Shown: piece after piece, positions 1 to 32,000 of the stretch | Position numbering within the stretch: the stretch's first letter is position 1 | How the letters are laid out: each line of letters starts with the position of its first letter | DNA from: Candidatus Saccharimonadota bacterium | Lineage (GTDB): Bacteria; Patescibacteriota; Saccharimonadia; Saccharimonadales; Saccharimonadaceae | Length of the DNA stretch: 32,000 bases | Assembly (NCBI RefSeq): GCF_025273655.1 | Contig: NZ_CP045921.1 | Coordinates: 1-32,000 of the forward strand | Reading direction: 5' to 3' | The notes under the pieces: model-generated | What the model was told of the DNA's origin: nothing | The model's input: the letters and a program-made list of their open reading frames with translations, nothing else | The model's database searches: none | Position numbers and translations under genes: made by a program

Positions 1-1371
1 ATGGCGACGACCCATTCGTTGTGGCAAAGCGTTCTCGGCGAGATCGAACTATCAGTCTCGCACGCCACGTTTGCCACGTGGTTTCAAAACACCGAACTCC
101 TAGATGATCACGAAGACAATATTACAATCGCCGTTCCGAATGTTTTTGCAATCCGTCAGTTTCAGATCAAATACGACAAGCAGATTCGTGAAGTACTCCA
201 GAAGAACGGTATCAATGCTACGGCTGTACATTATGTAGTCAATAGTAAAGGCAAGAAGACTGTGGTGAACCGCGAGACTACCCGTAACGCCCTTCCCCGA
301 GAAGAGTTCGCACAACTTCCCCAACAGTCCGGCACTCAACCCTCACCGCAAACCGCACCAAACTCACTCAACCCGCGCTACAACTTCGACAACTTTATCG
401 TCGGCTCAAGCAACGACCTAGCCTACACTGCGTGCCGTACGGTCGCAAGTAACCCTGGCACCAAGTACAACCCCCTCTTCCTTTACGGGGGCGTTGGTCT
501 TGGTAAAACTCACCTCATGCAAGCCGTCGGCAACGAAATCAAAGCTGCCAACCCCTCTGCCCGTATCCTCTACATCAATACTGAGACATTTGTCAAAGAA
601 TTTACCGACGCAATCCGATTCAAAAAACAGGTTTCGGATAAATACCGCACCGCCGACGTGCTCATCGTTGATGACATGCAGTTTATTGCTGGCAAAGAGA
701 AGACACAGGAAGAGTTTTTTCATACCTTCAACACCCTCCACCAGGCAAACAAGCAGATTATCATCAGTAGCGACAAACCACCCAAAAGTATCCCCACTCT
801 CACCGAACGCCTGCGTAGTCGCTTCGAATGGGGTATGGCAATCGATATTCAGATGCCTGACTACGAGACGCGCTGTGCGATCATCGAGGCCAAAGCCCAC
901 CTATCTGGCGTCTCCCTCAGTAAAGATACTGTAGAATATCTCGCCGACAATATCAAAACTAATATTCGCGAACTTGAAGGCGCGCTCAATCAGCTTCTGG
1001 CCTATGCCGAGATGCGTGGAATTGAGCCCGATATCGCCACGGCAGAAGGACTGATTGGTAATGTGCGTCGCTCTCGCCCGCAGCACCTAACATCCAAACA
1101 AATCGTCGATCGCACCGCCAAATACTTCCAGCTGCCCGTTGCTGATATGCTCAGCCCTCGCCGCGACAAACATATTGTCTTGCCACGCCAAATCGCCATG
1201 TACTTGCTCCGCAGCGAGCTCCACCTCAGCTTCCCAATCATCGCCGGCGAGCTAGGTCGCAAAGATCACACCACCGCGATTCATTCTGTCGAAAAAATCG
1301 AAAAAGCTATCAAGCTTGACTTCACTGTACGCGAACATGTCGCCGAAATCCGGGAGCGACTCTATGCGTAG
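1..1371 (+). CDS. dnaA: Chromosomal replication initiator protein DnaA (456 aa)
   Basis: ORF starts with ATG at window nt 1 and ends TAG 1369-1371. AAA+ motifs GGVGLGKTHL (Walker A) and VLIVDDMQF (Walker B), RSRFEWG box, C-terminal DNA-binding signature GRKDHTTAIHSVEKI. Classic dnaA-dnaN-recF synteny. Confidence 0.97.
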   Translation: MATTHSLWQSVLGEIELSVSHATFATWFQNTELLDDHEDNITIAVPNVFAIRQFQIKYDKQIREVLQKNGINATAVHYVVNSKGKKTVVNRETTRNALPREEFAQLPQQSGTQPSPQTAPNSLNPRYNFDNFIVGSSNDLAYTACRTVASNPGTKYNPLFLYGGVGLGKTHLMQAVGNEIKAANPSARILYINTETFVKEFTDAIRFKKQVSDKYRTADVLIVDDMQFIAGKEKTQEEFFHTFNTLHQANKQIIISSDKPPKSIPTLTERLRSRFEWGMAIDIQMPDYETRCAIIEAKAHLSGVSLSKDTVEYLADNIKTNIRELEGALNQLLAYAEMRGIEPDIATAEGLIGNVRRSRPQHLTSKQIVDRTAKYFQLPVADMLSPRRDKHIVLPRQIAMYLLRSELHLSFPIIAGELGRKDHTTAIHSVEKIEKAIKLDFTVREHVAEIRERLYA

Positions 1372-1656
1372 TGCGCTTCTTTTTATTCGTACCTGTGGAC
1401 AACGTGTGTACTCGCCGTGGATGAACCATTGGACAACCCGTGTGTTCACATCCACTATGCAGTGGATACCTGCAGCGCCCTCGACCATACCTGAGTATAA
1501 CCCACGGGTTTTGCACCGATTCGTACCCATATTTTCCGCTAGGTTTTCAACAAGTGATACACTCCATCCCACCTCTTACAATTCCTTACTTATCCACCCT
1601 GTCCACAGCACCTACTATTACACCCACCAAATAAAGAAAGGAAAAAGGATATAATA
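1372..1656. other. Candidate chromosomal origin (oriC) / DnaA-box cluster in the dnaA-dnaN spacer
   Basis: 285-bp non-coding spacer with five 9-mers within 1-2 mismatches of TTATCCACA/TGTGGATAA: TGTGGACAA 1394-1402 (8/9), CGTGGATGA 1416-1424 (7/9), AGTGGATAC 1461-1469 (7/9), TTATCCACC 1590-1598 (8/9), CTGTCCACA 1599-1607 (7/9). A+T-rich tract 1611-1656 abuts dnaN. Direct repeat TGGACAAC(CC)GTGTGT at 1396-1409 and 1430-1445. Confidence 0.6.
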
Positions 1657-2757
1657 ATGGAACTCTCTGTCCTTCAAGAACATCTCGCTCGTGCACTTAC
1701 TGCGGTTGGTCGGGTAGCAAGTAGTCGTACTCAATTACCTATCCTGAATAATATTTTGTTTCGCACAGACGGCACTCGTCTACTCGTGGCTGCTATGAAT
1801 ATGGAGATCGCCTCGACACAGTTTGTCGGCGCCAAAATCTCAACACCGGGTGCAATCACAGTACCGGCGAGGCTCGTATCTGATTTTGTCTCGAGCCTAC
1901 CAAAAGGCACGATTGAACTGCAAGTAAAAGGCACACAGCTTCACATCTCGTCTGGTAAATACAGCTCAGTCATCAACGGGCTAGGTGCCGATGATTTTCC
2001 GGAGCTACCGGTAATCGACGAAGAGGTGGCAGTCCGCTATTCTATCGCCGTAAGTGATTTCAAGCAAGCAGTGGCGCAGACGATCGTCACTACGTCAAAT
2101 GATGCAACACGTCCTGTGCTGACAGGTGTGTACTGGCACTCACACGAAGGTGCGCTATACCTGGCTGGTACGGATGGGTATCGCCTAGCGGAACGTCGTC
2201 TCGTGGAAACGACGAGCGAAGTAGCCGCTATCGTACCAACCACCAGTCTGCAGGAAGCCTTACGGACGATTACTGATGATATCAAGGAGATCGAGGTGCT
2301 GTTTGACGAGTCGCAGGTGCGTTTTCGGTTCGACGAAGCCGAGGTAACAAGTCAGCTTATTAGCGGTAACTTCCCACCCTATCGTCAATTGATTCCAGAA
2401 AAAACCGAGACGACCGTGACGCTACCGCGTGATGAATTCGTACGCATTACCAAGATTGCCGGACTTTTCGCGCGCGACTCTGGTGGCAGCGTGACAATCC
2501 GCGCCAGTGAGGAGACAAAGCTCTTGTCGCTGCACTCGGTGGCATCGGAGTTGGGCGAAAACACGTCAGAAGCAGATGCGACCATAGCTGGCGGCGGCAG
2601 TGTCACGCTGAATTCGCGCTATCTTAGCGAGGCACTGGGTGTACTCGATGGCAGTACGGTCATATTTGGTTTTTCTGGTAAGCTGGCACCGACAGTACTC
2701 ACGACAAGCGGCGAAGACGTGAAATATAAACATATCATCATGCCGCTCAAGAGCTAG
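1657..2757 (+). CDS. dnaN: DNA polymerase III beta sliding clamp (366 aa)
   Basis: ATG 1657 preceded by purine-rich AAAGGAAAAAGGA. Length and N-terminus MELSVLQEHLARAL...LPILNNILF are typical of DnaN. Position directly after dnaA. Confidence 0.95.
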   Translation: MELSVLQEHLARALTAVGRVASSRTQLPILNNILFRTDGTRLLVAAMNMEIASTQFVGAKISTPGAITVPARLVSDFVSSLPKGTIELQVKGTQLHISSGKYSSVINGLGADDFPELPVIDEEVAVRYSIAVSDFKQAVAQTIVTTSNDATRPVLTGVYWHSHEGALYLAGTDGYRLAERRLVETTSEVAAIVPTTSLQEALRTITDDIKEIEVLFDESQVRFRFDEAEVTSQLISGNFPPYRQLIPEKTETTVTLPRDEFVRITKIAGLFARDSGGSVTIRASEETKLLSLHSVASELGENTSEADATIAGGGSVTLNSRYLSEALGVLDGSTVIFGFSGKLAPTVLTTSGEDVKYKHIIMPLKS

Positions 2758-2764
2758 GTACTCT

Positions 2765-3808
2765 GTGGATATCACTGGTCTTCGCGTTCAGCACACTCGC
2801 AGCCATGACGATGCGAGCTTTGTGTTTGGTCAGCGCGTCAGCGTGATTACTGGGCCGAACGGATCTGGTAAAACGACACTACTCGAAGCACTTCACGTAG
2901 CGCTGCGGGGCACGTCGTTTCGCGGTAGTGACAGTGAGTTTCTGGCGCGCGATGAGGACTGGTGGCGTATTGATGTACGACTTGGCGACGAGCAGGCACG
3001 TGTAGTCAAGTTTGATAGTACGAAAACCTCTGGTCGTAAGCAATTTGAAATTGATCACAAGATTAACTATCGCCTGCCCGTCAGCAAGAAATATCCGGTG
3101 ATTTTGTTTGAACCGGACGATTTGCGTCTGCTAGGCGGTTCCCCTGCTCGCAGGCGGCAGTTTATTGATACGTTTATAACCCAAATCAATCCACTATACA
3201 CGAGTACCACACGCAAATATGAGCGTGCACTCAAGCAGCGTAATGCCCTATTGAAACAGCCTAGTGTGACGCGTGACTCCCTGTTTGTATGGGATATGGC
3301 AATAGCCGAATATGGTGCTGAGATGATTCGTGAACGCAGTCAGATTATCGAGCGTATCAATCAATCGCTGACGGACACATATCGAAGTATTGCGGGTACT
3401 GACGATACGGCGACGCTTCACTATTCGCATACAATTATCGATGGTATTCAGCAGAAGTTGGCGAACGAGCTGCATTACAATTTCGAGCGCGACAGTCTCC
3501 TGGGCTTTACGAGCACCGGTCCACACCGTCATGATGTGGTGGCGGAGTTCAACGGCGCCCCGGCTACAACTCGTGCGAGTCGTGGTGAAATTCGGAGTAT
3601 TATACTTGCGCTGAAGTTTATCGAAGTGGATGTAGCCGAATCGGCGACTGGCTTGTCACCCGTTGTGTTGCTCGACGATGTGTTTGCTGAGCTTGATGAA
3701 TCGAGGCAGCAACGCCTTGCAGAGAAATGTCGCGGCAACCAGATGTTCATCACCAGTACAGGTGCCTATACTGGCATCGACAGCGCGACGGTTATTGCGC
3801 TCGATTGA
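2765..3808 (+). CDS. recF: DNA replication/repair protein RecF (347 aa)
   Basis: GTG start shortly after the dnaN stop. Walker A GPNGSGKTTLLEAL. SMC-like signature/Walker B region SRGEIRSIILALKF...VVLLDDVFAELDESR. Confidence 0.93.
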   Translation: MDITGLRVQHTRSHDDASFVFGQRVSVITGPNGSGKTTLLEALHVALRGTSFRGSDSEFLARDEDWWRIDVRLGDEQARVVKFDSTKTSGRKQFEIDHKINYRLPVSKKYPVILFEPDDLRLLGGSPARRRQFIDTFITQINPLYTSTTRKYERALKQRNALLKQPSVTRDSLFVWDMAIAEYGAEMIRERSQIIERINQSLTDTYRSIAGTDDTATLHYSHTIIDGIQQKLANELHYNFERDSLLGFTSTGPHRHDVVAEFNGAPATTRASRGEIRSIILALKFIEVDVAESATGLSPVVLLDDVFAELDESRQQRLAEKCRGNQMFITSTGAYTGIDSATVIALD

Positions 3809-4415
3809 TATCGACGAGGATGTTGCGGCTTATCGACGGATAGAGCGGCGCGCTCAAGATAGGCATGGGTGGTTTTGAAAGTATGATCCAGCTTCCGTTC
3901 TTTTTCTCCATCAGTACATGTAGAATATCGGCGTTATCATTTGACTGGTCGCGCATAACGAGACTAGCACCATATACTTCTCCTAGGTGGTAGAGCTTGC
4001 CGTGCCGAATGTCGTAGTCGGTCGCGACTTTCGGGTAGGCTGCGATGAGTGTAGATTCGATGACCTGTTGTTCACCTAGGTAGAGTGTGTCGAGATACGA
4101 ACGTGAGTAGCCAAACTCAGCTGTGATGTTGCTTGTTGAGCCATCAATTACCTGCGCATGCCGATCTGCTGCTATATGGGCACCGACACTACGTACCTGG
4201 TAGGTGCCTTTTTTGAGTTTGACAGGTTGATTGTCGGCCGGATAGTAGTTTGGCTGGTTATTGCCGCTGAGCTCTATGTAGCCAAGCTGGCGGTCAAAAT
4301 GAAATGTCACTGTTTGAAATGAGAATATGTAGCTCCAAAGTAGCCATGTGCCAACAGCTGCGGCCGCAACAGTAGTAAGCAATAATATAATCTTTGTTGT
4401 GAGACTGCGGTGCAT
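3792..4415 (-). CDS. Membrane-anchored hypothetical protein (207 aa), last gene of the minus-strand array
   Basis: ATG 4415 overlaps the TAA of the upstream gene (TAATG). N-terminal helix IILLLTTVAAAAVGTWLLWSYIF, then a soluble domain with a GTYQV beta-sandwich-like stretch. The 3' end overlaps recF by 17 bp. No family recognised. Confidence 0.6.
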   Translation of the reverse strand: MHRSLTTKIILLLTTVAAAAVGTWLLWSYIFSFQTVTFHFDRQLGYIELSGNNQPNYYPADNQPVKLKKGTYQVRSVGAHIAADRHAQVIDGSTSNITAEFGYSRSYLDTLYLGEQQVIESTLIAAYPKVATDYDIRHGKLYHLGEVYGASLVMRDQSNDNADILHVLMEKKNGSWIILSKPPMPILSAPLYPSISRNILVDINRAQ

Positions 4416-5071
4416 TACTGAGCCTCCAGCGGGTTGTCAAAACCATCGTAGCGAATACGGTAATCTGTCGGATCATAGCCTTTACTGCGCAGCATACTTA
4501 ATGCTGCTTGACGGCTGTGGGGTGAAGTGCCCCAAATAACTAGTTCCACAGAGGCATCATCATGGTTCTGGTAGTCGACCGAATAGTACGGATCTTTGAT
4601 TGGTAGTACATTGACGATAGGATTTGTAGATTCAAACAGCGCATTATAGTCACGATTGCGTGCGACGGTGAGTGTCTCAAGATGTTGGTATTCTGCTTGA
4701 TGGCGAGCTTGCCAGGCTTTTGCGTCATCAGAGCGTGCGACGAGACCGATATAAATATATCCGAGTGCGTTATCTGACACTCGCAGATCACGGGTTTGTG
4801 AGTCGAATCCCTCTTTTTTGACAGTAACTTTGTACGTGCCAGGTACGATATACGCAGTGCCGCTTTGCGGCAGAGGCTGACCTGTCGATAGTGTTACGCT
4901 GGCGTCGGTCGGCACTACTTGTACTGGTACGGCAATTTTGCCCGCGCGCTGCTGAGCGAGCCAGATATTGTACCAGATGGTCATACCGACGACGAGTACT
5001 ACACATACTATTAGACCTGCAAGGAGCTGGCGGCGATATTTTCCGAGATAATACGAGAGTTCGTAATCCAT
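4415..5071 (-). CDS. Membrane-anchored PEGA-like domain protein (218 aa)
   Basis: ATG 5071 directly follows the TAA of the upstream gene (TAAATG). Single TM LLAGLIVCVVLVVGMTIWYNIWL. PEGA-like segment PTDASVTLSTG...VPGTYKVTVKKEGFDSQTRDLRV. Confidence 0.6.
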   Translation of the reverse strand: MDYELSYYLGKYRRQLLAGLIVCVVLVVGMTIWYNIWLAQQRAGKIAVPVQVVPTDASVTLSTGQPLPQSGTAYIVPGTYKVTVKKEGFDSQTRDLRVSDNALGYIYIGLVARSDDAKAWQARHQAEYQHLETLTVARNRDYNALFESTNPIVNVLPIKDPYYSVDYQNHDDASVELVIWGTSPHSRQAALSMLRSKGYDPTDYRIRYDGFDNPLEAQ

Positions 5072-6346
5072 TTACTTCTTCCTGTACCAATTATACCCGG
5101 GCTGTGTGGCACTCTGCTGAGTATCGGCCATCGGCGCACGTTCGTCGAGCGAAGCAGAGGCAATTGTGGCGCCAAACCCATCAGGCTTTTTGCCACGGTC
5201 ACCGACGTAGATGAAGGTGTGAGATGAGTTGATTGCCACGTCACCTTGCTGAAGTTTTCCTGGCGTGACATCCTCTGGTTTGATTTTAACCCAGTTTTTT
5301 TGCATCCAGGCTTCTTGGGAGCTTGTCGGCCCCCCTTTGCCGTTGTAGTTATAGCCTGGGTCATAGCCGCTATCGCGCACCAGGAGTGTCACGAAGCCGC
5401 CGCAATCGATACCTCGTGTTGTGGCAGTGGTGCCACCGACATAGTAGCCGCCAGCAAGAGCTTTTTTGACGGCGGCGGCATAGGCGTCGGTCGGCTTGAT
5501 TGTCATGCCTTTATAGGTCGGCCACGCGTAAGCTTTGAGGGTTTGATCGAGATTGCCTCCAGAGAAGCTACTGCTCGCGCAGCTACTATCGCTGGACTCT
5601 GATGTACTTTGACTCGTGTCACTCGCGGCTTGGCCATGCTCATCGACCTTCTCTTCTCCACTCGGATTATTCATCTCACTGCTAGCAGTACTACCGGCAA
5701 GTGCGGGGGCGTTCTTGTACTGATCATAGACCTTTTTGGCATTGCCGCCACGCACACTGCGCACTGCCGAGTCTGAGTCTGCCGAGCTTTCATAGCCATC
5801 GTGTACGACGACGGCCGCTTCTACTGGGTCGTTGGTGCGCTTGAGATTATTGAGCGTAGAAAGGTATGGGCCAGATAGTTCTACCCAGGTGAAACTGAGC
5901 TGGCCACCAAGGTCGGTGTTTTTGACGCCCATTTTGTCGATATGATCCTGGAGGGGTTTTTGACGCCCCGTAAAGGTCCACTGTACGAGCCCGAAGCCGA
6001 CGCCGTTTTGCAGCGTGTAGGTTTCGTTTTCGCCAATCAGCTTGCCGCCTTGCACTACATTTGGTTTCAGGCCGGATTCCTGCATCATATTCCCGACGAT
6101 ACCGCTTGCCTGGGCAAGATTAAGGCCTTTGCGCATATAGAAGTTGAGAATTTTTTCGACATTGTTGTTGCCAGCGAGTGATACAGCCCCTGCGCCCTGT
6201 GTTCTGCATTCATCATCGACAGCCCATGCCTCTTGGAGCATATACCTCTGCGGGTCGGTGATGGCCGCTACACGCACAGGAAATACCAGCTCATTCATGA
6301 GTAGGATGGCGGTGATCGCCAGGCAGACAGCACGACCAAAGCGCAT
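5072..6346 (-). CDS. Secreted two-domain peptidoglycan hydrolase: lysozyme-like (Phage_lysozyme2-type) + NlpC/P60- or CHAP-like cysteine peptidase (424 aa)
   Basis: Preferred ATG 6346, 1 nt after the TAA of the upstream gene, gives the signal-like N-terminus MRFGRAVCLAITAILLMNELVFPVRVAA. The track start 6433 would overlap the upstream gene by 86 nt. Motifs GIVGNMMQESGLKPN...GFGLVQWT. Ser-rich linker. C-terminal candidate catalytic Cys in GIDCGGFVTLL and His in SSHTFIYVG. The architecture parallels two-domain conjugation hydrolases of the CwlT type. Confidence 0.75.
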   Translation of the reverse strand: MRFGRAVCLAITAILLMNELVFPVRVAAITDPQRYMLQEAWAVDDECRTQGAGAVSLAGNNNVEKILNFYMRKGLNLAQASGIVGNMMQESGLKPNVVQGGKLIGENETYTLQNGVGFGLVQWTFTGRQKPLQDHIDKMGVKNTDLGGQLSFTWVELSGPYLSTLNNLKRTNDPVEAAVVVHDGYESSADSDSAVRSVRGGNAKKVYDQYKNAPALAGSTASSEMNNPSGEEKVDEHGQAASDTSQSTSESSDSSCASSSFSGGNLDQTLKAYAWPTYKGMTIKPTDAYAAAVKKALAGGYYVGGTTATTRGIDCGGFVTLLVRDSGYDPGYNYNGKGGPTSSQEAWMQKNWVKIKPEDVTPGKLQQGDVAINSSHTFIYVGDRGKKPDGFGATIASASLDERAPMADTQQSATQPGYNWYRKK

Positions 6347-6347
6347 G

Positions 6348-9284
6348 TTAGCCGCTACCTCCGCTGGCTTTATCGAGGTAAGGTTTTGGGTCGATAGGCT
6401 GACCGGTGCCGCTATTAGTATCGGAGCGTCCACCGGGCCATATTTCGAAGTGAAGATGCGGACCAGTGCTCTGCCCTTCGCTGCCGATACCAGCGATAGG
6501 CTGACCAGCCTTTACAGTATCCCCTACTTTTACGAGTATAGTATTGGCGCGCATGTGTCCATAGACAGTGTCGACGCGTTGTCCGTCGACCTCGTGCTGG
6601 ATCACAACCCAGTTACCGAAGCCGTTCGCGGGTCCGGCGGCAATCACCTTACCATCACGCGCAGCGTAGATTGGTGTACCGAGCGGCCCGGCTAGGTCGA
6701 TACCGTTGTGGCGGGTACCATCGCGCATACCGAAGCCGCTCGACACTTCCGTCTTGCTTTTCACGGTTGGGTAGGCCCAGCCATCGAGGCCAACTTTACC
6801 GGCTGCGCCACCATCGAATGCCTCTTGTGAGCCACCATCCATACCTGGCAGATTTTGGTCGAGTCCTTCGTTGATACCGAGGCTGAGCTTGAACTTGGCA
6901 TAGTGCCAATTCTTTTCGTAGTTAGCTTCGGCTACGCAGCCGCTGCCATTTGTCGGGTCTTTTTCAATATCTTCGGTAGCGCCAGGTTGCTGGTCGACAC
7001 ACTGTTCGAGATATTTCTTGTAGTTCCATAGTTGGCCGTTATCTGCCGGATCACCACTGTCAGAATCAACAATAATTTCGCCGTGCTCTGCCATCCACTT
7101 GGCGTTCTCGACTGGGTCGATCTCCATGGCTTCGTCTGGTAGGCCGAACACCATCACACATGTAGGATTAATGGCGACATTTGGTCCGAGCTGCGCATAG
7201 TCAGGGTCGTTGCAGTACGTGTAGCGATCTTTTTTGACAATATAGTCCGAGTCGGCGTGTGTGAGTGGCATGGCGACCGTACTCATGGCAGTGGTCGCGA
7301 CAGATGGCAGTGCGGCTAATGCGCCACCGAGATGTGTGCTGTCAATAGTGCGGAGGCTGGCGGCAATTGGCAGCGTAGTGCGCGCTAGTGAGCCGAGAAA
7401 AGAGAATTTATTGCTAGTATCAAACGGCTTTTTCACTGCGGCTAGCCGGTCGAGCTCATCGTATGCCTGCAACGTCTCGCGTTTACTGTTTTGGTATTTT
7501 GTCATTTTGTCTGGGCTGAGACTCATCATGCCTTGGGATCGTGCCATGCCGTTATACATCGCATCCGAGCCTACGGCGGTGGCGGTGCCGAAGTCGGTGT
7601 ATTTGAGGCCTTTGGTGACACTACCCGCAGCAATACTCGCAAGTTGTGCGGTCAGGAGCGGCATGGCCGCGCCAAACGCCACCGACAAGCCAAGCTGTGC
7701 AGCGGTACCGGCGCCAAATGTACCTACGCCCACAGCAATCGATACCGCTAGTACTCCGGCACGCACGAAGTTATTTTGCACGACACGGCAACGCTGTGAC
7801 ACCTCTGCCGTGGAACTGGCACCGGTCATGCGCGCCACGAGTTGCTGGGCGTTGCCAATCCCTGCTAACCTGTCACCACCAAGGAGAAGTGCTTTGCCCT
7901 GTTGGCTCATATTTTTCACGCCACCAAAGTCTTGATCTCGCGAGCCTTTCACGAGGGGCGAATCGAAGGCATTTTTACCACTATCGGGGCTGACTACTTC
8001 TGGAAGGTCGCTTCCGTAGGGTGTCTCACCTATTTTGGACTGATCGGCCACCTTCGTAGCAGGCGCGGCGTCCATAAGACGGTTTGACGGTGCTTCTACC
8101 GCCTCTGGGTATGATGTCTCGGCACGGAGCATGCTGGCAGGTTGAAATACGTTGTAGAACGCCAATCGTATCATCTCTTTGTATTGGAGGACGCGTGCGG
8201 CAACTCGCACGGCGGTGGCAGTGTTGAATACGGTACAGGCTGTATCGAGGGCATTGACCCGTCCAGCTGCCTTGCCGATAGTATCGCTGACAGCACCGAC
8301 AGATGGCGAGGCGTCGAGCTGTTTGCCGAAATCTTCGATAGCTTTGGCCTCTGCGGCACTATAGCGACGCCCATCTTCATCTTCGAACTCCCCGGTTTCG
8401 TTGCCATCTTTGTCTTTGACCGGTGTGAGCTTCGACGTCTCGATGTCGGTTTCTCCCGAGACGCGCTTGTCGGTCTCCTCCTGTACCTCTTTGACGGTGT
8501 TTTTCTTTTCGCCCATAGCGTAGGTAACTTTATTTTTAGAGAGGAAGTCCATGATTTCTTTGCCCTTATAGACACTGAAGCGCGGGCTATAGACCATGTA
8601 CATTTTGGCTCGGAACACGGGGTCGGACTTCATAAGTTTGGTGAAGGCTTCTGGTGAGTTGGCCTCGATGCGTGTGCCATCGGCTTTGACTACAGAGATA
8701 GTTTTGATACGGCCTCGCTTCTCAGTGAAACCTTTGTCTTCGTCAAACGTCATCATGAGTTTGTCGTCGCTCGAGGCATTGATGCGCCCAAGCGTTTTTT
8801 CCATCTTCTCCATATTGACGGTCTCATAGCGGCAGGCGATTTTGACAGCACCACAGGAGCCTTTGGTGGCTGTACTGAGTTTGTTGCGCCAGAGTTGTGA
8901 TGTGGTCTTGTCGACGCCTGAGAGCTGTGTGTTGAGGTCTCGGTCTAAGATGTCTGCCATCATGAGTAGTGGTGTCCCTGGCGCGAGACTGACGATAACA
9001 GCGCTACTTCCTCCGGCGATAAATAGTGCGATTGCGATGGCGGGTGATTTGCGACGCATGCCTTGAAAGAAGCCGGTGAAACGGCGTTTGCTACCGCCCG
9101 ATCGCTTGGGCGCACGCGTTTCTGGTGGTTTGGTCTGCTGGGCAAGTCGGGCGGCTTCAGTACGAGCGGCAGCTTCGCCATCTGCGTGCGCAAGGGTGGC
9201 GGCGCGTTTCTTTTCTTGGTCATACCAAAGACCCTGCTCTTCGAGCCGAATGTTTCCGGGAGATCGTTGTTCGTCCTGCGGCAT
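6348..9284 (-). CDS. Large membrane-anchored protein with C-terminal Peptidase_M23 (LytM-type) domain (978 aa); VirB1/PrgK-like role proposed
   Basis: GGTGGAG RBS upstream of ATG 9284. Charged N-terminus, TM AIAIALFIAGGSSAVIVSL, second hydrophobic block AGVLAVSIAVGVGTFGAGTAAQLGLSVAFGAAMPLL. C-terminal zinc motifs HNGIDLAG (HxxxD) and GPHLHFEIW (HxH). Confidence 0.8.
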   Translation of the reverse strand: MPQDEQRSPGNIRLEEQGLWYDQEKKRAATLAHADGEAAARTEAARLAQQTKPPETRAPKRSGGSKRRFTGFFQGMRRKSPAIAIALFIAGGSSAVIVSLAPGTPLLMMADILDRDLNTQLSGVDKTTSQLWRNKLSTATKGSCGAVKIACRYETVNMEKMEKTLGRINASSDDKLMMTFDEDKGFTEKRGRIKTISVVKADGTRIEANSPEAFTKLMKSDPVFRAKMYMVYSPRFSVYKGKEIMDFLSKNKVTYAMGEKKNTVKEVQEETDKRVSGETDIETSKLTPVKDKDGNETGEFEDEDGRRYSAAEAKAIEDFGKQLDASPSVGAVSDTIGKAAGRVNALDTACTVFNTATAVRVAARVLQYKEMIRLAFYNVFQPASMLRAETSYPEAVEAPSNRLMDAAPATKVADQSKIGETPYGSDLPEVVSPDSGKNAFDSPLVKGSRDQDFGGVKNMSQQGKALLLGGDRLAGIGNAQQLVARMTGASSTAEVSQRCRVVQNNFVRAGVLAVSIAVGVGTFGAGTAAQLGLSVAFGAAMPLLTAQLASIAAGSVTKGLKYTDFGTATAVGSDAMYNGMARSQGMMSLSPDKMTKYQNSKRETLQAYDELDRLAAVKKPFDTSNKFSFLGSLARTTLPIAASLRTIDSTHLGGALAALPSVATTAMSTVAMPLTHADSDYIVKKDRYTYCNDPDYAQLGPNVAINPTCVMVFGLPDEAMEIDPVENAKWMAEHGEIIVDSDSGDPADNGQLWNYKKYLEQCVDQQPGATEDIEKDPTNGSGCVAEANYEKNWHYAKFKLSLGINEGLDQNLPGMDGGSQEAFDGGAAGKVGLDGWAYPTVKSKTEVSSGFGMRDGTRHNGIDLAGPLGTPIYAARDGKVIAAGPANGFGNWVVIQHEVDGQRVDTVYGHMRANTILVKVGDTVKAGQPIAGIGSEGQSTGPHLHFEIWPGGRSDTNSGTGQPIDPKPYLDKASGGSG

Positions 9285-9334
9285 GCTAGAGTCTACTCCA
9301 CCCTATAAAAGAAAAGGGTAACTATTACAGACAG

Positions 9335-9363
9335 AGTATACACCTTTTTTGCATATTATGCAA
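9335..9363 (-). promoter_or_regulatory. Sigma70-like promoter for the 978-aa hydrolase operon, with the -35 inside a palindrome
   Basis: Minus strand: TTGCAT (9363-9358), 17 nt spacer, TATACT (9340-9335), about 50 nt upstream of ATG 9284. The -35 lies inside the 15-nt palindrome TTGCATA-T-TATGCAA (9349-9363). Confidence 0.45.
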
Positions 9364-9388
9364 TCTTATATTAGTGATATCGGGCTTA

Positions 9389-9832
9389 TTACCACGGTAT
9401 GCTGTACACTAAATAAATAGAAGTGAACATCGCTACTATGTGCGTAAAAACAGGGAATCGCCTATAAAGTGGCGTAAGTATCCCGGCAGCAATCAGAACG
9501 GGTAGAAATGTGAGAAGGATGCGTGAGATATTCAGTGGAGTGAAGTCCGACGAGACGAGCCGAAATAGGATAAGAGGTATAATTACGATACTTACCATGC
9601 AGCCAAGTAAAATCAGGAAATTATTAAGCTTCGTTGTAGTTGGGTGTTTGAGATGTGGACTGGCAACAATAATGAGCGAAATACACGCCGGTAGAAGTGG
9701 CCACAGCGGCATGGAATAATGCGACATTGAAAACACAAAAGCGAGTGACCACATCGTCAAATACGCAATCAAAGGATTATCTCCAATAAAGAAATTACGC
9801 CAGAACGCTACAAAAAGCTGCAGTCTCTTCAT
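9389..9832 (-). CDS. Small polytopic membrane protein, unknown function (147 aa)
   Basis: ATG 9832 overlaps the TGA of the upstream gene (ATGA). Four to five hydrophobic helices. A+T-rich coding sequence. No family recognised. Confidence 0.6.
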   Translation of the reverse strand: MKRLQLFVAFWRNFFIGDNPLIAYLTMWSLAFVFSMSHYSMPLWPLLPACISLIIVASPHLKHPTTTKLNNFLILLGCMVSIVIIPLILFRLVSSDFTPLNISRILLTFLPVLIAAGILTPLYRRFPVFTHIVAMFTSIYLVYSIPW

Positions 9833-10716
9833 CCGATGTACCCCGCATTACCAGTCACAAATGATAAATCCTCTGTTGGAAGTGGATTGTTTCGAAACGC
9901 TGCGTATAGTCCGATAGCAATCACAACGAATACTATAGCGGTGATAATCATGTTGCGCAGTAGCGTTCGATCCGGCGGGGCTATACCCTTTCTGGGATCC
10001 TCCAATAGGTACATAGACAAGATCGAGACACCAAGATATGTTGGTACGAGTAGCGCAAAAGCCACATACTCATTTGGCCAGATAATCCCGGCCCCGGTTG
10101 CCGCAAAGACGGTTCCGAAACTGACAAGTAAAATTCCCACTGCGAATTTCATGGAGTTTTCTGGAAACTTAGAAAGTGGCTTATGAATAAACACCCCAAG
10201 ACCACTCACGAGCAATATGGCGGCAACTGAGATACTTGCGCCAAATAGCAGGTTATCGTAGAGCGCACCAAATGCCAGTACGATAAATATTACCTCAAGT
10301 CCTTCAATGATGATTGTTTTATAAGCGATTACAAACGCGTACCAGTCTATACCCTCTCGCTCACCCTTTTGGCGTTTAGCATTTCTTCGTTCTCTATCAT
10401 ATACTTCAAGTTCATCACGTGTCGGTTTGAGGCCCATGTAGCGCAAGATAGCCTTGTGTACCCACTGCAGGCCAAAAATCAACAATATCCCACCGCCAAA
10501 CAGCCATACTGCATGAAGTGGAACTAGCAAAAGCGCATAGCCAACGGCTGCCACGATGACAGTTAGCGTGAGCACGCCGGCTATGATCGCATATGTCACT
10601 GAGCGCCATCCGCGAACTATTGCTACCGCGAGGACGATAGTAAGTGCTTCGATTGCCTCAACTGCTGCTGCGAGGAATATTGCAACACCAAAAAATAAAT
10701 CAGGAGTGGCGTTCAT
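9829..10716 (-). CDS. Polytopic membrane protein with internal two-fold repeat, transporter-like (295 aa)
   Basis: Preferred ATG 10716, 1 nt after the TAG of the upstream gene (track start 10728 is TTG). About 8 hydrophobic segments split by the charged loop RDELEVYDRERRNAKRQKGEREG. Each half begins with an acidic helix (AAVEAIEALTIVLAV / IIIEGLEVIFIVLAF). Weak resemblance, from memory, to UPF0016/GDT1- or COG4280-type proteins. Confidence 0.55.
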   Translation of the reverse strand: MNATPDLFFGVAIFLAAAVEAIEALTIVLAVAIVRGWRSVTYAIIAGVLTLTVIVAAVGYALLLVPLHAVWLFGGGILLIFGLQWVHKAILRYMGLKPTRDELEVYDRERRNAKRQKGEREGIDWYAFVIAYKTIIIEGLEVIFIVLAFGALYDNLLFGASISVAAILLVSGLGVFIHKPLSKFPENSMKFAVGILLVSFGTVFAATGAGIIWPNEYVAFALLVPTYLGVSILSMYLLEDPRKGIAPPDRTLLRNMIITAIVFVVIAIGLYAAFRNNPLPTEDLSFVTGNAGYIG

Positions 10717-10717
10717 A

Positions 10718-12184
10718 CTAGAGAGCAAGCGCCTTGTTTATTGGTAAATCATTTGGATTATTTTGGTATTGGACTGCGTTTACATCAATATCGTACGACT
10801 GCAGATATGTCTGGACGAATCGTTGACACTTTGCCAGCGACTCTGGCTTAGCTGTAGTCACAATATTTGGCTTTGCATTCGATTTGAAGTTAACAAAGTC
10901 AAAATAACAATCTTCTTGTTCATACGGAAATAGTAGATTGAGCTGAGTAATCAGAGCTGACGGTTTTAATTTGCTGCCAAGTCCTACTTTGAAGAGTTTG
11001 AACGAATATTCGTTGTCGATAAAGCGCTGCGACGTGACATAGATATTCTTTTTCGCACTATCGATTGCCATGAAATTGATGTCGCCCGGTATAGAGCTGA
11101 GGTCGGCAAGCTGGTGAGCAATGCCATCATTGAGCGTGTATCTCCAAACTATTTTCGACCCTGCATAGATAATCGAGTTTTCATCGATCCAGGTTGGTGC
11201 AGTAGAATTATTTTTTGGTGTACTCTGAATAAGTTTGAGTTTGGTATCATAAATCCCGTTCAAGTCACCATTGAGAACTATTTTGTTGCCCGATGGCGAG
11301 AAGAAACCTTCGTACACTTCGCCATCTATCTTGTTTTGCGTACCATCAGTGCGAATAATATGAACACCACCCTCACGCGAGCTCTGGGATCGCTCCGCTA
11401 CCAGTACCGCACTATTCGTGCTATCGAGCACACTCAGTCCATCACCTTCGTATACCTTCTGGTATGACTCGCTTCCTGAGGTTTTTTTGTAGAGCGTTTT
11501 GCGGTCTGACACATAGATTGTTTTATCGGGTGAGATACTTGCTGACAACTGGCCAGAACTCAGGTTGAGATTTGCGATAGCTGACTCCTTAAGGGTGCTT
11601 CCATCTGTTTCGTACAGTTGATTTGCAATGCTCACTCCTAAGCCCGTACCGTCATTTGCCCAATTCATTGATGAAAAGTACCCGCGCATTAATTCATCTT
11701 GGCTTACCTGACCACTGAGGTCAACAATTTGATTATTTGCATCAACCGAGAGGAATCGTTTTTGTAGTACGTTGTTGTTATTTACAAAGCTTAGGCGCTT
11801 ATCGTTGATATAGGAGAACATTGCGCCAAAGCTTGTTACGGGCTCAATACTATAGATATCTGCACTATCAGATATACTCAATTCAACCGTTGTCTTTTGT
11901 GCGAAATTTACATGAACGACTTTTTCTGTCGACCCGCCGCTAGATTTTGCACTGACCGCATAGTCCCCTGTTGGTACGGTATGTGAGCTTCTGGTACCAT
12001 CTAGTTTGAAATTGATAACTTCTGGGTTTGGTCGTATCCTTCGCACCTGAACCTCATAGCCAGCCTTGTCGACGACTACTTCAAGTGAACCCATAGTGAA
12101 GAGGCGGAATAGAAGCGCTATAAGTATTGCGGCGACTGATCCGATTACAAATGCGAGTATGATTTTTTTAACTTTTGGCTCCAT
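10718..12184 (-). CDS. Membrane-anchored PEGA/Ig-like + beta-propeller-like protein (488 aa)
   Basis: Preferred ATG 12184 with AGGAGG 5 nt upstream, where the SD overlaps the TAG of the upstream gene (track start 12208 is TTG). TM KKIILAFVIGSVAAILIALLF. TGDYAVSAKSSGGSTEKVVHVNF stretch. Recurring strand motifs ISPDKTIYV, FSPSGNKIV and IDSAKKNIYV suggest a TolB-like propeller. Confidence 0.6.
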   Translation of the reverse strand: MEPKVKKIILAFVIGSVAAILIALLFRLFTMGSLEVVVDKAGYEVQVRRIRPNPEVINFKLDGTRSSHTVPTGDYAVSAKSSGGSTEKVVHVNFAQKTTVELSISDSADIYSIEPVTSFGAMFSYINDKRLSFVNNNNVLQKRFLSVDANNQIVDLSGQVSQDELMRGYFSSMNWANDGTGLGVSIANQLYETDGSTLKESAIANLNLSSGQLSASISPDKTIYVSDRKTLYKKTSGSESYQKVYEGDGLSVLDSTNSAVLVAERSQSSREGGVHIIRTDGTQNKIDGEVYEGFFSPSGNKIVLNGDLNGIYDTKLKLIQSTPKNNSTAPTWIDENSIIYAGSKIVWRYTLNDGIAHQLADLSSIPGDINFMAIDSAKKNIYVTSQRFIDNEYSFKLFKVGLGSKLKPSALITQLNLLFPYEQEDCYFDFVNFKSNAKPNIVTTAKPESLAKCQRFVQTYLQSYDIDVNAVQYQNNPNDLPINKALAL

Positions 12185-12192
12185 GGTACCTC

Positions 12193-15192
12193 CTAGAATT
12201 TCGGCCAATCTGCCGGCACTGGCTTAGTACTGGTTGGTCCTTGAATTTGACCACCCTTGCCGCCAAGCTTTTTGATGAACTTATCCATATATAAACCTGA
12301 GCTTGACGCGTAGCTACCACCTCCGCCTGCATTGTAATCCGACCAACTCACATATCCAGACCCACTTTGTTTGCCGCCGCCTTCCGCAAATCCAAGTTCG
12401 AGCCAAGAATCGGCGTATGTGTAGGTGCAGATTTCCTTGTTGGCATCGACTGTATCACCTTCTTTCACTCTTGGGATACAATCCTCCGTGATATAGACAG
12501 ACTTACCTTTCAGCGATCCGGCCGTAAATTCATATTTGATGTAAGAGCCAGGTACACCAGGCCAACCGGAAGAGCCGGTATCTGGCCAGACACCCGTAAT
12601 TTTTGCAGGGCCAATTGCATAGACGGGTTTACCCTTATCGGTGCTGTTGCCCTGATCGATACCTCCGTCAACACGTTTAGAAACATCTTCCGACTGCGTA
12701 AGGTCGCGGAATGGATCTTTGTATTCACCAGTGCTTGCCCCCTGGCTACAGTCGGCAGTTGCATCCGATGATGAACTTGTAGTTGTGGTCGATGGACTTC
12801 CTCCCCCGTCATCTGTTGAGATACTTGCCTCAATCTCTTTTGGTAACGGTTTACCCTTTGATGCCTCTAGAACTGCTTTCGCATATGTTTGGCGTTGAGG
12901 GACACTTTCGCTGTGGGCTGAACGCTCGTATTTATCGTGGAATGACTGTGTGGCGCCATCAGAAGATGTTTGTTTCTTTAAATCTTCACCCGCCCCTGTT
13001 TCTGGTGATGGTGATTTAGGATCTGTTAATTGTGCCCATAGGAAATCCAGCTGGGTGGCGAGCTGATTGGCGTTTTTACCTGATTTTTTTGTAGGGGTAA
13101 TCATCTTGCCAGCAGGTGTCCACTGGACAATACCCCACCCATTTGAATTGCCCTCTGCTTGGTCTGCCGGAGTTTTTGTCGCAAGGGGGGTACTCTGCAG
13201 GCGTTGAGGGGCTACACCCGACTCGAGAATCATATTGCCCACTACACCGGCAGCTTGTTCAGGAGTGAGCTTCTTACCCACTAGATAATTAAAGGCTTTA
13301 GCGGCATTATTATTGCCCGCCAAGCTGCCGCCGCCCGAATCTGGACAGCAGCTGTTACTTTTTGAGTCCTCAAAAAACCCTTTGCGATTTGCAAGCTCAA
13401 GTGCCTTATTATAAGCATCATTGATACGATCGGCTGGCACACCTTGTTTGACTGCACTGATAATTCTTCCAAGCTGTCCTTCGTCAGTAAATTTGAATAA
13501 TGGTGTATCGACACCGCTATTAAAGCTGTCGACGATTGTCTGCTCTAGGGATTTGCCGTTGTAGTGCGTAAGGGCAGTTAGATCATCTGTCATGACAACA
13601 TCTTGGTAATTGAGATCAGTCTTGAGTGAGTCAATCAGTGTCTTGTTGTTTGGCGCTGGGATATTACCCTGGTTTGAGATGTATGCATTTGAAAGCATGA
13701 CAACAGTACCAGTCGGAAGATCCTTAAATACCGACGCTGCAGGACCGTTTGGGTCGTATGTGGTGGATACGGCAGCCTGGTCGCTATTACCTGATACGCT
13801 ACCAATTCCTGGGAAATGTTTATATACACCAGTGATACCACCCTTGTTAAGACCCTCTGTGAATGCGCGCGCCTTGGCTTTTGTGCGTGCTGCATCGGTT
13901 CCAAATGCACGTCCTCCGTTGAGATGATTGCCCGGGTCTCGTGCACCTAGGTCAACTACCGGAGCAAGATCGACATAGACCCCATTCTCACTCAAGGCCT
14001 TGCCGATCTGTTCACCTGCAGCGGTCACTTCATCATTGGGGGCGTTGCCTAGGTCGGCAGCGGCAGGTGTGCCGATATCATACCGATCAACTACGCCACC
14101 CTCTTCATCTGCCGTGGCGATAAACGAACCGAGCGATTTCTCCCTTGCTTGATCGAAGAACTGTTTATTAAACACGGTTCCGGCACCTTGCCCAGTCATA
14201 AAGAGCCCGCCGAGCTTGTACTTATCTATCATTGCGAGCGGTTGCGCTGGACCGCCACCTACGTCGAAGCCGACTATGAATGTCTTGGCTATTTTCTGCT
14301 CAATAGACGGCTCATTTTTTGTCACATCAGCTTGGGCTGGGTTGGTTGCTGTTCCGGAGGTTCCAGCATTTCCAGAGACACCCTGTTGTGTCGATGAGGA
14401 AAGGTTGGTGGTAGAACTTGCCATCAAGTTGCCGAGACGTGTCATACCAGAGGCAGATGGAATCACAGGAGTACCTGGAGTGGCAGTCTCGTTAATCATG
14501 TCCTTAGGGTCAGCGGTTTTGGCCATCTGCGCCTGGTCTGTTGGGTCGAGTGAAGTGTCGACCGCCTGTGCCCAAGACATTAATTTATAACCCTTTTCAG
14601 ATGCAGTATCTCTGATTGCAAGATTAGTTTTGGCGAATCCAGCGGCACCCGCATAAGGTACAGGGTTGTTGGATGCGTAAGTATCTACCCAGTAATAACT
14701 TGCTTTGGGGCTAAGCTCCTTGAGCTTATCGGCAACTTTACCGATGGATCCCTCATCCGCACCACCATAGGTACCAAGCTGGATGATAATAGCTTGCACA
14801 TCTTTGAGTTTATCCTTTGCTGCATCAAGTTTGGCTGGTGCATCGGCGACAGTTTGTCCGCCGATCCCGTTCACCTCGACGCTTGTATATCCACTGTTTT
14901 TGAGACTGCTGGTGATCGAAGCTTTGGCGGCGTTAGTAATGTCGTCGCCTAGTACATATACATTGCCAAGCGCCGTCGGAGATTTACTAGGTGGTCCACA
15001 TGGTTCATAGTAGAGAACCTGGTTTGTGGCGTAGTCAAACGGATATACGCCTGTTTCGGCTTCGGTTGCTGCTTGGGCTGGTAATGACACGACACCCACG
15101 ACAGCAATTGAGAACATGTTTACACGCAGTATCCACAATAGCTCATGCCGTATTATACTAAGTGTTTTTCGTAGGACTGACAATCGTATCAC
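12193..15192 (-). CDS. Secreted multidomain cell-wall hydrolase: SGNH-like (GDD variant) + GH3 NagZ-like + lysozyme-like + degenerate LytM-like C-terminus (999 aa)
   Basis: Track start GTG 15192 overlaps the TGA of the upstream gene (GTGA). Alternative ATG 15117 gives the signal peptide MFSIAVVGVVSLPAQAA. Motifs: VYVLGDDITN; GH3-like ADEEGGVVDRY, DLAPVVDL, KHFPGIGSVSGNSD, VVMTDDLTAL; lysozyme-like AAGVVGNMILESGV...NGWGIVQWT...QLDFLWAQL. The C-terminal ~178 aa are beta-rich and lack zinc ligands. Confidence 0.8.
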   Translation of the reverse strand: MIRLSVLRKTLSIIRHELLWILRVNMFSIAVVGVVSLPAQAATEAETGVYPFDYATNQVLYYEPCGPPSKSPTALGNVYVLGDDITNAAKASITSSLKNSGYTSVEVNGIGGQTVADAPAKLDAAKDKLKDVQAIIIQLGTYGGADEGSIGKVADKLKELSPKASYYWVDTYASNNPVPYAGAAGFAKTNLAIRDTASEKGYKLMSWAQAVDTSLDPTDQAQMAKTADPKDMINETATPGTPVIPSASGMTRLGNLMASSTTNLSSSTQQGVSGNAGTSGTATNPAQADVTKNEPSIEQKIAKTFIVGFDVGGGPAQPLAMIDKYKLGGLFMTGQGAGTVFNKQFFDQAREKSLGSFIATADEEGGVVDRYDIGTPAAADLGNAPNDEVTAAGEQIGKALSENGVYVDLAPVVDLGARDPGNHLNGGRAFGTDAARTKAKARAFTEGLNKGGITGVYKHFPGIGSVSGNSDQAAVSTTYDPNGPAASVFKDLPTGTVVMLSNAYISNQGNIPAPNNKTLIDSLKTDLNYQDVVMTDDLTALTHYNGKSLEQTIVDSFNSGVDTPLFKFTDEGQLGRIISAVKQGVPADRINDAYNKALELANRKGFFEDSKSNSCCPDSGGGSLAGNNNAAKAFNYLVGKKLTPEQAAGVVGNMILESGVAPQRLQSTPLATKTPADQAEGNSNGWGIVQWTPAGKMITPTKKSGKNANQLATQLDFLWAQLTDPKSPSPETGAGEDLKKQTSSDGATQSFHDKYERSAHSESVPQRQTYAKAVLEASKGKPLPKEIEASISTDDGGGSPSTTTTSSSSDATADCSQGASTGEYKDPFRDLTQSEDVSKRVDGGIDQGNSTDKGKPVYAIGPAKITGVWPDTGSSGWPGVPGSYIKYEFTAGSLKGKSVYITEDCIPRVKEGDTVDANKEICTYTYADSWLELGFAEGGGKQSGSGYVSWSDYNAGGGGSYASSSGLYMDKFIKKLGGKGGQIQGPTSTKPVPADWPKF

Positions 15193-18100
15193 TGCTCTAC
15201 CCCTACATGCATATGGTTACATACGTCGGTTACGAGCTCGCTATTCTTGAGTGATGGAGAAGGTGCTGATGGTGGTTTTGAGAAACATTGTTTTTGGCCC
15301 AGCTCTAATTTGACTCCGGCTGTACCTGCTAAATTATCAAGGTACTCGTAAAACTCCTTAACTATTGGTTTATCCGCGGCCGTCCAGTCGATTCGCATCT
15401 GCTGTGGCTGATCTAGATGCGCAACTCCGTTGAGGTCTACGGCTGAGCCTTTTGGATGCCATCCTCCATCACATTCATGACCAGAGGCTTGAGCGCCGAT
15501 AGTAATTTTGTATTTTTTCGATGCCTCGACAAGCATACCGAGCAGCTTACCATTCATATTAGCTTTTCCACCACAGTCAAGTGTCTGAGTACCATCTTTC
15601 GCGGTTTGTTCCATATAGCCTCGCTGCTCCGGGAGTTGGAATTTCACATTTGGGCTATCAAGCAGCGCTTGAGCGGCCGCCTTGGCGTCATCACCAATTT
15701 CTCCTGTTGCTTCTTCTGCTTTTTGTTCACCTTCGTCCGCTACGCCATCACGGATGTTTTCATCTGCGCGGTAAGCATGGAACATAGCAAGCATGGTGGC
15801 AGTAGTACCCGCTTGATCGCTAGGATATGTGCACCAATCGGCAGTTGCCCAGCTTTCATCCTCCGCGGGCACTTCACCACTCTCTTCGCCTTCTTCGCTG
15901 ACGGCATTTTTGGCAATAGATCCGTCTTCAGATCCGCCTGGATCCTCTACTCCTGCCGGCGCGCTACGTGTTACGCAGTATTTATTATATTTTTTATATA
16001 TTTTAGCTTTATCACTGCTTTCGATTTCGCCGGTATCTTTGTTGATGAACCCTTCGTCTTCCATATATTTGATAACACCTGGGTGCGAATCATCTCCCGT
16101 AGCATCGGCAGTCAAGGCCTCAGTTTCCATGTAGGTTGGCGAGACACAAAATGCATCACCTGCGAATGTATGTGTAGGGTCGCTGTCGACCGATGTGCGG
16201 ACCGCTGGGTCCGGGCAACTGTCTTCATTTTCGTCGTATTGACGCATCTCGTTGAATGTACCTTGTGCGGCGTGTGTCATACCGAGACTACCAACTGTTT
16301 TGGCAGCGAGACTCAGTGAAGATAGCATATTTGGCAGAAGCGATGCCGGGTTCCTACTTGAAGTTAGTGCGCCAGAGTTATAGAGATTATGTGTAATTGA
16401 TCCTAGGAATGAGTACTGGTTTGTCGCATCAAACGGTGTGGCTTGGGCGTCATACTGTTCGGCAAGTCTGTAGCTTGACATGTCGTCTGCAGTATCAGCC
16501 AAGAAGCCCTTATAGGAAGCAGCGTTTGCAAATACCAGTCCATTTGTAAGAGCAGTGTTTTGCATCAGAAGTCCCACGCCGGCGGCGAGGGCATTTCCTG
16601 CGTCTATGCCTTTTGTCTCTTCATCAACGGGCATTTTTGAGAGCCAGTCTATCAGATGCTCAACAAACTTTCCTATTATAGGGGCGAGCAAGGCGCCGAT
16701 GGCGGCCGCTATAACCGGCATAGCGGCAATACATGCCAATACTCCAGGTCCAGTGGCACCAAATAGCTGCGCGCACATAGCTGCGTCGCCGAGTGTTTGC
16801 GCCACTTGTCCATTAATGAGACTGCACATGGATTTAATAAGCGCTTTTCCGGCTTTTTTGGATGTACTGGTGTCGCGTCCGGTCAATGTACTCAAGAAAG
16901 GGGCTACCCCTGTACTGATGAGAGGACTGCCGACCGAGGTCTCAAAACTAGAGAGTACATTTGAAACACTTGCAATCGCAGCACCCCCAATTCGATAGCC
17001 GAGGGCGTAAGTCGAAAGCTCCACTAAGTCGCCATGAAGCAACATTTTCATACCCTCGCCATCAGAGAAGGTGGTTTGGTAGAACCTATTGGGCTTTCCT
17101 CCGCTCGTTGGATTTGTCTCGCTATAATTAAGTCGCCCGCCTATATAGTCGGTGATTTGCTGGTCGCTTTCTCCTGCGATTACTTTGTCGAACTCTACTG
17201 CAAATGACATAAAGAATCTGACCAACATCGCAATTTGAAGCATCTTAGCTCCTATCACAACTGCATTTGCCGTCGTATAGGTGGTGCAGGCCAGCGATAC
17301 GACCGATGAGCCAAGTGAGGTAAGCTTTCCAGCCTTCTCTCTTAGCTTACTTGTTTGCTTCTCTCGATTTTCCCTGACCTTTGAAGAGTCTCCATTGGCA
17401 GGGTCTCCCTCTAACTTCATGGACTGCCGGAACGATTTATCGAGCTCTTTCTTATCTTTACCCTCTAGGCCCGGTCCTTTTGTGATACCCCATCTGGTAG
17501 ATAGCAGCTCCTTGAAACGGCTACTCAAGAACGGCTTCTTGGTTACATCGTACGCACGGTTAATCGCTGCTCGAAAAGCCGGAATGCTTTTGAGTGCTGT
17601 AATCGTAGATGTTTTTGAATCTACCTTATGTTCTTTACCACTTGAATCGGTGACAGTGATGGACTTTATCGTCTTTCTGTCCCCCACGTCATCGCCCAAC
17701 TCTACCTTTATGCCGGCCTTACGCAGGTCTTTTACTAGTTTTTCTGGTGCGGTAACAGCCCTACACATTTTTGATTGCGGCTTCTCGCACGCCTTTTTCG
17801 CCTTATCAGGGTTGTTTTTGTCTGGCATCATCGATGAGAATACAGTCAAAAAGCGAGAGTTCATCGCAGGAGCCGACGTGTCGCGGGCATTGGTGAGATT
17901 TGCTTTGATCGCAGCAAATAATGTTGCTGGCGAGCTGAGAAATACAATGACAATCAAGCCAAAAATAGCAATAATTGCGCCGATAGTTGCAATCGGTCCG
18001 CTAGCCTTTACTCCTTTGAGCTGCCCTTTCCCGCCTCCGCCAACTCCGCCACCAGCCCCCATCGGGTTTTGCTCGCCATCCCGGGCTTTTGGCGTAAGGT

Positions 18101-18368
18101 CGCTACTAGCGGAATCTTTTGCCTCATCTTTTTTCTTGCCGGTGGATTTTGCGGATGGCTGAGGATCTTCGTCTTTATCGGAAGAATCGTCTTTTTTGGT
18201 CGACTGATCTGGCAAGTCCGAGTCAACTGAATTTTTCTCTGCTTGTGATAGCTGCTTAGCCGCCTGATACACTCCTATGGCAGAATTAACTTTATCCTGA
18301 AAGGTTTTCTCTGCAGGATTAAGTTCCTCTTGCTCTTCTTCTGGTGGTATATCAAGTAGCGTCGCCAT
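15189..18368 (-). CDS. Large membrane-anchored protein, paralog of the 978-aa protein, with C-terminal LAS-type Peptidase_M15/VanY-like domain (1059 aa)
   Basis: ATG 18368 lies 3 nt after the VirB4 stop. Acidic/Lys-rich N-terminus, Gly run GAGGGVGGGGKG, TM IATIGAIIAIFGLIVIVFLSS. Central region collinear with 6348-9284. C-terminal WHPKGSAVD (HxxGxAxD) and NHMHVGV (HxH). Confidence 0.7.
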   Translation of the reverse strand: MATLLDIPPEEEQEELNPAEKTFQDKVNSAIGVYQAAKQLSQAEKNSVDSDLPDQSTKKDDSSDKDEDPQPSAKSTGKKKDEAKDSASSDLTPKARDGEQNPMGAGGGVGGGGKGQLKGVKASGPIATIGAIIAIFGLIVIVFLSSPATLFAAIKANLTNARDTSAPAMNSRFLTVFSSMMPDKNNPDKAKKACEKPQSKMCRAVTAPEKLVKDLRKAGIKVELGDDVGDRKTIKSITVTDSSGKEHKVDSKTSTITALKSIPAFRAAINRAYDVTKKPFLSSRFKELLSTRWGITKGPGLEGKDKKELDKSFRQSMKLEGDPANGDSSKVRENREKQTSKLREKAGKLTSLGSSVVSLACTTYTTANAVVIGAKMLQIAMLVRFFMSFAVEFDKVIAGESDQQITDYIGGRLNYSETNPTSGGKPNRFYQTTFSDGEGMKMLLHGDLVELSTYALGYRIGGAAIASVSNVLSSFETSVGSPLISTGVAPFLSTLTGRDTSTSKKAGKALIKSMCSLINGQVAQTLGDAAMCAQLFGATGPGVLACIAAMPVIAAAIGALLAPIIGKFVEHLIDWLSKMPVDEETKGIDAGNALAAGVGLLMQNTALTNGLVFANAASYKGFLADTADDMSSYRLAEQYDAQATPFDATNQYSFLGSITHNLYNSGALTSSRNPASLLPNMLSSLSLAAKTVGSLGMTHAAQGTFNEMRQYDENEDSCPDPAVRTSVDSDPTHTFAGDAFCVSPTYMETEALTADATGDDSHPGVIKYMEDEGFINKDTGEIESSDKAKIYKKYNKYCVTRSAPAGVEDPGGSEDGSIAKNAVSEEGEESGEVPAEDESWATADWCTYPSDQAGTTATMLAMFHAYRADENIRDGVADEGEQKAEEATGEIGDDAKAAAQALLDSPNVKFQLPEQRGYMEQTAKDGTQTLDCGGKANMNGKLLGMLVEASKKYKITIGAQASGHECDGGWHPKGSAVDLNGVAHLDQPQQMRIDWTAADKPIVKEFYEYLDNLAGTAGVKLELGQKQCFSKPPSAPSPSLKNSELVTDVCNHMHVGVEQ

Positions 18369-18371
18369 AGG

Positions 18372-20216
18372 TTATTGGGTTTGACCAGGTTGCTGTTGTT
18401 GCTGCTGCTGCTTGAGCTGTTCTACGGGGTTTGTACTGACGAGCTGTGTTTCTGTCTGGCTAGCGATAACTTGAATATGAACGTGATTTTGGCCGGCAAA
18501 GAAGAGCCCTTGACCCACTGGGAAGTTAGAGAGACGCTTCATTTCCTCTTCGGTGAGCTTGAACACGTTACTGAGTACATCCACTGCACTGGCTGACTGT
18601 TTGAGAAGCAGCTGCATAGATGAGTTTGCCACGATAGCACGACCCATCTTACTGCCCATAAAGTCTTCGACGTCCTGGGTGATAGTGGTGATGCCAAGGT
18701 AATATTTACGTGCACGTTTAGCAAGACTAAAGAGGAAGTTGGCGGAATCCTCGTATTTCATGAGCTGCCACGCCTCGTCCACGATTAACATGCGTTTTTT
18801 GCGTTGCGACCTGGTGATATTCCAGATATGGCTCAGGACGATATACATTGCCACCGGACGTAGCTCATCTTCCAAGTCGCGAATATTAAACACTACCATC
18901 GCATTGTTGATCTCTATATTGCTTTGCTGACTGAAGATACCTGCAAAGGTACCAGAGGTATATTTGCGTAGGCGCTGCGCAAGTTTTGGACCAGAACCCC
19001 CCATGTGGAGTAGTGTATCGTAGAGATCAGCCATGGTTGGCGGCATGCTGTTGTGTGTAAGTGGATCGCTTGTGATGCCTAAGCGCGCATAAGTGTCGAT
19101 TAATGCTTGATCTAGATCAGCCTCTTCTTCAGGGCTGAGGGTGACATTGGTATTTGTAGCGGTGGCTCCACCAAGCATGAGGCGCAGAAGACCATGAAGT
19201 GTTACTAAGTTGGCTCGCAGTGCATCATCAGCCTCGTCGGTGTCGATTACTTTCGGTAAGTCGAATGGATTGATGCGTACGTCAGAATTGAGACTGAGAC
19301 GAATATAGCTACCACCCACTGCATCACTAAGGCGTTGGTACTCATTCTCTGGGTCTATAATAAGTACATCCGCGCCTGTCATCATGGAGCGAACAGCTTC
19401 AAGTTTGACGGTGAATGACTTACCAGCACCAGACTTTGCGAAGACTACCATGTTTGCATTTTCGAGTGTAAAACGGTCAAAAATCACAAGGCCGTTGTTA
19501 TGCATGTTGATACCGTAGAGAATGCCTTTTTCCTGCGTGAGGTCGGCCGAAGTGAACGGGAATGACGTTGAGATCGCACCTGTATTCATATTTCGGCGAA
19601 TTTGTAGCTGGTCCATGAGCTGCGGAACGGTACTGTTGAGCCCCTGCTCCTGCTGACTACTTGCTACTTTACTAAACACCAATTGCTGACCAAAAAGTGT
19701 TTCTACCTTGTTCTGTACAAAAGTGAGATCATCCATACTGTTGGCATAGAGAGTTATATAGAGGCCGTAACGGAAAAATTTCTCACTTCCCACTTGGAGT
19801 TCATCACGTAGTTCTTCAGCATCTTGCAGAGCTGCTTCGAGGCCAGGGTCTCGCGTCTTGCCCTTTTCTTGGTTGATAGACATGCTCGCTTCAAGTTGAG
19901 TTACTTTTTTGCGCAGGTTTTGCATGACGATCTGCGTATCAACTGGATAGAGGAACATACTAACATCGAGCACTTCATCCATGTTGATGATGCTACTGAG
20001 CCAACCGGTGTAGATCTGGCGGGGATATCCATATATATAGAGTGTGCGGCCGTATTTGGTACCAAGACGGAAGTGGTCGGCGTGGAACTCCAGACTGCTT
20101 GGTGCAATGAGATCGCGCAGTGTATTGACGCCTTTGAGAAACGCCTGCTCGACCTCAGCTTGCTCGCGCGCACGTTGTTCGGCAGCTATATCAACTGCGT
20201 CTTTTTTCTTTGCCAT
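18372..20216 (-). CDS. virB4: T4SS VirB4-family ATPase, Gram-positive PrgJ/TcpF/ConE class (614 aa; appears to lack the extreme N-terminal domain)
   Basis: Walker A FAKSGAGKSFT and Walker B RMLIVDEAWQLM. YPRQIYTGWLSSI segment typical of this class. GGGAGAGGGGA SD. ATG overlaps the TAA of the upstream ORF (TAATG at 20214-20218). Poly-Gln C-terminus QQQQQQQPGQTQ (codons 18390-18410). Confidence 0.9.
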   Translation of the reverse strand: MAKKKDAVDIAAEQRAREQAEVEQAFLKGVNTLRDLIAPSSLEFHADHFRLGTKYGRTLYIYGYPRQIYTGWLSSIINMDEVLDVSMFLYPVDTQIVMQNLRKKVTQLEASMSINQEKGKTRDPGLEAALQDAEELRDELQVGSEKFFRYGLYITLYANSMDDLTFVQNKVETLFGQQLVFSKVASSQQEQGLNSTVPQLMDQLQIRRNMNTGAISTSFPFTSADLTQEKGILYGINMHNNGLVIFDRFTLENANMVVFAKSGAGKSFTVKLEAVRSMMTGADVLIIDPENEYQRLSDAVGGSYIRLSLNSDVRINPFDLPKVIDTDEADDALRANLVTLHGLLRLMLGGATATNTNVTLSPEEEADLDQALIDTYARLGITSDPLTHNSMPPTMADLYDTLLHMGGSGPKLAQRLRKYTSGTFAGIFSQQSNIEINNAMVVFNIRDLEDELRPVAMYIVLSHIWNITRSQRKKRMLIVDEAWQLMKYEDSANFLFSLAKRARKYYLGITTITQDVEDFMGSKMGRAIVANSSMQLLLKQSASAVDVLSNVFKLTEEEMKRLSNFPVGQGLFFAGQNHVHIQVIASQTETQLVSTNPVEQLKQQQQQQQPGQTQ

Positions 20217-21304
20217 TAGACGATCCCCTCTCCCATACTCGGCCGTGGTGCCTCTCCTTGCCCCTTGCGAACATACGTAAAGGTATTATTCTGGAAATTA
20301 CCAAGAGGTTCACGTACCGCAGTGTCCGGGTTGTAATAGTTGTAGTATAACTCACCGAGTTCCTTGGTGGTGAGCTGCGTACAATGGACACCCATTTGGA
20401 ACAGGCCGCTTGTCACGGAATCCACGCGGTTTTTGATCTCATCACGAGCCTTTTCGTACGTAATTTTATCGATCTTGGTAACATTTGGTGTGCCACCGCC
20501 GCTTGGGCCGAACATCTTGGCGAAGAAACCCTTACCTGCGTCTTTGATATTACTCAAATCACCTGTTGGCGAAAACGGCACGACTACATAAAAGCTCTTG
20601 TCCATGATATTCGCTTCTTCCGAGAGAATCTCGATAAACTCTATGTAGTCATCCATAAGTACACCAAGGAGCATATTGTCCTGTGTTTTACGAATCTTTA
20701 CTAGTCGGTCTAGATAAGGGCCAATATCAACACGCTGTGAGCGAATGAGAATCTGGACTGGATGTGTCAGTGAATTGATGAAGTTCTGGTAGCTAAATTC
20801 TACCCCTTCGCGTTCACGGGAACTCATGAGGTCGAAGTTGATAGACTTACAAGCGATCACCGCACGAAAACTACCATCGGCCATGATAACCATGTTGTCG
20901 CGAATTTCAGAGAAAAGGAGAGTATTTTGGGTAGTATTTTTAGGCCTCGGAGCGGGTGTTTGAGACTGTTGTTTGCCACTTGCCGGCGCTACTGCGGCAT
21001 CGGGTATGATCGTTGGTGCGGCGACAGGCGTAGGTGCAGGTACGGGCTGGCTATACGCTGGCACCTGTTGCTGCACGCCCGGCATTTGCTGGGGGTAGCC
21101 GGGAACTACTGGGCTTGGCTGTTGCGCTACGCCAGGTTGCTGTGGGTAATATTGTGGCGTAGCAGCAGGTACGGGTTGGCTATACGCTGGCACCTGTTGC
21201 TGCACGCCCGGCATTTGCTGGGGGTAGCCGGGTTGACCGGGTTGTGCACCAGGGTAACCTGGTGAATCCGGTCCTACAGGATACTGCTGATTTTGTGGCT
21301 GCAC
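20216..21304 (-). CDS. Pro/Gln-rich protein whose C-terminal ~230 aa resemble the N-terminal domain of long VirB4/ConE-type ATPases (362 aa)
   Basis: GTG 21304 with GAGGAGGG 6 nt upstream. The first ~130 aa are P/Q-rich with a 43-aa duplication. The rest (LLFSEIRDNMVIMADGSFRAVIACKSINFDLMSSREREGVEFSYQNFINSLTHPVQILIRSQRVDIGPYL) matches my recollection of the first domain of Tn916 Orf16/ConE-like VirB4 proteins. Confidence 0.6.
   Translation of the reverse strand: MQPQNQQYPVGPDSPGYPGAQPGQPGYPQQMPGVQQQVPAYSQPVPAATPQYYPQQPGVAQQPSPVVPGYPQQMPGVQQQVPAYSQPVPAPTPVAAPTIIPDAAVAPASGKQQSQTPAPRPKNTTQNTLLFSEIRDNMVIMADGSFRAVIACKSINFDLMSSREREGVEFSYQNFINSLTHPVQILIRSQRVDIGPYLDRLVKIRKTQDNMLLGVLMDDYIEFIEILSEEANIMDKSFYVVVPFSPTGDLSNIKDAGKGFFAKMFGPSGGGTPNVTKIDKITYEKARDEIKNRVDSVTSGLFQMGVHCTQLTTKELGELYYNYYNPDTAVREPLGNFQNNTFTYVRKGQGEAPRPSMGEGIV
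21037..21232 (-). repeat. In-frame 129-bp-period duplication inside the P/Q-rich coding region
   Basis: A 67-bp segment CAGGTACGGG(C/T)TGGCTATACGCTGGCACCTGTTGCTGCACGCCCGGCATTTGCTGGGGGTAGCCGGG occurs at 21037-21103 and 21166-21232 with one mismatch. The offset is 129 bp, or 43 codons, and encodes PGYPQQMPGVQQQVPAYSQPVPA twice. Confidence 0.9.
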
Positions 21305-21332
21305 TCCCTACCCTCCTCAAGGTATTGTTTGT

Positions 21333-22205
21333 TTAGTGTAGTGATATCTCCACTTCCTCGTCCGGTAGGCCATGCTTCTCTTCTATGCGATGAGCAAGCT
21401 TGCCTACCGTGTCCACCGTGAGTTCATCACTATTATCTATGAGCTTGATTATATCAGGAGATGGGGTGTTAGTGCTAGTGCTTTGAGTCGAGGATGTGTC
21501 TGGCGTTTGAGTGGTAGTGGAAGCGGGCTGTACCACGGTCTGATGAATGGGCGGATAAGGATTGTATTGTAACTGAGGAACTGTCTCTGGTGGGGGTGCG
21601 GCCATTTGCTGCTGGAAGTTGGTTCGTACCTGCTCCATACCCTCTTCATCCCTAGTATCAAGTATTTGGTCGATTTTTTGGGCTTCAACAGTAGTGTCAT
21701 CTAAAATATCCTCGGTTGAGATAGCCTCGTTGTAAGAAGCTTCGTTCATCGACGCGATACCTTGTTGCTGTACGCCGACTCCACGTACCGCCCAGCCTTC
21801 AGACTCTACTATATCTGTAAGATAGCCGAGTCGCCGCTTAGCTTCATCTTGAGATATGTCTTTGGTGAGTTCTGGCTCAAGAGTCTTGGGTGCAGTGATC
21901 TCGATCAGAGAATCGAGACCATCCGGTTGCCAAAAGCGTTTGCGAGGTTTTAGAAAATAAAAAGAGATCAGCGCCCCTAGATATGCCTCCATCGGTTGGT
22001 CTTTTTTGAGCGGCAACGCAAGCGCCCCAAAAAAAACAATCACCGGTAGAACTATTACCACCAGACCGACAAAAATCTGTGACAATACATACCCGACTCC
22101 GATCGCCATTGCGACAATGATGAGATAGATAAACTGGCGGAAACTAAACGGCCCAAGGAGCTTATCGTCCGCCTCAACATCCTGGGGTACCTTGTACACT
22201 GCCAT
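21333..22205 (-). CDS. PrgI-family (VirB3-like) T4SS membrane protein (290 aa)
   Basis: N-terminus MAVYKVPQDVEADDKLLGPFSFRQFIYLIIVAMAIGVGYVL, second TM LVVIVLPVIVFFGALAL, then KKDQPMEAYL, which is the PrgI-family pattern. It sits directly upstream of the VirB4 genes. The C-terminal half is acidic, then P/Q/T-rich. Confidence 0.7.
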   Translation of the reverse strand: MAVYKVPQDVEADDKLLGPFSFRQFIYLIIVAMAIGVGYVLSQIFVGLVVIVLPVIVFFGALALPLKKDQPMEAYLGALISFYFLKPRKRFWQPDGLDSLIEITAPKTLEPELTKDISQDEAKRRLGYLTDIVESEGWAVRGVGVQQQGIASMNEASYNEAISTEDILDDTTVEAQKIDQILDTRDEEGMEQVRTNFQQQMAAPPPETVPQLQYNPYPPIHQTVVQPASTTTQTPDTSSTQSTSTNTPSPDIIKLIDNSDELTVDTVGKLAHRIEEKHGLPDEEVEISLH

Positions 22206-22245
22206 ATAGCCCTAGTATATCGCATATGCTCATGCTTCGCGACAC

Positions 22246-22269
22246 AAAAAAACTTCACAAATTGTGAAG
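22246..22269 (-). terminator. Rho-independent terminator candidate between the lipoprotein gene and the PrgI-like gene
   Basis: Minus strand: stem CTTCACA/TGTGAAG (22253-22259 / 22263-22269), 3-nt loop, then T7 (complement of the A-run 22246-22252). Confidence 0.45.
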
Positions 22270-22301
22270 AGGTACGTATACTGGATATCTGTGCTGATGG
22301 C

Positions 22302-22340
22302 CACCCCGCCGGACTAGATATTACTCTAGCCGACGGGGTG
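22302..22340 (-). terminator. GC-rich hairpin without U-tract, 48 nt downstream of the lipoprotein stop codon
   Basis: CACCCCGCCGG (22302-22312) pairs with CCGACGGGGTG (22330-22340) at 10 of 11 positions. Inner CTAGA/TCTAG pairs extend the stem. No T-run follows on the minus strand. Confidence 0.35.
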
Positions 22341-22388
22341 TGATCGTCAAAATGAAATCATTTTAACAATCAACCACCAAGCGGTTGC

Positions 22389-22934
22389 TCACTGCGGGTT
22401 GTAACGCCCGCTGAGGTTGAGCATGTCGGAATCGACAGTGACGGTGCCCGGCAGGCGAGAGCATTCGATAGCGCCGAAACCCTTTCCGTAGAGAAAGCGA
22501 TTCATGGCTTCGAGCTGCATCACCGCACCGGCCTGAGCCACGTCGGTATTTGACGCGCCTCCGCAGATTGCAGAGACTGCAGCTTCTGCGATGGCCTGGG
22601 TCTCCGGGTCGCCGAGTACGCTGCATCCCACACCGTCTGCGTAGTCGACATAGGACTGAACGATGTCACTTTCGACGATCGTACGTGGATTGTCGACTTC
22701 ATCGATGCCGTACGTATTGTACAGCTCGGTGAAATTGGCTGGGCAGGTGTTGGAGTCGGGCAGGTTGCTCGAAACCTTCACGTTGGCCTGTTGGGCTGCG
22801 ACCTTGGCGCCGTTGCCGGCACTTTCGCCGCTGTCGTTTGAAGAGCACCCTGTCAGGAACATTGCAATCCCCGAGAGGAAAGCGATTGCCGTCAGGATGA
22901 TCCCCTTGGACCTTTGCTTGTGTGGTGCGAACAT
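22389..22934 (-). CDS. Lipoprotein, unknown function (181 aa), autonomous cassette inside the T4SS-like locus
   Basis: Preferred ATG 22934 with AAGGAAGGTGAT 4 nt upstream. Signal peptide MFAPHKQRSKGIILTAIAFLSGIAMFLTGC with lipobox LTG-C. The mature part has four Cys residues. The track start 22973 adds 13 aa and cannot be fully excluded. By hand count the coding region is about 59% G+C (lines 22381-22860). Confidence 0.75.
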   Translation of the reverse strand: MFAPHKQRSKGIILTAIAFLSGIAMFLTGCSSNDSGESAGNGAKVAAQQANVKVSSNLPDSNTCPANFTELYNTYGIDEVDNPRTIVESDIVQSYVDYADGVGCSVLGDPETQAIAEAAVSAICGGASNTDVAQAGAVMQLEAMNRFLYGKGFGAIECSRLPGTVTVDSDMLNLSGRYNPQ

Positions 22935-22982
22935 GACAATCACCTTCCTTTCTATTGGGGACGAAGGGGTCATGTACTCGTG

Positions 22983-23011
22983 ATTCTATCACAATTTTAT
23001 ATATATGTCAA
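22983..23011 (-). promoter_or_regulatory. Strong sigma70-like promoter for the lipoprotein gene
   Basis: Minus strand: consensus TTGACA (23011-23006), 17 nt spacer, TAGAAT (22988-22983), with TGA immediately upstream of the -10 (extended -10 TGn). About 45 nt upstream of ATG 22934. Confidence 0.55.
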
Positions 23012-23042
23012 TATTACGCTGTGTATTGTACAATGCTTATGG

Positions 23043-25586
23043 TTATGCGAATGGATTTGAAATCTGCTTGATAAGCTCTTGATTATTTGATTTTGCGAGA
23101 GTGGTCGGATTACCACGAAGTGCTTTTGCTGTCTCTATCATGTTGCGTGTACCTGCTCCATCTGCCGCGTTCATGGCATATTCAAGTATATGCTTGTCTG
23201 CTGTCGCCATGCCCTCTTGCGACATGGCGTTGTTGGCAAGGTTCTCGCGCACTCGCTCTGTGAATGACGCATTACTACCTTGTCCAGATGCATACTCTTG
23301 GATATCGCGCGCTGTCATTACTGCGCCGGCATGTTCGTTGACTGCTGTTGTGACTGTACGAAGTATAACCTGCGGGGCACCTTTATCTCTGGTCAGTTCA
23401 TCGACATAGTGTGCATAGCCATGGTGTGCTTGGCCACTCTCGTCATCAAAACTTCCGACCTGATGCCTAGCTACGTATTCTTTGAACGCGGCAGCGACCA
23501 TTTCCGGTGTTTGGTTGGCACGGTCATCAAGTACGCGCTCGAGCTCGCTATAGTCGGCATGCTGGAGTGAAAGGCCATGGGCGGACACCAGAGAGTCTTG
23601 CTCATTTGCGAGTTCGAGTTCTGCTTGCCCCCTCATTGCGGCCGCAAGATTATCGTTACCCCCCGCCATCTTTTTGGCATACTTTGGATCTTTGAATTGT
23701 TGATTGGTATAGTTTCGCTGTGCATAATTGAGTGCGTTTTGGGATTCAGTATCTTTCTGCTCGTTCATCATTTGCCGATGGTAGCGTCCACCCAATGCGG
23801 AGCCCGCCACACTGCGCGCTCGTCGCTTGACTCCTCCGTCCCCCTCTTTCGGTGTCACGATTTGCCCGAATTTACCACTGTAGGCACGTGCGGTAGCTTC
23901 TTTTTGTTTGCGGTTTGTGAATCCTGTCGCTCGATCTGAGAGTTTTTTGCCCACACCTTTCGCTCGAGACGACAATCCACCGGCAAATTTGGCAAGTTTT
24001 CCGCTTGATTTTAGTAAAAAGTACGTCATGAATAACGGTGCCGTCTGGACGCCAAGCGCGAATACCTGCATAAGTGCCCCGGGACTTGCAGAAAGAAGTA
24101 CGTTTGAAGCAAGTTTTGAGGCTCCAAAAAGAAGTGATATAACGGGGAACATAACAAGTAGTTTTACAAACAACCCCATCCAGCGATCGAACCATTTTTT
24201 GGTATTGGGCAGCAGGAACATTACGAAAATTATTGGCGATAAAACGATGAGAATCGTGATAAACGCTTGTCTAGCGATGAGAATAATCACAACTGTCGCA
24301 ACAGCAACTATGGCACTAATGATAACAGGAGCGAGAAAACCTAGGAGTGCAAACATACTACCTCCTATGACAGATCCACCCACCGCTATAACTGCAGTGG
24401 ATGCTGCACCAATAACAAGCGTACCAGCTAGTACACGAGAGGTTACTGTTTCAAATGTCGAGTTATTGCCTTGCGGCTGTTGCATACCCTCGAACAATTC
24501 TTTCATGGAGTAGCCAGCGATATTGGATATATCAACAGCTAGCATACAGATCCAGAATGATGTATTGACGAGAACTGCAGCTACAATCATGCGAGGGAGT
24601 AGTTTCTTGATACCGTAGTTACTGATCCCCTGTCCTGTTACCTGCGACCAAATGATAAAAAGAAATACGATCACAAACATTACGTTTGCGAGCAGCAAAA
24701 ATCGTGACCAAGATTTCTGCAGTTGAGCACGATTTGTAGGATTAGAGAGACTGTCGTAGCGAAGTAGTGGTTGTAGAAAATTATAGTATAGGCCATCGGC
24801 TATTTTGGCGGTGAATGCCATGGCTGGGCAGATCAGCCAGCCGATTCCTCCGACAACACATACGTCCTTTTTCCCATTTTTGGGTTTTGATTGAAATACA
24901 CCCTGGAGTGCCTCAGCTGGATAGCCGGTTTTTTGCGACATGCATTTATATAGGTCAGCCTCGGAGACGGTTTTAGAAATTCGGCCGGCACCACCGAGCT
25001 CGTTATAGCAATCGTCAAATGCCTTGTTGAGCTTCTTTTTGCAGCCGGCTAGATCCGTTGGTGAAACTTGCTGACAGACGGTTTCAGCGCCGTTATTAAG
25101 CCCTTCGCGCCTGTTGTTTAGGGCCGTACGCTGCTTACCTTTACCATCTTTCGCGTTACCGTTATTGATGGTGATGTTGAGGCGTGCACCATCTCCGCTA
25201 CCAAACCGATAACATCCAACACCATTGTTGCGAGTTGGTATGAGTACGGCTTCGCCTGCTTCGTTGACGTTTCCTTTGAAGCCAATATAATCATCGCACC
25301 CAGTATAGTCATTATCTGTATACCAATGGTCGAAGCCGGATAGGTTTTTAACAGCTCCGTTCGGCGTGCCACTCGAGGTAAAAGACATGCCGTTGTAGTT
25401 GAGGTGGTCGCCGTCCCAGTTTGCGTTTGTAGGGCAACCATCAAAGTTGTAGCCAGTTGAGAGAGTATTACTTGTGGTCTCAGAGCCACAGTTTAGCTTC
25501 GAGGCATGAACTTGCTGTGAAGTTGTAACGCACAGTAGTATACTTGCCGCTACTGCTGTCGCCAAGAGGTAGAATATCTTATTCAC
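23043..25586 (-). CDS. VirB6/TrbL-like polytopic T4SS membrane protein, paralog A (847 aa)
   Basis: GTG 25586. Signal peptide MNKIFYLLATAVAASILLCVTTSQQVHA. About 250-aa Cys-containing ectodomain (DGCPTNANWDGDHLNYNG...SGTPNGAVKNL). GIGWLICPA motif, then at least six hydrophobic helices (FLLLANVMFVIVFLFIIW, MIVAAVLVNTSFWICMLAV, AFITILIVLSPIIFVMFLL). About 300-aa hydrophilic tail. The family call is by topology and resemblance only. Confidence 0.65.
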   Translation of the reverse strand: MNKIFYLLATAVAASILLCVTTSQQVHASKLNCGSETTSNTLSTGYNFDGCPTNANWDGDHLNYNGMSFTSSGTPNGAVKNLSGFDHWYTDNDYTGCDDYIGFKGNVNEAGEAVLIPTRNNGVGCYRFGSGDGARLNITINNGNAKDGKGKQRTALNNRREGLNNGAETVCQQVSPTDLAGCKKKLNKAFDDCYNELGGAGRISKTVSEADLYKCMSQKTGYPAEALQGVFQSKPKNGKKDVCVVGGIGWLICPAMAFTAKIADGLYYNFLQPLLRYDSLSNPTNRAQLQKSWSRFLLLANVMFVIVFLFIIWSQVTGQGISNYGIKKLLPRMIVAAVLVNTSFWICMLAVDISNIAGYSMKELFEGMQQPQGNNSTFETVTSRVLAGTLVIGAASTAVIAVGGSVIGGSMFALLGFLAPVIISAIVAVATVVIILIARQAFITILIVLSPIIFVMFLLPNTKKWFDRWMGLFVKLLVMFPVISLLFGASKLASNVLLSASPGALMQVFALGVQTAPLFMTYFLLKSSGKLAKFAGGLSSRAKGVGKKLSDRATGFTNRKQKEATARAYSGKFGQIVTPKEGDGGVKRRARSVAGSALGGRYHRQMMNEQKDTESQNALNYAQRNYTNQQFKDPKYAKKMAGGNDNLAAAMRGQAELELANEQDSLVSAHGLSLQHADYSELERVLDDRANQTPEMVAAAFKEYVARHQVGSFDDESGQAHHGYAHYVDELTRDKGAPQVILRTVTTAVNEHAGAVMTARDIQEYASGQGSNASFTERVRENLANNAMSQEGMATADKHILEYAMNAADGAGTRNMIETAKALRGNPTTLAKSNNQELIKQISNPFA

Positions 25587-25598
25587 GAGCTGATCCCG

Positions 25599-28124
25599 TT
25601 AAAAATTGCCCTTTGCAAAGTTGTCGATAGAGCCTTTGGATTTACCAACACCAGTGTAGGCTTGGCTTCCTTGAAGGTTTTTTGCTGCACCCGTAACTTG
25701 TTGCTGAATAGCCTGATTGTTTTTGGCCAGATCTTTAATATGTGCTATCTCGTCTGCCCCAGCACCTGCAAGACCATTGGCCGAAAGCCTACCGCCAGCA
25801 AGCTGTTGTGAGACCATGTCATTAAAGCTTGAAACGTTTTGCTCAGGATTGATCATTTGACCGTTAGAGATAGCTGCCTTATTGGCTGCTCCGAGGTATG
25901 CGCTTCCAGAAAGAGCCCCGGCGGTTGCACGAGTAATGACGTTTGCATGGCCTTTGGCCTCTTCTTGAGTTTTATTGATATATTTGCCATACCCAGGGGT
26001 GGTTGTGCCGTCTTGGTTGGTCTTGTCTGCTACATCGCCTATTTTAATCAATTGCGCCAAGGCTGCTGCTTGTTCCTCTGCACTAGTATTTTTATCATCG
26101 AGTATCTTCGCAAGATCTTCGGCAGTCTTTTCTGCCATGACATATGACAAACCTTTTAGTACATCGTCCTCTGCTTTGTGTGCCCCAGCTACGGCTTGCC
26201 CTTGAAGTACTGCATCAAGTCGAGCATTTCCTGTATTCGCACCGCTCATTAGCCTGTCGCGATTAAACTCACCCTGGCTGTATTTGAGCGCTTGTTCTGC
26301 TCTTGCGTCTTTTTCTTTACTATTGAGGTCACGCACAAACGAGCCTGATCCAACCCTTCGTCCAATATGCTTTGCCTTGCCCCATGCACCAGTCGGTGGA
26401 TTCACCTTGTCTGCATAGAGGCCGGCTGCGTTGCGCATTTGGCGGCGTTTGAGCATTTGTTGGCCCTTGTTGTTTGCGCGATCGAGTAGGCCTTTGGTCT
26501 TGTCGTTTGAGATAGCACCGATTTTACCAAGCATACCTCCGGTGCTTTTGAGTATTGCCGGGATGATAAAGAGTGGAATTGCCATGAGTCCTAGCGAGAA
26601 TATCTGCGTGAGTACACCGGTATCACCAAGTAGCACTACACCGGCCGCAAACTGGGCACCACCAAACACTAGGGCTACAAAGGGGTATAGCAGCAGCATG
26701 GAAATGAAGGTATCTTTCCAGCGATCAAACCACTTAGAAGTGTTCGGCAAAAGATAGGCTACAAATGCAAGCGGAGAGATGACTACCAGTATAGTGATTA
26801 TCGCTTGTCTGGCTACGAGGATCAAGATGACTGTGAGTGCAGCAAAAAGTGCCGAGAGCATGACTGGCAGTAGAAATGATAGTGTGCCAAGTAATGCACC
26901 AGACGCCGCGATACCTGCCACCACGACAGTACCGCCAAGCACTCCGGCCATAACGGTCTCAAACGTACTTGGCGTTTGGGCTCCTGCACCAGTTTGTCCT
27001 GTGGAGACTATGAGTTCCTTGAGGTTTGCGCCAATAATATTAGAGAGGTCTACCGCAACAATACAGACCCAGAAAGATATATTGACAAGAATCGCGGCGA
27101 TAATGATACGCGGCAGTAGTCGCTTGATGCTGTATGTGTTGAGTCCGGCTCCCGTGATTTGTGAATAGATGACAACTAGAAACGCACCGATAAATGCCAC
27201 GTTTGCGAGGTTACGCATGTTAGACCACTGGGTTTTTAGCGAATCTTGACTCTGTTGATTTGCCAATGAATCATAGCGCAAAAAACCCTCTAAGAAGTTG
27301 AATACCCCATCGGTTAGTTTGGCAAGAAAACTCGAAGCAGGACATATAATCCAACCAATACCGTCTTGGATTTTACAGGCGACCTGGGCATCGTCGGGGG
27401 GGTTGAACAACCCGGAGAGCTTATCTTTTGGGTAACCAGTTTTTCCTGCTATACATGTGAGCATTTTGTCTTCTGACTCTTTGTTGGCTGGTGTCTTCGC
27501 GCACTCGTCAAATGCGTTAGATATCTTATCTCGACACGCCTGGGCATTATCTGGATCGACGCTTTTACATATTTCGTCGACGTTTTCTTCTAGATTTTCT
27601 TTGGTGATATCTTCATTATTAGCCCCAGTGCCACTAGGAGAACCTTGATTATTCTTACCTTTGCCATTATTGAGGGTGATTTCCTTTTTTGCCGAGTTAT
27701 AGAGTGCACAACCGCCTCCGTAACCATTTCCAAAATGCGTAGGTATAACAGTAGCCTTCGTGGCTGTTTCTGGTGATCCATTGAAGGCTATATAGTCCGA
27801 GCAACCGGCAGTGACATCATTGTCATAGTAGTGTTCCCATCCAAGACCTTTTACTGCTCCGTTTGGTGTTCCACTCTTATTAAATGTTTCACCACCATAG
27901 TTGAGGTGATCTCCATCCCAGTTTGCATTACCGGGACAACCATCCCATTTATAGCCATTGTAACCGGTAACATAGTTTCCGCTAGCTTCACCACAGTCAA
28001 GGGCGTGCGCTGGACCCGCTGTCAGTGTCGAAATGAATACTGTAGTAAACAGACCCAAAAAGGCACTCACGATGAGATGAGTGAATGTTTTCCTGCTAGT
28101 TTTAATATCTACCCTTTTCATCAC
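25599..28124 (-). CDS. VirB6/TrbL-like polytopic T4SS membrane protein, paralog B (841 aa)
   Basis: ATG 28124, or the adjacent ATG 28121 with better spacing from GAGGGTG. Hydrophobic N-terminus. Ectodomain DGCPGNANWDGDHLNYGG...SGTPNGAVKGL, GIGWIICPA, and a TM core collinear with paralog A (RLLPRIIIAAILVNISFWVCIVAVDLSNIIG versus KLLPRMIVAAVLVNTSFWICMLAVDISNIAG). Divergent C-terminal tail. Confidence 0.65.
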   Translation of the reverse strand: MMKRVDIKTSRKTFTHLIVSAFLGLFTTVFISTLTAGPAHALDCGEASGNYVTGYNGYKWDGCPGNANWDGDHLNYGGETFNKSGTPNGAVKGLGWEHYYDNDVTAGCSDYIAFNGSPETATKATVIPTHFGNGYGGGCALYNSAKKEITLNNGKGKNNQGSPSGTGANNEDITKENLEENVDEICKSVDPDNAQACRDKISNAFDECAKTPANKESEDKMLTCIAGKTGYPKDKLSGLFNPPDDAQVACKIQDGIGWIICPASSFLAKLTDGVFNFLEGFLRYDSLANQQSQDSLKTQWSNMRNLANVAFIGAFLVVIYSQITGAGLNTYSIKRLLPRIIIAAILVNISFWVCIVAVDLSNIIGANLKELIVSTGQTGAGAQTPSTFETVMAGVLGGTVVVAGIAASGALLGTLSFLLPVMLSALFAALTVILILVARQAIITILVVISPLAFVAYLLPNTSKWFDRWKDTFISMLLLYPFVALVFGGAQFAAGVVLLGDTGVLTQIFSLGLMAIPLFIIPAILKSTGGMLGKIGAISNDKTKGLLDRANNKGQQMLKRRQMRNAAGLYADKVNPPTGAWGKAKHIGRRVGSGSFVRDLNSKEKDARAEQALKYSQGEFNRDRLMSGANTGNARLDAVLQGQAVAGAHKAEDDVLKGLSYVMAEKTAEDLAKILDDKNTSAEEQAAALAQLIKIGDVADKTNQDGTTTPGYGKYINKTQEEAKGHANVITRATAGALSGSAYLGAANKAAISNGQMINPEQNVSSFNDMVSQQLAGGRLSANGLAGAGADEIAHIKDLAKNNQAIQQQVTGAAKNLQGSQAYTGVGKSKGSIDNFAKGNF

Positions 28125-28160
28125 CCTCTAGTGTTTGTTACAAGTCATGTACAGTCGCTA

Positions 28161-28188
28161 CTGATAATAGTAGAATATGCTTATGCAA
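28161..28188 (-). promoter_or_regulatory. Candidate promoter for the VirB6-like operon
   Basis: Minus strand: TTGCAT (28188-28183), 16 nt spacer, TATCAG (28166-28161). It shares the extended -35 string TTGCATAA with the promoter at 9335-9363. Confidence 0.3.
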
Positions 28189-28225
28189 AAAGCAATATCT
28201 TTCTCATATATGTATCTCTGGTGGC

Positions 28226-28252
28226 TTGCCAAGTGCTCGTAAATGGTATATT
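28226..28252 (+). promoter_or_regulatory. Candidate promoter for the pilin array
   Basis: TTGCCA (28226-28231), 15 nt spacer, TATATT (28247-28252), preceded by TGG (extended -10 TGn). It lies 16 nt upstream of ATG 28269. The spacer is short, so the call is weak. Confidence 0.3.
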
Positions 28253-28268
28253 TTATTGATAAGTAGTT

Positions 28269-28733
28269 ATGAAAACGAAAATAAAACAAATAGTACACGT
28301 AGTAGGATTTGGCATCATCAGTATGAGTATGATGATTGCTGCATTTGGTGTGTTTGGGGATACTACTTACGCCTCGAGCTCATGTCCTCAGGGTTCATCG
28401 GGAACTGTCAACGGTGTCACCTGTAGTGGAGCCAAAGAGTGTGGCGGCGTGAAGACCGCCATCATTAGCTGTACCGAGTCCGGCGGCAATGATGTGCAAA
28501 ACTCTGGTATTTTAGGTATATTGAAACTCGTTGTCCGCGTACTTGCCATTGGCGTGGGAGTCGTTGCGGTTGCGGGCATAGGCTGGGGCGCGATTCAGTA
28601 TGCAACCGCCCAAGATAATGCAGGCCAAATTAACGAAGCTATCTCTATAATTCGTAACGTTATCATTGGCTTGGTTGCATTTGCTTTTATGACCGTATTC
28701 TTAAACTTTATTGTCCCTGGAGGAGTTCTATAA
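28269..28733 (+). CDS. VirB2/TrbC-like T4SS pilin paralog 1 (154 aa)
   Basis: Signal-like N-terminus, 4-Cys variable ectodomain (SSSCPQGSSGTVNGVTCSGAKECGG...ISCTESGG), then helix-loop-helix core VAVAGIGWGAIQYATAQDNAGQINEAISIIRNVIIGLVAFAFM. Confidence 0.7.
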   Translation: MKTKIKQIVHVVGFGIISMSMMIAAFGVFGDTTYASSSCPQGSSGTVNGVTCSGAKECGGVKTAIISCTESGGNDVQNSGILGILKLVVRVLAIGVGVVAVAGIGWGAIQYATAQDNAGQINEAISIIRNVIIGLVAFAFMTVFLNFIVPGGVL

Positions 28734-28734
28734 T

Positions 28735-29157
28735 ATGAAAAAGCCTACTTTACTGAGATCTCTACTGTTGATACCTGTGCTTTTGGGGGCATTTTTCGTC
28801 GCTGCTCCATCGGCCAACGCTGTCGGTACTTGTAATTTCAATTCGCGCTTCCTTACCTTTCCTACATGGTGGCGAGGAATTCCTACGGACACAGGTACCT
28901 GCTCGCTCAAAATGGAAGACATCCCCCCCGAACGACTCGTATCGATTATCGCTGCCAATATAGCAGAAGTGATTATTCAGTTAGTCGGATACGCAAGTGC
29001 AATATTTATAATTGTAGGTGGATTCAAATATATTACGAGCAGCGGCTCGCCAGATGGTATGACAAGTGCTCGTAAGACGATACAGAATGCAGTGATAGGA
29101 CTCCTTGTGTCTATCCTATCCGTTGGAATAGTAAATATAGTGTTTAGCAGGTTATAA
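28735..29157 (+). CDS. VirB2/TrbC-like T4SS pilin paralog 2 (140 aa)
   Basis: Preferred ATG 28735 with GGAGGAG 12 nt upstream (track start 28711 is TTG inside paralog 1). Signal peptide MKKPTLLRSLLLIPVLLGAFFVAAPSANA, 2-Cys ectodomain, core FIIVGGFKYITSSGSPDGMTSARKTIQNAVIGLLVSILS. Confidence 0.7.
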   Translation: MKKPTLLRSLLLIPVLLGAFFVAAPSANAVGTCNFNSRFLTFPTWWRGIPTDTGTCSLKMEDIPPERLVSIIAANIAEVIIQLVGYASAIFIIVGGFKYITSSGSPDGMTSARKTIQNAVIGLLVSILSVGIVNIVFSRL

Positions 29158-29159
29158 AT

Positions 29160-29459
29160 ATGTCGATGTATAGTATTTTTGCAGGTCTCATCAGTGGGGC
29201 GGATGTCGGACTTAGTGGTATGCAGGTTGCCGATTCTACCACCGCGTGGAATAGCCTTCTTAATACGGTTTATTCTATCGCTGGTATTGTAGCAGTACTA
29301 GTGATCATAGTAGCTGGCATCTACTATGCAACTTCAAATGGTGATGCTGGCAATATCCAGCGTGCCAAAAATGCTATCCTCTACTCCGTAATTGGTATAA
29401 TTGTGATTATTATGGCATTTACAATTACGCAGTTTGTTATCGGACGAGCAGCCGGGTGA
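29160..29459 (+). CDS. VirB2/TrbC-like T4SS pilin paralog 3, short form with no obvious signal peptide or ectodomain (99 aa)
   Basis: Core VLVIIVAGIYYATSNGDAGNIQRAKNAILYSVIGIIVIIMA. ATG lies 2 nt after the paralog 2 stop. Weak SD. Confidence 0.65.
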   Translation: MSMYSIFAGLISGADVGLSGMQVADSTTAWNSLLNTVYSIAGIVAVLVIIVAGIYYATSNGDAGNIQRAKNAILYSVIGIIVIIMAFTITQFVIGRAAG

Positions 29460-29487
29460 ACGGATTAAATAAACGAAGGAACGAATA

Positions 29488-29856
29488 ATGAAGCAGATTT
29501 TTCTTACAATTGCAGTAGTCGTCGGTCTTGCAGGAGGTACGCTCCTCTTCGCAAGCCATGCGGACGCGTTAAATGCGTGGGGTGCATGTAGTAACGGTGG
29601 TAGTGGTGCGGTTTGTAGTGCAAGTGGTTCGGACGACTTCAGCAAAACTATGCAAAACATCATCAACATGATGCTGTATGTACTTGGTGTTATTGCCGTA
29701 ATTGCTATCATCATTGGCGGTATTCGCTATGCAACCGCCAACGGCGATGCGAGTCATATTAAGCAGGCTAAGGATACTATCCTCTATGCTGTTATTGGGC
29801 TCATCGTGGCAATCATGGCCGGGGCGATAGTAAACTTTGTAGTTGGACGTTTTTAG
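29488..29856 (+). CDS. VirB2/TrbC-like T4SS pilin paralog 4 (122 aa)
   Basis: GAAGGAA SD. Signal peptide MKQIFLTIAVVVGLAGGTLLFASHADA, 2-Cys ectodomain (WGACSNGGSGAVCSASG), core IAIIIGGIRYATANGDASHIKQAKDTILYAVIGLIVAIMA. Confidence 0.75.
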   Translation: MKQIFLTIAVVVGLAGGTLLFASHADALNAWGACSNGGSGAVCSASGSDDFSKTMQNIINMMLYVLGVIAVIAIIIGGIRYATANGDASHIKQAKDTILYAVIGLIVAIMAGAIVNFVVGRF

Positions 29857-29864
29857 CGTATAAT
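29837..29864 (+). promoter_or_regulatory. Candidate internal promoter in front of pilin paralog 5
   Basis: TTGTAG (29837-29842), 16 nt spacer, consensus TATAAT (29859-29864). The second in-frame ATG (29872, MKTKYTH...) lies 7 nt after the -10, which is compatible with a leaderless transcript. Confidence 0.3.
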
Positions 29865-30249
29865 GCGACTCATGAAGACAAAATACACACATAAACTAAA
29901 AAGTGCGACAGGTGTACTTACTGCTGCATTTGCAGTTGCAACGGCCTACACTAGCAATGCCTTTGCGAGTGCAGCGAGTGAGATTGGGAGTGGCGCGAAT
30001 TCTACCGGCCAGACAAGCGGGGTTACATTTCAGCAGGGGGTTACGACAGTAACAAATATCCTACTGTTCCTTATTGGTCTTGTGGCCGTGATTATGATCA
30101 TCATCGGTGGTATTCGCTACACTACATCTAACGGAGACGCAAGCCAGACAAAAGCAGCCAAGGACACTATTTTGTATGCTATTGTCGGACTTGTTGTCGC
30201 AATCATGGCGTATGCAATTGTGAGCTGGGTTGTTAAAACCTTTGTGTAG
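29863..30249 (+). CDS. VirB2/TrbC-like T4SS pilin paralog 5 (128 aa, or 125 aa from ATG 29872)
   Basis: Signal-like N-terminus ...GVLTAAFAVATAYTSNAFA, Cys-free Ser/Gly/Thr-rich ectodomain, core IMIIIGGIRYTTSNGDASQTKAAKDTILYAIVGLVVAIMA. Confidence 0.75.
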   Translation: MRLMKTKYTHKLKSATGVLTAAFAVATAYTSNAFASAASEIGSGANSTGQTSGVTFQQGVTTVTNILLFLIGLVAVIMIIIGGIRYTTSNGDASQTKAAKDTILYAIVGLVVAIMAYAIVSWVVKTFV

Positions 30250-30261
30250 TGAGTACAGAAG

Positions 30262-30290
30262 TTTACAACTGGTGTCTCATATGCTATAAA
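30262..30290 (+). promoter_or_regulatory. Candidate promoter for pilin paralog 6
   Basis: TTTACA (30262-30267), 17 nt spacer, TATAAA (30285-30290), with TGC immediately upstream (extended -10). It lies in the 70-bp gap before ATG 30320. Confidence 0.4.
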
Positions 30291-30319
30291 CATACAAAGA
30301 AAGAAAGGAACAAAATCAA

Positions 30320-30760
30320 ATGAAACAACAAGTAAAATCTCTCGCGACGCAGGCGCAGTACTATATGGCGGTGGTGTTTGCGACACTGAGTTTCGCACTT
30401 GCCGGTTTGTTCATGTTGGCTCCAGCTGCGCATGCAGCAGATTGTAACACCCAAGGCGGTGATAATCTTAGTATCTCGGCAGGTGTTAACTGTGCACAAG
30501 GTAAGGATCAACCGACAGAACTGTTTGGCGATCAAGGTATCTTCACCACTGTCACCAACGTACTATTGTTCTTGATCGGTGCGGTCAGTGTGATTATGCT
30601 GATCATTGGTGGTATTCGCTATACTATTTCAAACGGTGATCAGGGTGCAGTTACTTCTGCTAAGAACACGATTCTCTATGCGATTATCGGACTTGTCGTC
30701 GCAATCCTATCGTTTGCAGCCGTCTCATTCGTGACTGGTCAGTTCTCGTCAGAGCAATAG
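30320..30760 (+). CDS. VirB2/TrbC-like T4SS pilin paralog 6 (146 aa)
   Basis: AAAGGAA SD. Signal peptide ending LAPAAHA, 2-Cys ectodomain (ADCNTQGGDNLSISAGVNCAQG), core IMLIIGGIRYTISNGDQGAVTSAKNTILYAIIGLVVAILS. Confidence 0.75.
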   Translation: MKQQVKSLATQAQYYMAVVFATLSFALAGLFMLAPAAHAADCNTQGGDNLSISAGVNCAQGKDQPTELFGDQGIFTTVTNVLLFLIGAVSVIMLIIGGIRYTISNGDQGAVTSAKNTILYAIIGLVVAILSFAAVSFVTGQFSSEQ

Positions 30761-30778
30761 TCTCTCCGTTTCTCGGCC

Positions 30779-30812
30779 ATAAAAATACTCCCCTATCTGG
30801 GGAGTATTCTTA
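30779..30812. terminator. Bidirectional rho-independent terminator between convergent pilin 6 and hsp20
   Basis: Perfect 10-bp stem AATACTCCCC (30784-30793) / GGGGAGTATT (30799-30808) with 5-nt loop. On the minus strand it is followed by TTTTTAT, and on the plus strand by the weaker CTTAT. Confidence 0.65.
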
Positions 30813-30828
30813 TGGGTTGGGAGCCAGA

Positions 30829-31305
30829 TTACATAATCTGAATCTTCTTTGCCTGCTCTTGTACTACTTTCGGGAAACTGATAGTTAGTACACCGTCTTT
30901 GAGCGCAGCCTTGGCCTCGTCTTCTTTGACAGCCAGGGGTAATGCTAGTGTACGGCTAAACTCACCCCAGTAGCATTCCTGAATATGCCAGTTGTTGGCC
31001 TCAGATTCGTCACCGCTGCTCAGTGTACCGCTAATTGTCAGAATACCCTCACTAATACTGACATCGAGGTCGTCTTTGTTGACACCTGCGGTACGGGCTT
31101 TGATAACAAGCTCGTCATTTGTTTCATATACATCCACGGCGAGTTGCCCTGGGAAGTCATCTTCCTCGGGTTCGTCGAGTGGTGCTGGTTGGGCTGCTGG
31201 TTGAACGTAGTCGTCCTGAGGTGTTTGGGTCAGATCGTCGTCGTTCAGAAATGCAGCCGCCAGTTCGTCTTCGATTAGTAAATCGTCGTCTTTTTTACGG
31301 GCCAT
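30829..31305 (-). CDS. hsp20: Small heat-shock protein, Hsp20/alpha-crystallin family (158 aa)
   Basis: Preferred ATG 31305 with GGAGGA 6 nt upstream (track start 31317 is the GTG inside that SD). Alpha-crystallin motifs LAVDVYETNDELVIKARTAGV, GILTISG, FSRTLALP, AALKDGVLTISFPK. Confidence 0.9.
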   Translation of the reverse strand: MARKKDDDLLIEDELAAAFLNDDDLTQTPQDDYVQPAAQPAPLDEPEEDDFPGQLAVDVYETNDELVIKARTAGVNKDDLDVSISEGILTISGTLSSGDESEANNWHIQECYWGEFSRTLALPLAVKEDEAKAALKDGVLTISFPKVVQEQAKKIQIM

Positions 31306-31411
31306 GATATCCTCCACTTTTCTCTAGGCTCTATCGACAGATAGTCCCTTTTAGTATAACAAAGGCAAGGTTATAATCAATAGCGACACTACTATAGACG
31401 TAAAAAGTACA

Positions 31412-32000
31412 ATGCTAGATTCACTATTTTCACGACTTGCACCCCACTACTGTTTGTCTTGTGGTCAGATTGGTGCGCAAATTTGCGAAAGTTGTTTTTA
31501 CGACATCGATTTAAGTGCTCGCCAGACCTGCTTCAAATGTCATAGACTACTCGTCTTACAACAGTGTATGTCTTGCCCGGAGCTGGCAGGTGTGCAGCAG
31601 TGCGTGCTGGCCGAACGTCGCGATGTGTTGGCATGTCTACTCGACGACTATAAATTTGGCTATAAGCGCGAAGCATCTCATATCATTGCGCGGGTCTTCG
31701 ATGAATATGTGCCATATTTGCCTACTAATACACATGTCGTCCCTGTCCCTACTTCAACGGCACATATCCGCAAGCGCGGCTTTGATCATACGTACGATAT
31801 TACGCGATATTTTGCGGCGCGCCGTAATCTTGGACATTCCTCCCTACTGGTCCGCTGTCATAACTACTCTCAGGTGGGCGCAAGTCGTGCCGAGCGCAAG
31901 CGACAAGCGCAGTCGGCATATAAATTGCGTGTAGATTACCTCGACAGCGACACATGTTATGCTGTATGCGATGACATTGTCACTACTGGCGCATCTATGC
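31412..32000 (+). CDS. comF: ComF/ComFC-family phosphoribosyltransferase-like competence protein (5' part; truncated by window end)
   Basis: Absent from the ORF track because it runs off the window. My own translation from ATG 31412 is stop-free to 32000: MLDSLFSRLAPHYCLSCGQIGAQICESCFYDI...CFKCHRLL...CMSCP (zinc-ribbon Cys pairs), ...VPVPTSTAHIRKRGFDH..., and the PRTase motif YAVCDDIVTTGAS at the edge. Confidence 0.8.
   Translation, partial: MLDSLFSRLAPHYCLSCGQIGAQICESCFYDIDLSARQTCFKCHRLLVLQQCMSCPELAGVQQCVLAERRDVLACLLDDYKFGYKREASHIIARVFDEYVPYLPTNTHVVPVPTSTAHIRKRGFDHTYDITRYFAARRNLGHSSLLVRCHNYSQVGASRAERKRQAQSAYKLRVDYLDSDTCYAVCDDIVTTGASM

Follow-up and report, generated by a model that had tools for sequence, protein, structure and literature searches.

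Duplicated candidate peptidoglycan-hydrolase modules accompany an origin-proximal T4SS in Candidatus Mycosynbacter amalyticus

T4SS operons of the MPF-FATA type encode VirB1-like hydrolases, exemplified by PrgK of pCF10, TraG of pIP501 and CwlT of ICEBs1, which are membrane-anchored or secreted and pair a cysteine or metallo-peptidase with a muramidase or transglycosylase. Each of these is a single protein whose two or three domains are either LytM, SLT and CHAP or a muramidase together with NlpC/P60, and each serves conjugation alongside a relaxase and a coupling protein. In the Saccharibacterium Southlakia epibionticum, the proteins SEML1_0007 and SEML1_0006 form an orthologous pair to those described below, and Tn-seq shows both to be essential for growth as an epibiont (Wang et al. 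2023, PMC10633639; noted by Quinonero-Coronel et al. 2025, PMC12102498). SEML1_0006 carries two lysozyme-like domains and a Cys proteinase, and the C-terminus of SEML1_0007 is annotated as an ECOD Hedgehog/DD-peptidase (PMC10633639).

The stretch of DNA analysed here (32,000 nucleotides, hereafter the window) comes from Candidatus Mycosynbacter amalyticus, also a Saccharibacterium, and represents its origin-proximal T4SS locus; one of the encoded proteins, P4, is 100% identical to GII36_00055 of this organism. The parasitism of M. amalyticus has been described as necrotrophic and lytic, and the host, Gordonia amarae, is a thick-walled Gram-positive mycolata that is parasitised and lysed (PMC11880426), in agreement with the kind of host that the initial annotation had envisaged. 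The T4SS core (18372-28124, minus strand) lies upstream of four hydrolase genes, P4 to P1, in the same operon. It comprises a VirB4 ATPase of the CD1110 family (18372-20216; NCBIfam NF045971, 375 bits against a cut-off of 325), a VirB4 N-terminal/TrsD-like protein (20216-21304), PrgI/VirB3 (21333-22205; Pfam PrgI, 53.9 bits against a cut-off of 27), a putative lipoprotein of 194 aa (22389-22973) and two VirB6/TrbL-like paralogues (23043-25586 and 25599-28124). The last two share 37% identity with each other, and their Pfam TrbL matches (E 0.004-0.009) fall under the cut-off. A divergently transcribed array of six small plus-strand ORFs (28269-30760) is VirB2/T4SS_pilin-like, with all five tested ORFs matching Pfam T4SS_pilin (E 1e-12 to 4e-5) as well as TrbC. 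The assumed association with a T4SS is thus borne out, and the CD1110/PrgJ-type VirB4 together with PrgI/VirB3 assigns the system to the MPF-FATA (Gram-positive) type; neither a coupling protein (VirD4) nor a relaxase was recognised among the window ORFs scanned. P1-P4 have the features of VirB1/PrgK-like hydrolases: they are encoded in the T4SS operon, they bear peptidoglycan hydrolase domains, and each has either a predicted membrane anchor or a predicted signal peptide. The SLT and CHAP domains typical of TrsG/CD419/VirB1 profiles are absent from P1-P4 by Pfam, while such domains do occur in some related loci.

Our main reading, to which we assign as a whole a probability of about 0.6, is that P1-P4 form the envelope-hydrolase part of this chromosomal, origin-proximal T4SS, present in double dose and serving local wall opening plus salvage. 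Its individual parts differ in strength. It appears very likely that P1-P4 make up two peptidoglycan hydrolase modules coupled to the T4SS, whereas their action on the host wall is put forward tentatively, at somewhat less than even odds.

Two of the four proteins are scaffolds. P4 (1059 aa; 15189-18368, minus strand) starts 3 nt past VirB4 and belongs to a family of 70 proteins encoded immediately downstream of VirB4. Its topology is read only from hydropathy, which suggests that the N-terminal tail is cytoplasmic, that residues 126-144 span the membrane and that a large extracytoplasmic region with two further hydrophobic segments follows, placing the C-terminal LAS-like cassette on the outside. 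This cassette (about residues 900-1059; 15192-15671, minus strand) contains HPKGSAVD at residue 971 and HMH at 1052, and the corresponding H-x6-D and H-x-H residues (H97, D104, H178 and H180) are near-invariant in its 14-member family. The window sequence returned no Pfam match at E ≤ 10 and none against the PDB with phmmer; the family profile matched LAS proteins alone in the PDB, weakly (E 0.04-1), with the motif region aligned to the zinc sites of hedgehog, T5 endolysin and VanY. Two family members also show weak Peptidase_M15_3 and M15_4 matches, and Pfam VanY sits at the equivalent position in 19 of 65 scaffolds, whose C-termini otherwise include M23 (4), CHAP (3) and C39_2 (3). An AF2 model (4-sequence alignment, pLDDT 72.5) gave a best Foldseek PDB E value of 0.059, with the LAS enzymes ChiX and T5 endolysin no higher than ranks 9 and 25, and no significant match in BFVD; hhalign against the VanY-type cassettes yielded a probability of 8.5%. 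The initial assignment of an M15/VanY-like LAS domain is therefore retained for its conserved motif and its weak but consistent LAS matches, though not for any direct match of the window sequence, and a LAS/M15-type zinc peptidase is probable here but not proven.

P2 (978 aa; 6348-9284, minus strand) belongs to the same scaffold family and is preceded by a 104-nt gap, the sole sizeable intergenic gap of the operon. Hydropathy suggests an N-terminal tail, a TM segment at residues 82-100 and a hydrophobic region around 506-560, ahead of a C-terminal M23 domain. The scaffold regions of P2 and P4 are distant paralogues (E 9e-9, 23% identity). The Peptidase_M23 domain of P2 (residues 858-953; 6426-6713, minus strand) scores 105.3 bits against the Pfam gathering score of 28.7 (E 1.9e-30), has its motifs intact (HNGID at 859, HLHFE at 943) and shows domain-level NCBIfam matches to MepM and ShyA.

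P3 (999 aa; 12193-15192, minus strand), whose first 4 nt are shared with the end of P4, is a four-domain protein with a signal-like hydrophobic segment at its N-terminus, consistent with secretion. Its first domain (residues 73-207; 14572-14976, minus strand) is SGNH, resembling the C-terminal domain of OatA: the profile of its 18-member family matches the OatA SGNH structures 6wn9, 6vjp and 5ufy with E 2.5e-16. Ser44 and Asn102 are near-invariant, being present in 17 of the 18 family members, and P3 is the exception at both. Since Asp stands where block I (GDS) has the nucleophile Ser (LGDDIT), and Tyr where block III has the oxyanion Asn (GTYG), the domain is probably catalytically dead.

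The second domain of P3 is a NagZ/LpqI-like GH3 N-terminal domain (residues 320-598; 13399-14235, minus strand), scoring 98.1 bits against a gathering score of 27 (Pfam E 8.8e-28), with mycobacterial LpqI (6gfv) as its best PDB match (E 1.7e-18). The substrate-binding motif KHFPGIG at residue 458 and the nucleophile motif MTDDL at 534 align to KHFPGHG and FSDDL of LpqI, so that these residues of the proposed NagZ-like domain are confirmed. The canonical Asp-His acid/base dyad is not, as P3 has N-S-D where LpqI has D-S-H, and the domain stays below the NCBIfam NagZ equivalog cut-off (61.2 bits against 207). N-[ST]-D is kept in seven related GH3-bearing proteins and in PDB 5bu9, which points to a conserved variant rather than decay, and to an enzyme other than a canonical NagZ. 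Enzymes of the GH3/NagZ type are exo-acting: they process muropeptides and do not open a wall.

A Phage_lysozyme2 domain follows (residues 628-776; 12865-13311, minus strand; 107.5 bits against 28.2, E 8e-31), with the motifs GNMILESG and GIVQWT and 35% identity to the lysozyme domain of P1. The C-terminal domain of P3 (residues 812-998; 12199-12759, minus strand) was assigned to the M23/LytM fold through an AF2 model (pLDDT 89, pTM 0.85), for which the best 46 Foldseek matches in the PDB are all M23/LytM, with E values down to 2.2e-5. Its site is non-canonical and all-carboxylate: R32, D34, D38, E95 and E124 (domain numbering) are invariant across 29 sequences, while RVDGGID and LELGF stand in place of HxxxD and HxH, so that the canonical zinc-ligand and catalytic His residues are missing. 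The M23-fold family comprises 649 representatives, the domain is C-terminal in 108 of 136 proteins of its family, and 9 of 81 family representatives combine it with GH3.

P1 was called as an ORF of 453 aa (5072-6433, minus strand) for a protein predicted by hydropathy to be secreted, with lysozyme and NlpC/P60 domains; its true start is likely the ATG at 6346 (MRFGRAV..., signal peptide), one base past the P2 stop. Its Phage_lysozyme2 domain (residues 91-239; 5717-6163, minus strand) scores 104.8 bits against 28.2 (E 5.7e-30) and carries GNMMQESG and GLVQWT; the Glu of GNxxxESG, Glu119, is near-invariant among 58 proteins. The C-terminal domain (residues 289-451; 5081-5569, minus strand) falls below the Pfam NlpC/P60 cut-off as a single sequence (16.9 bits against 23, E 0.0066). 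A 30-member family profile nevertheless matches Spr (2k1g, E 6.7e-6) and MepS (E 1.2e-5) in the PDB, with the Cys of GIDCGGF and the His of SHTFIYVG aligned to the catalytic residues of Spr and MepS. Across the 30 members C62 is near-invariant and H123 invariant, and the Cys peptidase previously left between two families is accordingly of the NlpC/P60 type.

Taken together, P1-P4 amount to 3489 aa in four minus-strand ORFs, in which every motif quoted in the initial annotation is present. Five of its six domain calls have significant support: the two lysozyme-like domains, GH3 and M23 exceed their Pfam gathering scores, and NlpC/P60 is supported by its family profile. Two P3 domains, SGNH and the M23-fold, had been overlooked. 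The claim that the set covers most bond classes goes further than the data support, as the window yielded no amidase domain and specificities cannot be read from sequence. Furthermore, the number of active enzymes may be 5-6 rather than 8, because the SGNH domain lacks its nucleophile and the M23-fold domain of P3 its canonical His.

Comparison with 80 related loci places this domain load in context. The common order is VirB4, then a membrane scaffold of about 1000 aa with a swappable C-terminal peptidase, then a secreted lysozyme-containing multidomain protein; a complete scaffold gene lies immediately past VirB4 in 63 of the 80 loci, and a large gene comes next in 56. The genes after the scaffold (n = 58) encode Phage_lysozyme2 (40), M23 (9), GDSL (9) and CHAP (8), and more rarely Glucosaminidase (6), Amidase_2 (4) and NlpC/P60 (4), while none of the other 56 second-gene proteins examined has GH3. 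Two scaffolds occur in the window and in locus L001, and all other loci have one each. The VirB4-to-recF interval spans 14.6 kb in the window against 2.6-8.6 kb elsewhere (median 6.0, n = 43), in a comparison set whose flanks were limited to 10 kb and in which long intervals are thus censored. Counted with seven local family models, the window holds 7 domains, or 8 once GH3 is included, while the other loci reach 4 at most, with a median of 3. The hydrolase load is unusual, as had been suggested, but several hydrolase domains per T4SS locus are normal in Saccharibacteria, and the high number here reflects two modules, not one exceptional machine. The hydrolase genes also diverge quickly: VirB4 is 83-86% identical between genomes whose scaffolds share merely 21-26%, and whole domain types are exchanged between the hydrolase genes of close relatives.

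Module A consists of P4 (LAS-like), P3 (dead SGNH, GH3, lysozyme and M23-fold) and X496, and module B of P2 (M23), P1 (lysozyme and NlpC/P60) and the small proteins Y218 and Y207. X496 (496 aa; 10718-12208, minus strand), which closes module A, is TM-anchored and has no assigned function; its homologues lie 3' of the lysozyme gene in L042, L059, L061, L063 and L069. Y218 and Y207 (3792-5071, minus strand) are small TM-anchored proteins with a weak CarboxypepD_reg/PEGA-like match that close module B, after which recF follows on the opposite strand; their homologues are found 3' of the lysozyme gene in many loci, e.g., L006, L009, L038 and L077. Within the one operon, two membrane protein genes specific to the lineage (9389-10728, minus strand) split the modules; they encode 299 aa (9829-10728) and 147 aa (9389-9832). 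The former is OFeT_1 permease-like (Pfam E 2.7e-7), neither has homologues in any of the 80 related loci, and both probably lie outside the hydrolase system. The span from 5072 to 18368 thus also holds three non-hydrolase genes, the X496 gene and this pair.

In this class of bacteria, the canonical module consists of a scaffold with an exchangeable cassette (VanY/LAS, M23, CHAP or others), a Sec-secreted protein with a phage-tail-type lysozyme, and one or two small TM-anchored proteins. A mechanism can be proposed. The scaffolds would sit in the parasite membrane beside the VirB3/4/6 channel, with the peptidase at their distal end, while in the secreted partners a muramidase would act on glycan strands and an NlpC/P60 or M23-type domain on stem peptides. 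Local opening of peptidoglycan would give the channel or pilus a passage through the wall of the parasite itself and probably also through the thick Gordonia wall at the contact site. The exo-acting GH3 on the lysozyme fusion could then free GlcNAc from the resulting disaccharide-peptides, giving the system a salvage function; TM7x is unable to make UDP-GlcNAc (PMC10768705), which offers a rationale for the fusion. The domain identities, the synteny with VirB4, the duplication and the exchange of cassettes are shown by the data, while the substrates, self or host wall, the topology and the salvage role are inferred. Both host-wall action and wall scavenging are plausible, scavenging being favoured by the fusion of a lysozyme to an exo-acting GH3.

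The strongest competitor, though clearly the less probable reading, is that the hydrolases act on the parasite's own wall alone, as assembly factors of the VirB1, PrgK, TraG and CwlT type that open self peptidoglycan for the channel and VirB2 pilus, with the second module redundant or pilus-serving. Such a role is established for hydrolases in Gram-positive conjugation T4SS (PMC12102498, PMC12857230), it fits an operon shared with VirB3/4/6 and N-terminal TM anchors that by hydropathy resemble those of PrgK and TraG, and it would account equally well for essentiality in S. epibionticum. The fast divergence of the cassettes and scaffolds relative to VirB4 and the domain swaps are, however, unexpected for enzymes directed at a lineage's own wall, and it is not obvious what an exo-acting GH3 would contribute to making a hole. 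That GH3 is instead central to an account, unlikely in our view, in which the modules mainly depolymerise host peptidoglycan during or after lysis and feed amino sugars and peptides to an auxotrophic parasite. The fusion of the P3 lysozyme to a NagZ/LpqI-like exo-glucosaminidase, the recurrence of GH3 with the M23-fold, the inability of TM7x to make UDP-GlcNAc and the necrotrophic, lytic habit of M. amalyticus are all in its favour. Yet the other second-gene proteins have no GH3, so that salvage cannot be the role conserved across these modules; moreover, the operon has no sugar or muropeptide transporter, its sole permease being OFeT_1-like, and the strict synteny with VirB4 argues for a role in the machine.

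A more improbable proposal makes P1-P4, or their cassettes, antibacterial effectors translocated by the T4SS into the envelope of the host, like the X-Tfe of Xanthomonas and Stenotrophomonas. Polymorphic C-terminal cassettes on a conserved N-terminal region do recall the logic of polymorphic toxins, the L005 scaffold bears an Exo_endo_phos nuclease/phosphatase domain, and the S. epibionticum system, with neither relaxase nor coupling protein, suggests protein export (PMC10633639). By hydropathy, however, P1 and P3 have Sec-type signals while P2 and P4 sit in the membrane as integral proteins, so that the T4SS would not be needed for their export; neither an immunity gene nor an XVIPCD-like signal was identified, nor a VirD4 in the window. 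Least credible of all are housekeeping autolysins of growth or division that lie near the origin and the T4SS by chance: the M23, NlpC/P60, LAS and NagZ families do include housekeeping enzymes, and NCBIfam returns domain-level MepM, ShyA and DipM matches, but no equivalog cut-off is reached, the post-VirB4 position is kept in most related loci with overlapping or abutting reading frames, and the phage-tail lysozyme family is not typical of division autolysins.

Beyond the main reading of a doubled, T4SS-coupled hydrolase part, a further possibility is doubtful but of wider consequence. One scaffold-lysozyme pair may serve self peptidoglycan and the other the N-glycolylated, arabinogalactan-bearing wall of the mycolata host, with the P3 C-terminus as an undescribed catalytic version of the M23 fold. 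Were the labour split in this way, the composite locus would be a genomic signature of a lytic (necrotrophic) as opposed to an epibiotic lifestyle. The P3 domain would in turn represent a version in which the His ligands and catalytic residues are swapped for invariant Asp/Asp/Glu/Glu; its family, of 649 cluster representatives, nearly always forms the C-terminal end of such T4SS-linked proteins.

Several known systems resemble parts of this locus. Souza and colleagues reportedly described in 2015 a bacteria-killing X-T4SS in Xanthomonas and Stenotrophomonas with peptidoglycan-hydrolase effectors, likewise a T4SS tied to several hydrolases aimed at another bacterium. That system is a diderm VirB/D4 apparatus whose effectors are cytoplasmic substrates, marked by an XVIPCD signal and paired with cognate immunity proteins; the window showed none of these features. 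Phage tail lysins and tape-measure lysozymes share the PF18013 Phage_lysozyme2 family, and phi29 gp13 (lysozyme plus M23) exemplifies how a glycosidase joined to an M23 or NlpC/P60 peptidase pierces a Gram-positive wall from outside; these are virion parts, whereas P1 and P3 are cellular and linked to a T4SS operon. Mycobacterial LpqI/NagZ shares KHFPG and [ST]DDL with P3 but differs in its acid/base residues and in that the P3 GH3 is fused to a lysozyme and wall-directed domains within a large secreted protein. PrgK, TraG and CwlT lack the scaffold region of about 800 aa, and the window has four proteins with other glycosidases (Phage_lysozyme2 and GH3) and no relaxase or coupling protein.

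The closest likeness is to the T4SS of S. epibionticum ML1, which belongs to the same organism class, has an origin-proximal locus with a VirB2 pilin array, and matches in gene order: VirB6, PrgI, VirB4, a Hedgehog/DD-peptidase protein of about 1100 aa and a lysozyme-lysozyme-Cys-proteinase protein. The window scaffolds share about 21-26% identity with those of relatives. S. epibionticum has one pair and the window two, with GH3, the dead SGNH, the canonical M23 cassette on P2 and the carboxylate-substituted M23-fold as additions. The pairing of scaffold and lysozyme protein was already annotated in S. epibionticum (Wang 2023).

The hydrolase genes of the window belong to a long minus-strand operon, running from 28124 down to 3792, whose frames overlap or abut throughout except for one 104-nt gap before 9284. 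It opens with two VirB6/TrbL-like paralogues (25599–28124 and 23043–25586, 37% identical by sequence comparison) and an ORF for a putative lipoprotein of 194 aa (22389–22973). Profile matches then identify PrgI/VirB3 (21333–22205), a TrsD-like VirB4 N-terminal protein (20216–21304) and a VirB4 ATPase of the CD1110 family (18372–20216; 375 bits against a cut-off of 325). VirB4 is split into two proteins (18372–21304, minus strand), of which the N-terminal one opens with a Pro/Gln-rich direct repeat (PGYPQQMPGVQQQVPAYSQPVPA, twice) and the ATPase ends in a poly-Gln tail. There follow the ORFs of P4 (1059 aa, 15189–18368), P3 (999 aa, 12193–15192), the small TM-anchored protein X496 (10718–12208), two membrane proteins (9829–10728 and 9389–9832), P2 (978 aa, 6348–9284), P1 (453 aa, 5072–6433) and two further small TM-anchored proteins, Y218 and Y207 (4415–5071 and 3792–4415). 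The longest P1 frame has a GTG start and an 86-nt overlap with P2 (6344–6433, minus strand); its true start is more likely the ATG at 6346, one base past the P2 stop, which would give a protein beginning MRFGRAV with a typical signal peptide.

P4 matches hypothetical protein GII36_00055 of Candidatus Mycosynbacter amalyticus at 100% identity. This cultured Saccharibacterium is a parasite of Gordonia amarae, a thick-walled mycolic-acid actinobacterium, which it lyses (PMC11880426). The host peptidoglycan contains N-glycolyl-muramic acid and is of the meso-DAP A1-gamma type. The window appears to start, on the plus strand, with dnaA, dnaN and recF, judged from order and sizes alone. At the other end, six small plus-strand ORFs form a divergent array (28269–30760), and all five tested match Pfam T4SS_pilin/TrbC, that is, VirB2-type pilins. 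A VirB2-like pilin array is unusual in a Gram-positive-type T4SS; such pilins have likewise been reported for the S. epibionticum T4SS. From the pilin array and the operon content we therefore conclude that this is the Saccharibacterial T4SS locus near the origin that Wang et al. 2023 (PMC10633639) and Quinonero-Coronel et al. 2025 (PMC12102498) described.

The initial annotation had read an arsenal of peptidoglycan-degrading domains in P1–P4. All the motifs it quoted are present, and the observation holds up at a level well beyond chance. The two proposed lysozyme-like domains are Phage_lysozyme2 matches in P1 (E 5.7e-30) and P3 (E 8e-31), and the proposed M23 domain is Peptidase_M23 in P2 (E 1.9e-30), with HNGID and HLHFE intact; all three score above the Pfam gathering score. 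The NlpC/P60-type domain of P1 falls below the Pfam threshold as a single sequence (E 0.0066). A profile of 30 homologues from related loci matches Spr/MepS structures (E 6.7e-6) with the catalytic Cys and His aligned, and within this family the His never changes and the Cys almost never. The window proteins retain the lysozyme Glu, the M23 motifs, the LAS ligands and both catalytic residues (Cys and His) of NlpC/P60.

The M15/LAS domain at the P4 C-terminus is the weakest of the domain calls. In its favour are the zinc motif (H-x6-D and H-x-H are near-invariant across 14 homologues) and the family profile, for which all 27 PDB matches are LAS proteins (hedgehog N-domain, T5 L-Ala-D-Glu peptidase, VanY-type) with the zinc motif aligned, but at E 0.04–1. 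The matching position in paralogous scaffolds, the family of ~1000-aa membrane-anchored proteins that includes P2 and P4, holds a bona fide Pfam VanY domain in 19 of 65 cases, and SEML1_0007, the S. epibionticum orthologue of P4, carries a structure-based annotation as Hedgehog/DD-peptidase (Wang et al. 2023). Against it, the P4 C-terminal sequence by itself gave no matches in Pfam or PDB searches, and Foldseek matched an AF2 model (4-sequence alignment, pLDDT 72.5) to nothing significant in either the PDB or BFVD; its best BFVD match, a Gordonia phage tape-measure protein (E 0.012), is non-significant and noted only as a curiosity. An hhalign comparison of HxH-type with VanY-type scaffold cassettes aligned the zinc motif at a probability of only 8.5%. 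Iterative searches from VanY-type seeds either missed the HxH type or drifted via the shared scaffold region, and were excluded as evidence. Searched singly against the PDB with phmmer, the three domains left unassigned gave no matches. Taken together, the P4 C-terminal domain is probably a LAS peptidase.

P3 is the most unusual of the four proteins. The claimed GH3 NagZ-like domain (13399–14235, minus strand) is borne out as a Pfam GH3 N-terminal domain (E 8.8e-28, above the gathering score) that retains both KHFPG and [ST]DDL, the motif of the nucleophile (D536). Alignment with mycobacterial LpqI (E 1.7e-18), however, places N-S-D (N469 to D471) where NagZ and LpqI have the acid/base dyad D-S-H. 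Seven related GH3-bearing proteins and PDB 5bu9 share this N-[ST]-D, which makes it a conserved variant and not a sign of decay. The domain does not count as a canonical NagZ, and the shared motif suggests a distinct GH3 subclade.

Two further P3 domains, SGNH and M23-fold, were absent from that annotation. Residues 73–207 (14572–14976, minus strand) belong to an SGNH family, and a profile of that family hits the esterase/transferase domain at the C-terminus of OatA, a peptidoglycan O-acetyltransferase (E 2.5e-16). Here the nucleophile Ser is replaced by Asp (GDD for GDS) and the block III Asn by Tyr (GTY for GTN). The domain is probably dead; as 17 of 18 relatives keep both Ser and Asn, it has apparently been inactivated in the window lineage. 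The 95%-identical relative P0005 also has GDD. The C-terminal 190 residues (12199–12759, minus strand) adopt an M23/LytM fold in an AF2 model (pLDDT 89), and the top 46 matches in a PDB fold search are all M23/LytM (best E 2.2e-5). In place of the His residues that bind zinc and act in catalysis it has Asp34, Asp38, Glu95 and Glu124 (domain numbering), all invariant in the 29 family sequences compared. The family as a whole counts 649 representatives among 1.84 billion clusters. The domain is C-terminal in 108 of 136 proteins and co-occurs with Phage_lysozyme2 (37/81), GH3 (9/81), and also GDSL and SLT domains. It may be a degenerate regulatory LytM, like EnvC/NlpD, or may represent a new catalytic variant.

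For comparison, one genome per species was scanned, giving 80 Saccharibacterial loci whose VirB4 is 70–86% identical to that of the window. Their ORF maps share a canonical order: pilin array, one or two VirB6, PrgI, the VirB4 N-terminal part and VirB4, then a scaffold (780–1500 aa) and a second protein (370–1040 aa), closed by either Y218 and Y207 homologues or an X496 homologue, after which come recF, dnaN and dnaA on the opposite strand. The scaffold gene is complete in 63 of these loci and the second gene in 56. The scaffolds form a single family of 70 members, normally with one member at each locus; the exceptions are the window and the related locus L001, which have two each. In L001, VirB4 is among the closest to that of the window (85–86% identity), and the second scaffold paralogue (1–1809), truncated where the contig ends, lies upstream of VirB6 and beside an alpha/beta-hydrolase (BD-FAE) protein.

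The scaffold C-terminus is a swappable cassette. By Pfam it is VanY in 19, M23 in 4, CHAP in 3, Peptidase_C39_2 in 3 and BSP in 1 of 65 scaffolds, and at least 14 carry the HxH LAS type. One scaffold combines an Exo_endo_phos nuclease/phosphatase domain with CHAP (L005, 11942–16453) and another M23 with a BSP peptidase domain (L003, 7891–11718); the cassette is therefore not limited to wall peptidases. The second genes are mosaics of Phage_lysozyme2 (40/58), M23 (9/58), GDSL (9/58), CHAP (8/58), Glucosaminidase (6/58), Amidase_2 (4/58), SLT_2 (3/58) and Amidase_3 (2/58), with NlpC/P60 in 4 of 58 by Pfam and in 31 by our local model; GH3 occurs in the window protein only. VirB4 is 83–86% identical across genomes whose scaffolds share only 21–26%.

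Against this background, the window carries two modules, a composite, doubled arrangement. Module A (P4, P3, X496) resembles loci ending in an X496 homologue (L042, L059, L061, L063, L069), and module B (P2, P1, Y218, Y207) those ending with Y218 and Y207 (L006, L009, L010, L038, L077 and others). Between them (9389–10728, minus strand) lie a 299-aa permease of OFeT_1-like type and a membrane protein of 147 aa, neither with homologues in the 80 related loci. VirB4 and recF are 14.6 kb apart, compared with 2.6–8.6 kb (median 6.0 kb) in 43 loci, a comparison that misses intervals beyond the 10-kb flank. Seven local family models count 7 domains in the window (8 with GH3) and at most 4 (median 3) elsewhere, a count too low for loci with CHAP, amidase, glucosaminidase or SLT domains. 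A recent tandem duplication was rejected, as P2 is only a distant paralogue of P4 (23% identity, E 9e-9) and each has a closer match elsewhere. The G+C of the P2–P1 region (5001–9000) is 0.53–0.55 versus 0.44–0.51 in the rest of the operon, which hints at a separate origin for module B and is too weak for a claim of horizontal transfer. The sole sizeable operon gap, the 104 nt at 9285–9388, contains a palindrome, TTGCATAATATGCAA, followed by a TATACT box, and may be a candidate internal promoter/operator for module B; a consensus promoter scan of this gap found nothing by its criteria. A common TM and PEGA-like N-terminus of X496 and Y218 was also considered and is unsupported by BLASTP (E 0.12–3.9).

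In P2 and P4 a cytoplasmic tail is followed by a strong TM segment and then by one or two more hydrophobic stretches, while P1 and P3 have a Sec-type hydrophobic segment at the N-terminus. In the mechanism we propose, the scaffolds would sit anchored beside the VirB3/4/6 channel with the peptidase at the distal end, the secreted partners P1 and P3 would provide muramidase and endopeptidase activities, and together they would open peptidoglycan locally for channel and pilus. The wall opened would be the parasite's own and, at the contact site, probably the host's too. The argument for the host wall is an indirect one, from the phage-lysin-like exchange of cassettes, a divergence far exceeding that of VirB4 and the presence of two modules in a species that lyses its host. 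GH3 would target the non-reducing GlcNAc of muropeptides and could not breach a wall, and its fusion to a lysozyme is for that reason plausibly a salvage step. At least one Saccharibacterium is unable to make UDP-GlcNAc (PMC10768705).

The interpretation first placed on this arsenal, that the machine must cut through more than its own wall and might double as a wall-scavenging system, is right in part. New here is a composite, doubled module with unusual domains, in a type of system that is known. The function of the essential Saccharibacterial T4SS has been called “completely unknown” (PMC11665869). The hydrolase genes adjoining virB4 emerge as a conserved two-gene module. Its enzyme cassettes are exchanged and evolve apart much more quickly than the ATPase, and two such modules, together with a lysozyme–GH3 fusion, occur in a species that lyses its host. 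This raises testable hypotheses on the host-wall specificity of the cassettes, a split between self-wall and host-wall, and amino-sugar salvage. The M23-fold family with carboxylate substitutions and the GH3 variant with N-[ST]-D offer minor leads for enzymology. Current views are not overturned, and Wang et al. 2023 already had the core arrangement in their supplementary annotation.

The nearest precedent is SEML1_0007 with SEML1_0006 in S. epibionticum, a pair which has the same domain logic as the module and of which both members are essential in Tn-seq (Wang et al. 2023, PMC10633639). Quinonero-Coronel et al. (PMC12102498) note that VirB1 may have its substitute in the peptidase and lysozyme homologues encoded directly after virB4. 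The bacteria-killing T4SS of Xanthomonas is similar only in pairing a T4SS with wall hydrolases. PrgK, TraG and CwlT of Gram-positive conjugative systems bear a functional likeness to the window module, which differs from them in its domain families, its scaffold region of ~800 aa and the absence of any relaxase or coupling protein in its vicinity.

Follow-up and report, generated by a model that had tools for sequence, protein, structure and literature searches.

In Candidatus Mycosynbacter amalyticus, a parasitic ultrasmall member of the Saccharibacteria, the origin-proximal T4SS locus, which we analysed as one 32,000-nucleotide stretch of DNA (the window), adjoins dnaA-dnaN-recF and housekeeping genes and encodes two long proteins, A and B, with different C-terminal domains (heads). 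How are these two proteins related, and what do they do beside a T4SS? A sequence-only reading had described them as collinear paralogs with one shared scaffold and different zinc peptidase heads. Both ORFs are present (Table 1), and we consider it probable that A and B serve as endopeptidase subunits in a pair of tandem, paralogous modules with which the Saccharibacterial T4SS breaches the wall.

Table 1. Coordinates of features in the window
Feature	Coordinates	Strand	Basis
p207, second small N-terminally anchored module protein, adjoining recF	3792..4415	-	21 ORFs across loci
p218, small N-terminally anchored module protein	4415..5071	-	After lysozyme gene in 27 ORFs across loci
Phage_lysozyme2 (muramidase-like) partner of A	5072..6433	-	Pfam 5.7e-30
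Gene A, 978 aa, dnaA-proximal ("distal") lineage	6348..9284	-	ORF
A HLH motif, intact	6450-6458	-	Codons translated
A residues 858-953, Peptidase_M23	6426..6713	-	Pfam 1.9e-30
A HNGID motif, intact	6696-6710	-	Codons translated
A residues 76-800, common scaffold	6885..9059	-	BLASTP, shuffle z-score, hhalign vs B
A residues 506-529, Gly/Ala-rich hydrophobic mid helix	7698-7769	-	Hydropathy
A residues 80-103, N-terminal TM anchor	8976..9047	-	Kyte-Doolittle 19-residue window 2.24
Three lineage-specific membrane/anchored proteins, 496, 299 and 147 aa	9389..12208	-	ORFs
B partner, 999-aa Glyco_hydro_3 (NagZ-like) + Phage_lysozyme2 fusion	12193..15192	-	Pfam 8.8e-28 and 8e-31
Gene B (GII36_00055), 1059 aa, virB4-proximal lineage	15189..18368	-	ORF; identical to NCBI protein
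B residues 895-1059, LAS-type zinc-peptidase-like domain	15192..15686	-	AF2, Foldseek, motif conservation
B HMH motif, residues 1052-1054	15207-15215	-	Codons translated
B HPKGSAVD motif, residues 971-978	15435-15458	-	Codons translated
B residues 116-830, common scaffold	15879..18023	-	AF2 secondary structure; hhalign vs A
B residues 541-577, conserved Gly/Ala-rich hydrophobic helix	16638..16748	-	Hydropathy
B residues 125-144, N-terminal TM anchor	17937..17996	-	Hydropathy 2.77, without charged residues; conserved in family
VirB4-like ATPase (CD1110 family)	18372..20216	-	NCBIfam 7.2e-112; Pfam TraG P-loop
Rest of T4SS core	20216..28124	-	Five ORFs
TrsD-like	20216-21304	-	T4SS core
PrgI/VirB3-like	21333-22205	-	T4SS core
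194-aa ORF	22389-22973	-	Among T4SS core genes
Two VirB6/TrbL-like paralogs	23043-25586 and 25599-28124	-	T4SS core
Array of six VirB2-like T4SS pilin genes	28269..30760	+	Pfam T4SS_pilin 3.7e-5 to 3.6e-13

A common scaffold with two different heads

From N- to C-terminus, A runs from a basic segment through a TM anchor and the helical scaffold to an M23 peptidase. B starts with an acidic/low-complexity segment, continues with its own TM anchor and helical scaffold, and has an acidic linker ahead of its C-terminal LAS-type domain. BLASTP of A against B returned two collinear HSPs (A548-772/B576-815, E 9e-9; A190-380/B231-389, E 6e-6), and semi-global alignment of the two scaffolds gave z = 30.6 against 100 shuffles; 24.4% of 634 positions were identical. 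Using A-lineage and B-lineage profiles from which the catalytic domains had been removed, hhalign matched A75-773 to B119-809 (probability 100%, E 3.6e-57, 629 columns). All the matching blocks quoted earlier are present, with the B block standing first in each pair, and four cysteines coincide in the scaffold alignment. As judged from these alignments, A and B are true paralogs across a scaffold of ~700 aa rather than the ~800 aa first proposed.

In both proteins, a basic N-terminal part is followed by one strongly hydrophobic helix; in A, the basic stretch KRSGGSKRRF...RRK lies just ahead of it. This anchor segment has TM-grade hydrophobicity in 98% of the family. Both proteins also have the predicted Gly/Ala-rich mid helix, which is hydrophobic enough for a TM segment in 78% of 125 family members, and there may be more than the single TM first proposed. 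The mid helix may be buried in the helical bundle, insert into a membrane or form a second membrane segment; should it cross the membrane, both the topology and the position of the head would be in doubt. The near-invariant scaffold cysteines fall in even-numbered groups, which is consistent with disulfides in a presumably extracytoplasmic scaffold. This scaffold may span the envelope, as first proposed.

An AF2 model of B residues 110-1059 (pLDDT 85.3, pTM 0.80) predicts a scaffold made mostly of long alpha-helices, with residues 221-249 forming a small beta domain. The scaffold belongs to no curated family, having no match in Pfam or NCBIfam; Foldseek of its model against PDB found no relative (best E 0.61, probability 0.04), and hmmsearch against PDB found nothing. 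This almost entirely alpha-helical model without a PDB match gives no indication of a VirB8 (NTF2-like) part.

The head of A is a canonical M23 domain, as anticipated. It matched M23 enzymes among PDB sequences (down to 6e-31), and the A orthologs P0003-P0010 (40-100% identity) all carry M23. The head of B has the motif Hx6D...HxH, in which G974, D978, H1052 and H1054 do not vary, while at least 90% of sequences share H971 (44-sequence alignment, mean column identity 34%). Its AF2 model (pLDDT 93.5) matched Hedgehog-N and the Zn DD-peptidase 1lbu best in a Foldseek search against PDB; these matches are weak (best E 0.046, TM 0.34-0.41), but the top ones are all of the Hedgehog/DD-peptidase fold (6n7g_C, 1lbu, VldE, MepA and Ply500). 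Likewise, hmmsearch of PDB with a profile of the B head matched Shh-N at the Hx6D motif (E 0.34). The domain had no match in Pfam or NCBIfam, and curated M15 family profiles miss it. The VanY/M15 identity once suggested for the B head was rejected by sequence, the Hx6D motif alone being alignable to VanY-type tails, while a LAS-type end was supported. From weak but consistent fold matches, we predict that the C-terminus of B is a divergent domain of the Hedgehog/DD-peptidase fold (LAS), and this is the most fitting name for it. Hedgehog-N itself is not known to be a conventional peptidase, and the B head could therefore be a binding module.

A published counterpart supports the fold assignment. 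SEML1_0007 of S. epibionticum, which is probably a B homologue as judged by position, length and published annotation, is annotated as Hedgehog/DD-peptidase and essential (Wang et al. 2023, Tables S1/S2). DPAM independently assigned its residues 951-1105 to Hedgehog/DD-peptidase using template 6n7g_C (Wang et al. 2023), which is also among the Foldseek matches of the B head.

A duplicated four-gene module beside virB4

Each scaffold-peptidase gene belongs to a module that also encodes a Phage_lysozyme2 muramidase and two small anchored proteins. The module occurs in tandem duplicate in 13 loci, about half of those examined. In one of these (L003), each of the four genes has its homologue in the other copy (E 3e-54; 55% identity; E 2e-22; E 9e-12). 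The duplicated unit is the four-gene module, not a lone scaffold gene.

The position of the lysozyme gene after the scaffold gene is kept in ~25 loci. The product of the A partner gene is 75% identical to lys426 of L003 from residue 31 on, and its true start is probably just 3' of the A stop codon. The B partner, which NCBIfam identifies as a beta-N-acetylhexosaminidase, has a lysozyme part 35% identical to that of the A partner. Three ORFs (496, 299 and 147 aa) sit where other genomes carry proximal-module p218/p207 paralogs, such as the 213-aa and 219-aa proteins of L003; p218/p207 HMMs detected no homology in this trio, which recurs in another locus (L001). In S. epibionticum, SEML1_0004-0007 are essential, SEML1_0005 at the p218 position being PEGA/Ig-like and SEML1_0004 at the p207 position prealbumin-like (Wang et al. 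2023, Table S1). An essential peptidase and lysozyme downstream of virB4 are also mentioned by Quinonero-Coronel 2025. We note that essentiality in S. epibionticum fits an own-wall role as well as a host-wall role.

M23 and LAS peptidases often serve as housekeeping autolysins, and the locus lies beside dnaA-dnaN-recF, as would suit general growth or division hydrolases that are mere neighbours of the T4SS without a functional link to secretion. We regard this explanation as highly improbable. The order virB4 to scaffold gene is kept in ~20 species-level genomes or loci, and the junctions are tight or overlapping: virB4 ends 3 nt ahead of the B start codon, and the B stop overlaps the partner gene start by 4 nt. 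Moreover, the family was recovered from Saccharibacteria-type genomes only, nearly always inside T4SS loci.

Head exchange and a proposed role in opening the wall

The scaffold family comprises at least 472 related clusters at 50% identity, and all organism-labelled members are Saccharibacterial. At least 10 head types were found on this scaffold. The virB4-side (B) lineage carries LAS-type, M23 or NlpC/P60 heads; elsewhere in the family there are CHAP, VanY, Amidase_3, EEP nuclease/phosphatase-type (one to three domains per member carrying them), GH43 and alginate lyase heads, and JGI annotates one GH43 member as arabinan endo-1,5-alpha-L-arabinosidase. The dnaA-side (A) copies always carry M23 and are monophyletic in 98/100 bootstraps, while the virB4-proximal lineage includes at least 3 well-supported exchanges between LAS-type and M23 (relevant clades, bootstrap 100/100). 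One member (P0014) has an M23 end on a scaffold 46% identical to that of B. Across the family tree, head type requires 53 Fitch steps against a minimum of 8. The domain swapping proposed for the A/B pair is real and wider than this single pair.

We propose that the scaffold protein would be held in the epibiont membrane by its N-terminal signal-anchor, with a flexible acidic linker joining the long cysteine-containing helical scaffold to a zinc peptidase. The peptidase would cleave peptide stems or cross-links of peptidoglycan and the partner muramidase its glycan strands; together they may open the thick wall where the VirB4/VirB6/VirB3 machine and the VirB2-like pilus must pass. In the B lineage, heads are exchanged by recombination at the linker. 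The A-lineage copy would have a constant job, and the B-lineage copy would be matched to an envelope chemistry that varies, most plausibly the chemistry of the actinobacterial host where the two cells touch.

Both paralogs might instead remodel only epibiont peptidoglycan for assembly of the T4SS channel or pilus, in a VirB1/PrgK-type role, with head diversity reflecting drift or redundancy of wall hydrolases equivalent in function and not host adaptation. The signal-anchor and the place right after virB4, as in PrgK, TraG and CwlT, agree with this idea, as does the fact that most heads (M23, LAS-type, CHAP, NlpC/P60, VanY and Amidase_3) are peptidoglycan hydrolases fit for any wall. We nevertheless think it rather unlikely. 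Some scaffold members bear GH43, alginate lyase or EEP domains, for which we know of no obvious substrate in the Saccharibacterial wall, and head swaps recur in the proximal lineage against a fixed distal one, an asymmetry typical of target-adapted parts.

These same polymorphic heads on a conserved N-terminal body, with host-polymer enzymes among them, would also suit an exported penetration device or polymorphic effector, in which the scaffold, freed from its anchor or brought by the T4SS or pilus, carries a host-adapted head to the host envelope and its hydrophobic helix enters the host membrane. Phage tape-measure/ejection proteins, with hydrophobic helices and C-terminal muralytic domains, offer a likeness, which extends to the scaffold's long helical build, conserved internal helix of TM-grade hydrophobicity included, and to the Phage tail lysozyme domain in the partner genes. 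In addition, Mycosynbacter is reported to lyse its Gordonia host (PMC11880426). However, the strongly hydrophobic anchor and its basic flank predict retention in the producer membrane, we found neither a cleavage site nor an immunity gene or coupling protein, and the scaffold model resembles no solved tape-measure or translocator structure. Export is thus doubtful, and we favour anchored, T4SS-associated wall-breaching modules.

Comparison with known wall hydrolases of conjugation systems

The arrangement, which had been thought undescribed, is partly new: the SEML1_0007 label (Wang et al. 2023) and the mention by Quinonero-Coronel 2025 precede our analysis, the Hedgehog/DD-peptidase label having previously stood in a supplementary table only. 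The sequence-only reading had further likened the scaffold to PrgK/VirB8-VirB1 fusions; the VirB8 part of that comparison falls away, and the likeness to PrgK is reasonable as an analogy. PrgK, TraG and CwlT are TM-anchored wall hydrolases of Gram-positive conjugation systems. Gram-positive T4SSs cannot function without TM-anchored multidomain hydrolases such as PrgK (PMC12102498). Like PrgK, A and B are predicted to be TM-anchored, end in a putative wall hydrolase and are encoded in a Gram-positive-type T4SS operon.

An origin-proximal T4SS locus with two scaffold proteins

At 100% identity, protein B corresponds to GII36_00055, a hypothetical protein of Candidatus Mycosynbacter amalyticus encoded on a 1.08-Mb contig. 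This organism has been described as a Saccharibacterium that parasitizes and lyses Gordonia (PMC11880426). In two Mycosynbacter papers, we found no treatment of the T4SS. At the window start, dnaA, dnaN, and recF lie on the plus strand, and a minus-strand cluster with its upstream end at ~28 kb runs down toward recF. Its order is two VirB6/TrbL-like genes, a 194-aa ORF, PrgI/VirB3-like, TrsD-like, VirB4, B, a GH3 + Phage_lysozyme2 fusion, three small membrane proteins, A, a Phage_lysozyme2 protein, and two ~210-aa proteins. VirB4 matches the NCBIfam CD1110 family (7e-112), and the locus is of the origin-proximal, relaxase-less T4SS type described for Saccharibacteria (PMC10633639; PMC12102498). 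The virB4 reading frame stops 3 nt ahead of the B start codon (18368-18372), and the B stop and the start of the next gene overlap by 4 nt (15189-15192); these junctions suggest translational coupling inside one operon. Pilin arrays of the kind seen here have previously been reported for Saccharibacteria, and the genes were reportedly first named 'effectors' by McLean in 2020. The weak matches of the TrsD-like protein are consistent with the remote relationship to the VirB4 N-terminus that has been reported for TrsD. In S. epibionticum, an NTF2-like (VirB8-like) annotation is given to a nearby T4SS gene, SEML1_0012, located between the two VirB6-like genes.

Features of the T4SS locus in the window and of related genes in other loci
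Feature	Sequence	Coordinates	Strand	Remarks
VirB2-like pilin array, six tandem small ORFs	window	28269-30760	+	All match the T4SS_pilin family
Two adjoining VirB6/TrbL-like paralogs, ~845 aa	window	23043-25586, 25599-28124	-	Mutual E 4e-158; TrbL/VirB6 matches weak
194-aa ORF	window	22389-22973	-	Between PrgI and VirB6-like genes; without family match
TrsD-like	window	20216-21304	-	Weak match to N-terminal part of VirB4-type ATPases; weak PHROG terminase-large-subunit match
B, 1059-aa scaffold protein	window	15189-18368	-	LAS-type C-terminus
GH3 NagZ-like beta-N-acetylhexosaminidase + Phage tail lysozyme fusion	window	12193-15192	-	999 aa; unusual; N- and C-terminal regions without assignment
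Three membrane/anchored proteins, 496, 299, and 147 aa	window	9389-12208	-	In place of proximal p218/p207 paralogs; 299-aa protein with weak OFeT_1 permease-like match
A, 978-aa scaffold protein	window	6348-9284	-	M23 C-terminus
ORF following A	window	5072-6433	-	Listed GTG start overlaps gene A 3' end by 86 nt
p218, small anchored module protein	window	4415-5071	-	
p207, small anchored module protein	window	3792-4415	-	
EEP-type carrier	L017/L019	9707-14281		Directly downstream of virB4
Divergent scaffold homolog	L027	8411-11206		Without recognizable C-terminal domain; preceded by VirB6-like gene, not virB4
Divergent scaffold homolog	L028	4238-7087		Without recognizable C-terminal domain; preceded by VirB6-like gene, not virB4

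The sequence-only reading had proposed that A and B are paralogs built on one scaffold. Both ORFs and every sequence block quoted in its support were found as stated, and BLASTP returned two collinear HSPs (E 9e-9 and 6e-6). In a semi-global alignment of the scaffolds only, A and B were 24.4% identical over 634 positions with four aligned cysteines (z = 30.6 versus shuffles). Profiles of the A-lineage and B-lineage scaffolds, with the catalytic domains removed, aligned in hhalign over 629 columns (A75-773/B119-809) with a probability of 100% and E 3.6e-57. Because the BLASTP HSPs, the shuffle z, and the profile alignment all agree, we consider the paralogy solid across the whole scaffold, beyond any low-complexity parts.

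The C-terminus of A had been described as a canonical M23 domain, and this was borne out. Residues 858-953 match Peptidase_M23 (PF01551) with 105.3 bits (cut-off, 28.7; E 1.9e-30), and M23 chains among PDB sequences match down to E 6e-31. Both motifs, HxxxD (HNGID at 859-863) and HxH (HLH at 943-945), are present, which sets the domain apart from degenerate LytM-type activators. By profile score and by both intact catalytic motifs, A resembles M23 peptidases such as LytM, lysostaphin, and ShyA; it differs from them in that the domain is joined to a Saccharibacteria-specific scaffold and a TM anchor.

Scaffold structure and the four-gene module

The N-termini of A and B are basic or charged and are followed by a very hydrophobic helix (A80-103, B125-144); among 125 family members, the segment aligned to this anchor helix reaches TM grade in 98%. 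The single TM of the sequence-only reading is plausible on this basis, but the Gly/Ala-rich hydrophobic helix in the middle of the proteins (A506-529, B541-577) is also TM-grade in 78% of the same members. Because the near-invariant scaffold cysteines fall in even-numbered groups, we favor a scaffold that would be extracytoplasmic with disulfides and would hence have a single anchor.

From a 77-sequence alignment, we obtained an AF2 model of B110-1059 (pLDDT 85.3, pTM 0.80). Besides the anchor helix, it comprises numerous long helices (up to 42 residues), a small beta domain (B221-249), and an unstructured acidic linker (~B809-890) that leads to the LAS-type domain. Foldseek of the 950-residue scaffold-protein model found no relative in the PDB (best E 0.61, probability 0.04, TM < 0.1), the scaffold profile had no match among PDB sequences, and no homology to the curated families of Pfam and NCBIfam was detectable. 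The sequence-only reading had suggested the scaffold as a possible functional analog of PrgK/VirB8-VirB1 fusions. We dropped a VirB8 (NTF2-like) identity of the scaffold, since the model is almost wholly helical with its one small beta domain, includes no NTF2-like element, and has no PDB match.

To place the scaffold genes in context, we annotated 31 recovered loci and four fetched through A orthologs. A scaffold gene directly follows virB4 in ~20 genomes. After it come a Phage_lysozyme2 gene and homologs of the window 218-aa and 207-aa proteins, and these four genes form a module beside recF-dnaN-dnaA that is single in at least 7 loci and a tandem duplicate in 13, the window included. In locus L003, the two module copies are pairwise homologous in all four genes (scaffolds, E 3e-54 over ~700 aa; lysozymes, 55% identity; small proteins, E 2e-22 and E 9e-12); because of this, the module rather than the single gene is the unit of duplication. 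In the Mycosynbacter lineage, three membrane proteins of no relation to p218/p207 take the place of the two small genes in the proximal (virB4-side) copy; homology comparison led us to reject the 496-, 299-, and 147-aa proteins as p218/p207 homologs. As the VirB6-like pair is also paralogous, the locus holds three paralog sets, namely, VirB6-like proteins, pilins, and putative wall-breaching modules.

The GH3 + lysozyme fusion gene is also present in L001, and its equivalent in L003 encodes Phage_lysozyme2 + Amidase_3. The true start of the ORF following A is probably just past the A stop codon, because its homologs align only from residue ~31 on.

Exchange of C-terminal domains and the divergent domain of B

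A word-indexed homolog search with full-length B gave 2 matches only, the low-complexity N-terminus probably having saturated the candidates, and we used an exhaustive search of representatives instead. Phmmer with B120-1059 returned 472 clusters at 50% identity (E <= 1e-3), with 298 at E <= 1e-10. The classified set comprises 161 proteins, i.e., the best 150 representatives of the 472 plus 12 from two word-indexed searches (B being in both); phmmer links 135 of the 161 to the A or B scaffold, and 144 match a scaffold HMM. Source organisms, where given, are labeled Candidatus Saccharibacteria, and the 31 loci from species-representative genomes, which were found via a 29-sequence subset sharing PFDxxNQYSF and are biased toward members with this motif, are nearly all from Saccharibacteria or Saccharimonadales MAGs.

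Using Pfam and local profiles, we identified M23, LAS-type, CHAP, NlpC/P60, VanY, Amidase_3, Exo_endo_phos (EEP; one to three domains), GH43, Alginate_lyase2, and BSP domains at the C-termini of this set, while part of the set has no extra domain. The scaffold carries at least 10 types of C-terminal enzyme domain, which we refer to as heads. Exo_endo_phos domains often stand ahead of M23 or CHAP; the carriers (P0056, P0064, P0088, P0027, P0032, and the L017/L019 protein) have 1-3 such domains in this position, which might bear on how these auxotrophic epibionts acquire nucleotides or lipids. GH43 heads occur in P0065 and P0142, one of the GH43 proteins being annotated by JGI as arabinan endo-1,5-alpha-L-arabinosidase, and Alginate_lyase2 and BSP peptidase heads are single cases, with one member each in alignment A1; the wall of the epibiont itself offers these three types no evident substrate. 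The divergent homologs of L027 and L028 may represent a second, different locus type.

We compared heads and scaffolds on a neighbor-joining tree of 39 locus scaffolds (604 columns, 100 bootstraps). The copies on the dnaA side form one clade (98/100), all with M23 and with A included, and those on the virB4 side fall outside this clade with mixed head types. Among the latter, B and its L001 ortholog (LAS-type) cluster with a TM7 oral taxon 348 protein (M23), L003 (LAS-type) is sister to L030 (M23), and L007 (LAS-type) is nested in an M23 clade, each at 100/100; L022 and L035 have NlpC/P60 heads. P0014 has a scaffold 46% identical to that of B, yet it ends in M23. On the scaffold tree of 125 family members, head type required 53 Fitch steps (minimum, 8; shuffled labels, ~77). 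A separate phylogeny of the catalytic domains was likewise incongruent with that of the scaffold. The M23 head of the proximal protein in L021 is closest to the distal head of its own genome (63%), and that of L005 is closest to the proximal head of L018 (68%), with the two scaffolds in different clades. These are crude distance trees, on which the direction of the swapping conclusion is robust and the number of events is not. These results support the domain swapping on a conserved scaffold that had been proposed from A and B, and the duplication into a fixed and a variable copy is ancient.

For B, an M15/VanY-like end had been proposed. Its last ~165 residues have no match in Pfam, NCBIfam (E <= 0.01), or PHROGs, and five stand-alone proteins of the same domain have no Pfam match at E <= 0.01. 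B contains HPKGSAVD at 971-978 and HMH at 1052-1054. In an alignment of 44 homologs (mean column identity, 34%), C932, G974, D978, Q1025, D1048, H1052, and H1054 do not vary, and at least 90% of the sequences retain H971 and another three cysteines. The pattern Hx6D...HxH characterizes LAS enzymes of the D-Ala-D-Ala-peptidase/Hedgehog branch. The AF2 model from the 44-homolog alignment (pLDDT 93.5, pTM 0.87) had as its best 18 Foldseek matches in the PDB either Hedgehog N-domains or the Streptomyces albus G Zn DD-peptidase 1lbu, with VldE, MepA, and Ply500 lower, and these matches were weak (best E 0.046, probability at most 0.87, TM 0.34-0.41). BFVD matches, likewise weak, included entries annotated as Sonic hedgehog, M15A, and M15C. 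The sole matches of the 44-homolog profile among PDB sequences were Hedgehog N-domains, aligned exactly on the zinc motif (E 0.34), and phmmer of B against PDB sequences gave one weak, meaningless match. When the domain was compared by hhalign with VanY-type heads of the same scaffold family, only the 15-residue Hx6D motif aligned.

Based on these data, the signature part of the proposal stands, but membership of B in the VanY/M15B sequence family was rejected, as no curated profile matched and hhalign was limited to the motif. We conclude that B ends in a predicted divergent LAS domain of the Hedgehog/DD-peptidase fold, and because the ligand residues are invariant, we infer that it would be catalytic. 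Compared with the LAS/Hedgehog-DD-peptidase enzymes (1lbu M15A, VanX/VanY M15B/D, Ply500 M15C, MepA M74, and Hedgehog N), the B family shares Hx6D...HxH, and its best fold matches, though weak, and its Shh-N profile match at the zinc motif fall in this group; it differs in having no curated M15/VanY match and only low TM scores, and the four conserved cysteines and the invariant Gln and Asp are specific to it. The LAS-type domain provides peptidase classification with a compact, confidently modeled family. A word-indexed homolog search with its profile yielded just 4 short proteins. The domain is further found (P0028, P0120, P0126, P0099, P0117, P0116, P0131, and P0145) in stand-alone or short proteins (180-400 aa) without Pfam annotation and in eight ~1000-aa proteins whose N-terminal regions are missed by the scaffold HMM and have a similar pattern of hydrophobic segments.

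Proposed role and comparison with known systems

A and B are best read as peptidase subunits of two wall-breaching modules coupled to the T4SS. Each would be anchored in the epibiont membrane and would hold its peptidase out on a long helical body, acting with a partner muramidase, with A representing the conserved and B the variable lineage. We favor this reading because the virB4-B-GH3-lysozyme junctions are tight or overlapping, because synteny is kept across ~20 genomes, because anchored T4SS hydrolases such as PrgK give precedent (PMC12102498), and because SEML1_0004-0007 of S. epibionticum are essential by Tn-seq and SEML1_0007 is annotated as Hedgehog/DD-peptidase (PMC10633639, Tables S1/S2). 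A host-directed role of the variable copy is plausible, since some scaffolds carry GH43, alginate lyase, or EEP domains, the fixed and the swapping copies behave asymmetrically, and the lifestyle of the organism is lytic.

A purely self-directed, VirB1-like role of A and B is a serious rival. As with PrgK (pCF10), TraG (pIP501), and CwlT (ICEBs1), which are encoded in T4SS operons, the scaffold genes lie in the T4SS cluster beside core genes in the window and in ~20 other genomes. PrgK has an N-terminal TM anchor and a degenerate LytM domain, and proteins of the PrgK/TraG/CwlT type combine a glycosidase (SLT/muramidase) with CHAP/NlpC domains in one chain and have no ~700-aa helical scaffold. 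In contrast, peptidase and muramidase are separate genes in the window, the scaffold has no homology to curated families, and the M23 motifs of A are intact. In A and B, Pfam and NCBIfam detected no glycosidase, muramidase, or lytic transglycosylase domain and no homology to VirB1, TrsG, CD419, or PrgK, and the Phage_lysozyme2 muramidase is a separate neighbor gene. The multidomain hydrolases of this type are needed for T4SS channel function (PMC12102498).

T4SS-associated wall hydrolases as such are well known, and the positional counterpart of B had been annotated earlier in a supplementary table (PMC10633639) and mentioned in one sentence of a later paper (PMC12102498). The statement of the sequence-only reading that the arrangement was undescribed is thus correct in part: this counterpart had already been annotated, but we found no literature description of the scaffold family or of its absence from Pfam, NCBIfam, and solved structures, nor of the four-gene module, the ancient duplication, and the recurrent head exchange. 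A 2024 perspective called the role of the essential Saccharibacterial T4SS "completely unknown" (PMC11665869). The gene right after virB4 belongs to a large family outside every curated resource, which stands out by a body without a solved-structure match, interchangeable heads, and an ancient split into a fixed and a variable copy. Several heads have plausible host-specific targets (arabinan, alginate-type polysaccharide, nucleic acid, or phospholipid). The vague idea that "the T4SS may deliver effectors" can accordingly be turned into testable predictions on the envelope cut, the domain responsible, and head type versus host wall chemistry, and the heads are candidate lytic enzymes against mycolata such as foam-forming Gordonia.

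In a more radical reading, the scaffold would be exported and serve for penetration in the manner of a phage tape-measure protein. Phage tape-measure/ejection proteins such as T5 Pb2 are ~1000 aa long and largely helical; they contain hydrophobic helices internally and end in a zinc peptidase. The scaffold proteins are similarly long and helical, and their partner genes carry a Phage tail lysozyme domain. However, the scaffold genes are chromosomal T4SS genes, the N-terminal anchor speaks against export, structural support is absent as the scaffold model has no PDB relative, and neither PHROGs nor Foldseek against the PDB detected sequence or fold similarity to tape-measure/ejection proteins. 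We consider it improbable, taken as a whole, that the scaffold is a new Saccharibacteria-specific class of T4SS-linked delivery/penetration protein with a helical body of novel fold, which would present a host-matched head (peptidoglycan peptidase, arabinanase, nuclease/phosphatase, or alginate lyase) to the host envelope or even inject it, with the conserved hydrophobic helix acting on the host membrane and the fast-exchanged head of the virB4-proximal copy determining host range. If so, the system would be the step at which epibionts open the host to extract nutrients.

With polymorphic toxins and effectors (Rhs, CDI, LXG) and the Xanthomonas X-Tfes, the scaffold family has in common interchangeable enzymatic domains on a conserved trafficking or structural part; here, the N-terminal region is conserved and the C-terminal domain varies. 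X-Tfes of the Xanthomonas T4SS include M23 and lysozyme-type wall hydrolases. Their conserved signal, XVIPCD, is C-terminal, whereas the scaffold family has an N-terminal membrane anchor in place of a secretion domain. In the annotated loci, we found no cognate immunity gene downstream of the scaffold genes; the next gene is the conserved Phage_lysozyme2 gene, whatever the head.

The wall-breaching modules that we favor have their closest parallel in SEML1_0007 of Ca. Southlakia epibionticum ML1, a Tn-seq essential protein of 1113 aa (Wang et al. 2023, Cell; PMC10633639, Tables S1/S2). Like B, SEML1_0007 is encoded directly downstream of virB4 in an origin-proximal Saccharibacterial T4SS locus and is followed by a lysozyme gene and then by two small exported proteins (PMC10633639). 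Using the template 6n7g_C, which is also the top match of B, DPAM classed the C-terminal residues 951-1105 of SEML1_0007 as Hedgehog/DD-peptidase, and its Foldseek neighbors include both M15B- and M23-domain proteins (PMC10633639). The published annotation is a table row, without discussion of the scaffold family, head swapping, or module duplication (PMC10633639). By position, length, and published annotation, SEML1_0007 is the putative counterpart of B, with a single module there and two in the window.

Follow-up and report, generated by a model that had tools for sequence, protein, structure and literature searches.

This locus raises the question of whether a VirB4-type ATPase spread over two abutting reading frames in a member of the Saccharibacteria is a single protein broken by accident, or a protein that is made of two chains. 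We analyzed a chromosomal stretch of 32,000 nucleotides (the window). We give a probability of about 85% to the reading that the locus is a conserved and, by prediction, functional TrsD-type two-gene VirB4, within a chromosomal, origin-proximal type IV secretion system (T4SS) of Saccharibacteria (Patescibacteria). The upstream frame, ORF-A, encodes a variable, disordered Pro/Gln tail and then the first subdomain (~220 residues) of the VirB4 N-terminal region; ORF-B encodes what remains of that region, and the ATPase domain with its Walker A and B motifs. The two frames are connected stop to start (TAATG), with an internal Shine-Dalgarno sequence. Coordinates are collected in Table 1.

Table 1. 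Position of the two VirB4 frames, their junction and neighboring features in the window.
Feature	Position	Strand	Basis or remark
dnaA	1-1371		
dnaN	1657-2757		
ORF-B	18372-20216	minus	614 aa, ATG start; from ORF list; short VirB4 ATPase (middle region and RecA-like C-terminal ATPase domain)
TAATG junction	20214-20218	minus	one base common to ORF-A stop and ORF-B start
ORF-A	20216-21304	minus	362 aa, GTG start; from ORF list
Conserved ~240-aa domain of ORF-A, residues 123-362	20216-20938	minus	homologous to single-chain VirB4 residues ~9-224
Shine-Dalgarno-like GGGAGAGGGGA for ORF-B	20224-20234	minus	inside 3' end of ORF-A coding sequence
Pro/Gln-rich low-complexity N-terminal tail, ORF-A residues 1-122	20939-21304	minus	composition
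77-nt direct repeat, two copies	21027-21232	.	96% identical, 129-nt spacing
Shine-Dalgarno GAGGAGG of ORF-A	21312-21318	minus	7 nt before GTG; strong
PrgI/VirB3-like membrane protein, 290 aa	21333-22205	minus	Pfam PF12666, E 2.7e-14; directly upstream of ORF-A
Six T4SS_pilin genes (PF18895)	28269-30760		VirB2-like pilin array

The product of ORF-B carries a Walker A motif (AKSGAGKS, residues 260-267) and a Walker B motif (MLIVDEA, residues 476-482), residues 226-593 match the VirB4 C-terminal domain of PDB 4ag5 (E 4.8e-46), and the NCBIfam model of the CD1110-family VirB4 (NF045971) scores 375 bits, above its cut-off of 325 bits. However, ORF-B covers only positions 177-734 of the 752 of this model, and its start corresponds to residue ~222-231 of single-chain VirB4. 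The original prediction of an ATPase without the extreme N-terminal domain was therefore right, as the first ~176 model positions are missing. The ORF-B polypeptide does not contain a complete VirB4 N-terminal region, and the missing part is supplied by ORF-A.

The homology of ORF-A was decided by a match to a single-chain VirB4 of Bacillus cereus and by a family HMM. Residues 37-209 of the B. cereus pJ62_2 protein (830 aa) aligned with ORF-A residues 136-336 (BLASTP, E 6e-12), and its residues 228-821 aligned with ORF-B residues 17-601 (E 3e-70), thus the two products tile one VirB4 collinearly. Residues 9-224 of single-chain VirB4 were matched by the HMM built from the ORF-A family with an E of 1.3e-18; the same HMM matched S. 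aureus TraD (E 9e-6) and residues 22-97 of the Lactococcus single-chain VirB4 (E 8e-4). Pairwise BLASTP of ORF-A with the last two proteins was too weak alone (E 0.05 for TraD; E 0.62 for the Lactococcus protein, though collinear). The VirB4 N-terminal pattern originally noted in the C-terminal part of ORF-A is real: IRDNMVIMADGSFRAVIACKSINFDLMSSREREGVEFSYQNFINSLTHPVQILIRSQRVDIGPYL is present there, and the equivalent segment of the B. cereus protein lies at residues 37-98. Also, NCBIfam VirB4_plasma matched ORF-A (E 2.2e-5), and the precomputed annotation assigns Pfam PF26593 to the database protein identical to ORF-A and, among the homologues listed, to 120 of 120. Other Pfam models gave nothing significant on ORF-A or its domain (best TraC_F_IV, E 0.11), and a PDB sequence search with ORF-A and its family profile returned zero matches even at E 10. 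The NCBIfam TrsD/TraD model (NF041427) scored 26.4 bits (E 5.4e-6), far under its curated cut-off of 200 bits. Since this score reflects remote homology only, ORF-A is TrsD-like and stands outside the staphylococcal/enterococcal subfamily. The summed length had been expected near 800 aa; the homologous domain and ORF-B together reach 854 aa (240 + 614), somewhat above the single-chain proteins used for comparison (795-831 aa).

The predicted fold points in the same direction. The AF2 model of the ORF-A domain was of moderate quality only (mean pLDDT 62.6, pTM 0.54). In a Foldseek search of the PDB its top 13 matches were all R388 TrwK/VirB4 (E 2e-4 to 6e-3), the next match having an E of 0.2, and TrwK/VirB4 was the only PDB fold family matched. 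The TM-scores to TrwK were low (~0.39) and the match was not localised within TrwK. The R388 protein (cryo-EM structures 7O41-7O43, 8RTB and 8RTD) is a single-chain VirB4 of a diderm system, and its sequence similarity to ORF-A is undetectable. Sequence and fold together, with the position directly upstream of an N-truncated VirB4 gene, mark ORF-A as a TrsD-like protein. The end of ORF-A showed many invariant columns in the alignment, yet a pLDDT below 50. These last ~40 residues, strongly conserved but modelled as disordered alone, are a likely docking segment for ORF-B.

The junction was found as originally described: the TAA stop of ORF-A (20218-20216) and the ATG of ORF-B (20216-20214) overlap by 1 nt, and on the minus strand the sequence reads ...GGGAGAGGGGA-TCGTC-TAATG-GCA, which places the embedded Shine-Dalgarno-like run 7 nt before the ATG. 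We compared the loci of 80 Saccharibacteria species, in 79 of which the junction was measurable. VirB4 was split in all 80, and an uninterrupted ORF, the outcome that would have contradicted the prediction, occurred in none. The stop-to-start spacing ranged from -14 to +3 nt, the identical 1-nt overlap was found in 51/79 loci, and an SD-like run stood at the equivalent position in 76/79. This pattern is far beyond chance.

These comparisons bear on two explanations in which the protein is, or recently was, a single chain. One is that a mistake in sequencing or assembly, or a frameshift that has recently turned a single virB4 into a pseudogene, produced the split; the adjacency of the two frames is all that speaks for it. 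It would have to account for the same split in 80 independent species assemblies, for more than 5720 stand-alone homologues of ORF-A, and for plasmids of Bacillota, Actinomycetota and Archaea that were sequenced independently and share the split, and we regard it as practically negligible. The other is recoding at TAATG, by programmed ribosomal frameshifting or by read-through of the stop codon, with one fused VirB4 chain as its product; it is suggested by the abutting frames and by the in-frame TAG-ATG or 3-nt spacers seen in 6 of the 79 relatives. Nevertheless, the spacing varies by species (-14, -8, -4, -1, 0, +1, +2, +3), and since the relative frame varies with it, no single recoding event is conserved. 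Every locus also retains a Shine-Dalgarno sequence and a start codon of its own, and the N-terminus that follows is conserved and MAKKK-like; a slippery heptamer was not evident in the TAATG junction, so that recoding appears very improbable. On this comparative evidence from the Saccharibacteria loci we rejected an assembly error, a pseudogene and a programmed frameshift alike.

The two-gene arrangement extends beyond this lineage. The order PrgI/VirB3, small protein, short VirB4 was observed in Pontibacillus and Clostridioides (Bacillota), in Miltoncostaea (Actinomycetota) and in the haloarchaeal Haladaptatus, and an adjacent traD-traE pair is present on an S. aureus plasmid. The ORF-A-like proteins carry extra segments that differ by lineage, namely hydrophobic N-terminal helices, Pro-rich C-tails or acidic tails. 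In a neighbor-joining tree of VirB4, which comprised 9 sequences only, the fused B. cereus protein clustered with the split S. aureus TraE (100% bootstrap). This clustering hints that more than one fusion or fission event may have taken place.

The N-terminal piece was also correctly described as rich in Pro and Gln: Pro and Gln make up 47% of residues 1-122 of ORF-A (31 Pro, 26 Gln), and this part contains no hydrophobic segment. A 21-aa unit, YPQQMPGVQQQVPAYSQPVPA, occurs twice in it, at residues 27-47 and 70-90, as a consequence of the direct DNA repeat listed in Table 1. Tandem Repeats Finder reported nothing in the Pro/Gln region, the repeat being two dispersed copies. Across 120 homologues of ORF-A the length of the tail varied from 0 to 147 aa, whereas the domain behind it remained nearly constant (234-240 aa). 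The Pro/Gln tail is specific to the Saccharibacteria lineage. The orthologues of Pontibacillus and Clostridioides have hydrophobic N-terminal helices instead, which are likely membrane anchors.

ORF-B is encoded together with VirB3 and VirB6-type channel genes. The PrgI/VirB3-like protein is constituted of a PrgI domain (residues 5-91) and an acidic Q/P/S/T-rich tail of ~200 aa. The TrbL/VirB6 match in an 847-aa protein was weak (E 0.0043); this VirB6-like protein has an 841-aa paralogue (37% identical). The VirB4, TrsD-like, PrgI/VirB3, VirB6-like and pilin genes of the locus, on the chromosome and near dnaA, match the gene set of the MPF-FATA-derived T4SS of Patescibacteria, and the nearest genomes all belong to Candidatus Saccharibacteria/Saccharimonadales. 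Among the ORFs scanned in the 32-kb window, neither a relaxase nor a coupling protein was found. The 1059-aa protein downstream of ORF-B showed no detectable similarity to the ~1050-aa peptidoglycan hydrolase that occupies the equivalent position in Pontibacillus.

According to the available text of previous studies, the T4SS of Patescibacteria, the same phylum-level lineage, likewise combines VirB6-like, PrgI/VirB3, TrsD-like, VirB4 and VirB2-like pilin genes beside dnaA/dnaN (PMC12102498, PMC10633639). Quinonero-Coronel et al. 2025 (PMC12102498) describe TrsD as remotely homologous to the N-terminus of VirB4. Of all T4SS components they report it to be the most abundant in Patescibacteria and usually located beside virB4, with 1664 of 2272 homologues adjoining that gene. 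The essential cluster of Southlakia epibionticum ML1 is given as SEML1_0006-0019 (Wang et al. 2023, PMC10633639), and the ML1 copy of TrsD is listed as essential (PMC12102498). The arrangement of TrsD/TraD with a short VirB4 is thus already established and named, and reported for Patescibacteria, in the available text of PMC12102498, from which our locus shows no essential difference. Because the arrangement has already been catalogued at scale, the locus is one well-documented example and not a discovery. A 'split' VirB4, a stop-start coupling or a Pro/Gln tail is not described in the available text of the two papers. The word TrsD is absent from the main text of Guglielmini 2014, and the accessible part of the pIP501 literature contains no statement on TraD function.

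Other systems differ from the locus in some details. In the staphylococcal pGO1/pSK41 TrsD/TraD-TrsE/TraE pair (MPF-FATA subclass, NF041427), the gene of a ~227-aa protein lies directly upstream of that of a ~670-aa N-truncated VirB4-like ATPase, and S. aureus TraE aligns end to end with ORF-B (E 8.8e-41). TraD, of very low similarity to ORF-A, has no Pro/Gln tail, and the plasmid system is conjugative, has a relaxase and separates traD from traE by 20 nt where the frames overlap here. The closest relative found outside Patescibacteria was the T4SS of the Pontibacillus sp. ALD_SL1 megaplasmid, with the same gene order (VirB6-like, small PrgI-sized ORF, 274-aa ORF-A orthologue, 621-aa VirB4, ~1050-aa protein). 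Its 274-aa protein is 26% identical to ORF-A (E 2e-26) and begins with a hydrophobic helix in place of the Pro/Gln tail, its VirB4 matches ORF-B with an E of 1.2e-125, and its two VirB4 pieces also overlap. Single-chain monoderm VirB4 of the CD1110 family/PrgJ type, for example in Lactococcus pUCCL633B (795 aa) and B. cereus pJ62_2, likewise follows a PrgI/VirB3 gene; ORF-A and ORF-B cover it in full, with its domains in the same order, in two polypeptides rather than one.

The geometry of the junction suggests translation of ORF-B by coupled re-initiation, and the amounts of the two polypeptides would then stay near 1:1. The ORF-A and ORF-B chains would then associate non-covalently, probably through the conserved end of ORF-A, into a complete VirB4 protomer. 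This protomer may dock on the PrgI/VirB3-like protein encoded just upstream and would form a hexameric motor on the cytoplasmic side of the channel. The Pro/Gln tail could act as a fast-evolving flexible spacer in place of the hydrophobic helix of the Pontibacillus and Clostridioides orthologues.

A protein that derives from the VirB4 N-terminus could also have become an independent accessory or regulatory factor (chaperone, adaptor, gatekeeper) and no longer be a stoichiometric part of the protomer. The different extra segments found in each lineage are in line with this view, as are, in the available text of PMC12102498, the Gracilibacteria TrsD homologues, mostly located away from virB4, and the fact that no function is given to TrsD. 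However, ORF-A supplies exactly the segment missing in ORF-B, single-chain VirB4 is tiled without duplication, and the length of the ORF-A domain is nearly invariant. The tight stop-start spacing in 79/79 measurable loci also argues for matched amounts of the two products, and we consider an accessory role unlikely.

The two-chain protomer can be placed in a wider frame, to which we give about an even chance. TrsD-type proteins would be the detached first subdomain of VirB4, obligatory in trans in every protomer, and the break point would be a hinge of repeated fission and fusion in the systems of monoderms and archaea. The putative anchor helix of the Bacillota orthologues compared would have given way, in Saccharibacteria, to the fast-evolving Pro/Gln tail, which, with the disordered tail of the VirB3-like protein, might provide a flexible tether, or a step at which the assembly of an essential, non-conjugative T4SS is regulated.

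Saccharibacteria have been reported to require their T4SS for epibiotic growth on host bacteria. Once the TrsD-like gene is recognized as the front end that VirB4 lacks, a protein called functionless in the literature acquires a concrete and testable role. This reading is also a warning to annotators and modellers, as the 'VirB4' of Saccharibacteria and of pGO1/pSK41-type resistance plasmids would, judging from the sequences, be a two-chain protein.

The 614-aa product of ORF-B is clearly a VirB4. It scored 375 bits against the NCBIfam CD1110-type model (cut-off 325), matched the crystallised VirB4 C-terminal domain 4ag5 (E 4.8e-46), and its Walker A (AKSGAGKS) and Walker B (MLIVDEA) motifs are both intact. 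Only positions 177-734 of the 752-position CD1110-type model were covered, and the start of ORF-B corresponds to residue ~222-231 of single-chain VirB4 proteins. The extreme N-terminal domain is thus missing, as stated in the original prediction, which proposed a VirB4 split into two translationally coupled ORFs.

Neither the local Pfam copy nor PDB sequence searches yielded a match for the upstream ORF-A. A weak match to NCBIfam TrsD/TraD was obtained (E 5.4e-6). As its score against the staphylococcal TrsD/TraD model (26 bits) is below the curated cut-off of 200, ORF-A is best called TrsD-like. It also weakly matches the NCBIfam mycoplasma VirB4 model at positions 232-280, and the match of ORF-B to the same model begins at position 292. 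In the single-chain VirB4 of B. cereus pJ62_2 (830 aa), residues 37-209 aligned with ORF-A residues 136-336 (E 6e-12) and residues 228-821 with ORF-B residues 17-601 (E 3e-70), only ~18 residues being unaligned at the junction. Therefore, the two ORFs tile one VirB4 collinearly. A family profile of ORF-A built from 50 homologues matched Bacillus single-chain proteins (residues 9-224, E 1.3e-18), S. aureus TraD (E 9e-6) and a Lactococcus single-chain VirB4 (residues 22-97, E 8e-4). The pJ62_2 alignment and this profile bear out the assignment of the C-terminal part of ORF-A to the VirB4 N-terminal domain. When plasmids were searched by tblastn with this domain as query, 84 records were obtained, mostly stand-alone "hypothetical proteins"; some of the matches fall inside long DUF87/VirB4 genes. 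The AlphaFold2 model of the domain was moderate in quality (pLDDT 62.6 on average, 70-87 in the core). The top Foldseek matches in the PDB were 13 chains of R388 TrwK/VirB4 (E 2e-4 to 6e-3), followed by a first other match at E 0.2. Because TM-scores against TrwK were low (~0.39) and the aligned TrwK region was not reported by Foldseek, we take this fold match only as supporting evidence for ORF-A as the front part of VirB4. Between them, ORF-A and ORF-B supply every part of a VirB4.

On the minus strand the junction reads GGGAGAGGGGA-TCGTC-TAATG, in which base 20216 belongs both to the stop codon (TAA) of ORF-A and to the start codon (ATG) of ORF-B. A purine-rich run lies at 20224-20234, 7 nt ahead of this ATG, and ORF-A has its own SD, GAGGAGG, 7 nt ahead of its start codon. 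The two ORFs, their coordinates, the 1-nt overlap and the SD inside ORF-A had all been described correctly. One scan of species-representative genomes yielded 80 loci from different Saccharibacteria. In every one, the ORF-A homologue stops and the VirB4 homologue begins at the same spot, and no fused form was present; the proposed check of relatives for the same split was thus positive. Stop-to-start spacing ranged from -14 to +3 nt in the 79 measurable junctions, with a 1-nt overlap (TAATG, TGATG or TAGTG) in 51 and an SD-like run upstream of the VirB4 start in 76. A conserved programmed frameshift is unlikely because the relative frame varies between species; ordinary termination-reinitiation coupling would be the simplest reading. 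Within this lineage, adjacency and stop-start coupling of the two genes are universal. As explanations, assembly error, pseudogene formation and recoding can effectively be discounted.

The predicted P/Q-rich N-terminal extension of ORF-A was recovered: residues 1-122 contain 31 Pro and 26 Gln, and no hydrophobic segment was found there. A 21-aa unit occurs twice in this tail and goes back to a direct DNA repeat of 77 nt (96% identical), a recent duplication which illustrates the mode of tail length change. The close homologues are all Candidatus Saccharibacteria/Saccharimonadales; among the 120 listed, the conserved domain keeps to 234-240 aa and the extension measures 0-147 aa, with a median of about 62 aa and typically 35-60% Pro+Gln. 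In the Pontibacillus (L002:3112-3936) and Clostridioides (L089:3378-4322) orthologues, this place is taken by a hydrophobic helix that is probably a membrane anchor. In other lineages, ORF-A-like proteins are extended at one end or the other by Pro-rich or acidic segments. C-terminal extensions of ~90-120 aa occur in Miltoncostaea, Salinigranum and Clostridioides. Both termini of this small protein thus vary greatly between lineages. The PrgI/VirB3-like protein (290 aa) has an extra ~200-aa acidic, Q/P/S/T-rich tail and is far longer than the annotated PrgI-family proteins of the Clostridioides and Miltoncostaea loci (102-122 aa). ORF-B ends in a poly-Gln run, QQQQQQQPGQTQ. Low-complexity tails thus occur on all three cytoplasmic-face components. 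We infer that the Pro/Gln tail of ORF-A has no catalytic role and serves as a flexible spacer in the cytoplasm, close to the membrane face.

The window, with a G+C content of 48.9%, is part of a Saccharibacteria (TM7, Patescibacteria) chromosome, and its T4SS cluster adjoins the replication origin, a position reported for many Patescibacteria. Both the proximity to dnaA and the pilin arrays have already been described in the literature. After the origin genes, a minus-strand block contains several large peptidoglycan hydrolases and type IV secretion genes, including the consecutive PrgI/VirB3-like, ORF-A and ORF-B trio (see table).

Features of the T4SS region and its surroundings
Feature	Position	Strand	Remarks
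dnaA, dnaN, recF-like gene	1-3808	+	start of window
453-aa protein	within 5072-18368	-	phage-tail lysozyme domain
978-aa protein	within 5072-18368	-	Peptidase_M23
999-aa protein	within 5072-18368	-	glycoside hydrolase family 3 + lysozyme domain
1059-aa protein	within 5072-18368	-	no family match
ORF-B	18372-20216	-	614 aa
ORF-A	20216-21304	-	362 aa, GTG start
PrgI/VirB3-like gene	21333-22205	-	Pfam E 2.7e-14
194-aa ORF	22389-22973	-	between VirB6-like and PrgI-like genes; lipoprotein-type signal (…FLTGCSS…)
VirB6-like paralogues (tandem)	23043-25586, 25599-28124	-	847 and 841 aa
Six T4SS pilin genes (array)	28269-30760	+	divergent in sequence; Pfam PF18895, E 4e-5 to 4e-13
Hsp20/alpha-crystallin small heat-shock protein gene	30829-31317	-	just after pilin array

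The pilin array is transcribed in the opposite direction, divergently from the T4SS core genes. Three of its six members also match TrbC/VirB2, and it agrees with the pilin array that has been reported as essential in Saccharibacteria. The VirB6-like paralogues are 37% identical over ~820 aa; both show a Cys-rich, extracellular-looking N-terminal domain, followed by a polytopic core in the membrane and a long hydrophilic C-terminal part. A weak TrbL/VirB6 match (E 0.0043) was obtained with the 847-aa paralogue. The 194-aa ORF gave no match in the family search and is a possible T4SS-associated lipoprotein. Downstream of virB4 there is a series of very large cell-wall enzymes that are probably secreted. 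Similarity between its 1059-aa member and the ~1050-aa hydrolase at the same Pontibacillus position was not detectable.

Outside Patescibacteria, an ORF-A-like gene precedes a short VirB4 on a Pontibacillus megaplasmid (26% identical, E 2e-26) and a Clostridioides plasmid, in the actinomycete Miltoncostaea and the haloarchaeon Haladaptatus, and on staphylococcal pGO1/pSK41-type plasmids, where the pair is annotated as traD and a DUF87 protein. In the loci where a PrgI-family gene is annotated, it is the immediate upstream neighbour. In a neighbour-joining tree of the ATPase part (nine sequences only), TraE of S. aureus, a split form, clusters with the fused proteins of Bacillus at 100% bootstrap, which hints that fusion or fission may have occurred more than once. 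Small plasmids of the Bacillus cereus group that encode a single-chain VirB4 carry a gene annotated "pilin" two genes upstream of virB4 (L004:2719-3033, L005:2749-3063). This was unexpected since Gram-positive T4SS are usually said to lack VirB2-like pilins.

TrsD is the most abundant T4SS component recovered in Patescibacteria, with 2272 homologues, 1664 of them VirB4-associated, and the Southlakia epibionticum ML1 copy is on the essential list; the same study regards TrsD as remotely homologous to the N-terminus of VirB4 (Quinonero-Coronel et al., 2025, PMC12102498). The essential T4SS cluster was described as containing a pilin array and lacking relaxase and coupling proteins (Wang et al., 2023, PMC10633639). 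The present locus agrees with the published Patescibacteria T4SS in every tested respect. Thus, the original prediction, made from sequence alone, is right in both observation and interpretation, and the ORF-A/ORF-B arrangement is already published and universal in this lineage. Relative to the consulted passages of PMC12102498, three incremental additions are made: the collinear tiling is set out explicitly, the stop-start coupling is shown to be conserved, and a Pro/Gln tail of variable length is described where the examined Bacillota orthologues have a hydrophobic helix.

Coupled translation would supply matched amounts of the two chains. The main rival explanation is that ORF-A is now a separate accessory factor. 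The last ~40 residues of ORF-A, which contain many invariant positions and are disordered in the model of ORF-A alone, are probably the contact with ORF-B, through which the two chains would associate into a complete VirB4 protomer. The single-chain VirB4 of the R388 T4SS is a VirB3-bound, hexameric motor. As in such single-chain systems, the ORF-A/ORF-B complex would bind the VirB3-like protein and form a hexameric motor.

Follow-up and report, generated by a model that had tools for sequence, protein, structure and literature searches.

The closest known counterpart of the gene array analyzed here is SEML1_0014-0019, together with SEML1_0024, of Ca. Southlakia epibionticum ML1 (Wang et al., 2023, PMC10633639). 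Like the array described below, it consists of six tandem PF18895 genes opposite two VirB6-like genes near dnaA, with a convergent hsp20 gene and a seventh pilin gene further on, on the opposite strand. ML1 differs in genus and host (Ca. Mycosynbacter amalyticus lyses Gordonia) and in the ectodomain sequences. Essentiality was measured in ML1 only, where SEML1_0014-0019 were found to be essential (Table S1 of PMC10633639). The Tn-seq calls for these six genes were GD/ES/ES and insertions at T1 and T2 were close to zero except for SEML1_0018 (2 and 1); the genes are small, adjacent and in one operon, the HMM smooths over neighboring sites, and polar effects could feign essentiality of upstream genes. 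The hsp20 gene SEML1_0020 was essential and the seventh pilin gene was non-essential.

According to a survey of Patescibacteria, 441 such pilin arrays exist, comprising 2-11 tandem pilin genes near virB4 with a mean within-array identity of about 25%, abundant in Saccharimonadia and located close to dnaA (Quinonero-Coronel et al., 2025, PMC12102498). As far as its text was available, the survey contains no analysis of inter-array orthology, fusions or promoters. What the essential type IV secretion system (T4SS) of Saccharibacteria does is completely unknown according to a review of the field (PMC11665869), and its strangest feature is the pilin array. The array as such is not new: its kind, and the speculations that it encodes a heteropolymer or a repertoire of variants, are already in the literature (PMC10633639, PMC12102498, PMC12857230).

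Layout of the locus and assignment to the VirB2-like pilins

The window, i.e., the whole stretch of 32,000 nucleotides analyzed, contains six small ORFs on the same strand between 28269 and 30760 (+), here termed P1 to P6 (Table 1). The nucleotide sequence of the array is 100% identical to that of a JR1-like contig of the parasitic bacterium Ca. Mycosynbacter amalyticus. The corresponding ML1 proteins, which match those of the array in size order, are 132, 185, 103, 126, 127, and 138 aa long. The intergenic gaps within P1-P5 are 1, 2, 28, and 6 nt, with P3 starting 2 nt past the P2 stop codon and the start codon of P5 being ambiguous (29863 or 29872), and a gap of about 80 nt ahead of the sixth gene is common to this array and that of ML1. 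A seventh pilin gene, P7, lies just beyond the window end.

Table 1. Features of the T4SS locus and the pilin array, with profile bit scores.
Feature	Coordinates	Strand	Description	Profile match or basis
VirB4-like ATPase	18372..20216	-		PF19044 TraG P-loop, E 2.1e-28; AAA_10; DUF87
PrgI (VirB3-like) protein	21333..22205	-		PF12666, E 2.7e-14
Second VirB6/TrbL-like protein	23043..25586	-	847 aa	PF19590 TrbL_3
VirB6/TrbL-like polytopic membrane protein	25599..28124	-	841 aa ORF, divergent from P1	weak PF04610 match
Promoter-like element before P1	28226..28254	+	TTGCCA-N17-TATTTT	consensus scan and conservation
P1	28269..28733	+	154 aa, signal peptide, 4-Cys ectodomain, divergent core	PF18895 24.2
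P2	28735..29157	+	140 aa from ATG, signal peptide, Cys-pair ectodomain	PF18895 28.2; NF045849 19.5
P3	29160..29459	+	99 aa, short, without signal peptide	PF18895 49.8; PF04956 23.5; NF045849 52.4
P4	29488..29856	+	122 aa, signal peptide, C-x8-C ectodomain	PF18895 48.0; PF04956 33.7; NF045849 41.7
P5	29863..30249	+	128 aa, signal peptide, Cys-free Gly/Ser/Thr-rich ectodomain	PF18895 44.4; PF04956 24.9; NF045849 35.9
Internal promoter-like element before P6	30262..30290	+		conservation in 21/32 species
P6	30320..30760	+	146 aa, signal peptide, Cys-pair ectodomain	PF18895 38.3; NF045849 26.1
Strong hairpin between convergent P6 and hsp20	30784..30808	.		minimum free energy
hsp20 (small heat-shock protein)	30829..31317	-	convergent with array	PF00011, E 3.8e-19

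The T4SS locus that includes the array adjoins dnaA. Profile searches identified VirB4-like, PrgI/VirB3-like and two VirB6-like genes next to the array, which is divergent from the latter two and about 8 kb from the VirB4-like gene. PF19590 TrbL_3 matches products identical or near-identical to that of the VirB6-like ORF nearest to P1, for which the RefSeq name is type IV secretion system protein. In the orthologous system, neither a relaxase nor a coupling protein was recognised. Patescibacterial VirB2 arrays are defined by at least two tandem pilin genes of low identity near virB4 (PMC12102498), and the array fits this description. In 55 of 62 loci, an hsp20 gene on the opposite strand was found within 400 nt downstream of the last array gene. 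The hairpin between P6 and hsp20 has minimum free energies of -32.4 and -32.0 kcal/mol (z-scores of -5.4 and -7.1 compared to shuffles) and resembles a bidirectional terminator.

PF18895 (T4SS_pilin, gathering threshold 26.6 bits) matched all six proteins with E-values from 4e-5 to 4e-13, far beyond chance; P2-P6 were above the threshold and P1 just under it (E 3.7e-5). For PF04956 (TrbC/VirB2, threshold 27.9 bits) P4 was above and P5 and P3 below, with no listed match for P1, P2, and P6. NF045849, the NCBIfam entry for the Mbov_0395 pilin-like conjugal transfer protein of a Mycoplasma ICE, is typed as equivalog while the array context here is not an ICE; P3 and P4 exceeded its cut-off of 40 bits, P5, P6, and P2 did not, and P1 had no match. 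By these scores P4 is the most canonical TrbC/VirB2 match of the six. RefSeq already calls several of the proteins pilin.

The alignment identified a C-terminal helix-loop-helix core common to all six proteins, each of which has two hydrophobic segments by hydropathy. The AF2 model of P4 is a hairpin (H51-83/H88-121, pLDDT >90), and the two hydrophobic helices with a short polar/charged loop that characterize PF18895 were thereby found by both hydropathy and modeling. P1 departs from the core motif that the initial annotation had quoted for all six paralogs; its loop, GAIQYATAQDNAGQ, has no basic residue. By profile searches and T4SS context, the six ORFs are real VirB2-like pilin paralogs in tandem, as first proposed.

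Searching the PDB with the P4 model by Foldseek gave no match at E <= 0.001 to the solved VirB2, TraA, and TrwL pilins, the best match being ATP synthase subunit c (E 0.5). A profile search of PDB sequences gave no match either, short hairpins being hard for such methods as for Foldseek. Since the top PDB matches of P4 are generic hairpins, the core fold is, as modeled, a generic two-helix membrane hairpin.

The N-terminal parts differ between the paralogs, and the overall identity of the other paralogs to P1 in the alignment is only 18-26%. Cysteine counts in P1 to P6 are 4, 2, 0, 2, 0, and 2, exactly as annotated initially. The P1 product is identical to QHN42265, and its orthologues share the ectodomain motif CGGV.T.II.C. 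The P2 motif is C..(R)FLTFP(T/A)W(W/Y)RG..C, with the Cys pair in 32/32 orthologues. The Cys pair of P4 was found in 28 of 32 orthologues, the other four having 3-4 Cys, and P5 is without Cys in 30 of 32. P6 carries the motif G.DQP..LFGD.GIF. P3 had been described as lacking both signal peptide and ectodomain; it has no signal peptide, but its N-terminal tail of about 28 residues is kept among orthologues, all 32 of which are without Cys.

Signal peptides in five of six paralogs are what would be expected if the proteins were soluble effectors secreted by Sec, and in TM7x they have been read as a "Sec secreted array" or "putative effector genes" (PMC10768705, PMC12102498). However, each paralog has two strongly hydrophobic C-terminal helices and matches pilin profiles, and P3 has no signal peptide, which makes soluble effectors extremely improbable.

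Promoter-like elements

A generic sigma-70 scan found no enrichment of promoter-like sequences (8 found, 6.6 ± 2.7 expected). Candidates had been proposed before P1, P5, and P6, and phylogenetic conservation bears out those at P6 and P1. The P1 element lies in the stretch that separates P1 from the divergent VirB6-like gene. Among the 17 orthologous loci whose P1 start can be trusted, about 11 have a CTTGCA...TATCGTATTTTATAG block at a constant distance to the MK(I/T)KQ start, and the element is a putative promoter.

The element before P6 consists of a -35 sequence TTTACA (30262-30267), a 17-nt spacer and an extended -10 sequence TGcTATAAA (30282-30290), followed by a ribosome-binding site AAAGGAA (30304-30310). 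The pattern T[TA][ATG]ACA-N13-15-TGnTA[TC]A[AC]n was found no more than 90 nt past the P5 stop codon in 21 of 32 species (shuffled-spacer mean 0.013) and occurs once in the window, both strands included. The hexamers are kept across species and the spacer is variable. The P5 candidate, TATAAT at 29859-29864, is shared with the sister species only; elsewhere, the position is taken by a short gap that carries the ribosome-binding site AAGGAG.

Conservation of the paralogs across strains and species

The initial annotation suggested a comparison of ectodomain diversity between strains. Four strain-level contigs, one of them nucleotide-identical, differed by 0-2 residues per gene. Within the species 7 nonsynonymous and 12 synonymous changes were found. 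None of the nonsynonymous changes was located in the helix-loop-helix core; six were in signal peptides or N-terminal tails, and the seventh, P6 I74V, was at the boundary between ectodomain and core.

The layout P1-P6, hsp20, P7 recurs across Saccharimonadia (loci L010, L011, L012, and S. epibionticum). Among 62 loci, picked for having a P2 orthologue so that P2-less lineages are not represented, the order was 1234567' in 20 and 123456 in 9. When cores alone were compared, the nearest cross-species neighbor belonged to the same class for P1 to P7 in 32/32, 32/32, 32/32, 27/32, 31/32, 31/32, and 19/21 cases, respectively. Ectodomain motif and Cys pattern are class-specific and kept for each paralog in 32 species. 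The core of P6 has a mean cross-species identity of 0.75, the highest of all classes.

Compared to the sister species, the ectodomains have 80% amino acid identity (dN 0.13) and the cores 94% (dN 0.032). In the comparison of ectodomain and core that had been suggested, the ectodomain dN/dS is about 0.06, a rough value since dS is saturated (>1). By these substitution patterns, selection on the ectodomains is purifying. The ectodomains are hypervariable, as initially claimed, between paralogs only; between strains and species they are conserved.

These comparisons bear on the proposal that the paralogs are an antigenic or host-range repertoire, i.e., interchangeable major pilins with exposed parts diversifying fast, so that strains or cells differ in surface. 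The ectodomains are indeed wholly different between paralogs, and array size differs among lineages, with P4, P5, or P6 duplicated in some census loci. A repertoire has also been suggested for Patescibacteria by analogy to the virB2 paralogs of Bartonella and Anaplasma, and host adaptability is favored in the survey (PMC12102498). Our comparisons give no support for this in the Saccharimonadia clade: strains are near-invariant, the paralogs are matched 1:1 by orthologues in 32 species with a separate conserved motif for each, the ectodomain dN/dS is low, and S. epibionticum requires all six orthologues. Core DNA identity is only 64-73%, and no long identical tracts for cassette recombination were found within the array. 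We consider a repertoire improbable.

Redundant duplicates doing the same job and kept for dosage are more improbable still. The cores of P4-P7 are alike (0.50-0.70 identity), and P4 and P5 within one genome are more similar (0.64) than P4 orthologues between species (0.55). However, P1, P2, and P3 are deeply divergent classes (0.23-0.41 identity to others), each kept through the whole class history, and in S. epibionticum none of the array genes can be lost, the separate P7 alone being dispensable. As judged from conservation, the six paralogs behave as specialized subunits, not as a fast-varying repertoire.

A possible heteromeric assembly and its comparison with known systems

P2 and P3 were found fused in a single ORF in loci L026, L032, and L039, and such fusions, present in many lineages, make up 16 or more clusters at 50% identity. 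The AF2 model of one fusion has two hairpins and a small beta element in the ectodomain. P2-P3 is a candidate heterodimer. Polypeptides with 3-16 tandem pilin hairpins also exist, with up to 32 predicted transmembrane helices.

Of the two functions first put forward for the array, we favor the heteropolymer of specialized subunits, because of the 1:1 orthology, fixed order, own motifs, purifying selection, P2-P3 fusions and essentiality of the orthologues. Probably, the six genes represent, in M. amalyticus, a VirB2-like pilin set that is ancient and conserved, and the six pilins are non-redundant subunits of one heteromeric T4SS structure. P6 is the likely major subunit, given its own promoter-like element and most conserved core.

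P1-P7 would belong to the essential T4SS of Saccharibacteria, which is chromosomal, origin-proximal and of monoderm type (MPF-FATA-like). Each of the six array proteins would be inserted as an N-out/C-out hairpin with the loop, GG(I/F)(R/K)Y..SNGD...AK, in the cytoplasm, five of them via Sec signal peptides. P3 may insert as a partner of P2, since it has no signal peptide and is covalently fused to P2 in other lineages. The hairpins would then leave the membrane and stack up on a VirB6-like platform, forming a single heteromeric tube with the loops lining the lumen and the N-terminal ectodomains outside, as in F/T pili and the PrgF_B2 model. P6 would be the bulk subunit and P7 its dispensable sister. 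P1-P5 would be transcribed as one tightly packed unit and probably serve, at low copy, as initiation, tip or adaptor subunits replacing the missing VirB5.

More speculatively, the tube may correspond to a host-induced structure known as the lance or conduit, which has a barbed tip, a width of about 9 nm and a length of 60-70 nm. Cryo-ET of M. amalyticus gave widths of 8.98 ± 0.58 nm for the lance and 8.6 ± 0.7 nm for the conduit, and the host-induced lance arises from the inner membrane with no protein assigned (PMC11880426). The F pilus, with its loop in the lumen and termini outside, is 87 Å wide (PMC5018250), matching the lance. By this analogy, drawn from width, inner-membrane origin and the lack of another assignment, it is conceivable that P1-P7 co-assemble into the VirB2-type tube that is driven into Gordonia as the barbed lance or conduit, with P6 as shaft, P1/P2-P3 as the complex that substitutes for VirB5 at the tip or in initiation, and Cys-bonded ectodomains outside; we propose this tentatively.

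Alternatively, the proteins could be parts of a T4SS translocon or assembly platform whose hairpins never leave the cytoplasmic membrane or the region of the cell wall to form an extended external filament. The generic hairpin without a significant structural match to solved pili would agree with this, the abundant thin filaments of M. amalyticus are made of unrelated Pam pilins and not of the six array proteins (PMC13278184), and the poly-hairpin proteins could equally be membrane scaffolds. Yet the proteins match pilin-family profiles (PF18895 for all six, PF04956 for P4, NF045849 for P3 and P4), the related monoderm PrgF_B2 acts as a lumen-lining pilus subunit in labeling (bioRxiv 10.64898/2025.12.18.695078), the conserved disulphide-type Cys pairs and exposed ectodomain motifs suggest functional surfaces outside the cell, and a tube about 9 nm wide without protein assignment is present in M. 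amalyticus. We find membrane-resident parts unlikely, though less so than a repertoire.

If the heteromeric tube is correct, the P2-P3 fusions and the poly-hairpin proteins of other Patescibacteria would represent this assembly with its subunits joined covalently. The paralogs behave as fixed, non-interchangeable machine parts and not as a variable coat. The question is narrowed to a major-subunit candidate (P6), a heterodimer candidate (P2-P3) and a structure to match (the lance). M. amalyticus is cultivable and its filament structures have already been obtained by cryo-EM, making the predictions directly checkable.

Related monoderm systems are those of PrgF_B2 of pCF10, the VirB2-like proteins of Gram-positive conjugative T4SSs (bioRxiv 10.64898/2025.12.18.695078) and the NF045849 family. 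[quoted passage not shown] They carry a single pilin gene, transfer DNA by conjugation and encode a relaxase and a coupling protein, whereas here there are six plus one specialized paralogs with sizeable ectodomains. The diderm VirB2/TrbC/TraA pilins (F, pED208, T pilus, R388) resemble the array proteins in their signal peptide, their pair of hydrophobic helices and their basic loop. In contrast to those systems, the VirB5 tip protein and the outer-membrane complex are missing here, and classical VirB2 is without the long Cys-containing N-terminal ectodomains. Several divergent virB2 copies in one T4SS locus are also found in Bartonella, Anaplasma, and Rickettsia (PMC12102498), where they are discussed as antigenic variation. 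Unlike these, the paralogs of the present array are ancient, orthologous across the class, near-invariant between strains and individually required. In type IV pili and type II secretion pseudopili, one abundant subunit is accompanied by an operon of low-copy, non-interchangeable subunits that prime or cap the fiber. Their fold and machinery are unrelated to those of the array, and we use them as a working analogy that is functional, not evolutionary.

The pilin array and its surroundings

Six open reading frames on one strand, termed P1 to P6, form a tandem array with intergenic gaps of 1, 2, 28, 6, and 70 nt. The six align through a common C-terminal helix-loop-helix (the core); their N-terminal parts are unrelated, and identity to P1 is 18-26%. 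Each has a match to Pfam PF18895 (T4SS_pilin), with 28-50 bits for P2 to P6 and 24.2 bits for P1, which is just below the cut-off of 26.6. The initial annotation of six real pilin genes was correct, as were its cysteine counts (4, 2, 0, 2, 0, and 2 in P1 to P6) and its description of P3 as lacking a signal peptide. P4 also scored above threshold with the TrbC/VirB2 Pfam model (33.7 bits vs. a cut-off of 27.9). The cut-off of NCBIfam NF045849, which models a pilin-like conjugal transfer protein from Mycoplasma ICEs, was passed by both P3 and P4, suggesting pilins native to the monoderm MPF-FATA lineage rather than acquired from diderm systems. A recent survey had left that possibility open (Quinonero-Coronel et al., 2025, PMC12102498). 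VirB2-like pilins, PrgF_B2, have now been reported for Gram-positive conjugative systems (bioRxiv 10.64898/2025.12.18.695078).

The AF2 model of P4 contains a confident hairpin (helices 51-83 and 88-121, pLDDT above 90); its ectodomain, i.e., the region between signal peptide and core, is of low confidence. Foldseek found no solved pilin that matched this model significantly, and a sequence profile search of the PDB returned nothing informative for the pilins.

Positions of features in the window and at related loci (L-numbers, on other contigs)
Feature	Position	Strand	Remark
dnaA, dnaN, recF	1-3808		dnaA at exact start
Two VirB6/TrbL-like paralogs	23043-28124	-	tandem, each ~845 aa; second divergent from P1
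Scan match upstream of P1	28226-28254		
P1	28269-28733	+	ORF
P1 loop	28587-28650	+	GAIQYATAQDNAGQINEAIS
P2	28735-29157	+	ORF
P3	29160-29459	+	ORF
P4	29488-29856	+	ORF
TATAAT	29859-29864		perfect; overlaps first P5 ATG
P5	29863-30249	+	ORF
P6 promoter-like element	30262-30290		
P6	30320-30760	+	ORF
hsp20	30829-31317	-	convergent with P6
P7	about 32413-32838	-	PF18895 pilin, 141 aa; by offset, past the window end, beyond hsp20
P7, L001	12926-13351	-	
P7, L002	11211-11636	-	
P2-P3 fusion, L026	5992-6717		
P2-P3 fusion, L032	5899-6624		
P2-P3 fusion, L039	5833-6630		
P0157, L072	9925-12387		intact ORF
T4SS_pilin + PKD protein, L072	13152-14303		383 aa; directly after P0157
PKD-repeat protein, L072	14325-16481		718 aa; adjoins pilin-PKD protein

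As dnaA, dnaN, and recF open the window, the T4SS locus is located at the replication origin, a placement already in the literature. Downstream of recF the minus-strand locus encodes two lysozyme-type hydrolases, an M23 peptidase, a VirB4-like ATPase, PrgI, and two VirB6/TrbL-like proteins. In the VirB6/TrbL-like protein adjacent to the array, the N-terminal extracellular region is large and Cys-rich, and the length of the protein varies between strains (841, 840, and 822 aa). Proteins identical to P1, P2, P4, P6, and the VirB6-like protein occur in Candidatus Mycosynbacter amalyticus, and the nucleotide sequence of the array is identical to that of one JR1-like contig. In RefSeq, P4 is named "TrbC/VirB2 family protein", and the name "pilin" is given to P3, P5, and P6; the accessions of the six are WP_260763471, WP_260763474, WP_260763475, WP_260763477, WP_260763479, and WP_260763482.

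In 55 of 62 Saccharimonadia loci an hsp20 gene is oriented convergently to the array; its S. epibionticum copy is essential (Table S1 of Wang et al., 2023, PMC10633639). Hsp20 might serve as a holdase for the hairpin proteins. Direct folding identified a strong hairpin between P6 and hsp20, which a generic terminator scan had missed.

The T4SS cluster of S. epibionticum was previously found to hold a series of essential predicted pilins (Wang et al., 2023, PMC10633639). Six pilin genes, SEML1_0014-0019, were each called GD/ES/ES by Tn-seq and a seventh, SEML1_0024, non-essential (Table S1, PMC10633639); polar effects are possible in such calls. SEML1_0024 is orthologous to P7. The 2025 survey reports 441 VirB2 arrays in 383 assemblies; array size ranged from 2 to 11 genes, and identity averaged 25% (Quinonero-Coronel et al., 2025, PMC12102498). 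Since these pilins, this survey and PrgF_B2 were already reported, the array is a correct rediscovery of a published subject. New here are the argument that the subunits are fixed and orthologous, the promoter-like element of P6, the fusions of P2 with P3 and the poly-hairpin proteins, and a testable link to the lance, a structure about 9 nm wide seen by cryo-ET in Candidatus Mycosynbacter amalyticus.

Orthology and selection of the pilin classes

A scan for relatives with the VirB6-like protein alone gave no confirmed relative, and the P2 alignment was used instead. Scanning species-representative genomes in this way identified 59 loci, all conditioned on the presence of P2, and their ORFs were sorted by class-specific profiles. 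The sister species (P4 86% identical) and the distant complete genomes CP066696 and RAAC3_TM7_1 were found to have the same layout with matching gene sizes: the VirB6-like gene, P1 to P6, hsp20, one further gene, and a seventh pilin, P7, on the opposite strand. Exactly this order of P1 to P6 with an opposite-strand P7 was present at 20 census loci. Another nine had P1 to P6 and no detected P7, the contig in some of them ending soon after the array. Most of the remaining loci were one duplication, one loss or a contig truncation away from the P1 to P6 order. P7 is the sister of P6 (0.70 core identity within a genome) and is kept in 21 of 32 canonical loci.

When only the core was compared, the nearest cross-species relative belonged to the same class in 32/32, 32/32, 32/32, 27/32, 31/32, 31/32, and 19/21 cases for P1 to P7, respectively. 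Judged by their sequences, the ectodomains are class-specific and conserved. P1 carries CGGV.T.II.C, and P2 carries C..RFLTFPAWY.GL...C with its Cys pair in 32/32. P4 has AINVF..C..N..SAVCKA (Cys pair in 28/32, the other four having 3-4 Cys), and P6 and P7 have G.DQP..LFGD.GIF. Cysteines are absent from P3 in 32/32 and from P5 in 30/32.

The P4 and P5 cores within one genome resemble each other more (0.64) than P4 orthologues do across species (0.55), and P5-P6 and P6-P7 show the same trend. This likeness could stem from co-evolving packing surfaces or from gene conversion long ago; no recent conversion tracts were seen in the window.

The initial annotation had called the ectodomains hypervariable and had offered host-range or antigenic variation as one reading; the 2025 survey raises the same idea (Quinonero-Coronel et al., 2025, PMC12102498). 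The array is present on four strain-level contigs. One is identical, and P6 G46V is the sole change in another. In the most distant contig, seven changes are nonsynonymous and 12 synonymous; six of the seven are located in signal peptides or N-terminal tails, P6 I74V lies at the ectodomain/core boundary, and none was found inside the helix-loop-helix core. Length differences between strains (P3, 97 vs. 99 aa; P5, 125 vs. 128 aa) were rejected as real variation, being start-codon calls.

Relative to the sister species, amino acid identity was 68% for signal peptides (dN 0.19; dN/dS not used), 80% for ectodomains (dN 0.13), and 94% for cores (dN 0.032). The corresponding dN/dS ratios of about 0.06 for ectodomains and 0.03 for cores are rough, since dS is saturated. 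The VirB6-like neighbours had a dN of 0.12-0.18. Repeats within the array are only 64-73% identical at the DNA level. Because the strains are near-invariant, the class motifs are conserved across species and dN/dS is low, these comparisons indicate that the ectodomains differ between paralogs through old duplications and not through fast evolution. "Hypervariable" is therefore not an apt description, and antigenic variation finds no support in the strain, orthology or selection comparisons.

Promoter-like elements

Promoter-like elements had been proposed before P1, P5, and P6. A generic sigma-70 scan of the window showed no enrichment and missed the P6 element, and cross-species conservation was used instead. 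By this measure the elements before P1 and P6 stood, whereas the P5 candidate was found in this species and the sister species only. The 60-80 nt spacer preceding P6 contains TTAACA/TTTACA, a variable spacer, the extended -10 TGnTATAA, and then a AGAAAGGA ribosome-binding site, at a conserved position. This element was present in 21 of 32 species vs. 0.013 expected from shuffled spacers, with a single occurrence across the window. The corresponding gap in S. epibionticum is 83 nt long. Upstream of P1, a CTTGCA...TATCGTATTTTATAG block recurs in about 11 of 17 loci; it coincides with a scan match. For P7 a separate conserved element, TAGACT...TGCTATAAT, is present.

P5 lacks a Shine-Dalgarno sequence here and in the sister species; other species have AAGGAG. 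A second ATG follows at 29872, so that P5 may start there or at 29863, with a leaderless message or not.

Fusions and the proposed assembly

P2 and P3 were found as a single ORF of 241-265 aa at three census loci. A word-indexed search with P2 gave 15 matches and no fusions, whereas an exhaustive representative search with P3 did find them: at least 16 clusters of two-hairpin proteins begin with the P2 motif and end with P3. Such four-helix proteins occur in many lineages (database proteins P0189, P0193, P0213, P0216, P0228, P0240, P0251, and others), which as Rosetta-stone evidence argues for P2 and P3 working as a pair. In the AF2 model of one fusion, four long helices pair into two hairpins, and the Cys-bracketed ectodomain includes short beta elements. 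The linker has its own Cys pair in some fusions. The fusion fits with P3 lacking a signal peptide and places the P3 N-terminus on the outer side, together with the P2 C-terminus. This search also found P3 orthologues that have a signal peptide and whose ectodomain is large and rich in Cys.

The same search identified single polypeptides in which 3-16 VirB2-like pilin hairpins follow a signal peptide in tandem: P0162 (348 aa, 4 hairpins), P0158 (552 aa, 6), P0157 (820 aa, 8), P0159 (1147 aa, 11), and P0174 (1775 aa, 16). We found no mention of poly-pilins in the literature compared. P0157 is present in three data sources. It is encoded on a patescibacterial-type contig, where its neighbours are another pilin, a protein that joins a T4SS_pilin domain to a PKD domain, and a PKD-repeat protein. 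Pilin ectodomains may thus bear modules of the adhesin type.

Altogether, family, context, orthology, purifying selection, conserved promoter-like elements, and fusions, together with the essentiality of the S. epibionticum orthologues (PMC10633639), fit with non-interchangeable subunits of one structure. We propose that the pilins polymerise: the hairpins would co-assemble on the VirB6-like platform, with P6 as the putative bulk subunit, P1 to P5 as low-copy subunits, and P2 and P3 forming a pair.

VirB2-type pili have the loop in the lumen and both termini outward (bioRxiv 10.64898/2025.12.18.695078; PMC5018250). The P1 loop lacks Lys and Arg, unlike the loops of P2 and P4 to P7, each with 2-3; R and K also occur in the P3 loop, GIYYATSNGDAGNIQRAKNAIL, which was left out of this count. 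If the loops line the lumen, P1 would bring a different charge, which fits a special position, e.g., tip or base.

The thin, abundant filaments of this organism are Pam pili, which have an unrelated fold (PMC13278184). Its lance is host-induced and barbed at the tip, reaching out some 70 nm from the inner membrane, and the conduit between parasite and host is 8.6 ± 0.7 nm wide (cryo-ET, PMC11880426). That the lance is built from these pilins is a tentative and rather doubtful hypothesis. The lance is 8.98 ± 0.58 nm wide (PMC11880426), compared to 87 Å for the F pilus (PMC5018250).
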